A stretch of DNA of 39,582 nt from Nemertoderma westbladi (taxonomy: Eukaryota > Animalia > Xenacoelomorpha). The stretch lies in NCBI GenBank assembly GCA_032718475.1, contig JAUCBJ010001217.1, positions 1 to 39,582 of the forward strand, in the 5' to 3' direction. The notes beneath the pieces were generated by a model. That model was not told where the DNA came from and searched no databases. It worked only from the letters and a program-made list of their open reading frames with translations. This document shows, in pieces, positions 1 to 39,582 of the stretch; the stretch's first letter is position 1; the number at the start of each line of letters is the position of its first letter. Both the position numbers and the translations under genes were made by a program.

Positions 1-231
1 TATGATATAAAATAAATTAGGCACTGAAATAAAGTATCTAGCAACAATCAATAAAATATTAAAAGCAATATTTCATTACAGATTAAAAAATTATAAAAAC
101 TGATTTCTAAAAACATTGTAAAATTCTAAAAATTAAATTCTAAAAACAGAGTAAAATTATAAAACCGGTTCTAAAAACAGTGTATAAAATCCTAAAAACT
201 GAGTTCGAGTAAAAACTAGCACTCACGCTTT

Positions 232-3200
232 CATAGACAGTCATACATTCCCCATAGACAATCACACATTCCCCATAGACAATCACACATCCCCCATATA
301 CAATCACACATTCTCCTCATAGACAATCACACATTCCCCATAGACAATCACACATCCCCCGTAGACAATCACACATCCCCCATAGACAATCACACATCCC
401 CATAGACAATCACACATCCCCCATAGACAATCACACATCCCCATAGACAATCACACATCCCCATAGACAATCACACATTCCCCATAGACAATCACACATT
501 CCCCATAGACAATCACACATCCCCCGTAGACAATCACACATTCCCCATAGACAATCACACATCCCCCATAGACAATTACACACTCCCCACAGACAATCAC
601 ACATCCCCCATAGAGAATCACACATCCCCCATAGACAATCACACATCCCACATAGACAATCACACATTCCACATAGACAATCACACATTCCACATAGACA
701 ATCACACATTCCCCATAGACAATCACACATCCCCCATAGACAATCACACATTCCCATAGACAATCACACATCCCCCATAGACAATCACACATCCCCATAG
801 ACAATCACACATTCCCCATAGACAATCACACATTCCCCATAGACAATCACACATTCCCCATAGACAATCACACATCCCCCATAGACAATCACACATTCCC
901 CATAGACAATCACACATCCCCCATATACAATCACACATCCCATAGACAATCACACATCCCCCATAGACAATCACACATCCCCCATAGACAATCACACATT
1001 CCCCATAGACAATCACACATCCCCCATATACAATCACACATCCCCATAGACAATCACACATCCCCCATAGACAATCACACATTCCCCATAGACAATCACA
1101 CATCCCCCATATACAATCACACATCCCCATAGACAATCACACATCCCCAATAGACAATCACACATCCCCCATAGACAATCACACATTCCCATAGACAATC
1201 ACACATCCCCCTTAGACAATCACACATCCCCCATAGACAATCACACATCCCCCATAGACAATCACACATTCCCCATAGACAATCACACATCCCCCATATA
1301 CAATCACACATCCCCATAGACAATCACACATCCCCCATATACAATCACACATCCCCATAGACAATCACACATCCCCCATAGAGAATCACACATCCCCCAT
1401 AGACAATCACACATCCCCCATATACAATCACACATCCCCATAGACAATCACACATCCCCCATATACAATCACACATCCCCATAGACAATCACACATCCCC
1501 ATATACAATCACACATCCCCATAGACAATCACACATTCCCCATAGACAATCACACATCCCCCATAGACAATCACACATCCCCCATAGACAATCACACATT
1601 CCCCATAGACAATCACACATCCCCCATATACAATCACACATCCCCATAGACAATCACACATCCCCCATATACAATCACACATCCCCATAGACAATCACAC
1701 ATCCCCCATACACAATCACACATTCCCCATAGACAATCACACATCCCCCATATACAATCACACATCCCCCGTAGACAATCACACATTCCCCATAGACAAT
1801 TACACATCCCCCCTAGACAATTACACATTCCCCACAGACAATCACACATCCCACATAGAGAATCACACATCCCCCATAGACAATCACACATCCCATATAG
1901 ACAATCACACATTCCACATAGACAATCACACATTCCACATAGACAATCACACATTCCCCATAGACAATCACACATCCCCCATAGACAATCACACATTCCC
2001 ATAGACAATCACACATCCCCCATAGACAATCACACATTCCCCATAGACAATCACACATCCCCCATATACAATCACACATCCCCATAGACAATCACACATC
2101 CCCCATAGACAATCACACATTCCCCATAGACAATCACACATCCCCCATATACAATCACACATCCCCATAGACAATCACACATCCCCAATAGACAATCACA
2201 CATTCCCCATAGACAATCACACATTCCCCATAGACAATCACACATTCCCCATAGACAATCACACATCCCCCATAGACAATCACACATTCCCCATAGACAA
2301 TCACACATCCCCCATATACAATCACACATCCCCATAGACAATCACACATCCCCCATAGACAATCACACATTCCCCATAGACAATCACACATTCCCCATAG
2401 ACAATCACACATCCCCAATAGACAATCACACATTCCCCATAGACAATCACACATTCCCCATAGACAATCACACATTCCCCATAGACAATCACACATCCCC
2501 CATAGACAATCACACATTCCCCATAGACAATCACACATCCCCCATATACAATCACACATCCCCATAGACAATCACACATCCCCCATAGACAATCACACAT
2601 TCCCCATAGACAATCACACATCCCCCATAGACAATTACACATTCCCCACAGACAATCACACATCCCCCATAGAGAATCACACATCCCCCATAGACAATCA
2701 CACATCCCACATAGACAATCACACATTCCACATAGACAATCACACATTCCACATAGACAATCACACATTCCCCATAGACAATCACACATCCCCCATAGAC
2801 AATCACACATTCCCATAGACAATCACACATCCCCCTTAGACAATCACACATCCCCCATAGACAATCACACATCCCCCATAGACAATCACACATTCCCCAT
2901 AGACAATCACACATCCCCCATATACAATCACACATCCCCATAGACAATCACACATCCCCCATAGAGAATCACACATCCCCCATAGACAATCACACATCCC
3001 CCATATACAATCACACATCCCCATAGACAATCACACATCCCCCATATACAATCACACATCCCCATAGACAATCACACATCCCCCATAGACAATCACACAT
3101 TCCCCATAGACAATCACACATTCCCCATAGACAATCACACATTCCCCATAGACAATCACACATTCCCCATAGACAATCACACATCCCCCATATACAATCA

Positions 3201-5470
3201 CACATCCCCATAGACAATCACACATCCCCCATAGACAATCACACATCCCCCATATACAATCACACATCCCCCATAGACAATCACACATTCCCCATAGACA
3301 ATCACACATCCCCCATATACAATCACACATCCCCATAGACAATCACACATTCCCCATAGACAATCACACATCCCCCATAGACAATCACACATCCCCCATA
3401 GACAATCACACATTCCCCATAGACAATCACACATCCCCCATATACAATCACACATCCCCATAGACAATCACACATCCCCATAGACAATCACACATCCCCC
3501 ATAGACAATCACACATTCCCCATAGACAATCACACATCCCCCATATACAATCACACATCCCCATAGACAATCACACATCCCCATAGACAATCACACATCC
3601 CCCATAGACAATGACACATCCCCCATAGACAATCACACATTCCCCATAGACAATCACACATCCCCCATATACAATCACACATCCCCATAGACAATCACAC
3701 ATCCCCATAGACAATCACACATCCCCCGTAGACAATCACACATTCCCCATAGACAATCACACATCCCCCATAGACAATTACACATTCCCCACAGACAATC
3801 ACACATCCCCCATAGAGAATCACACATCCCCCATAGACAATCACACATCCCACATAGACAATCACACATTCCACATAGACAATCACACATTCCACATAGA
3901 CAATCACACATTCCCCATAGACAATCACACATCCCCCATAGACAATCACACATTCCCATAGACAATCACACATCCCCCATAGACAATCACACATCCCCCA
4001 TAGACAATCACACATCCCCCATAGACAATCACACATTCCCCATAGACAATCACACATCCCCCATATACAATCACACATCCCCATAGACAATCACACATCC
4101 CCCATATACAAACACACATCCCCATAGACAATCACACATCCCCCATAGAGAATCACACATCCCCCATAGACAATCACACATCCCCCATATACAATTACAC
4201 ATCCCCATAGACAATCACACATCCCCCATATACAATCACACATCCCCATAGACAATCACACATCCCCCATATACAATCACACATCCCCATAGACAATCAC
4301 ACATCCCCCATATACAATCACACATCCCCATAGACAATCACACATGCCCCATATACAATCACACATCCCCCATATACAATCACACATCCCCCATATACAA
4401 TCACACATCCCCATAGACAATCACACATGCCCCATAGACAATCACACATGCCCATAGACAATCACACATGCCCCATATACAATCACACATCCCCCATATA
4501 CAATCACACATCCCCCATATACAATCACACATCCCCATAGACAATCACACATCCCCTATAGACAATCACACATCCCCCGTAGACAATCACACATGCCCCA
4601 TAGACAATCACACATGCCCATAGACAATCACACATGCCCATAGACAATCACACATGCCCCATATACAATCACACATCCCCCATATACAATCACACATCCC
4701 CCATATACAATCACACATCCCCCATATACAATCACACATCCCCCATATACAATCACACATCCCCATAGACAATCACACATCCCCCATAGACAATCACACA
4801 TCCCCCGTAGACAATCACACATCCCCCATAGACAATCACACATCCCCCATAGACAATCACACATGCCTCATAGACAATCACACATGCCCATAGACAATCA
4901 CACATGCCCCATATACAATCACACATCCCCCATATACAATCACACATCCCCCATATACAATCACACATCCCCATAGACAATCACACATCCCCCGTAGACA
5001 ATCACACATCCCCATAGACAATCACACATTCCCCATAGACAATCACACATTCCCCATAGACAATCACACATCCCCATAGACAATCACACATCCCCCATAT
5101 ACAATCACATATCCCCATAGACAATCACACATCCCCATAGACAATCACACATCCCCCATAGACAATCACACATCCCCCATAGACAATCACACATCCCCCA
5201 TAGACAATCACACATCCCCATAGACAATCACACATCCCCCATAGACAATCACACATCCCCCATAGACAATCACACATGCCCCATATACAATCACACATCC
5301 CCCATATACAATCACACATCCCCCATATACAATCACACATCCCCATAGACAATCACACATCCCCCATAGACAATCACACATTCCCCATATACAATCACAC
5401 ATCCCCCATATACAATCACACATCCCCATAGACAATCACACATGCCCCATAGACAATCACACATGCCCCA
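232..5470. repeat. Tandem satellite, 20-21 bp unit (CATAGACAATCACACATCCCC), ~250 copies
   Basis: Uninterrupted tandem array with recurrent variants (TTCCCC/TCCCCC, TATAC/TAGAC, GAGAATC, TCCACAT, late ATGCCC). The GMCDCLW/GCVIVYG ORFs are translations of the repeat. Confidence 0.98.
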
Positions 5471-6758
5471 GGTTGCCATCCAGGTTGGTTATTTCATTTC
5501 TGATAGTCAGATTTGAAGATTTTTCTGATAGTCAGGCCCAACTGTTATTATTGTAAATTACCCAAATGTATACCTAGATAAGTATTTTTGTTGTACAGTT
5601 GTCCGTACGGCAGTACAAAGTACTTGCTAGGCCTTTACCATTTTGTTATACCAGAATACCTAACTCTCTAAAAGTCTACAAAGTAAAGTAAAGTAGTATA
5701 CAAAGTAGTATAGGTCGACAACCAAACTACATGCATACCTATTGTACATTTTTTTGTTTAAAGGCTCTATACAGAGTAATATAATTATAATAAATGTGAT
5801 CTACAAACCCATACAGTTAAATACAACTCCATGACCCTTATGCCTGCGTCATACATACAGTAGTGAGGCATGCATTTGCATATGTGCACAAGTTTTTTAA
5901 TCCATTCCATGTGAAATGTTATCGATCAAATTTGAAATGATGTTCATTATGTTACAAGAGAAAGTGATATAAGTACCTATTAAATAAATAAAACCTAAAG
6001 ATTATGTATTATGATTAACCATGATATCACTTCACCCCCACCCCGGGGGAATTACGTGAATTGTGTTAGTTTGTTAATTGATTTACTTATCACCAAAGAT
6101 ATAATCTAAATCCGTTGTACAATGATTTATTGCGTACTATTTGAATAAGCCTGTGTGACTAAATAAATCTACATTGACTTTGAGCCGTCACCACTCGTCA
6201 GGTAAACAAAGTCTATTCAATTGATATTAGAGAGATTATTGTTTTATACAATTTAATTAATATCAAAGATATTATGTATTTCAAGTAATTTCATAAATGA
6301 TAAATTTACATATATAATTATTATTAAATTTGGCAACTAAAAAATATTGCTTTTAAATTTAATCATAATTAATAACTAACTGACTAAAGTAACATTTGTT
6401 TAAGGTATTGCAATTGAAATGATTAGGCCTAATGTAGACAGTAACTGCACTCGTTCTTGGGGACTTCGCGCAACACGAGACTCAGTTAACATGGAAAACT
6501 GAAATCCTTGAAGTGAAAACTTATTTGTATTTACAATACACCGCCATAGGACTGACAGAGGAACTGACTTAGTCTGTTATAGGAAGGGATCTAGGGGTCT
6601 TTACCTCGAATGATAAGTTTATTTTACCGAAAATAATTTATCTTTTATTGGCGCAATTGTAGGACTAATCCAATCACATGCGTACTTTTTAACCGGGTAG
6701 TGTACAAATTTATGAATCGCGTAATTTTTCTTGAAATTAATATCTCATATCTATCCAA

Positions 6759-6801
6759 ACCACGTACGCGTTTCGACCTTACTGGGTCTCATCAGCGTGG
6801 T
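6759..6801 (-). ncRNA. Minimal type I hammerhead ribozyme
   Basis: The - strand reads ACCACG-CTGATGA-GACC-CAGTAA-GGTC-GAAA-CGCGTA-CGTGGT. It has the core CUGAUGA and GAAA, stem II GACC/GGTC, stem I ACCACG/CGTGGT, a palindromic minimal stem III (ACGCGT) and a GUA cleavage triplet. Confidence 0.85.
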
Positions 6802-6860
6802 GTCGGATTCGAACCTGGGACCTCGAAGTGGAAGCCGAGACTACAACCACTAGGCCACAG
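6802..6860 (-). promoter_or_regulatory. tRNA-derived SINE head / Pol III internal promoter
   Basis: The - strand reads CTGTGGCCTAGTGGTTGTAGTCTCGGCTTCCACTTCGAGGTCCCAGGTTCGAATCCGAC. A box TGGCCTAGTGG and B box GGTTCGAATCC lie at tRNA spacing, with a CTTCCA loop reminiscent of tRNA-Gly(TCC). There is no acceptor stem. Confidence 0.75.
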
Positions 6861-7109
6861 GTTCTTGAGATATGGAGTATTAATTTCAAAGCCAGCTGCC
6901 ATTTTATTAGCCCCTGTTTTTTTTATTATTGATAGTAACAATGTGTTGGCAAGCTGTATTTTTCGAGGTATTTGTTATTATACATTTATTATAGGAAGGG
7001 ATCTAGTGATAAAAGATAATTTTCGGTAAAATAAACTTATCATTCGAGGTTAAGACCCCTAAATCCCTTCCTATAATAAATTAAACTACCGGTACCAACC
7101 CACTATATA

Positions 7110-7740
7110 ACTTATTCTGCGTCCGAATTTGATTGTTCTATTTTGCAGTTACTATGACAATCGCTGAAAACAGATGTTTTTATACAAAAATTACTCATTT
7201 GGATATAGACTTCGCGATAAAATTTTACGAAACTGGGAATGTGTTATCTGGACCACTAGTTGAAACTTTTAGTGATACTCAAATTATTCCAGAAATATAT
7301 AGTTACCTTGGTAACTGTATATTAATAAAGTCTATATCATTCCAGTCTATATTCATAACTCTATTTGTAGAAAAACCGCAATATATATAAACTTGGAGTT
7401 TCTTAACTCGACTATAAGGGCCATAGCCGAGCAGATTGAGGTAAATTAAAAAATCCTGATACCATGGCAACCAGGCTAAACAGACGTAAAAATTTATAAA
7501 ATGATAATTTGAAGCACAAGTTGATAGTATTATGACTTGGGACCAACACCTACCCCCACTCTATCACTTATTCTGCATACGAATTACATTGTACTATTTT
7601 TCAGTTTCCAAGACAACCACTGCAAACTGATGTTTTGCTGAAAAGTACATCTTTAATTTTGGACATCAACTACTCAATGAAACTTCCTGTGTAAAACCGA
7701 GCAGTTCTAGAAAACTCCAGTTGCCATGGTGATGGGAGTT
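7110..7740. repeat. Diverged direct duplication (~456 bp period) with GTTGCCATGG/CCATGGCAAC-like motifs; probable old DNA-transposon remnant
   Basis: ACTTATTCTGCGTCCGAATTTGATTGTTCTATTTTGCAGTT at ~7110 aligns by eye with ACTTATTCTGCATACGAATTACATTGTACTATTTTTCAGTT at ~7566, and the similarity continues >100 bp. Confidence 0.55.
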
Positions 7741-9608
7741 GAATTAAGACATATGACTTTTAACTAGAACCAATGAACCGATGAGTCAAAGTGTGTTTAA
7801 TTTTCCTTAGCTTCGTGGTTGCATTTCCTTTAGGAAATGCCTTTCTAGTATCTTAACAATTAACATCTGTTAAAGGTCTTAATTGTCTTGTTTCCGTAAA
7901 TGGTTACTAAATGAGTGCTGGTTCTCTGGTTCCTCTGGGGAATTGAGTTCTAGTGGGAACGCACTGAAAATTAGTCGTCAGACTTTCTGCATACTCCCTG
8001 GCCTAACGGCTGTTACTTTTTTTTACTTTTGTGTCATTAGCTAGATATTACAAGTTTAGTGATGCCATCTGGCGGCATGTTAGGTGATCTTGAAGATTAA
8101 TTATTAGATCGGTTACAAGTCGGTTAGCTACGGAAGTCGATAACGGCCACCGCTCCTCTCACACACAGAACACCCCCATACACATCAGTTTTAATGTGCG
8201 TGGCAAGGTGAAGTACCGGTAAACAACTGCACACGAACGAGTAGTATTGCGAGAGCCAAGAGGCAACGCGTTAAGAAAATAATAGTTTATAATTTAAATA
8301 TTTCCGGATATCGGAGATCACAAGAATGTGAATTAATTACACTAGGATAGTAAATTACGTGATGCATTATATTCCAATCACGCCAATAATGGATGGCGAA
8401 GCTTTAAAATATCCTCTGATTTCCATAAAATTATCACGAATTATTTTATATTCCCCCGAGGAGTATGAACTCTCTGATATTTTCTCTTCATGTTTAATTA
8501 AGCTACGTTTCTATGTGAGTAGGCTGTCCCTGTGAGTTATCACAGGATTAATTATGAGTGTAGGATTAACCTTAAGGCGCGTGCCTTAGGGCCAGCCGAA
8601 AATACGGGCCATTTTTTCTCAGCGAGTCATTCCTGTGAAAAAAAATATATTTATCTGAAAAGTGCAAGTAGCCAGTAAGTCACACACCATCAGAGCTTAT
8701 CGTTCTTAGGGTGATCAGATCACTTTTTCAATGTAGAATCATGTCAATAACTATCTCTACCTTGCCTTAGCTATCGCCCGAAGGGTCAGAAAGTGTGCAT
8801 GCTTGTGATATTGCGTCTGTATTCAGTCAGTTTGTGTAATGTCAAGCAGTACATCATTTATATATCGTATAGGGCGTATTGTCATCGTTATAATACTGTC
8901 ATCAACTCAGGCTAAGGTCAATTGTAATGTAAAGGCTTAGTACGTTTTATCGAACTCCAGATCAAATCGATCTTGTTCCGAACTTGCTCAAGTTCGCGTG
9001 GCGACGCCCCACGAACGTATTTTTTATTAGGCTAACTGAGAATGTATTAGGTATAATTAATTAGTGTTCTTTATTTTTTATTTCTAATACAGTAAGACCT
9101 CTTCGCAGAATAAACTGGTCTTTGGGGCCGTTTCCAAGGTTGCGGATTGGGATAACATTTCACACATCCCACTAAGTATTACATTAGATGGGAGGCAGTT
9201 TACTTGGTTGATGCAAGTCATTCTTGGTTTGCAACTTCCAATCCCATCTGTTTAGAGTTTGCTTTCGTTTAAAGCCATCTTGGTGGCGTTCTCATATAAA
9301 TATTAGAAATAAGTATTGACAGCGTTAATGGTATATGCACTTTTCATATGCACAATTTTCGATAATATATTTTGCATAATGAAAAACATAAACTTCACTG
9401 TGTAAAAGAAATTGTATATCGCAACCGCTTTAGTTACAGAGGTAAAACAGCATTGATCAGTAATGCATAAAGCAAGTATCACTTATAGTACTGGGAGTAG
9501 TGGAAAGGATAGAGATGTTCTGATGATAGATCCTGAGTTCCTAGGAGATATGGTCCTCCAGGATAATAAGGTGAGAATCAATACATAATCAAAATGGTTT
9601 GAAAAACC

Positions 9609-9852
9609 GAGACTGGGGGGAAACTTGACGACGCAATTCCCATCTCGACGAATTAATATCTCGTCAAAAATAAATTATAAATTTATGGAAAGGAGTAGGT
9701 TACAGTCGTACGTTATTATAACCAAAACAATAAACTAAAGTCCATAGAACATGTTACAGTTTTATTATAGGGAGTAATCGGCTGTTATTTGCGTCGATTT
9801 TCCCCTGGGGAGGGATGAATTTTGTTCGCGTCGAAAGTTTCCCCCCTATCTG
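9609..9852. mobile_element. MITE, 244 bp, hAT-like (8-bp TSD)
   Basis: Imperfect TIRs GAGACTGGGGGGAAACTTGACGACGC / GCGTCGAAAGTTTCCCCCCTATCTG, flanked by the exact direct repeat GAAAAACC (9601-9608, 9853-9860). Confidence 0.75.
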
Positions 9853-11092
9853 GAAAAACCACTTTAACAACTAAACTCGATATTAATAAAATAAAAACAA
9901 TGCCAGAGTATGGTTCAATTATTATACAATTTATTGTATATTCAATTTAATATAATTTTTTAACAATCACGAAATTAAGTCTAAGCAATAAAACGAGATA
10001 TAAAATAAAATTCATATTTCTTGTTAATATTATAAAATAAGACATCAAAAATATATAGCTCTTCTCCTAGCAGCCCACTCCCATTCAATCCACCGCTTAA
10101 TCTCCGTCTCCGTCCTCCAGCCCAAGCAGCCACCGTGACCGTTTCCCATCACTCACAGAGGCACAGACCTACCGCCCGCACTAAATACCAAAAACTACAG
10201 TACGTAATATTGATTTAAATTAATTTAATTTTAATACATTTTATGTATTCTCGTTATGATTGATTGATTGATTGAAATTTAATGTCATGGGCCTTCTTGC
10301 CCCCAACCAACAATGCTTTACATGACAGCAAACAATAATACATAAAATATAAAGATAACAAATTGAACCAGATTTAGAGATAATATAAATTCACCTTAAA
10401 TCTTACAAAAATGATAATACATCAGATTTACCCTAATAAATATAATAATACACGTTAAATCATACAAGATATACCCTAACTGTAATAATAATAATAACTT
10501 GATCTACACTGAATTATATAAGTTATTTCTTCTAATATCACACATTTTTGAAATAATTCGTCCTGAATATTTATTCGTCCCGTTATATTTATTTTTATTT
10601 ATATTTCTTTATGTTTATATTCTATTTAGTAACATATATTTAGTCTATATTAAAATTTAATTGACAATTGACAGAAGAACTGTAAGCTGAAATCTGTAAG
10701 TCATTTTTCGTCCCAGACTGATAATTAGCAAAGAGTTAATCGACTCTACTATTGGCTCCCAACAACTATGGCATCCGACACATAGATACATAGACATTTG
10801 GATAACAAGTTCGCTAATGGCTTGCAGTTCTGACTCACTTTAATGAGACCATCAATTTAATTTCCTTTTAAATACAAATTAACATACATTGTTTGGGTAA
10901 TTTGGAAGTTTTATGTTCTGTAATGTTTAATAAGTTTCATTTTACCCAGATATTAACAAACAACCGCTGCATATAATTAAAGCCATAGGCTATACAGATA
11001 TCCACAAAAGTTAGTAGCATTAATTATTGTGTTTTTAACACGATTAAATTTATTCTATTTCTATCTATTTAATTTTTTTACTTTCCATTCAG

Positions 11093-11480
11093 GGGTTTGC
11101 ACCTTCCCCTTCGATAACGGCCTCAGACACGAGTGAAACTCAAACATTGAACCGCCGTGCCCGTGTGAGCGCGAAGGAGAGACGGGGAACTAATCGGGTA
11201 GAGATGGCCAATCTCTCACCGTTCAAGGAGTCCGATATGGAGGCGGCATTGGATGAGGACGTAACGATGAGAAACCGACCACAATCCGAGGAGACATCCA
11301 ATGAAGAAGACAACAGGAGTCGTGATAACAGTAAACATATGACGATCTATCGTCCAGATTTGATGCATGGATGTTATAACATAGGAGAATACGTGGTTAA
11401 ATTGAGAGTAAACAGTATTGAGTTCTACCACGAACATAGTTGTATTATCCTACCAGTTGTGTTATCGATATTAGCAACAG
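11093..11480 (+). CDS. SLC28A3: Concentrative Na+/nucleoside transporter (SLC28/CNT family, SLC28A3-like), first identifiable exon: hydrophilic N-terminus and start of TM1
   Basis: A polypyrimidine tract and AG acceptor end at 11092, and the frame is open through the exon. Candidate ATG at 11204 (MANLSPF). The donor G|GTTAG at 11481 (phase 1) splices in frame to the 13734 exon, giving LSILATAYLTYLCIAMYFDFNRAL. The true start may be 11204 or lie in an upstream exon. Confidence 0.72.
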
Positions 11481-11882
11481 GTTAGAAAACAATTTTATAT
11501 GACACTTAGAGGTCTATCTAGGAGTCTTCATCGAGCAGAAACGTATATGTAACTAGCGAAAGGCTATAATATCCATCATATTATAGTGTAGTGAGTGGAT
11601 TTAGTGTGAGGCAAAAGGCCTACTTATTGGCCTAATTATGACTTCTGGCTAACTCACACAAGCCAAGGTACTTTACTTTACTTTACTTTGATTTAAGAGG
11701 CATGATAATTTATTGATTTATTTATTTATTTGCATCTTTCGTTTACAAAGCAAACTGCTACCAAAACCAAAACCCTCACCGATTGGTTAGTGCCGCATAA
11801 TATTTTAAATTGGTGGACATGTAGATGACACAATAGCAATGGTACTTTAGAGTCACACACACTGCCATAGAGAAAGATGGTT

Positions 11883-11918
11883 GGGGTGGGGTGGGGTGGG
11901 GTGGGGTGGGGTGGGGTG
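11883..11918 (+). repeat. (GGGGT)n microsatellite, potential G-quadruplex
   Basis: Seven GGGGT units in an intron. Confidence 0.85.
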
Positions 11919-13733
11919 AATAGGTTATAATTGTCTTTACTTTGTCAATAACCGTAATGTAAAGTTAATAATTTTAAATGTAAAAAAAACAATGAAAGAA
12001 AAAGAGACAAAAAAGAGAAGTTATTATTTTTCGTTCAGCGAATAAATATTTTAAGGCCTACTACTAGGTAAGACAGGTTAATTAATTTTCATAGGAATAA
12101 AATTCGCTAAAATAAGAACAATAAGCTTTGGAACAAAATTCGCATTTTATTTTTTTAGAAACAAATTTCGCGTTGCGTCCAATATGCCAACTTTCTTCCA
12201 ATGTAGAGCGAACCAATAGACGCGAACTTCGTTTCAAAAATCCAGATATCACACATTAATCTGTTGTATCCAAGCATCTTAGAAAAGATAACCTGTTGGT
12301 ATTGTCGCAGCGGATTTTAAGATAACTGAATATAATCTTACGACTTTCTGAAAGGTACAGTAAGCTCGTAAAATTAATATAATTCTACAGTTTTACCCAT
12401 GAACTCGGAGCTGCTATTCAATAGAGCAGAAAATAACATCCATAATAAGATAGCAAACACCTAATTAAAGTTTGTGGAATATACAGCAGATTTTGCATTG
12501 TGAATATCATAAAAAAAATAATGTAAGCACATAAAAAATGTATAATAAATTATTACGATTGAGTAGCAGGTTATGTGAGATATGGTTCGTTTGTAAGTAA
12601 TGAATAAGTAATTAAAGTAATTATCAGAATGAGTCCCTACCACTACAGTATCCTTTTCCTCTGTTTCATTATCTTTCTACTACAGTACCATCACATCACC
12701 CAAATCATATCTACGTCCGACTACTAACAGAAGGATGCATTGCCTGTAACACTGATCACTGTTCGAGATCAGCCATGTAAAGCCCAAATGCATCTCCATT
12801 ATAAATAAATAAATGCTGATGTTTTTCCGGATTTATTGTGGTGTTCTGGTGTAGGCCTCCTAATATGAGTGTGATGTCTCTGGAAAACGTTATTATTGTC
12901 AGTGGAGATGTCTTCGAGCATTATGGTAAACACACGATATATACCGGAAGAGAAGGCACCGGAAATAATGTTGTTCCATAATCAGCAATACTGCTCACCG
13001 AATACTGACTACTAAAAAAAATTGGTGTCCAGTTGTTGCATGCAATCAGTACCTGCTGCCAATAATCAGTTTCATAAGTGTCAAAGTGTTGTACCAAGGT
13101 GGGAGCTTTAACTAGAAGCTAGTGGTACGTTCTAAAGATCGTCAGGAAAAATGAGCTCCAAATGAGCCCTATTAATTAAATTGCTTTATCGCTTCTAAAG
13201 TACAGTGGTCTTCTTCAGTAAGGACTGAATCTGGTACGAATTCCAAGAGAAAGCTTTCATATCAATATGGCCTTCATAATTGTCAGAAAAAATTAATTAC
13301 GTTGAGTCCGCTATAAAAGAAGTATGAGCCTCCTACTACCTATTGACATGCCCTTCTATATCCTATCTTTCCTTTCCAGGGCAAAATAATATGTTTAAAT
13401 CATTATTTAAAAATTATTATTATTGACTATTTCCGAAGTAACCGATAGTCCATTTCTCAGCTAGTCAGCTGCTTTACACACACATAGGCCTATGTAATGT
13501 CATGTTATCTTTGACAATTTTGGGTTATAACTTTTCACGTGTGATTTTGGCAAGATTAATAGTATGTACCTTGTGACGTTCGGTTCGGGCCAGTTGAGAT
13601 ATATAGCAAGCGAAGATAAGTACTAAGTTTATATTTTATTATCTCTATTCAAACGACACACCCCATTACTATGATCATATAAATTGATGCAAACTCTCAA
13701 TGGATTAAAATTTAATATAATTATATTTTTCAG

Positions 13734-14065
13734 CTTACCTTACCTATCTGTGTATCGCGATGTATTTCGATTTCAACCGCGCTCTAACTCTATTTACATT
13801 CACGCTAATAACGATTATCCTCACTGTTTACTATATCATCAAAAGGAAATTCGGAGATCATCTTCTCAAGTTCTTCGCTCCTGTGTTAATACTTCTAGAA
13901 GGTCTGCAAGTACCTATACGATGGACCTTTACCATACTGTTCATCCTCTTCTATTTAGTTTTTGTCATTTATGACACGATTCAAGATGTCTCCCGTCTGG
14001 TATCGGGATTGGGTATCTTTGTGTTCATAGCCATCGGTGTGTTGTCTTCCAAACATCCCAACGCT
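13734..14065 (+). CDS. SLC28A3: SLC28/CNT nucleoside transporter exon (N-terminal TM segments)
   Basis: TTTTTCAG acceptor and GTGAGT donor at 14066 (phase 0). The translation ...FDFNRALTLFTFT...SRLVSGLGIFVFIAIGVLSSKHPNA matches CNT N-terminal motifs (F-x-RAL; LVS-x-x-G...SKH). The symbol denotes the family; orthology is not established. Confidence 0.88.
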
Positions 14066-14399
14066 GTGAGTCAAACTAACAATTTCTTATGAAAGTATTG
14101 CTTTGTACAAACTAGGTAATATTTACTACATTGAAATATTAGATAACCATATTTTGCCTCAGTTAATTTGAATTTTATTGTAATTTATTAGTATTATTTT
14201 TATTAACGTACATAGTGATAATCATAATTATGAATAGGCACTAATACAAGAGCGCAATAGAAATAATGATACGAAAATATAGGTAAATTATTATAACGAT
14301 TAAGTAATATAATATAGGGCCGGTTCCTCAAAACTTAAAGTAAACTATAAATAATATTAGTGATTATGATGCAGAAAGGTAATTTAACATAAGCTGCAC

Positions 14400-15309
14400 C
14401 TCTTCCCATTGTAGTAAACCCTTTAATTACAACATCCCTATGCAACACCTCATCACTTAGTTCCCGACAGCTGCAACATCTAAAAGCAACGTTTCCTGTA
14501 TGCAAATTATATCAGCACTCAAGAGTTTTTATTATATGTTTTTATTATATAATCACTCATTATCTGGTGCAAAGCCAGTTGAATTATACGACACAACAGT
14601 TATAGCATTTCTCCAATAATCAGAGAAAGACACAACAGAATGCGCCGTGGTTGATTTTAATGTTCTGCCCGCTGAGAGTTTTAACTAACTGGGAGACTCC
14701 ATTAACCCGAACTGTTCCCTCAAGAATGCTGCTAGAGTTAAATTGCCCCAGATTTGCCCTATCCAGGTTCCCTCTACTATACATCCATTGCATCACACAA
14801 ATCCCACTCGACCACATTTCTGGATTCAATGCATTCTCCAGATCCAGGCGACAAATGCTAACTTTAAAACTTGCCGAATGGGACTCTTTATGTGACCTCA
14901 ATTCCACATCCTCGACTGTGGGAACAACCCGAAATACAAAAATATCCGTTGGTGCCGCCATTAACTTTCCTCTATCCCCAATAATTCCATCTCTACTCGA
15001 ACCTTGTACAGTTCCAACCACATAGGAGCTCTGGGTAAGGGTACTGCACCCTCTTGGTGGGACATCAATACAACCTTCATCACCTTGACTCAGTGATAAT
15101 CTAGGGCGTTTCAGACTACCTGTACAGGATGGAGTAGGAGTGCTACTCAGTGCAGTGGAGCGCATTGCTATGATTCTTATATATCTAATATAAATAAATA
15201 TGTTAGAAAGGTTGCATTGAAACGTAATACTCAGGGCTGTCTGAGTATTACAGTCAAATAAAGTGCAAAAGAACCGCCTGCAGTTCCCCTGTCTGTCGTT
15301 AGAAGGCAA
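14400..15309 (-). mobile_element. Decayed LINE 5' fragment: ORF1 C-terminal RRM-like region plus start of the APE endonuclease
   Basis: The ORF contains DIFVFRVVP...SFKVSI...ALNPEMWSSGICV (ORF1-type motif). Downstream on the - strand, ITVVSYNSTG and ADIICIQET are APE endonuclease N-terminal motifs, disrupted by indels. Confidence 0.6.
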
Positions 15310-16503
15310 AATTGCTGAAGGCAGACATCTGTTCCAACTTTGTTATTTACAATCCGTTTCATCTGAAAACTTGGCAGGTATCTACTATAAAATAAGTTGC
15401 ATCTTTTCAAGGATGCAAAGCCACCTGGAGTTCCCCAGTCTACAGATATGGTGGCAAAATGCGGGATACTTAGAACCTCAAATTTCGTTATTTTAAATAT
15501 GCTTAAGGTGAAATTTGACATTTGAAACTATATGCTAGACAATAGGCTGTATTTTCATGATGATGTGGATGCTGATCTGTATGCAGTTCTTCCAATGCCA
15601 AAGATTTATCACAGTAGCGTAACATTCAAGATTAACAACACTCATGCACTATAAAGCATTCTAGTATGTTTATAGATATGAATAATTTATGAGTGCTGAA
15701 TTCACAATCTCCTCTGCCCTAAATCAAAATTGACGTGGCGTCCCCTCAAAATATTTAATAATACAAAAAATCTCCAACCTTCTACGTTTGAATCCCCTCA
15801 TATAAAGGGCCTTAAACCTTTACAGTAACTTGTTACCATTATAGCAATGGCAGGAGTATAATCCTCTTGACCTCCATTAGTGATTTTTCAATCTTTCAAA
15901 TTTTTATCATTTTATATAAAGTTAGACTTCTATTTTACATCATTTTAGTACAACATGCCCACGTTTCACAGTGGGCCAGAGTTGGCCAAAATACCCCAAA
16001 AGTGACTTGTTTAATTTTATCTGAAAACTAGCCTATGTTGAAGAGCGTATTTGAAAACATGGAAAAAATATTTTCGAATTTAAAAATTCGTCTTGTTTCA
16101 CAAGATATAGGGCCAAAAGTTAAAAAAATATCATATTTCAAAATTTGATAAGCTGCGCTTTTTTTCCCTCAAGAGCCTTCGTCAATTTGTTTCATCAAAA
16201 ATGACCCACTACTATAGCACTTCTAACCAGTAAATTATAAAAATGCCCTTTTGTGCCCCTTTTGAAAATTTGGCTTTTAAAAATGTTCATTATTTCAAAA
16301 AAATGTCATTTATCGTAAATTATGGTGTTTTTGCTGCTACTTGTAATTCATTACTGTGATTCATTACTGATCTCCCCAGCAGCCTTCCTAGATGCCTCTA
16401 TTAGTATTACCTGAACCGAGCCTACGTACATACGATAAGCAATTAATTCTGATTGGCTGGCCTATTATTTCGTGTAAGGGTAAGCTGTCTTAATAAAACG
16501 GTA

Positions 16504-16640
16504 GGTGCTAAAATGCACAACGAGCAAGAACGAGCAACAATGAGCAACAACGAGCAATAATAAAGTACAACAACGAGTAACAATTAACAATGAGCAACAA
16601 CGAGCAACAATGAGCTACAACGAGCAACAATGAGCAACAT
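16504..16640 (-). repeat. Short inverted copy of the 10-bp TTGCTC(A/G)TTG satellite with shared flank
   Basis: GGTGCTAAAATGCAC followed by CAACGAGCAA/CAATGAGCAA units is the reverse complement of the end of the 31366-32266 array, including the TAAAGTACAAC variant. Confidence 0.9.
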
Positions 16641-16982
16641 TACATTACGGGCATCCTCAAACGTAATAAACCAATAAGATTTTACATTATTTCCTCTTGA
16701 CAAGTAGACACCATTATCATCAGATTTTGCTGAAGCAATTCAAATTACATCGCAGTTCAGTCTTTACGTATTCTAGTAGGTTTCGTTTTCAGTTCAAGTT
16801 CCTCAGGATTGCAAAGAAACACATTTAAAATAGTTTTAGAATCCCATGATTGCTTGTCGCTGCTGGCAGTAACTGATGCCATTTCATCCCCACCCTCCAT
16901 TATAAAGGACATGTAGTTTCAGATTTTATAAAATGGAAATTAGATAGCCCTACATTATACTACACTACATTTCATAATACAC

Positions 16983-17187
16983 TTATAACTTATGTTGGGC
17001 ACAGCTTTTGCAAAGTCGGCGAGTTTACCTGCTCATGGCCTCTCATCAGTCAATACCATCATGTGATGCCACTGTGCTCAACCCTACAATACTAGGGCTA
17101 CAGACTTCCAAGCCAAAGGTCACCAGTTCGATCCCACCTGGACGTCATTGCCGACTTTGCAAAAGCTGTGCCCAACAAAAGTTATAA
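16983..17187. mobile_element. 205-bp element with 38-bp inverted repeats and an internal tRNA-like fragment
   Basis: 16983-17020 and 17150-17187 are inverted with 1 mismatch. The interior GACTTCCAAGCCAAAGGTCACCAGTTCGATCCC contains a B box-like GTTCGATCC. Confidence 0.7.
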
Positions 17188-17635
17188 TAATATGAAACCA
17201 CTGATTCACTCATAACACCAATAATAAATAATACCCTTAGTATGGCATGACAACAAATATGCTACAGTACCAAAATCAATATGGTGTCGTCGCGTTACGG
17301 CTACTGACACGCTATGGCTACTCTAAAAGTCGCGTTACGGCTAATCTATTGTCTTGGTTTTACATACGGGAATCATTATCAATATTGTTCCAAGTCAAAA
17401 GAAGTACGTTATCTTACTACATATATATCTACTTGTGGCGGTTAACTTCAAAGTCCTAAGTACAACTAATAAATTTAATTGAATTTCCGTTAGTTGGATC
17501 TACTGTAAACTTCCCAACAAAATGTACTGTAGATAGGCCTAACGCAATCGTGACATTCCCCTAACATAAGCAATAATATGAATATTATGATAATAGCGAA
17601 TGAAAAAAATGCAATAGTTATAAAGTATTTAAATT

Positions 17636-17676
17636 CGAACGTTTCGATTTAATCAATAAATCATCATCAGCGTAGG
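17636..17676 (-). ncRNA. Hammerhead-like motif in the Penelope pseudo-LTR (second copy at ~18994-19034, +, has a mutated core)
   Basis: The - strand reads CTGATGA-T-GATTTA-TTGAT-TAAATC-GAAACGTTC: core boxes, a 6-bp stem II and palindromic AACGTT. Stem I pairing is weak. The + copy reads GTGATGA and has a stem II mismatch. Confidence 0.55.
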
Positions 17677-18612
17677 AATGACTCATTCATTCTATTCCGT
17701 GACCGAAAGCATGCTACAGATTTTCTGAACTACCTTAACTCTAAACATTACGGCATTGAGTTTACCATCGAACATGAACTACGCCACTCTCTAAATTTCC
17801 TTGACGTCCTAATCAAGTTTAATGAAACAGATAACTCATTCCAAACATCTATTTACCACAAACCAACCTTTACTGGCCTATACACTTCCTATGGCAGTTT
17901 TATCCCGAATAAATTTAAAGTTTCCCTTATTGCAACGCTAGTTTACCGCTTGCTCATGATTTGCTCCACCTGGTGCCAATTTCAAACAGAAATATCGGTC
18001 CTACATAAGCATCTTACACTTAATTGATACCCTATGACTATGTTGTCATGGGTAACGGACAAAGTTATCGTGAAATTCACACATGCACCTAATGTTACCC
18101 CCGACACTGTTCCAAAAAAGTCAGTAATTTTAGTTCTACCGTACTTAGGGACGTATTCAACCATCCTACAGAAACGTTTACGCATCCTGTGCAAAGCTTA
18201 CCCTCAGTGTAACTTTAGGATCATATTCCGGCCCGCAACCCGGCTTGGGGTTTTTTTCCCATTCAAGGATAAACTTCCATTATCTCTCAGATCCCTTACC
18301 TTTTATAAATATAAGTGTAGTAGCTGCGATGCTACTTATATTGGCGAATCAAAACGCCATTTCAAGGTAAGAGTATGTGAACATATTGGTATATCTCCCC
18401 GAACAGGAAGACCCACATCCGCTCCCAGACACTCAGCAATACATGATCACTCCCTAGAGTTTGATCATAAGTTGTCCTATACCGATTTCACGGCTATAAG
18501 TAGGGCCAATACAAATTACGATCTTCTCATTAAAGAAAGTCTGTATATCAAGCATGAGAAACCTACTCTTAATATCCAAGGGACGTCCTTTCCTTTACAC
18601 CTGTTCCAGTAA
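17677..18612 (+). pseudogene. Penelope-like RT (C-terminal part) + GIY-YIG endonuclease, one in-frame stop
   Basis: A single frame reads NDSFILF..FLNYLNSKH..IEFTIEHE..LNFLDVLI..IYHKPTFTGLY, then TGA at 18025-18027 (N*YP), then LPYLG and YKYKCSSCDATYIGESKRHFKVRVCEH...LLIKESLYIKHEKPTLN. Confidence 0.92.
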
Positions 18613-19364
18613 ATTATCTTTTCGCAACCCATCCCCATCCCTGCCCCCCCCCCCCCCCCTCCCCCCGACCGAGCACTTATGTACCTACCTACACTATACA
18701 TTAATTCTAAATATTGTTTTTTTCACTATCTTACGTGCACCTACAATACGTTTTGTAACCCGTTTTGTAACGTTTAGGTAACCCCAATAATTCTGTATCT
18801 ATATGATTTTACGTTTACCCATATACATACCTGTAATCAATTCTGCTATAATACTTACTGCCTACCGGTATCTGTTGCATACTCCTAATAACTTTAATTT
18901 TACATGATTCTGAATTCTGATATTGTTGTATTTAAATCTATTGCAGTACTGTAGTATAAATATGTTAATTTGTTCATTTTTACTGTCTGTTAGCCTACGG
19001 TGATGATGATTTATTGATTACATCGAAACGTTCGAATTTAAATACTTTATAACTATGGCATTTTTTTCATTCGCTATTATCATAATATTCATATTAAGAC
19101 TATAACTATGGCATTTTTTTCATTCGCTATTATCATAATATTCATATTAAGACTGAGATACCCCACTGGGACTTCAATCACTTCTATAAGCAATAATACT
19201 AAGAAGTGCTGAAGTAATGAACAATGAAGCTATTAGCAGGGGCGTAGGCTGGTAGACAGGGGGGTAGATACTGGTTTCTAGGCCCGAATGATGGCCATTA
19301 ACAACTCTGTAATACAGTAGGCCTAACTGGGCAAAGTCTACTGAAGTCTACAAAAATAATTAAT

Positions 19365-19525
19365 TTTGTTCTAGAACAACAATTATTTGTTCTAGAACAA
19401 CAATTATTTGTTCTAGAACAACAATTATTTGTTCTAGAACAACAATTATTTGTTCTAGAACAACAATTATTTGTTCTAGAACAACAATTATTTGTTCTAG
19501 AACAACAATTATTTGTTCTAGAACA
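19365..19525. repeat. Perfect 21-bp tandem repeat TTTGTTCTAGAACAACAATTA (7 full + 1 partial)
   Basis: Identical units, each containing the palindrome TTGTTCTAGAACAA, with no spacers. Confidence 0.97.
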
Positions 19526-20302
19526 GGCACATAAGAGTTGTGGAATTCCAGCATAATGTGGTTAAATATTATTATTATTATGAACACAAAGAAGAAAAGT
19601 TTTTTTTCATTATTTGACATGGCCAATGATTGCAAGTGAGCCATCAGATTTTTTACAAAGGAACTACTGATGACCACATAGTTATTCTTGGCGGACTTAT
19701 AGAACGCCCTTTTGCTGTTACAAGTTCTTGCCACTTCGGAGATTTGACTGTTCGCATTATTCTTTAATTATATGTCTTTCCCATTCATTCCAAACCTCGA
19801 ATTGCTTCCTACATTACAGTAAACCGTAATTAATTATACGATAATCTCATACGGAATGGAGTCGAACCGCCCAGAATTCTAGCTGATTAGCATACCATCT
19901 ATCTGCACACAACGCTGTCACACATCAACCAATTTCATGCGCTTTTAATGCACATATTGCTTTCAATTTCAACATGGATAAAGAATAAAAAAAAATTGAT
20001 TAAAATACGCTGAAGAACAGTAATCACTGAACTTTAATTTCCTTTGAAATATGAAGATGGATGTAAACTACACGAAGATTTCAGCATAATTCTAAATTAG
20101 AAATACTAATAATGAAAATACTAACTAATACTACTAAGAATGATGGATAATGATAAAAAGTACTGATTATGTTGCTATTATGTTTGAATACTTATTTATA
20201 TCATATGACTGGAAACAGTCATGCGGTGGCTACTACCTGCTATTTGCATCAGTTTTCGCCTGGAGAGGATTCAATTTAATTAACCCCCCCCCCCCCCCCC
20301 CC

Positions 20303-20547
20303 TGTTTTGGATTCACTCTCATTCAATTGCGGACAATATAATATAAAATAATAATATGCCGATATGACATTACTGCATTATGTATTCCAGTATTCTTGAT
20401 ACTCATTTTGTCTGACAATTTCAGTTCTAAATATAAAAAAGACACTACTGACTGGTCTGTCTAACACTACTGCACTACCGGTAACACATACTGACTAACA
20501 CTACTGCTTACAATAATTGGGACTTAGGTCATATAAATGTCACGACA
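20303..20547 (-). repeat. Putative 3' LTR of the BEL element (245 bp)
   Basis: The - strand begins TGTCGTGACA after the PPT-like tract and ends CCAAAACA at the poly-G. Only its first 39 bp recur at the other end. Confidence 0.6.
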
Positions 20548-20569
20548 CTCCGCCTTCAAAAAAAGTTTT

Positions 20570-23500
20570 TCAATATATATATTCATCATATTCTAAAGGA
20601 TATAGCAGTTTCAATGGCCTTTTTATAATCCTTTTTGAAGGGAGAGTTAGTTTGACAGATCGTATCAGCCCGTCATGACTCTGGATAAGTTGAGTTACTT
20701 TACCTAACTTCCACGATCCCCTTGGTAGGTTTTTCTCGTTTATTATTACAATGGATCCTATTTTTACTTCAGTATCTACAGCATGATTCTGTTTAATGTG
20801 TCTTTGATATCGTTCTCTTAAGGCTGGTAAGATATTCATCATTGAATATTGTCCAGCATTGATTTAAATATATCATTCCTTTCTTCCAATACTCTAGTAG
20901 GTCTATGGCTTTGGATTTCTTTGTTCCCGGTGTGTAATCTTTATCCTTCTCATTTTCAATTTCGATATAAGGAATCCCAGGTTTAGTATTGATAGTTAGA
21001 AAATCATTGGGAGTTAGGACGTATCTATCTTCCAGATCCGCACCAACGTAAGTTAAGGGTCGTGTATTGACCACAGCTTCTACCTCTGTCATAACAGTAT
21101 ACAATTGTAGATAGTTAAGACGCAATTTTCCTAGAGTTTTTCGCAGTGTACGTTTTATTATACCAACCATTCTCTCATAGAATCCACCCATCCATGGTGA
21201 TAGTTCTGGTATATATTTAATGTTTATTCCTTTACTGGAAATGTATGATAATACATCTTCATCATTTGTGACCTTCTTCCATAAGTTATTCATGACAGTG
21301 TCTGTGAGTTTGAACTGACCAGCATTGTCACAAATTATATTAGTAGGAGTTCCTCTCCTAGAGACAAATTGTCGTACACACATTAAGAATTCTTCAGATG
21401 ATTGATTAGCAGCTAGTTCGAGATGAATTGATCTCATTACTAAACAAGTGAAAAGACATACCCATGTTTTCACATTTTCCTTTGAAGGAAGTTATATGTA
21501 TAATGGTCCTAGGTAATCTAATCCAATGTGTTGGAAAGCAATAGCTTCAGTAGTTCTTAGTAAGGGAAAAGGAGGCATAATTGGTAATTTGTAAAGTCCT
21601 CCTTCCCATTTTCGGCAGGTCTTGCATATGAGCAGAACTGACCGCACTGCTCTTCTTCCCTGTGGTATCCAGTACTCTTTGCGCAGGGTTGATAATGTGT
21701 GGTTAATCCACGCATGTAGTCTACTTACATGAATGTGTTCTATTATTAGTGTAGTTAATGGAGAGATGGAATTTAGATGGAATTTTAGAGATAGTTGATG
21801 GAATTTGCAATAATCATCATTACTGATGTTTTCCAATCTTCCATAGCATCTAATTAGTCCATCGTTGTCTATCTTTAATCCAAGTTGATTAATAAGGTTG
21901 TTTCTTTTTCCATTGATGATATCATGTTTTATGTCTTTGAAGTGGTTCGATTGTATGTATTTCTCCCAAATTAATTTCGCATTGTTGATTTCTGTAGTCG
22001 TTAGGCATCCATTCAATTTCGTCTTTCCACGACAGTTTATAATAAATCTCTGAATCCATGCAGAAATACGTAGGATTCTGATCCACTTTGAATATTTATT
22101 TATGTCTAGTCCAAATGGTGTAGTCTTCATTTCATAAGATTTTTTGGTTATAATTGGAAGAGAAGCTTCGAATAGTATTTTGGAGGACATGCAACCCTGT
22201 ATTGCATCAATTGTTTTTTTTGTTATTTCTTCAACTCCCCAATTGGGCCATAATGATATATCACTTATGATCCATTTTGGTCCATTCCACCATAATGTGC
22301 TATTGTAGAGCTGTTTGGTTGTATATTGGCACCTAGTTGCAATATCAGCAGGATTATCTTGCGTATTCACATATCTAAAGTTGATGTTACTTGTATTTCT
22401 TATTTCTTTCAACCTATTTTCAATAAACACAGTCATTCTTTTATCACTTTTGAGCCAGGCTAAAACACATTGTGAATCGCTAAACAGTGTCTTTGTTTCC
22501 ATTTTCAGCTTTAGTTGTTCTTCAGCGAATTTAATACATCGGATGCCAATTACCATTGCCATTAGTTCTAAGCGAGGAATACTTGGCTTTTTTCGTTGAT
22601 TATCCTTCAAACTCTGTTTTGATATTGGGGCTAATCTATTTTTTGCAAATAATAACATTGATTTATATCCAGATTCAAGTGATATCCGTAAATATATTGC
22701 TGCTGCGTATGCTGTTTCCGAAGCATCGCAAAAACACATTAAATCAAGTTCATAATCCCCCAAGTTGCTCTGTATCTCTCCTTCAAATATATGTCGTGGG
22801 ATTTGGCATTCACTAATTTTCAATAGTTCATTGGCAATACTTGGCCACCTATTGATTATATTGTCGTTGAGTTTCATATTCCAATCTAGTTTTTCTCCCT
22901 TTTGTCTATCTTTCCACACTTCTTGGTATAATACCTTTGCTTGCAATGTAATAGGAATGAAATATCCTAACAGATCAAATATCTTTCCTAGGTTCTGCAA
23001 TATGTCACGAATATTTCTTACCTTAGTTTTAATGTTTGATTCTGCAATATGTATTTTATCGGCTTCAATATTCCATCCAATTCCAAGTACTTTGGTTACA
23101 CGTGATTTCATTAGATCAGCAAAATACATTTTATTAAGTAATTCATTAGAATTTGATGACCATTCACGTACATTCATAGAGGCTCCTTTAAAAATCTCTT
23201 TAGACTCAATATATAATTGTTTACCTTCATCTACATTATTCACTGAAGCTATTAAATTATCCACATATAAGTTATCCTGAATAACTTGGGCTACAGGAGT
23301 ATTGGTATTCTCTAAATGGTGTGCGATAACAGCACCAAGGAGATACTGGCACGAAATGATTCCAAATGGTATTTGACAAAATCGCATTGTGACAATATTG
23401 TTTTTCAATGGTTGCTTTATATCATTTGGGTCTTTATACCAGAAGAAACGAGTTACATCTTTATCTGTTTCTTGAATTCCTACTTGTAGATAAGCCTTTT

Positions 23501-24575
23501 CAATATCTGATATAATAGCTATAGATCTAAGACGAAATCGAATTAGCACCCCTGTCAAGTCTCTCATCAATGATGGTCCACGATACAAACACTCATTTAG
23601 GCATTTGCAATCTTTGTTTTTCTTTGCGCTAGCATTATATACTATACGTACCTTTGTTGTTGTTTTAGAGAGTTTAATTACAGGATGATGAGGAATATAA
23701 TGTTTGATTGGTTTATGTTTGTCATTCTCATCCTCATCACTTACTGTTTCGATTATACCATTATCCAGTTGATTGTTTATTATTGCGGAATACTTATCAT
23801 GTAAATCATTGTTCTCGATTAATCTTTGATGTAAAGATTTAAATCTATTGAAGGCTAAGTCACGATTTTCATTTGGATATTCATTATTGGGTTTCCATGG
23901 CTAACTAACGAAATATCTGTTATTTTCATATTTAACATTTTCTTTAAAATTTATAATCACTTGATCATCATCATCATTCATAGTTGGGTCTTCTATTCCA
24001 ATTATTTCCATCTTCCAGTAACTTTCGCTGTTGTTTATTACATTGGGTTCATATTGTTGATCCATATTGTCAAAAATCAACATAGATGTCTCATTAAATG
24101 ACTTATCTTCATTATCAGTATATCTCCCACTGATAACCCAACCAAATGTGGACTTTATCAAGCTTGGGCCTTCAGGCAGATTTATTTTCTCACCTGAAAT
24201 GAAATCTCCATAATAGTCTAATCCAATGAGGAAATTGATGTTTGTAATTTCATTTTCACCTGGAATTGTGTCCGCTAACGGTAAATCTTTCCATATTTCT
24301 TCAGATTTACCAAGATCAATTGACGATCTTTCAATTGGCCCAGTTATAATATTGACGACATGAACTGTTATTTGTTGGGAATTTCTGTTCATATCATATA
24401 GATTGATATCTGCTAATTTAAATGGTATCCTGATTGGTTCCTTTCTACCAAATGTGTTGGCAACAATTTCGCCTGGATCTCTTTCTACTAAAAATTCAAT
24501 TCTTTTGAAAATGAATGAGTAACATAAGTCCGCTTGCTTCCTGTGTCAAAGAAAACTCGTGTTGTAATTGGTTTC
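20570..24575 (-). pseudogene. BEL/Pao pol: aspartic protease, RT, RNase H, integrase, C-terminal DUF5641-type domain; several stops/frameshifts
   Basis: RVFFDTGSKRT (~24530-24560), SDIEKAYLQV, NLYVDNL, FCDASETAYAA, HIGLDYLGPL, WVCLFTCLVMRSIHLEL, SPWMGGFYERMVG and PRGSWKLGKV, split across ORFs 23901-24392, 21492-23588, 20793-21473 and 20570-20842. Confidence 0.93.
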
Positions 24576-24577
24576 AT

Positions 24578-26129
24578 TTATGTATGTCCAGGTTTCTGAA
24601 CATCTATTAAGGCAGTTTGCATTATGACTGACTCGTTAATTGACATTACTGGCAAACAATTGCTGGGATATCCATTGTTATCTTGCGATTCATTTAACTC
24701 CAATCTTTCTTTTGTTGCAACATTTTCAACTAATAAATTTGGACTACCCGCACTTTGATTTGAATGTTTTTTATAACATAAGCTTCTATGATGGTTTTTT
24801 GTTCTTCCACAGTGAGTACAAGTATAATTATATGTGCAATATCTAGTAGAATGACTCTCCTTTAAACAAATGTTACATTTGTTGCTCAACTGCAATTGTT
24901 TTTTTCGGGATGCGACATCCGGATATTTGTGGCATTTTTTTGTGGCGTTTTGGGTTTCCTGAGCAATACACACATGATCTATTTTCACCAAAGGATCGTT
25001 TACCAGCAACTGTTAATGCATGGCTAGTGGGTTTGTATTGCTTATAGTTATTTGGTCCTGACCAACCTTTATTGGTATTTTTATTATACGATGTTTCATG
25101 GTTATTCTTATTATGAATATCTCCGGAAGTCCTTTCAGTTAATGAATCGCGTCTTTCAGCTGCTTCTCGAGAAGCAATGTATCGCTTGAGGTTATTGCGT
25201 AAGGTACTTACTTCCCATTTTTCACTTGGATCTTTAAAGTACTCTAATTGTACTTTTACTTCCATTGGTAATTTCGAATAAATCATTGATACAAAAATTG
25301 GTTGAGAGATGTTTTCACCTAACCCTTCTAGGCTTCTAAGATTCTTTTCTATTGAATCATATGTGAGACGCAATCTACTTGTTTCATTCCTAGAAACAGC
25401 CAAATTCATTAATTCAGTATATATGGCATCAATTAAGGTTTGCGTTTCCCCAAATCTTTCTTTTAACAGTTCTACAGCTACATTATAATTTTCATTAGTC
25501 AATTGCAATCCTGAAATTTCCCTTTTGGCTTCACCGTCTAACTTTGTACGCAAGTAATTAAATTTCTCAACTGGTTTCAACTCATTTTTACTATCAATAG
25601 CTGCTTCAAATGAATCCCAAAATTCACCCCATTTTAATACATTTCCTGAAAAACGTTCTATATCCAATTTTGGCAAATTAACCTTTACTCTGCTTCCGGC
25701 ATAGTGAATTGCACTGATGCCCCCACCTTCATTAACTTGCACATTACTCATATTCATTGTTGCCTCTTCAAGGTTTGCTTGTAGGCCTATTTGTGCTTTG
25801 ACTTCATTTCGGTATTCATTGATACGTTGTATTCTCACAATTAGACGAGATGAAGAATTCATTATTTGATCATTAAATAGTGATACTGTACTAATTTCAT
25901 TATTCACAGCATCCCCATCATCGTCAGGCAATAAATTTAAAATTTGTTCATTAAGGGTATCTAAATCTTGACCATATAATTTAAGTTTACTTTTAGTTAT
26001 TTCAGCATCTTCTAAATTTATTTCATTTCCATCACTCATTAATTCATCAACTATTTTAAATAATTTCTTTATATTGGTCCTTGCAGCTTCTCTCTTCAAC
26101 CGCAATTTATTTGTCCCGGTTCCAGGCAT
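24578..26129 (-). pseudogene. BEL/Pao gag (DUF1759-type) with zinc knuckles, frameshifted
   Basis: VNLPKLDIERFSGNVLKWGEFWDSFEAAID...EKFNYLR...ENYNVAVELLKERFG. The knuckles CNICLKESHSTRYC and CTHCGRTKNHHRSLC are in a shifted frame. Confidence 0.9.
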
Positions 26130-27499
26130 TTCTGCAGGCCTGTTTGATTATTATTTAACAAATTTCAGCATTGACTTCAGGCATTACTAATGGCCTGTTA
26201 TTATTCTGTTTGATAATTATATTATTATTTAACATTGGTCTGTTGGTGTAGGACTATTAGGCATACACTCATTGTACAGTTGTAGTACTGGTATCCAACA
26301 TTATAAAGAGGATAATATATACAATATACATATATGGGCAGTCCAAGTTAATGCATCTTCGACTGCTTTAATTCAATCAAACAATGATGGCTGTTTTCCC
26401 AAGCACCGGTAGGCAGTAGGCCTATTATTACGAATGGTTAAGTATTAATTATGCACTCACCAAATCATCAAATTCTACCGGTCAGCCGATAGCTGTGGAC
26501 AATCTTTACGTCTGTATGGCATTCCAGGTCCTTATATCTGTTACTGTTTGTATGTGGCGTGGCTCGTTCGTTTTATATTCCAGGATTCGCCAAGTTTAAT
26601 TGATTCCGATTCATTATACTGATATAGGGAATACGTAGCGCATATAGCAGTATAGGTAGGCCTTAATTAAGTAGGCTGGGCTGTAGGCCTAGCTAATTTA
26701 TTGTTGATCCCTTTCATTAGAATTTCAGTACCGGTATCAGCGGAAGGTTATTCATTTAGTCTAAGCTGTTATACAATAATTGGGACTTAGGTCATATAAA
26801 TGTCACGACACCCCCCCCCCCCCCCCCCTCCTTTTCCGTATATAGTATGGTAATTACTTTAAAAAAAGTATTTTCAAGCTAAAGTTGATAAAATGCAATC
26901 AGCTCATTGCTATATACGCTGTACTGTATGGAGGAAGGTTAGGTGGATCTCTCGTATGAAATCATCCTACCACTATTGTAAATTATTCCAAGAAAAAACG
27001 TTACTGTAGGCTGAATGGTTGATGTTTAAGGATGGGAAGGCTATAACCAACCACCCAGTCACCTAAAGTAAAATATAAATCTAATATAAAGCTTCAACAT
27101 ATAAATAAAAATTTAATAGGACTAAAGTAAATAACAAATCAAATATGTACAAAATAGGCTTGGCCTACCCCATCCCACAAGCTATACAGTAGTCTGTAAT
27201 ATAGAACGCTAGGCAGACTTCAGGACTGCCAGGCAATCAGGTCACTGTCCAACTGTATAAAATACAAAATAATAATACGAAAACCAGTTCACACTTCACA
27301 GTGACGTATATCAGACAGTCAGAACCAGATATATATATATATTAAAATCCGGGATGTCCCCGGCGCTATAATATTGCCATAAATAAAATCATAAAAATCG
27401 ACGCACATAATGCTTAAAATAATAGAGTAAGGGCACATAAAATAATACTATTTCTATTCGGTTGCCACAAGTAGACAATATGTGGATTTCAAGCCAGTG

Positions 27500-28350
27500 A
27501 TAGATAGTACACTAAATAAGCCATTCAATATGACATATTATGTGATATACATATAGAATCATAATTCAAAATTCAAATGAAGAAAAATAATAAATTTCGT
27601 GAATTGCTATTAACAAGTGACGTAGCACTGGCACTGTACCAAAACTTCTTCGCCGCCGATATACAAAACAAAAACGATACCGGTATATAGTTGTGAAATA
27701 TGCTACGTTGACAACCAGTATATATATACCGACACCAGTATATAGATATACAGAATTCGATACCGGTATATAGTTGTGAAATATGCTACGTTGGCACTGC
27801 ACCAATAGCTTATTTGCCGCAGATATACAAAAAATCGATTTTACACGGGCACGGGCACCGACACCAGTATATAGATATACAGAATTCGACACCGGTATAT
27901 AGATGTGAAATATGCTACGTTGGGACTGTACCAATAGCTTATTTGCCGCAGATATATTAAAAATCGATTTTACACGGGCACGGGCACGGGCACCGACACC
28001 AGTATATAGATATACATAATTCGACACCGGTATATAGATGTGAAATATGCTACGTTGGCACTGCACCAATAGCTTATTTGCCGCAGATATATTAAAAATC
28101 GATTTTACACGTATACCAGTAAATAGATGTGAAAAATGCTGCGTATAGGAATTTAAAATATAATTATACATACCGGTATGCATTTCAAGCCAATGTTAGT
28201 ACTCGAAATAAACCATTCACTATTCTTTAGGCATTAAGATATTATTATGTGATATACATTTCAAAAATTCAAATCAAATTAAAATAAATTTCGTGAATTA
28301 ATTGTTATTAATCAAGCGACATAGCACTAGCACAAAAGATGTGAAAAATG
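27500..28350 (-). repeat. Tandem/segmental duplications at the LINE 3' end (~120-126 bp units plus a ~690-bp-spaced duplicate)
   Basis: CCGGTATATAG(A/T)TGTGAAATATGCTACGTTG...ACCAATAGCTTATTTGCCGCAGATAT recurs at ~27760, ~27890 and ~28025. 27510-27635 resembles 28205-28333. Confidence 0.85.
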
Positions 28351-31080
28351 CTACGTGTGGGGATTTAGAAATTCCTTTAATATCATTAATCTAGTGGATA
28401 TAGCGTAGTTTGTATTGTTCAAGAGTGATTGCGAGTACCAAGTGGTGAATTGATCCTTGGGGCTAATATCCGCCGTCTGGGCCATTTTTGCGGTTTGACT
28501 ACAATGTTTGGTTGAATATGGGTGGACAGCAATGGATAACAAATTCGGATTATTATATCTCCATGCTGTGAAATTATATGATGCAAATATGTCTACTGAG
28601 GGTCCCACACAATGGTCACACAATGTACTACCAAAGAGAAAGGCTAGTTTGGGATTCTTTGTATTAAATAATCTGTATATTAATTGAAATTGATTCAATC
28701 TAAGCTGTAATTCCACGTCCATTCCAAATAGCTGATATATCACTTTGTTTGAAATTCTGTTGTTCATTCCGATAATATGACGCATCGCTTTACGCAACTC
28801 CTTAGCTGTTTTGTCAATTTTTCCTGATGGTAGAGCAGCAGAGCCATATAGAATGCTCGATAGGCAAATTGTGTTCCAAACTAGTTTAGTTACATCCAGT
28901 GGGACTTCATTGATTGTTAGACCTCGGTGCGAGATCAGACCTACATTGCCCCAAATTTTTCCAATTACAAACTTTGATATTGTTTTGCCATCAGCTGGGA
29001 GGGGAATGCCCATATATTTGCAACTTTTTTTTGATTGCAGTGTTTTATCCTTGAGGGTAAGCATGTCATTGGTGTTCGTAGTGCCTTTGGTGTTAATGGA
29101 CAGGAAGTGACACTTTGACTCATTTAATTTGAGGTTGTGATCTCTGAGATACTGTGAACAAATTTCCAGTAAACTAGTGAGGTGTGACTTCATGTTCGCC
29201 AGGATTATAATGTCATCAGCGTAGTTTATGGCGCAGAAAGAAATATCTTTAATGTGGATACCAAGGTTTGACTTTTCGAGCTGTTCGAATAGGTCTGTCA
29301 GATAGAAATTGAACAGGAAAGGTGACAAGATACCACCCTGTCTCACTCCCTGTTGAATTGCAATTGGTTCACCTATAGTGTATCCCCCACAAGAGACATA
29401 TGCAGAAGATTGGTTGTAGTACGATTCTAAAGCGTTGATTATGTTTCCGTCTATATTGGTTTGTCTTAGTTTATGAAAGAGTTTGCTATGAGATATCATA
29501 TCAAAGGCACAGCTAAGATCCAAACTGAGTAGGTACATAGGAGATCCCTTCTTAGTAAATTTGTTGATGAGACTGGAAACAACGGCTTGATGGGCTATGT
29601 CTGATCCTATGTGTGGTTTGTATCCTAGTTGCAGGTGATTTGGAGATATAGATGTTATTTCTTTCAAGATGGATAGTTCCCAGAGCTTTCCTAATGTAAG
29701 TGTAACACTTATGTTCCTGAAGGATTGTTCTTGTGGAATAATACATTCTGTCTTATGGAGTTTGGGCACGGGTGCAATGGTCCCAAGAGAGAAAATCTTT
29801 GGGCATACACCACTGTTAGAAATTTCTGCAAAAAGTTCTGCAATGAAGGAGCATAGAGTCTCCGTCCGCCCATATATGAGACATTCAGCATTTATCCCAT
29901 ATAGATCACTAGTTTTGCCAGTGTTTAGTTTACTAATTAAATTGTAGATTTCAGAGGGATTTACTGTATGTTGTTTGGTTGGGTTGCATTGGCCAGATTG
30001 TTTGGTTGGGTTGCATTGACCAGTTTGCTGAGCTGCAGAATACTTTTCGTTTTCGGGTAAAGATAAGCTGGTTTTGATGGTACTAAATATTTTGCTAAGG
30101 TGGATATCAGAAACTGTATTTGTAACTCTTTTGGGCTTAATTTTCCTCCAGAAAGCGCTAGGATTGGTGCGGTTTGATGCCACAAGCGACTTCACATGAC
30201 TTTTATACTCAAACGATGGATTTTTATCTGATTGATTATATGTTCTATATTTGACGAAAGAGGAGGGAATATTTGATCTGCAGGCATTTCCAATAGTTTT
30301 TACCACGAGTTCTGCCTTACTATTGATGTCTTGGCTTGTATAATAAAGAAGATTCTGTTCTATTTCAGCACGGTAGGATTCTAATTGCTGTTTGGATGCT
30401 CTATTAAAATGAAAACGAATATTTTTGTTTTTTGTCTTTCTCACCATTGCATGGTGTTTATTTGGATGAGTATTTAATGTGATCTCTGAGAGCACGGGTA
30501 GGTGTCTTGAAACATTGTTTTTGGTACAGTTGAAAATTACTCCACCTGTGAGATAGTTGTACCATGATGTAGGTATGAAGGTATGATCGATGTGGCTTTT
30601 TTTGTGTCCATCTTTGCACTGCATGAGATAAGTAAATCTGTTTCCATTCGTTTTTTGAGTCATGTCCGCAGCGATGAAGTTGTATTCTGATATAATTTTC
30701 TCAAGGAAAATGTCTCCAAACTTCGATGATTTGACAGCTCCTCTGGGCTGTAACTGCTGATCTCCCTTTATGACCCCATTTATATCCCCCATAACAATTG
30801 GGGTTAGATTTTGGTTTAAACATTCATCAATGATCAGTCCTAGTTTCCCAACTTCTTTAAGATAATTAGATTCATCATCCTCTCTTCCACAGTTTGATGG
30901 CAAGTATACATTTAAAATTGCTATGTCTTCAGTAAACAAAGATCTGATGACAATGCCAGAAATTCGGTCAGAACCGGTTTTAAAACTTTTGCAATGCGGT
31001 ATTATGTCATTTCTTACATATATCGCTGTACCACCTTCGCCGCGAACTCTAGGTTTAGGCTTCAGCATTTCACTAGACAC
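28351..31080 (-). CDS. Non-LTR retrotransposon (LINE) ORF2: APE endonuclease (N-terminus missing) + reverse transcriptase, 909 aa uninterrupted
   Basis: EN motifs GGTAIYV, ILNVYLP, IVMGDIN, SHIDH and SRHLPV. RT motifs FRNISV, QLGYK, LDLSCAFDMISH, GVRQGGILSPFLFNFY, YADDIIIL and KYMGI. Confidence 0.92.
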   Translation of the reverse strand: MSSEMLKPKPRVRGEGGTAIYVRNDIIPHCKSFKTGSDRISGIVIRSLFTEDIAILNVYLPSNCGREDDESNYLKEVGKLGLIIDECLNQNLTPIVMGDINGVIKGDQQLQPRGAVKSSKFGDIFLEKIISEYNFIAADMTQKTNGNRFTYLMQCKDGHKKSHIDHTFIPTSWYNYLTGGVIFNCTKNNVSRHLPVLSEITLNTHPNKHHAMVRKTKNKNIRFHFNRASKQQLESYRAEIEQNLLYYTSQDINSKAELVVKTIGNACRSNIPSSFVKYRTYNQSDKNPSFEYKSHVKSLVASNRTNPSAFWRKIKPKRVTNTVSDIHLSKIFSTIKTSLSLPENEKYSAAQQTGQCNPTKQSGQCNPTKQHTVNPSEIYNLISKLNTGKTSDLYGINAECLIYGRTETLCSFIAELFAEISNSGVCPKIFSLGTIAPVPKLHKTECIIPQEQSFRNISVTLTLGKLWELSILKEITSISPNHLQLGYKPHIGSDIAHQAVVSSLINKFTKKGSPMYLLSLDLSCAFDMISHSKLFHKLRQTNIDGNIINALESYYNQSSAYVSCGGYTIGEPIAIQQGVRQGGILSPFLFNFYLTDLFEQLEKSNLGIHIKDISFCAINYADDIIILANMKSHLTSLLEICSQYLRDHNLKLNESKCHFLSINTKGTTNTNDMLTLKDKTLQSKKSCKYMGIPLPADGKTISKFVIGKIWGNVGLISHRGLTINEVPLDVTKLVWNTICLSSILYGSAALPSGKIDKTAKELRKAMRHIIGMNNRISNKVIYQLFGMDVELQLRLNQFQLIYRLFNTKNPKLAFLFGSTLCDHCVGPSVDIFASYNFTAWRYNNPNLLSIAVHPYSTKHCSQTAKMAQTADISPKDQFTTWYSQSLLNNTNYAISTRLMILKEFLNPHT

Positions 31081-31365
31081 TGTATATGTCGGACATAATA
31101 GGTTGAGGTAAGTTTCAACGACACGACTCTACCCGAACAGAACAAGACTGATAGACTGAAATTAGGTAAACTGATAAATATTTGTAGGCCTACCGGTCCC
31201 GGTATAGCAGTATTGTGCACCATCTTGATGACATTGCGGGTATGGAAGCATTTTTTATTAAGTTCTTGGTTGGGAATTTATTTATATCCTACATACAGAC
31301 ATATATATTCGGGATTACTGGGATACACTACAGTATACTGCATAGGTTTAATGAATGTAGGCCTA

Positions 31366-32266
31366 TTGCTCGTTGTTGCTCATTGTTGCTCGTTGTTGCT
31401 CATTGTTGCTCGTTGCTGCTCATTATTGCTCGTTGTTGCTCATTGTTGCTCATTGTTACTCGTTGTTGTACTTTATTATTGCTCGTTGTTGCTCATTGTT
31501 GCTCATTGTTACTCGTTGTTGCTCATTGTTGCTCGTTGTTGGTCATTGCTGCTCATTGTTAATCGTTGTTGTACTTCATTGTTGCTCGTTGTTGCTCATT
31601 GTTGCTCGTTATTGCTCGTTGTTGCTTATTGTTGCTCGTTGTTGTACTTTATTATTGCTAATTGTTGCTTATTATTGCTCGTGTTGCTCATTGTTGCTCG
31701 TTGTTGCTCGTTGTTGCTCATTGTTGCTCATTGTTACTCGTTGTTGTACTTTATTATTGCTCGTTGTTGCTCATTGTTGCTCGTTGTTGCTCATTGTTGC
31801 TCATTGTTGCTCGTTGTTGCTCATTGTTGCTCATTGTTGCTCGTTGTTGCTCATTGTTGCTCGTTGTTGGTCATTGCTGCTCATTGTTAATCGTTGTTGT
31901 ACTTTATTATTGCTCGTTGTTGCTCATTGTTGCTTGTTGTTGCTCATTGTTGCTCATTGTTGCTCGTTGTTGCTCGTTGTTGCTCATTGTTGCTCGTTGT
32001 TGCTCATTGTTGCTCATTGTTACTCGTTGTTGTATATTATTGCTCGTTGTTGCTCATTGTTGCTCATTATTGCTCGTTGTTGTTCATTGTTGCTCGTTGT
32101 TGGTCATTGTTGCTCGTTGTTGTACTTTATTATTGCTCGTTGTTGCTCATTCTTGCTCGTTATTGCTCATTGTTGCTCGTTGTTGCTCATTGTTGCTCGT
32201 TGTTGCTCGTTGTTGCTCATTTTTGCTCGTTGTTGCTCATTGTTGCTCGTTGTGCATTTTAGCACC
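31366..32266 (+). repeat. 10-bp satellite TTGCTC(A/G)TTG, ~0.9 kb
   Basis: Tandem 10-mers with recurring TTGTACTTTATTA and GGTCATTGCTG variants. The CCSLLLVVAH ORFs are translations of the repeat. Confidence 0.97.
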
Positions 32267-33271
32267 ACCATCCATACCTTATTTTTCTAGTTTATTAAAA
32301 AAGCCATAATAGACTGAAAATACCTATACATATAATAATGAACAGGAGGGATCTACACCTGTTTATTTAAAGTCAAAACTGGAGGGGGCATTAGAACCTC
32401 TATTTAAATACACTAAAGAAAATATTCAAAAAAAATGAAAACAAATTGAAAATAAAGAAGATAATTATATCATGCTTTAGTAGCGATTTTGATATTTTGT
32501 GCCATGCTGAACACATGTGCCATGTGCCACGTGCTAATAAGTGTAACTTCTGTACCACTGGATAATTCTAAACTATTTGTAATAGAATCAGCTCCTTTGA
32601 AAACCTATAAAAACCGCAAATGGCACATTTCTATTAAACTTTACCGATTTTTATATTTTGTGCCATGCCAAATAAAAGTGCCATGTGCCTCATGCAAAAA
32701 AGTGGCACTTCTGTGCTACTATAGAATTTTAAACCATTTACTAAAGCTTCAGCACCCTGTTAAACCTTGTGGAACCGAAATCTGTGCTATTCTTTCTTTG
32801 TTTATTGTGTTTGCCAAATATACAAATTTTGGCACGTGCCAGAAATGGCACAAAGCCACCTTTTCAGAATTTGAGACCCATCTCATAATATTCGCCACTA
32901 TCGAAAACCCGTATAGATGAAAAATAGTGCCCAAACTATGAATATTTTTCAAAATAATGAATTTTGGCCATAAACAGGGTTTCTGGACCACTGTGCGTTT
33001 CTGCAATGTTTTGAATAAGAACCCCGGTTAGACCCTTTAAATTATTTGTGTCGAAACGAAATTTCCCTGGCCCATATTTTCTCTCAGAACCACCTTAATA
33101 CAAATAAATTTGCCCGAATAGTTTTAACAATACTACTGGTGATAAATCTACAATATAGAGAAAGCAACTTGATACCACGGTTTCCCCTTTTTATCACAGG
33201 ATTTTGGATTGAGTCCAGCCCATGAGAAATAATACTCAGTGTCAAATCCTTTGTCCGATCACCTCAAACAT

Positions 33272-34282
33272 CAAACATCGGGAGACACACTTGCACCATT
33301 CTTGTTCATAATTGTTGTTGACTATGTTCTACGCATGTCCTTAGATCATCATAATGATGATGGGGTGATGATAACTCCACCTACTGGCTCCAGAAGTCGA
33401 GGAAATCCTGCCAAGTACCTAACTGATCTAGACTTTGCTGATGACTTAGGAGTACTCTCAGAATCACTAGAGGGAGCCCAACGGCTTCTCAGCTCATTAG
33501 AACATGCTGCTTCTAGTGTTGGTCTTTTTATTAACTCCAGAAAGACCGAAATTTTGACAGTTAACTTTGAAAGTCCTCAGCAAGTCTCTGATCGGATGAG
33601 CATAAGCTCAAAGGATGGTATGCTTTAGCACGTGGACGACTTCTGTTACCTGGGATCATGGATCCGGAAGTCAGGTGAGGACCTTCGAATACGTAAGGGA
33701 AAGGCATGGGCAGCCTTGAATAGGCTTTCCAGGATTTTGAAGTCACCGAGAATTAATCGGAAACTTAAGGTCCGATTATTTAGAGCAGCAGTAGTTCCAG
33801 TACTCCTCTATGGGAGTCCATGCTGGGCTCTAACTGCTGAGGACACTAAATCTCTGGATGGCACATTCACAAGAATGCTACGCCGGGTTCATTGTGTCAA
33901 GTACAATGCACACATATCCAACCAGACACTATATAACATATGTCTCATTGGAAGTGTCTTATTGGTTCCCCCTAGTGGTTGACACTAGAACAAAATCGCC
34001 TCCGCTTTGGAGGACATTGCTTTTGCCGTGAGGAACAGCCAGTGCATAATCTTGTACTTTGGCAGCCTCATGGAGTGAATAAGCATGGTGGGCAGCCCAT
34101 GACTTTCTTGAGACGCATCTTAAAGGACACTGGCCTTGAAGATGCGGATGATCTAGCAAATGTCATGGGTGATAGGGAGTTGTGGCGGTGCAATTTTGTC
34201 GATAAGCCCGCACAGCATTCCTAAAAATGCAGCTGCAATCCAGCATGCCGATCCTAGTAGTAGTAGTAGCAGTAGTACTAGT
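33272..34282 (+). mobile_element. 5'-truncated RTE-like LINE with (TAG)n tail and 76-bp flanking direct repeats
   Basis: GDTLAPFLF, LTDLDFADD, FCYLGSWI, KVRLFRAAVVPVLLYGS and RLRFGGHC, with a stop at 33626-33628 and a frameshift near 33960. The TAGTAG tail is at ~34255-34282. Repeats at 33196-33271 and 34283-34358 differ by 1 mismatch. Confidence 0.9.
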
Positions 34283-34485
34283 ACAGGATTTTGGATTGAG
34301 TCCGGCCCATGAGAAATAATACTCAGTGTCAAATCCTTTGTCCGATCACCTCAAACATGCACTCATATCACATATCCTCATACCCATACTATATACTATA
34401 CTATATAATATACTATAGTATACTAACATACTATATATATACATACTACTATATATATGCTAAATATACTATATATACATATATA

Positions 34486-34646
34486 TAGCGGTGAGAAACA
34501 ATCAAAATTCGAGTTCGATGGAGAAGTAAAAAAATTTTATTGATATTATCAGTCAAATAAATTAAATTGTTTAGAAAACATTATGACAGTAAAAACGTTT
34601 TTTTACGTCTCCATCAAACTCGAATTTTGATTGTTTCTCACCGCTA
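34486..34646. mobile_element. Hairpin MITE (~160 bp) in a TA-rich tract
   Basis: TAGCGGTGAGAAACAATCAAAATTCGAGTTCGATGGAGAAGTAAAA is inverted at TTTTACGTCTCCATCAAACTCGAATTTTGATTGTTTCTCACCGCTA, with (TA)n on both sides. Confidence 0.75.
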
Positions 34647-34779
34647 TATATACCGGAAGTCAGCAACAACAAACCTGCTCGTTTTTCTGGAATACATATA
34701 TAATATATATATATATATAACTGACTGTCTGACTGTACTGTACTGCTGTACAAACCCCTGAATCCCTTTTATATATATA

Positions 34780-37700
34780 TTGTATGACAATGGTGGTTCA
34801 CGTTGCCACTGTCGCGTCTCAAACCCAAGTGTATGTGGAGAATGATGTCCTAGCCTACATTTGGGCAGCTCATATGAAGGGGTTGCCATGGGTGTCCATA
34901 TGTGCTATAGTCGATCCCTGGCCGCGGTTCGCGGAAGCAACCTTAAAGGAGGCGAAGCGGGTTTTGCTCGACTTAATTCCATCTGGTGATAGGCAAAAAC
35001 AAAAACGGAGTTTTTCTAAGTATAGACAAGCAGGTGATAGTATGAGGAAGAATATTGTTACCGATATTCTCGATATAATGGATTATGGTGAGTTCGTTAG
35101 CCTGGACCCCTTTCCAAGATTTATACCGCGAGATATCGAATGCCTACCACCGTTTTCGACGTTGGAGGTAGATCTTGCATTTATCTTAAACCGTATAAGC
35201 ACACTGCTGGATCGGGTTGCAGTTATAGAGGCTGACCAGGATCGTGGTTGTCTCTCCTGTTGTTCCAGCCAGGATCGTAACATGTGTCACTCTATTAGTA
35301 TGGGGGATGCTGCTCTCCCTACTGCGAGTCAGGCTAGTGGGACTGTGGGTTCTCAAACCTGCACTACTTCCACCACCATATCTTCGCTTACATCCAGGGA
35401 TGTAAGTAAACTCGGTGAAATCTCCTAAACCTCCCCCTCATGCATCGTTGTTCAGTGTGGTAGCTCAATCTACGGGAATTCCCGCTTCATCACAAACCAA
35501 TAACATGTCGAACCCGTCCACTATAGATGAGGCTGGGTTTACTAGGGTTGGAGTGGATGGTAAACACCATCCTGTGAAACCGGACCACCGACGTAAAATT
35601 ATACGGACGGAGGTGGGTCAAGCATCTGGATGGGGACCATCAGCTGCCAAGACCCATGGCTGGAGGCACCAGTTGGTAGGTGGCACTAGATCTACGGATA
35701 GAGGTCTTACAATCGAGCTGAGGCATCGGCTTTACATCACAGGGTCCCGGCCGTCGATTACTTCGAGTGATATTATTGAATATATTCGTGATGAGCAGAG
35801 TTTGACAATCGAGTGAGACTTTGCTCCCACTTCTTCTCCCTCGAGGAAATCCATTATAATTGGTTGCAAGGACTCGGAATGTAACCAGCTGCTGAGTCCG
35901 GATGTTTGGCCTTTGTATGCAAAGGTTGGGTTATACTTTCCCCCTCGTGGCAGTCTGGCAGGTTCTCTTACTAACCCAAAGAGTAATTCAGGTACTGGCG
36001 GTGTTGCTGTCGATCAACCTAATGTGCCGAATATTAGTGCGAGTTCCCCAGTTGATGGCATTGTTGTCCTATCTGCGGGCGCAGACACTTAATTTGAGCT
36101 CCACTCAGGGATTTTACGTTTTTACGTTTTATTATGAATTATTTCGATTTTTTTTTATATTTATATATAACAACTTTTTACTCACTTATATAAGTGAAAG
36201 AAAAGTATTATTATTGTTTTTTTTATTTATTTATTAATTATGTCTTGTAATCGTTTTTTGCATATTTTATTATTCTTTTCTATTGTATTTTCTTCTTGTT
36301 TTGTTTCTTTTTTTTTACCATGGTTTCTATCTGTACATATAATTGTAATTCCATTAATAGTCCGGAGTCTCGACTTGTCCTGGATGACATATTCGCCCAG
36401 AACCCGGACCTTATACTTCTTCAAGAGCATTGGCTCACCAAGCAGGATTTGGGATACCTTAATGATTTGAATATTAGCTATATTGGACGAGGAACCTCTC
36501 CGGTGGATCTCTCCAGTGGGCTACTCCGTGGAAGACCCTATGGGGGATTAGTGATTATGTGGAAGCGGTCCATTGCATCAGCCATTGAAGTTGTTTTGTA
36601 TGATGACGAGCGTATTATGGGTTTGGATGTCAACAGACGATGGGAACCGGAATATCTTACTTAATATATATCTATCCCATGAATACCCAGATAATGACAA
36701 ACTGTATGACTGTTATTTAGGGCGAATACATAGTATACTGGAGATGGAACCTACTCCATTTGCTTGCATTGTTGGTGATTTTAATGCTAAGCCAGGTGGG
36801 TCTTTCTTCTCGAAGTGTACCGCTTGGATTGAGGAATTGTCTATGCATATTGTGGATGTTGAGACATTGCCTAGTAATACTTTCACTTTCATTAGTTCTG
36901 CCCATGGGAGTACGTCATGGCAGGACGTTGTTTGTTCAGGGGGGGGGGGGGGGGGGGAGGTTGTGGTCAAAATTTGATAACTTCGAGGTTGGTTACGATT
37001 TATCTATATGTGATCATCTGCCGGTTTACTTTTCGATCAACGTTACTCCCTCCGTATCTGCTGGCCCCCCCACAAATAGGGATCAGTAATTCGGCCGACT
37101 CTGCGGCTCCGTCGTTTCGATGGAACAAAGTAAACTTTGAGTCTCAATCCCGTTATCAGCAGTCTATAGATAATTTCCTTGGTGATAACACGAGCTGTTT
37201 CAATGATCCTATTTTGCGCTGTGATAAGGCTCAGTGCAAGGACCCTAAACATATCTATCACGCCAACCATATGTGTGATGTCATACGGGTCTCGCTGGAA
37301 TCGTCTGCGAGGCAGTTTATTCAACAGAGTAAGCAGGCGAATCCTTCGGGCGCGAAATATAAATCAGTTCCGGGCTGGAATTATATAGTAAAAGCGAATT
37401 ATGACGCTTCTAGGCTCGCTTTCAAATTATGGCGTTCCCAGGGATGTCTGCGTTCTGGTACTCTGTTCCAGGAATATCAGACAAGTAAAGCTAGGTTCAA
37501 GCGATCTATGCGCCTTGCAAAGAAGGAGGAGGAAAGATCGCGAGATGACAGGTTGGCTGAGTCGTTGTGTTCAGCGGATGGTTATTTCTGGTCAAACATT
37601 AGTAAACGGACCAAAAGTTCTACCCTGTTGCCAAACAGGGTTGATAAAGCCAATGGGGAGGCGGAAATTGGCGCGATGTTGAAGGAATACTTTTCTAGCT

Positions 37701-38240
37701 TACTTAATTGTAATAATCCTGACTCTGATAAGGATTTTGTTGACAATTTACTAATAATTCGATTAGGTCAATGATATACTCATTACGAGTAGCGAGGTGG
37801 AAAATGCTATAGGCAGACTCAAGCTTGGTAAAGCAGTTGGACCTGATAAGTTTTCTTCCAAGCATTTTAGATTTGGTTGTACCGATCTGCTATGCAAATA
37901 TATTGCCCGCTTATTTAATTTAATGATATTACACGGTCATTTACCTGATATTTTAATTGAAGCAAATATTATTCCGCTTATTAAGGACAAAACTGGGGAT
38001 GTAACCAGTAAGGACAATTATAGGGGAATCACAATAGTAATATATTTACTAAAGTGTTTGAGGTTGTTGTTTTAAAACGGCTCATCTGGTTTCTCGATAC
38101 TGCTCACAACCAGTTCAGTTATAAGGTAAACTCAGGTACAGAATTTTGTATTTTTGCTTTTAAGGAGACTGTCAATTATTTATCTTGAGAATTATAGCCT
38201 TGTATTCTGCTGTATGTTGGATGCTAGCAAAGCTTTTGAA
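34780..38240 (+). mobile_element. Decayed LINE (ORF1 + APE endonuclease + N-terminal RT), 3'-truncated; RTE-X/Proto2-like by motif impression
   Basis: ORF1 pieces at 34784-35428 (VENDVLAYI) and 35415-35950 (LYITG...PDVWP). ORF2 runs from ~36320: MVSICTYNCNS, ILLQEHWL, GRPYGGL, IVGDFNA, DHLPV, VPGWN, GKAVGPD, NYRGIT, LDASKAF. It has many frameshifts and ends before the YxDD motif. Confidence 0.85.
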
Positions 38241-38353
38241 TGAATGGCAAGGTGGTGGGTGGACTCTGTAGAGTTTTGCAACCAATAAATTATATGCCCG
38301 TTGCTCAACCAACGAAGCTAGCGCCTTCAAATTGATGAAAAATTCAGTAACTA

Positions 38354-38417
38354 ACTTAGGTGAAAAAGTTGAGGTGAATCCTGATACTTAGGTGAAAAAG
38401 TTGAGGTGAATCCTGAT
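38354..38417. repeat. 32-bp perfect tandem duplication
   Basis: ACTTAGGTGAAAAAGTTGAGGTGAATCCTGAT x2. Confidence 0.9.
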
Positions 38418-38533
38418 AACTCAGACTGTAGAAGACTAATAAAACGGATATAATGAATTACCCTTATGTGAAGTACCGTTATGTACCATACTCAACTCAT
38501 TCGTGATGTGAAATTATTGTTGTATCATTGCAG

Positions 38534-38725
38534 ATCGCATGGCGTACCGTACTGTGGGGTTTTGTTCTCCAGTTTCTATTCGGTCTTATCATCATCCGAA
38601 CCGAGCCGGGCTTCGAAGCATTCAAATGGTTGGGCCATAATATTGAAACATTCCTCCGTTACTCCGATGTTGGAACTGCATTTGTCGTTGGCGAATTATT
38701 TGGTAAAAATATATTCATAATTCAG
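38534..38725 (+). CDS. SLC28A3: SLC28/CNT nucleoside transporter exon (Nucleos_tra2_N region); gene continues beyond the window
   Basis: TTGCAG acceptor and CAG|GTGTGT donor. The translation IAWRTVLWGFVLQFLFGLIIIRTEPGFEAFKWLGHNIETFLRYSDVGTAFVVGE is the characteristic CNT motif and continues SKHPNA in phase 0. Confidence 0.92.
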
Positions 38726-38929
38726 GTGTGTTTATTATATTTTTGATTTATTATATTTTATTATGAGTTTCTGAAATGGGTATAAACAAAGAAATTAACA
38801 TGATATCTAAAAATCGGTTTCATATTTTTGGAAACCAAACCTGCTGGCCCATCTATAATTAATTGTTGTCCATATTGTATTGTTGTCCTTATTGTAACCA
38901 TGGCTAATTGCAGCCAAAAAGCATTTATG

Positions 38930-39150
38930 GTCATTTCAAAAAAAGGTATATAATTTCATTTCAAAACATATATTTAATTTAATTTCAGAAATAAAGGTAT
39001 ATAATATAATTTTAGAAAAATTTATATAATTTCATTTCAGAAATATATATATAATTTCATTTCAGTAAAATGTATTTAATTTAATTTCAGATAAATGTAA
39101 ATATTTTCATTTCAAAAATGTATTTAATTTCATTGAACAATTTCAGACAT
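38930..39150. repeat. AT-rich degenerate tandem repeat
   Basis: Recurrent AATTTCATTTCA(G/A)AAA units roughly every 25-30 bp. Confidence 0.75.
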
Positions 39151-39338
39151 CATATTCCTGTGTCCTGTATCGGTGCATTCTTACCCTATCAGTCTTTATA
39201 TTGTCTATATGATACCGATACCGGTTTGGTATCCTAATAATACTGTACGTACCGTACATGACCATAATGATACCTAAATTTATGGTTAAGTATAAGTGCA
39301 ATGCATGGCATTATTGTGAAGATTAAATTATGCCTGGG

Positions 39339-39520
39339 ACCCTCTAAATACCGTATTGAAGCTTCATATTTGATTTATATTTTATTTGTGTATTATTGAC
39401 CAGACCCTTATTACCTGAACTTGTGACCTGACCCATTGACCAGACCCTCTAAATACCGTATTGAAGCTTTATATTTCATTTATATTTTAATTGTGTAGTA
39501 TTGACCAGACCCTTATTACC
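39339..39520. repeat. ~104-bp-period direct duplication
   Basis: GACCCTCTAAATACCGTATTGAAGCTT...ATTGACCAGACCCTTATTACC occurs twice. Confidence 0.85.
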
Positions 39521-39582
39521 ACAATTAAGTAACCTGCATAATCTTGTAACAAGTGTTTACTTTCATTTATTGTTTTGGTCCC

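Follow-up and report, generated by a model that had tools for sequence, protein, structure and literature searches.

A non-coding 412-nt repeat family with Pol III-type boxes, a type I hammerhead motif and a Penelope-like insertion layout in Nemertoderma westbladi

The window, meaning the whole 39,582-nt stretch of Nemertoderma westbladi DNA analyzed here, contains a repeat in which a tRNA-like Pol III-type promoter runs directly into a type I hammerhead motif. We read it as a young copy of an abundant, non-coding 412-nt retroelement that was probably inserted by the machinery of Penelope-like elements (PLEs) and whose hammerhead is predicted to depend on dimers for cutting, and we place the probability of this reading at about 0.6. 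The motif is intact, the family and its 412-nt unit can be followed through contigs with tandem joints and AT-rich 3′ ends, and an inverted, 5′-truncated partner lies beside the main copy (Table 1).

Table 1. Positions in the window of the element, its partner copy and their parts
Feature	Position	Strand	Basis or remark
Main copy	6577..7006	-	18 nt of the preceding unit plus the full 412-nt unit (sense 6988 down to 6577)
Inverted 5′-truncated copy	7009..7081	+	covers the unit's 3′-terminal ~72 nt and 5 nt from the next unit; head-to-head with the main copy
tRNA-derived head	6796..6860	-	A and B boxes seen; tRNA models without match
A box TGGCCTAGTGG	6857-6847	-	
B box GGTTCGAATCC	6815-6805	-	
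Type I hammerhead motif	6753..6811	-	pattern scans, Rfam alignment, folding
Helix I, 5′ strand	6801-6796	-	pairs with 3′ strand 6764-6759
Distal helix I	AUCC 6808-6805 with GGAU 6756-6753	-	Rfam HH9 alignment
Core CUGAUGA	6795-6789	-	minus-strand reading, pattern scan
Helix II	6788-6785 with 6778-6775, loop 6784-6779	-	
Core GAAA	6774-6771	-	
Helix III C-GC-G	6770-6767, then U 6766, A 6765	-	
Palindrome ACGCGU	6771-6766	-	
Cleavage triplet GUA	6767-6765	-	predicted cut between 6765 and 6764
Upstream arm, 22-nt inverted repeat bracketing the tRNA-hammerhead module	6868..6889	-	repeat I3, 86% complementary
Downstream arm of I3	6731..6752	-	
A8 run within the unit	6917..6924	-	length varies between copies; indels at 6918
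TTTT run, sole one on the unit's sense strand	6630..6633	-	possible Pol III terminator

The tRNA-like boxes and the hammerhead motif

On the minus strand, perfect A and B boxes lead straight into the hammerhead with nothing in between (6860-6753), just as the initial annotation of this DNA had claimed, and the window holds one such pair of boxes with tRNA-like spacing against 0.00 expected from 100 shuffles. The description of this segment as a tRNA-like head stands for the two boxes but not for a foldable tRNA: apart from the boxes, the head retains only an anticodon-loop-like CTTCCAC, ARAGORN found no tRNA in it, and the Rfam tRNA model returned nothing at E ≤ 10, even for a 91-nt query. The implied position of the head at the 5′ end also has to be given up, as the copy begins 146 nt upstream of it and belongs to a 412-nt unit that is partly tandem. 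A hairpin fold of the head was dropped, given that several changes in a diverged relative (from run X7) or in the family majority break its pairs and none support them. Another B-box-like site in the window, at 19858-19868, has no tRNA-like context. Since the TTTT run sits 53 nt ahead of the 3′ end, a Pol III transcript terminated at this run could not have templated the copy; no minority letter at 2% or more is listed for this run among the family contigs.

The 39.6 kb contain a single match to the hammerhead core pattern, where 0.00 would be expected, and a looser scan of both strands of the window that still required helix II pairing recovered this site only. Helix I comprises 6+4 bp, helix II has 4 bp starting with a G10.1-C11.1 closing pair, and helix III consists of 2 bp with a GC loop, which yields the palindrome ACGCGU. 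Minus-strand reading, the pattern scans and the Rfam alignment all bear out the earlier statements that every core nucleotide and stems I and II are intact and that stem III is the palindrome ACGCGT. The final 4 nt of the B box form a strand of distal helix I, and the putative ribozyme thus overlaps the promoter box. A comparison with hammerhead models had been proposed as a check. Rfam produced no match at gathering level. Its best-scoring model, Hammerhead_HH9 (RF02275), aligned end to end with 6811-6744; the score was 30.4 bits where the cut-off is 52 (E 8.4e-6 in a 401-nt search). This alignment takes in loop II letters and the helix I internal loop, and it differs from the model in that the helix III hairpin is replaced by C-GC-G. 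In one repeated contig of run X5 (depth 401), three nucleotides of the core are altered, namely G5, A13 and U16.1.

The ribozyme had been assigned to the Penelope-type minimal hammerheads, whose helix II is described as long and helix I as short, with loop 3 missing (PMC4209133). By its helices, the motif is instead a canonical metazoan type I hammerhead, for which the same source describes a helix I of 6 bp, a helix II of 4 bp, and a helix III of 1-2 bp with a small palindromic loop; the loop-loop features seen here likewise set it apart from the minimal form found in PLEs.

A helix III formed between two copies is described for those canonical metazoan hammerheads that act as dimers (PMC4209133), and folding suggests the same arrangement for this one. 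The minimum free energy structure of the monomer (a 69-nt stretch, -19.4 kcal/mol) retains helices I and II, and the monomer lacks a workable helix III because 2 bp cannot close a 2-nt loop. Two copies cofolded at -47.1 kcal/mol, compared with 2 x -19.4 (-38.8) kcal/mol for separate molecules, and joined through an intermolecular 6-bp ACGCGU helix. With a helix III of 2 bp and a palindromic GC loop, the hammerhead should require a second copy as partner, and the prediction is that it cuts only when two copies pair. On a larger scale, the two I3 arms make up the closing stem of a 159-nt fold (-61.8 kcal/mol), and the 412-nt unit folded as a circle reached -97.3 kcal/mol, which corresponds to z = -3.7 relative to 100 dinucleotide shuffles.

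The repeat family and where its copies end

The family is very abundant, with thousands of contigs in three DNA runs, which agrees with the earlier proposal that a repeat family exists. At a likeness of at least 80% we counted 4246 contigs in run X1 and 1599 in X3, and at a likeness of at least 85% there were 3730 in X1, 2016 in X2, 1460 in X3 and 80 in X5. Summed word depth in X1-X3 was 5-8e5 within the element and 28-31 in the flank at 7092-7100, a ratio that is not equal to copy number. The copy in the window departs from the majority sequence of the family at 7 sites.

The main copy contains an 18-nt direct repeat (6577-6594 and 6989-7006) at a spacing of 412 nt, a tandem joint in one X5 contig steps back 412, and a joint in run X2 leads from 6987 to 6577 with 2 letters between (depth 3635). 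Contigs that extend beyond 7006 carry on with the letters that follow 6594. In addition, run X4 yielded a 441-nt contig that spans exactly 6577-7006. As 441 equals 411+30, this contig would fit a closed 411-nt cycle if k=31, and tandem DNA would yield an equal contig.

Loss of the tRNA-hammerhead junction from other copies had been named as an observation that would count against the original reading. The junction instead belongs to the family and not just to this copy: several runs have contigs that span 6801/6802 and reach more than 31 nt to either side of it (for example 6727-6841, 6778-6888, 6684-6846, 6742-6840 and 6700-6847). Between 6754 and 6826 there are zero places with a minority letter at 2% or more in X1-X3, compared with about 6 such places in all 430 nt. 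Since the whole unit is nearly uniform within the species, the hammerhead is not measurably better kept than the rest. The diverged X7 relative, by comparison, has 2 other letters in 6742-6821, which covers the B box and the hammerhead, as against 13-14 in 6792-6887, and all the listed differences of the latter interval fall in 6822-6856. We count this as support for cross-lineage conservation of the part that comprises the B box and the hammerhead.

Three sense 3′ ends, at 6577, 7080/7081 and 6924/6925, collect clusters of loose contig ends whose flanks are unlike (agreement 0.4-0.5); the last of the three forms a second class of copy ends. The family's 3′ ends are fixed and AT-rich, and no fixed 5′ end is listed among the family contigs. 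Because copies end away from the predicted ribozyme cut site, cut linear monomers would not have been the copied template, and cleavage is unnecessary to explain the DNA copies.

These boundaries bear on whether the family could be a satellite-like repeat, spread by unequal exchange or segmental copying, whose self-cleaving transcripts are a by-product. Tandem joints are present, as this explanation requires, and hammerhead satellites are known, for example newt satellite 2 and the cave-cricket pDo500 (cited in PMC7229834). Many boundaries, however, have unlike flanks at a few fixed 3′ positions, the family is spread over thousands of separate contigs, and the window copy amounts to 1.04 units plus an inverted stub within a mosaic of other transposons. 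Taken together, the unlike flanks, fixed 3′ ends, many contigs and 1.04-unit copy argue for dispersed insertions rather than arrays, and we regard a satellite origin as improbable.

The insertion layout

The inverted partner copy is detected both as a 69-nt inverted repeat (I1, 91%, 6569-6637 and 7016-7084) and by BLAST, in which element positions 1-72 matched 7076-7009 (91.7%) and positions 408-430 matched 7081-7059. Other copies likewise have an inverted 3′ fragment set against a 5′-truncated sense copy, with opposite-strand joints at 6661/6840 and 6694/6758. We found no target-site duplication, in that no shared word of at least 6 nt flanks 6577/7081.

A MITE bounded by the inverted repeat would account for I1 and for the unlike-flank family boundaries at 6577 and 7081. 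The inner junction at 7007-7018, however, has a depth of only 125-1169 compared with 5-8e5 for the unit, and thus it is not common to the family. The tandem joints, the variable inverted joints and the ends at 6924/6925 are out of keeping with a fixed unit that has terminal inverted repeats at its ends, and the missing target-site duplication speaks against it as well. The element is not a MITE, and we give that explanation next to no weight.

Inverted partner copies are also produced by L1 twin priming, although there the inverted part is the upstream portion and not the 3′-terminal region. The stub in the window is 3′-terminal, which fits the PLE layout and runs counter to the possibility that the element is a classical tRNA-derived SINE that a LINE moves and that carries the hammerhead as a functionless passenger. 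The perfect A and B boxes would suit a SINE, as would the internal A8 run with its class of copy ends at 6924/6925 and the presence of several LINE-type reverse transcriptases in the window. Nevertheless, the copy does not begin with the head, which matches no tRNA model, the main 3′ end at 6577 has neither an A tail nor a simple repeat, and the family forms partial tandems. The absence of a detectable target-site duplication and of any tail similarity between the unit and the window's LINEs adds to these objections, and we consider a LINE-driven SINE distinctly unlikely.

PLE insertions, by contrast with the LINE-driven layout, have been described with a partial tandem and an adjacent inverted 5′-truncated copy (PMC8557442). 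Their pseudo-LTRs (pLTRs) resemble the copy in the window in the partial tandem, in the position of the inverted copy at the 5′ side and in optional short end extensions, and they contain a hammerhead inside the repeat (PMC8557442, PMC4209133, PMC11167929). For one PLE, reverse transcription is described as starting internally at AT-rich-linked sites, and in the only PLE assayed in vitro according to that source, ribozyme cleavage was dispensable (PMC11167929). The insertion layout points to Penelope-type machinery. The initial annotation had mentioned Penelope for the ribozyme only and not for the machinery of insertion.

The similarity to pLTRs raises a further alternative, namely that the 412-nt unit is the pLTR of a protein-coding PLE and that the window contains a solo or heavily 5′-truncated insertion. 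PLE insertions are mostly 5′-truncated and leave hammerhead-bearing pLTR stubs (PMC8557442, PMC4209133). A few contigs past 7006 match the first 9-14 letters of the terminal module and then diverge from the window, and such loose ends at 7006, seen in 8 X1 contigs and 7 X3 contigs, suggest that other elements may share the tail. The 412-period joints and the cycle-fitting 441-nt contig, on the other hand, indicate that unit adjoins unit with no ORF between, and the loose ends at the boundaries, with their unlike flanks (0.4-0.5), show no common continuation into a coding body. Unlike PLE pLTRs, the unit has a tRNA-type promoter and lacks an ORF, and its flanks show no target-site duplication.

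The window's sole PLE coding remnant (17653-18612), whose presence counts in favor of insertion by PLE machinery, is unrelated to the unit. It shares 37-43% identity with the C-terminal portions of proteins of 346-844 aa, most of which carry RVT_1, and 1 of the 2 scanned proteins that resemble it gave a weak, sub-threshold GIY-YIG match; Pfam assigned no family to the PLE-like ORFs of the window. This remnant shows no similarity to the 412-nt unit and has no hammerhead nearby, and we found no autonomous element in the window that shares the unit's tail, nor any homologous autonomous PLE. On this evidence, we think it unlikely that the unit is the terminal repeat of a coding PLE.

Known systems, a possible cycle and relatives

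The design that joins a tRNA-type promoter to a hammerhead is not new and is known from blood flukes. The Schistosoma repeats Sm-alpha and Sj-alpha are described as tRNA-derived, Pol III-type, hammerhead-bearing SINE-like repeats (PMC2770079, PMC6765202), and the analogy to Sm-alpha that had been drawn is apt, as Sm-alpha shares the order of promoter and then hammerhead (PMC6765202). By description, the likeness extends to the tRNA-derived Pol III-type promoter with a type I hammerhead directly after it, to very numerous copies that occur both dispersed and in tandem (PMC2770079, PMC6765202), and to cleavage that would leave the promoter near the 3′ end of a unit-length RNA. The unit is 412 nt here versus ~335 nt for the Sm-alpha-like W36.2_W001 (PMC8490949), and the head has a Gly-type (UCC-like) loop and fits no tRNA model, in contrast to Sm-alpha copies, which tRNAscan identifies as tRNA-Gln-TTG (PMC2770079). 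Two further features separate the family from Sm-alpha and Sj-alpha: no Rfam hammerhead family scores above its cut-off here, and a PLE-type insertion layout is documented.

A second set of similarities is with metazoan non-LTR retrozymes, which are described as non-coding, GC-poor and tandemly arranged, with a type I hammerhead in a unit of 150-450 bp (PMC7229834, PMC7761336). The non-coding 412-nt unit shares the type I hammerhead, the low GC and the tandem joints. In some lineages, the helix III of retrozymes is reported to be too weak for monomer cleavage (PMC7229834, PMC7761336), as predicted here, and the circle formed by the 412-nt unit is likewise predicted to be stable and highly paired. 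Retrozymes are described as carrying no promoter (PMC7761336), whereas the unit has perfect A and B boxes. Unlike arrayed retrozymes, most copies of this family, which is known here from DNA sequence, appear dispersed and have fixed 3′ ends. Judged by the described features, the element is best read as being of the Sm-alpha/retrozyme kind.

The cycle of a PLE-inserted 412-nt retroelement might run as follows. The A and B boxes within the unit would bring in Pol III, by analogy with Sm-alpha, and read-through of partial tandems or neighboring copies would produce RNAs with two hammerheads. Two ACGCGU segments could then pair as a 6-bp helix III and allow the cut after GUA. The product would be an RNA of unit length, carrying the promoter close to its 3′ end, which a tRNA ligase may close into a 411-412-nt circle, as for animal retrozymes. 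Uncut or re-closed RNA would serve as the template for the DNA copy, with reverse transcription beginning at internal AT-rich sites near ...CCTATAA and passing the unit start, which would leave the 18-nt overlap, and a PLE-typical second-strand reaction would generate the inverted stub, with the insertion itself carried out by a PLE reverse transcriptase and endonuclease.

According to reviews, animal retrozymes lack a promoter of their own and their mobilizing partner is unknown (PMC7761336). A 2026 preprint (10.64898/2026.07.22.740005) proposes a PLE origin for retrozymes and argues that PLEs are the retrozyme partner in vertebrates. The present family combines Pol III boxes, a canonical hammerhead, tandem or cycle-forming units, a Penelope-style layout and high abundance, and it extends the Sm-alpha design past the sequences in the Rfam hammerhead models. 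It could therefore serve as a convenient system for Pol III drive, for a dimer-switch ribozyme and for circles as templates of reverse transcription. More tentatively, the family may be a retrozyme with its own Pol III promoter, with dimer-dependent trimming to unit length and circularization, and with copying by Penelope-like enzymes that roll round the circle from a start site inside the unit; taken with the metagenome locus L055, this would suggest that the module arose repeatedly as a standard means to parasitize PLEs. If a promoter-bearing retrozyme does ride on PLEs, it would be a SINE of a third kind.

Relatives were sought outside the species as well. The specific pattern had 0 matches in a prokaryote genome collection, and a pattern search of viral contigs also gave 0 matches. 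A search of the prokaryotes for a B box plus hammerhead returned 1 match, which we rejected as chance, given that it lies in a bacterial coding region without the stems. A metagenome scan for hammerheads with an ACGCGU helix III found 61 loci with 47 distinct motifs, 11 of which combine 5 or more contiguous pairs in helix I with 4 or more pairs in helix II. None of these metagenome hammerheads is a close relative of the 412-nt family, and L055 is the only locus with a tRNA-like box upstream of the hammerhead. It consists of an unrelated ~1-kb tandem unit in which a tRNA-like B box stands just upstream of an ACGCGU-type hammerhead.

Architecture of the tRNA-hammerhead module

An initial annotation had described a tRNA-like head fused to a minimal hammerhead ribozyme at 6759..6860. 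On reading the minus strand, which is the sense strand, from 6860 to 6744, we found that the A box/B box segment indeed runs into the hammerhead without a gap, the B box leading directly into the ribozyme with no spacer, and that the hammerhead core and stems I and II are intact. Pattern scans agreed: an A box and a B box at tRNA spacing matched once in the window (0.00 expected), as did the hammerhead core (0.00 expected), and relaxing the pattern on both strands, with helix II pairing still demanded, returned the same single site.

Coordinates of features in the window
Feature	Position	Strand	Details
A box	6857-6847	-	TGGCCTAGTGG; sequence reading
UCC-anticodon-loop-like CTTCCAC	between A box and B box	-	sequence reading
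B box	6815-6805	-	GGTTCGAATCC; sequence reading
Helix I	6801-6796 with 6764-6759	-	6 bp; sequence reading
CUGAUGA core	6795-6789	-	sequence reading
Helix II	6788-6785 with 6778-6775	-	4 bp, 6-nt loop; sequence reading
GAAA	6774-6771	-	sequence reading
Helix III C-GC-G	6770-6767	-	2 bp + 2-nt palindromic loop; sequence reading
U and A before predicted cut	6766 and 6765	-	predicted cut between 6765 and 6764; sequence reading
Inverted copy	7009-7081	+	last ~72 nt of unit + 5 nt of next unit
PLE-like coding remnant, 5'-truncated	17653-18612	+	RT end + C-terminal endonuclease-like part; in-frame stop 18025-18027
BEL/Pao-type LTR retrotransposon	20793-26147	-	ORFs split by stops
Non-LTR reverse-transcriptase ORF	28351-31128	-	925 aa; RVT_1, E 5e-32
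10-bp tandem repeat	31366-32253		~87 copies; after non-LTR reverse-transcriptase ORF

The tRNA-like character of the head held only in part. Both boxes and the CTTCCAC loop are present, although ARAGORN found no tRNA in the head and the Rfam tRNA model gave no match to it at E<=10, even in a 91-nt search. The head is no longer a tRNA. No Rfam model matched the hammerhead stretch at gathering level. Hammerhead_HH9 (RF02275) aligned to 6811-6744 from end to end of the model, although at 30.4 bits, below its cut-off of 52 (E 8.4e-6 in a 401-nt search). This alignment adds a distal part of helix I past an internal loop (AUCC 6808-6805 with GGAU 6756-6753), and the final four B-box letters therefore belong to the ribozyme.

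The assignment to the minimal hammerheads of Penelope-like elements (PLEs), also made in the initial annotation, was not borne out. In the available text of Cervera and de la Pena (PMC4209133), PLE minimal hammerheads lack loop 3 and pair over 7-8 bp in helix II and 4-5 bp in helix I, whereas here helices I, II, and III have 6, 4, and 2 bp, the last with a 2-nt palindromic loop. The element's hammerhead thus has the architecture that those authors call canonical metazoan type I. Helix III is unable to close in the monomer. ViennaRNA retained helices I and II in a 69-nt stretch (-19.4 kcal/mol) and predicted that two copies cofold (-47.1 kcal/mol) via a 6-bp intermolecular ACGCGU helix and an inter-strand helix I, as in the double hammerhead of Forster et al., cited in PMC4209133. 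The arms of a 22-nt inverted repeat, at 6889-6868 and 6752-6731, flank the module, and the unit modelled as a 412-nt circle has a predicted fold of -97.3 kcal/mol (z -3.7).

An abundant family of 412-nt units

We traced the family by matching contigs of public sequencing runs (X1 to X5 and X7) to the locus. The window copy (6577-7006) was covered at >=80% likeness by 4246 X1 contigs and 1599 X3 contigs, and at >=85% by 3730, 2016, 1460, and 80 contigs of X1, X2, X3, and X5, respectively. Summed word depth was 5-8e5 within the element versus 28-31 in the single-copy stretch 7092-7100, a ratio that is not a copy number and that we take solely as "thousands or more" copies. Since contigs in several runs span the tRNA-hammerhead junction with >31 nt on each side, the fusion is a family feature, and the proposal of a repeat family with a conserved junction was supported.

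The window copy differs from the family majority at seven positions (6637, 6672, 6713, 6753, 6827, 6917, and 6970; ~1.6%) and is therefore young. Likeness was >=99% in 1258 X1 contigs, 95-99% in 1749, 90-95% in 642, and lower in 81. The module is intact, and the family is both abundant and young. At a 2% threshold, ~6 places in 430 nt vary across X1-X3, none of them in 6754-6826, and these are too few for extra constraint on the ribozyme to be shown within the species. Changes at G5, A13, and U16.1 mark a repeated X5 contig (depth 401) as a decayed subfamily. Comparison across lineages is more telling. In a diverged relative from X7, 2 letters differ in 6742-6821 (B box and hammerhead), compared with 13-14 in 6792-6887, and every listed difference lies within 6822-6856, midway along the tRNA-like head. 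This pattern reflects either constraint on the B box and hammerhead or exchange of the head.

Units are able to follow one another, and their 3' ends are fixed. An 18-nt direct repeat at both copy ends (6577-6594 and 6989-7006, spacing 412) means that the copy comprises 18 nt of one unit and then a full 412-nt unit. Contigs extending beyond 7006, where loose ends occur, continue with letters found after 6594; an X5 contig has a joint going back 412, and X2 has a joint (depth 3635) that leads from 6987 to 6577 across two intervening letters. A 441-nt X4 contig covers 6577-7006 exactly, with family-majority letters. Its length (411+30) is what a 411-nt unit would give on closing into a cycle in a graph with k=31, and either tandem DNA or circular or multimeric RNA would yield such a contig. 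Loose ends whose flanks are unlike (agreement 0.4-0.5) are concentrated at 6577, 7080/7081, and 6924/6925, all three being 3' ends in sense orientation in AT-rich text, and the loose ends listed in the run contigs include no comparable 5'-end class.

Insertion layout and proposed mechanism

The window insertion has the layout of a PLE. According to the available text of Craig et al. (PMC8557442), PLE insertions are frequently 5' truncated, with partial tandems forming pseudo-LTRs, an inverted 5'-truncated copy beside the 5' end, and short optional end extensions. The inverted copy here lies directly upstream of the main copy in sense orientation, 2 nt away, and because the two adjoin head-on, the composite is bounded by a 3' end on either side. 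Other family copies have the same layout with other break points (opposite-strand joints 6661/6840 and 6694/6758); some further opposite-strand joints are ambiguous because they involve 7009-7081, which duplicates 6577-6648. No target-site duplication of >=6 nt was found at the element boundaries, which counts weakly against the PLE reading. It also counts against a MITE bounded by the 69-nt inverted repeat, a candidate we rejected on the depth of the inner junction at 7007-7018 (125-1169 versus 5-8e5 for the unit).

PLEs do exist in this genome, given the coding remnant listed in the table, although the remnant itself has no similarity to the 412-nt unit and no hammerhead was found near it. 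Its last 194 aa share 37-43% identity (E 3e-40 to 3e-27) with the C-terminal regions of proteins 346-844 aa long, and RVT_1 is present in the precomputed annotation of most of these proteins. Both homologues that we scanned had RVT_1, and one had a weak, sub-threshold GIY-YIG match. Downstream of the remnant are perfect tandem repeats at 19048-19154 (53 nt x 2) and 19365-19525 (21 nt x 7.7), the latter with weak, chance-level microRNA model matches.

Sm-alpha and Sj-alpha of Schistosoma, which occur in tandem and at high copy number, combine a tRNA-derived Pol III promoter with a following hammerhead (PMC2770079, PMC6765202), and our element has this same design and abundance. Compared with Sm-alpha, it has another unit length and head type and passes no Rfam hammerhead cut-off. 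Animal non-LTR retrozymes share the design as well (PMC7761336, PMC7229834), although retrozymes are without a promoter in the available text of one review (PMC7761336), whereas this element has promoter boxes. The tRNA-hammerhead feature is real and intact, and of a kind already known from Sm-alpha and retrozymes. A 2026 preprint (10.64898/2026.07.22.740005) ties vertebrate retrozymes to PLEs, its accessible portion making no mention of tRNA or Pol III. In the literature as available to us, we found no description, outside schistosomes, of a tRNA-headed element that carries a hammerhead and has the insertion layout of a PLE.

By analogy with Sm-alpha, for which Pol III recruitment by the boxes is reported (PMC6765202), the A and B boxes would recruit Pol III. 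Two hammerheads, on one transcript or on two, would pair via ACGCGU and be cut after GUA. A transcript starting at the head would release a 5' piece of ~96-102 nt, as the initial annotation predicted, and tandem copies would yield unit-length RNA, possibly closed by tRNA ligase, which circularises retrozyme RNA (PMC7229834). Two features limit a simple Pol III SINE picture: the only T4 run of the sense strand, at 6633-6630, precedes the copy's 3' end by 53 nt, and the copy, which extends through the cut site, has its start 146 nt before the head. They imply that the template would have been read-through, multimeric, or re-closed RNA, and that reverse transcription would have begun at an internal site. 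Internal initiation is described for the one PLE studied in vitro, for which cleavage was dispensable (PMC11167929). The family offers a good experimental system for predicted cleavage, promoter use, circles, and the partner element.

Metagenomic hammerheads and neighboring repeats

Scanning metagenomes for the same core with ACGCGUA gave 47 distinct motifs at 61 loci. Eleven combine a helix I of >=5 contiguous pairs with a helix II of >=4 pairs, their stem letters being quite different. This hammerhead sub-type is therefore common in environmental DNA, and none of the 61 loci is a close relative of the element. One metagenome contig (L055, 1-1804) holds 1.8 copies of an unrelated GC-rich tandem unit of ~1012 nt, in which a tRNA-like stretch has a near-consensus B box ~18 nt upstream of a canonical ACGCGU hammerhead. 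ARAGORN finds no tRNA in this contig, which is an independent case of a tRNA-like box and hammerhead module. The hammerheads of L053/L054, L017, and L056 have a helix II and loop near-identical to the element's (one loop letter fewer) and a different helix I; this set, with two hammerhead copies on one 3.4-kb contig, may represent a related retrozyme or PLE lineage.

Within the window, the element is located in a mosaic of repeats. A 21-bp minisatellite at 232-5470 (unit consensus CATAGACAATCACACATCCCC, ~252 copies, 93% matches) produces an extreme strand skew over the first 6 kb (GC skew ~ -0.65 to -0.8). Adjoining the element at 7099-7200 is a second, unrelated high-copy family (summed depth ~2-3e5 in X1); another 456 nt along, at 7555-7636, lies an 82% copy of it. 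The ORFs of the BEL/Pao-type retrotransposon contain DUF1759 (gag-like), Peptidase_A17, a weak RVT_1, and Integrase_H2C2.

Follow-up and report, generated by a model that had tools for sequence, protein, structure and literature searches.

A stretch of DNA that carries the exact V(D)J RSS heptamer at both of its tips, with spacers of different length behind them, raises the question of what kind of element it is, and of whether the inequality of its ends belongs to a family or to one copy. In the window (the whole stretch of 39,582 nucleotides that was analysed) such an element occupies 17,029 bp (15967-32995). On the evidence set out below, it is very probably one copy of a repeated, transposase-less family of non-autonomous Transib transposons, with the box behind the heptamer at spacer 12 on the left and mostly at spacer 22 on the right.

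Ends and target-site duplication

At the left end the heptamer CACAGTG (15967, plus strand) is followed by a 12-nt spacer and then CCAAAATAC, and at the right end the same heptamer (32995, minus strand) is followed by a 21-nt spacer and then CCAAAATTC. Both boxes fit the RSS nonamer at six of nine positions, including AA at positions 5 and 6, and positions 8-10 read GGC at the left end and GTC at the right. The pentamer CGTTT adjoins the element on both sides, a 5-bp target-site duplication of the Transib kind that is demonstrated for this copy only. Direct reading bears out what the original prediction had said of these letters, namely CACAGTG ends, spacers of 12 and 21 nt, and CGTTT on either side. 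The left terminal repeat contains CCAAAA twice, at 15986 (spacer 12) and at 15996 (spacer 22); chance occurrence of this second box at its given site has P ~4e-4, and the left end can also be read as having a spacer of 22, which leaves room for a symmetric 22/22 reading.

Exact heptamers number six in the window, and the two-block end stands on these two only. The two-block pattern has two matches in the window, both of them these ends, and none in 100 shuffles, a test that is circular by itself because the pattern was derived from the same ends. A GC-rich target site is typical of non-autonomous Transib elements. The first letter of CGTTT is C, as in 78 of 91 related ends (the non-redundant metagenome ends described below), and its last is T, whereas G adjoins the heptamer in 77 of those 91. 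Coordinates of all features are given in Table 1.

Table 1. Features of the element and its surroundings, in window positions
Feature	Position	Strand	Evidence or remark
Exon of host SLC28 (CNT) nucleoside transporter	13736..14065	+	E=2e-7 against sodium/nucleoside cotransporter structures
Left target-site duplication copy, CGTTT	15962..15966	+	Direct reading
Left terminal repeat: CACAGTG, proximal block, GGCCAAAA box	15967..16001	+	Direct reading; contigs from other flanks
Repeated left arm of the family	15967..16478 (right limit approximate)	+	Raised depth; loose ends behind 16478
Short array of 10-bp unit	16504..16648	+	Inverted relative to array 31366-32266
Nested insertion, two ORF pieces	17579..19185	+	13-bp target duplication (17566/19186); inverted 103-bp ends
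Nested BEL/Pao LTR retrotransposon, broken up into several ORFs	20303..26810 (approximate)	-	PF03564, PF05380, PF17921, PF18701
Nested non-LTR retrotransposon (LINE), 925-aa open frame, reverse transcriptase	28351..31128	-	PF00078, E=4.8e-32
Long array, ~87 copies of the 10-bp unit found also at 16504-16648	31366..32266	-	Repeat reading
Right subterminal arm with repeated GTGCCA/TGGCAC motifs	32481..32958	-	Tested part 32862-32958 repeated in the genome
Right terminal repeat: CACAGTG, spacer 21, box CCAAAATTC	32959..32995	-	Family depth mostly spacer 22
Right target-site duplication copy, CGTTT	32996..33000	+	Direct reading

A dispersed family in public sequencing runs

Copies were sought in the contigs of four public runs (X1-X4; region shares 0.94, 0.94, 0.91 and 0.20), which represent at most three samples (X2 and X3 being one sample) and may include the one from which the window derives. 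Over 15500-16500 there were 76, 62, 99 and 1 contigs in X1, X2, X3 and X4, respectively, and over 32860-33110 there were 48, 22, 29 and 5. The left flank is carried in X1-X3 by one contig of flat depth, and at the boundary depth rises from 36.5, 84 and 24.8 in the flank to 713, 1965 and 1461 at 15976-16009 (X1, X2 and X3), a step of 20- to 59-fold, where summed contig depth is not equal to copy number; the observations suggest a family of tens of copies. Seventeen contigs (5, 4, 7 and 1 in X1-X4) enter other flanks exactly before 15967, and these run data are the independent test of the ends. Divergence directly after 16001 is seen in three, two and two contigs of X1, X2 and X3, and left-arm depth drops at 16486-16500. 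On the right, depth returns to the single level behind 32995, where one contig each in X1 and X2 exits into other flanks. This is a dispersed family with a sharp common boundary, and the element is a real, multi-copy and gene-less one. The present copy differs from most of the family depth at 16078, 16242, 16266, 16298, 32897, 32917 and 32951, a divergence of ~1-2% over the tested arms that fits a moderately young copy.

A single X4 contig (1229 nt, depth 27.9) carries on one strand both a left end (408-450) and a right end (792-910), the two end records being taken as one contig because their length and depth are equal. It suggests a short family member of ~510 bp with both end types; its flanks agree in at best four of five letters, and because its right heptamer is damaged it provides no clean second target duplication. 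This contig bears on the possibility that the two ends of the present element stem from two independent insertions and share CGTTT by chance. There are many family copies, the ends lie 17 kb apart, no contig spanning the whole element was found in X1-X4, no empty site was seen among the run contigs (X4 covering neither flank), and no inverted similarity was found between the subterminal arms (score 27; shuffles up to 30), all of which would suit two insertions, yet a 5-bp match would arise among the window's four convergent heptamer pairs with P ~0.006, the two ends form a complementary left-right pair like that of the X4 contig, and other family ends are absent from the window. We consider two independent insertions very unlikely. 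The left-junction contig extends 29 letters into the element, and the right junction is spanned by a single-depth, difference-free contig (32941-33110; X1-X3).

The family differs from the present copy in one respect that matters for its geometry. An extra base in the right spacer accounts for depth 334/553 in X1 (four contigs), 954/1239 in X2 (four contigs), 264/781 in X3 (four contigs) plus 376/913 there at a neighbouring placement (two contigs), and 115/115 in X4 (three contigs). Most of the family depth has this base, and the family pair is therefore 12/22, not 12/21; the predicted 12/21 asymmetry holds for this copy, while the family is mostly 12/22 and thus closer to 12/23. The exact window version of the right end is at single depth from 32941 on, but one diverged contig (X2 record 15, X3 record 23) aligns without gaps over 32932-32995, so that a 21-nt right spacer may occur in other copies. 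At the left end no spacer indel was found among the indels listed for the X1-X4 contigs over 15500-16500; X1 record 2 has two gaps at positions outside those listed, and variation of the left spacer is therefore possible. The original prediction had made its case depend on spacers that do not vary freely among copies, and the run contigs show the one added base in the right spacer, with no indel in the left spacer among those listed. With respect to V(D)J recombination, whose RSS have an identical heptamer and whose spacer limits are 12±1 and 23±1, the family majority (12/22) lies inside those limits and the right spacer of 21 in this copy outside them, and the left end can be read as 22 as well; V(D)J RSS flank antigen-receptor segments, whereas the ends described here flank a transposon with a target duplication.

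Interior of the element and host gene context

Since Pfam proved a poor test for Transib proteins (none of five true fragments matched, and two of four full proteins matched PF12940 weakly), a dedicated profile was built from 120 full-length Transib transposases; it returned E values of 9.5e-206 and 2.4e-83 on two positives (L038 and L009, respectively). Applied to the whole window, the profile revealed no transposase remnant (best iE=3.2). The best tblastn match (13 fragments; E=1e-4 at 15344-15484) falls outside the element and, having neither a catalytic motif nor support from the profile, was rejected as a chance match. By profile and tblastn, the window contains no DDE transposase of ~700 aa between the ends such as defines an autonomous Transib. 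Nor was there a match to RAG families at E<=0.1 in the long ORFs or in 47 of the 59 inter-element ORFs of at least 42 aa, the rest being 11 repeat-array frames that were left out and one frame scanned with the long ORFs. The description of the element as non-autonomous is upheld by the Transib profile.

Three nested retroelements make up ~10.9 kb, or ~64%, of the 17,029 bp, and ~6.2 kb is left without them (arrays and unassigned DNA included). The element proposed as a 17-kb transposon is real and multi-copy, but it owes its size mainly to these insertions. The first of them, which has no library match, we take to be a likely Penelope-like retroelement, a label that comes from its motifs. The BEL/Pao element has a C run on either side, agreement between its two LTR starts is limited to 46 bp, and the named relatives of its protein are from molluscs, cnidarians, a hemichordate and sponges (~35-46% identity). 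A search with the SLC28 exon gave no relative of greater length, and the host is accordingly placed no more narrowly than as a likely marine invertebrate. The frame of the LINE matches R2 and L1 ORF2 structures with E ~1e-21. The two 10-bp arrays were considered as the ends of an inner element and rejected in that role, no duplication having been found around either array or around the pair. No tRNA was found in the window; one sub-threshold Rfam match lies within a tandem repeat. Since the SLC28 exon is located 1.9 kb upstream of the element, the element is likely to sit in an intron of that gene.

Related ends in metagenomes and the group of the element

A metagenome scan for both blocks at any spacer from 11 to 24 gave 117 stretches, which reduce to 114 loci with 121 ends. 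The spacer is 23 in 105 of these ends, 22 in 11 and 24 in two, with one end each at 11, 14 and 20; after deduplication it is 23 in 79 of 91, and these counts are not independent, as few families and few assemblies dominate. Spacers of 12 or 21 are absent from all 121 ends, so that the scan gave no autonomous element with the short end described here. The end with spacer 14 (L058) proved to be a chance match inside a bacterial ABC permease, and the locus with spacer 11 (L030) and a further one (L102) have two ends each without a matching duplication. The end pattern has no match in viral contigs or prokaryote genomes.

Four of the loci (L009, L028, L038 and L067) are distinct paired elements with 23/23 ends and perfect 5-bp duplications. 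The frame of L038 matches PDB 6PQN, which we take to be the Transib transposase of H. zea, with E=8.5e-84, and its named relatives are insect proteins. Because the same two-block end is found, in some of these loci, around HzTransib-like transposases, the ends of the present element are of Transib type and not of RAGL type, and the element is likely to be a member of the cut-and-paste Transib group. Of the two affiliations originally offered, Transib or RAG-like, the ends favour the first, and they lack the A-rich block that RAGL ends have next to the heptamer.

It might still be supposed that the element descends by deletion from a RAG1L-RAG2L transposon of the RAGL/ProtoRAG type. Such an origin would suit the exact RSS heptamer, the 5-bp duplication, an asymmetry of 10 bp between the ends like that described for PflRAGL-A in the accessible part of PMC10629977, and a probable marine-invertebrate host, RAGL elements being present in such animals, but the sequence behind the heptamer and the associated proteins speak differently. 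In the RAGL ends covered by the accessible literature the heptamer is followed by an A-rich block (TR2) with AAA at positions 8-10, in contrast to the GGC and GTC found here and to the G/C-rich block that this element shares with TransibN1_SP; PF12940, which was in the library used, has no match in the interior ORFs scanned, though it catches Transib weakly; and all transposases found beside this end type were Transib. We consider a RAGL derivation very unlikely.

Mobilization and the unequal ends

The case for a non-autonomous Transib family brings together the ends, the CGTTT duplication, the other insertion sites, the added right base, the nested retroelements, the lack of a transposase remnant and the occurrence of the two-block end around Transib transposases elsewhere. 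Our working hypothesis is that a Transib transposase encoded elsewhere in the genome would bind both ends, cleave at the CAC tips and place the element in a target cut with a stagger of 5 bp, steps that we infer from known Transib biology as given in the accessible part of PMC1131882 (for mobilization in trans, see the accessible part of bioRxiv 10.64898/2026.08.26.747230). The three retroelements would have landed later, approximately tripling the length.

The left box is one helical turn nearer the tip (12) than the right box (mostly 22; 21 in this copy). A shift of one turn (10 bp) in the common 22-23 form likely produced the short end, in which case the box would stay on the same face of the helix. 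We think it quite possible, if just short of an even chance, that the enzyme requires one short and one long end; the second left CCAAAA, which is in register with the family right end, tells against such a requirement. The same Transib family could instead be functionally symmetric, the enzyme reading the box at 22 on both ends, or the outer 14-16 bp, with the box at 12 serving as an additional binding site or being incidental to a 10-bp duplication, a view that contests the asymmetry part only.

Several features are in keeping with functional symmetry. CCAAAA occurs at spacer 22 on both family ends, the left end behind the heptamer consists of three in-phase 10-bp units, and sub-families share the left end through 16001, where the second box ends, although contigs diverging before ~30 letters may go unaligned, which would favour just this limit. 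Among related ends, the long type is found in 105 of 121, the four paired elements are symmetric, and the box at spacer 11 in L030 sits in the longer of its two ends. The flanks of the two left boxes point the other way: TGG, which precedes the box at the right end and in three published families, stands before the box at 12 and not before that at 22, and the G that precedes CCAAAA at spacer 23 in the GCCAAAA ends of TransibN1_SP, TransibN1_DP and TransibN1_DM (accessible part of PMC1131882, Fig. S4) precedes the left box at 12 and not that at 22. Moreover, in a variant that joins 15995 directly to 16077 (depth 54.6, X2; 43.9, X3) the box at 12 is retained, and TTTAAA stands where the second would be. 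We regard functional symmetry as a serious contender, though a somewhat doubtful one.

A bolder form of the short-and-long proposal is that a Transib lineage has evolved a 12/22 rule of its own, in which the transposase would pair a short end with a long end only, the dual 12-and-22 signal on the left would capture the transition, the ends would be cleavable by vertebrate RAG, and the arrangement would have arisen through a one-turn shift in an element with symmetric 23/23 ends. We consider this unlikely.

Comparison with known systems

The closest resemblance in the accessible part of PMC1131882 is to TransibN1_SP, TransibN1_DP and TransibN1_DM, which have, as here, a CAC heptamer, a G/C-rich proximal block, GCCAAAA, a 5-bp duplication and no transposase; the first 13 letters of the sea urchin family TransibN1_SP are identical to the left end described here. 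TransibN1_SP and TransibN1_DP differ in having spacer 23 at both ends, in contrast to 22 on the right and 12, with a weaker second box at 22, on the left. The same source (Kapitonov and Jurka, 2005) describes asymmetric RSS12/RSS23-like ends in five insect families, Transib5, Transib2_AG, TransibN1_AG, TransibN2_AG and TransibN3_AG. The geometry itself is thus published, as far as the accessible part of that paper goes, and the present family adds a further case. TransibN1_AG and the others resemble it in having one short and one long end, offset by about one turn (11 bp in TransibN1_AG), and a 5-bp duplication; their block sequences are different, whereas the offset here is 10 bp, the RSS heptamers are exact at both ends and a marine invertebrate is the likely host. 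Tao et al. (2022; PMC9435367) report asymmetric ends for every Transib of subgroup I and for part of subgroup II, and Martin et al. (2023; accessible part of PMC10629977) report that many echinoderms carry intact Transib ends. No description of this family was found in the literature searched; it may be catalogued in repeat databases (Repbase, Dfam), and closer published relatives are possible in the end alignments of PMC1131882 (Fig. 4) and PMC9435367 (Fig. 1g).

PflRAGL-A and ProtoRAG, to judge from the accessible parts of PMC10629977 and PMC8289069, share with this element bipartite asymmetric ends, CAC tips and a 5-bp duplication, but they carry RAG1L and RAG2L and the A-rich TR2 block, neither of which is present here. 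ProtoRAG prefers its own asymmetric end pair in assays, according to the accessible literature. The origin of the 12/23 signal is debated, an asymmetric Transib (PMC8355894) and a RAGL-A element (PMC10629977) having been proposed in the accessible parts of these papers. The family described here has exact RSS heptamers and a 12/22 spacing on blocks that stand at 23/23 in its relatives, and the asymmetry can therefore likely arise by a one-turn shift. RSS-like asymmetry need not, then, mark kinship with RAG. Without the enzyme this is one more non-coding Transib family, and a modestly useful case for how such asymmetry arises. To judge from the many closely related copies, a transposase with little decay may be recoverable, and with it one could test whether the asymmetry is enforced by the enzyme. 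If a 12/22 rule did evolve in this Transib lineage, it would become directly testable whether the 12/23 rule had its origin in a plain Transib.

Transib-type elements

Complete Transib elements of 1.9-2.5 kb were found at four of the metagenome loci (L009, L028, L038 and L067), in each case with 23/23 ends, that is, equal spacers between heptamer and distal box, and with 5-bp duplications; their transposases are broken and the contigs are host-derived. Another locus, L030, holds a 703-bp element (positions 320-1022) bounded by a pair of Transib-type ends. The distal block of these ends is not the usual one and its position differs by 9 bp between them; no matching duplication was found at this element. 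A 1229 nt contig from public sequencing run X4 appears to hold a short member of the main element's family. Its flanks match at four of five letters, and its right end appears to lack the heptamer alone.

Repeats within and around the main element

Repeats and related features
Location	Feature	Details
232-5470	Satellite, 21-bp unit	5.2 kb, 252 copies, 93% matches
16504-16648	10-bp-unit array	Inverted relative to 31366-32266
16970-17197	228-bp segment	51-bp inverted ends, 90% alike
27483-28333	~150-bp direct repeats	69% alike, enclosing 135-bp tandem array
31366-32266	10-bp-unit array, same unit	Opposite orientation
33196-34358	Truncated reverse-transcriptase fragment	Flanking 76-bp direct repeat, 99% alike

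The two 10-bp-unit arrays start with a common 15-letter head and lie 537 bp (left) and 729 bp (right) from the ends of the main element. They can be read as subterminal arrays, as an inner element lacking a duplication, or as two insertions that occurred separately. The 228-bp segment is possibly a small nested element, around which a target duplication was looked for and none was found. The direct repeats with their tandem array lie next to the LINE frame, on its 3' side.

Outside the main element, the satellite has a strong strand skew, and the repeat flanking the reverse-transcriptase fragment is longer than target duplications usually are. In the right flank, a short stretch (33022-33066) is repeated and belongs to another repeat; contig depth there rises approximately 4- to 10-fold in runs X1-X3.

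The nested BEL/Pao element (20303-26810) is flanked by two long C runs, and its LTR starts are alike over 46 bp only (20509-20554 versus 26772-26817); one LTR looks to have been replaced or rearranged.
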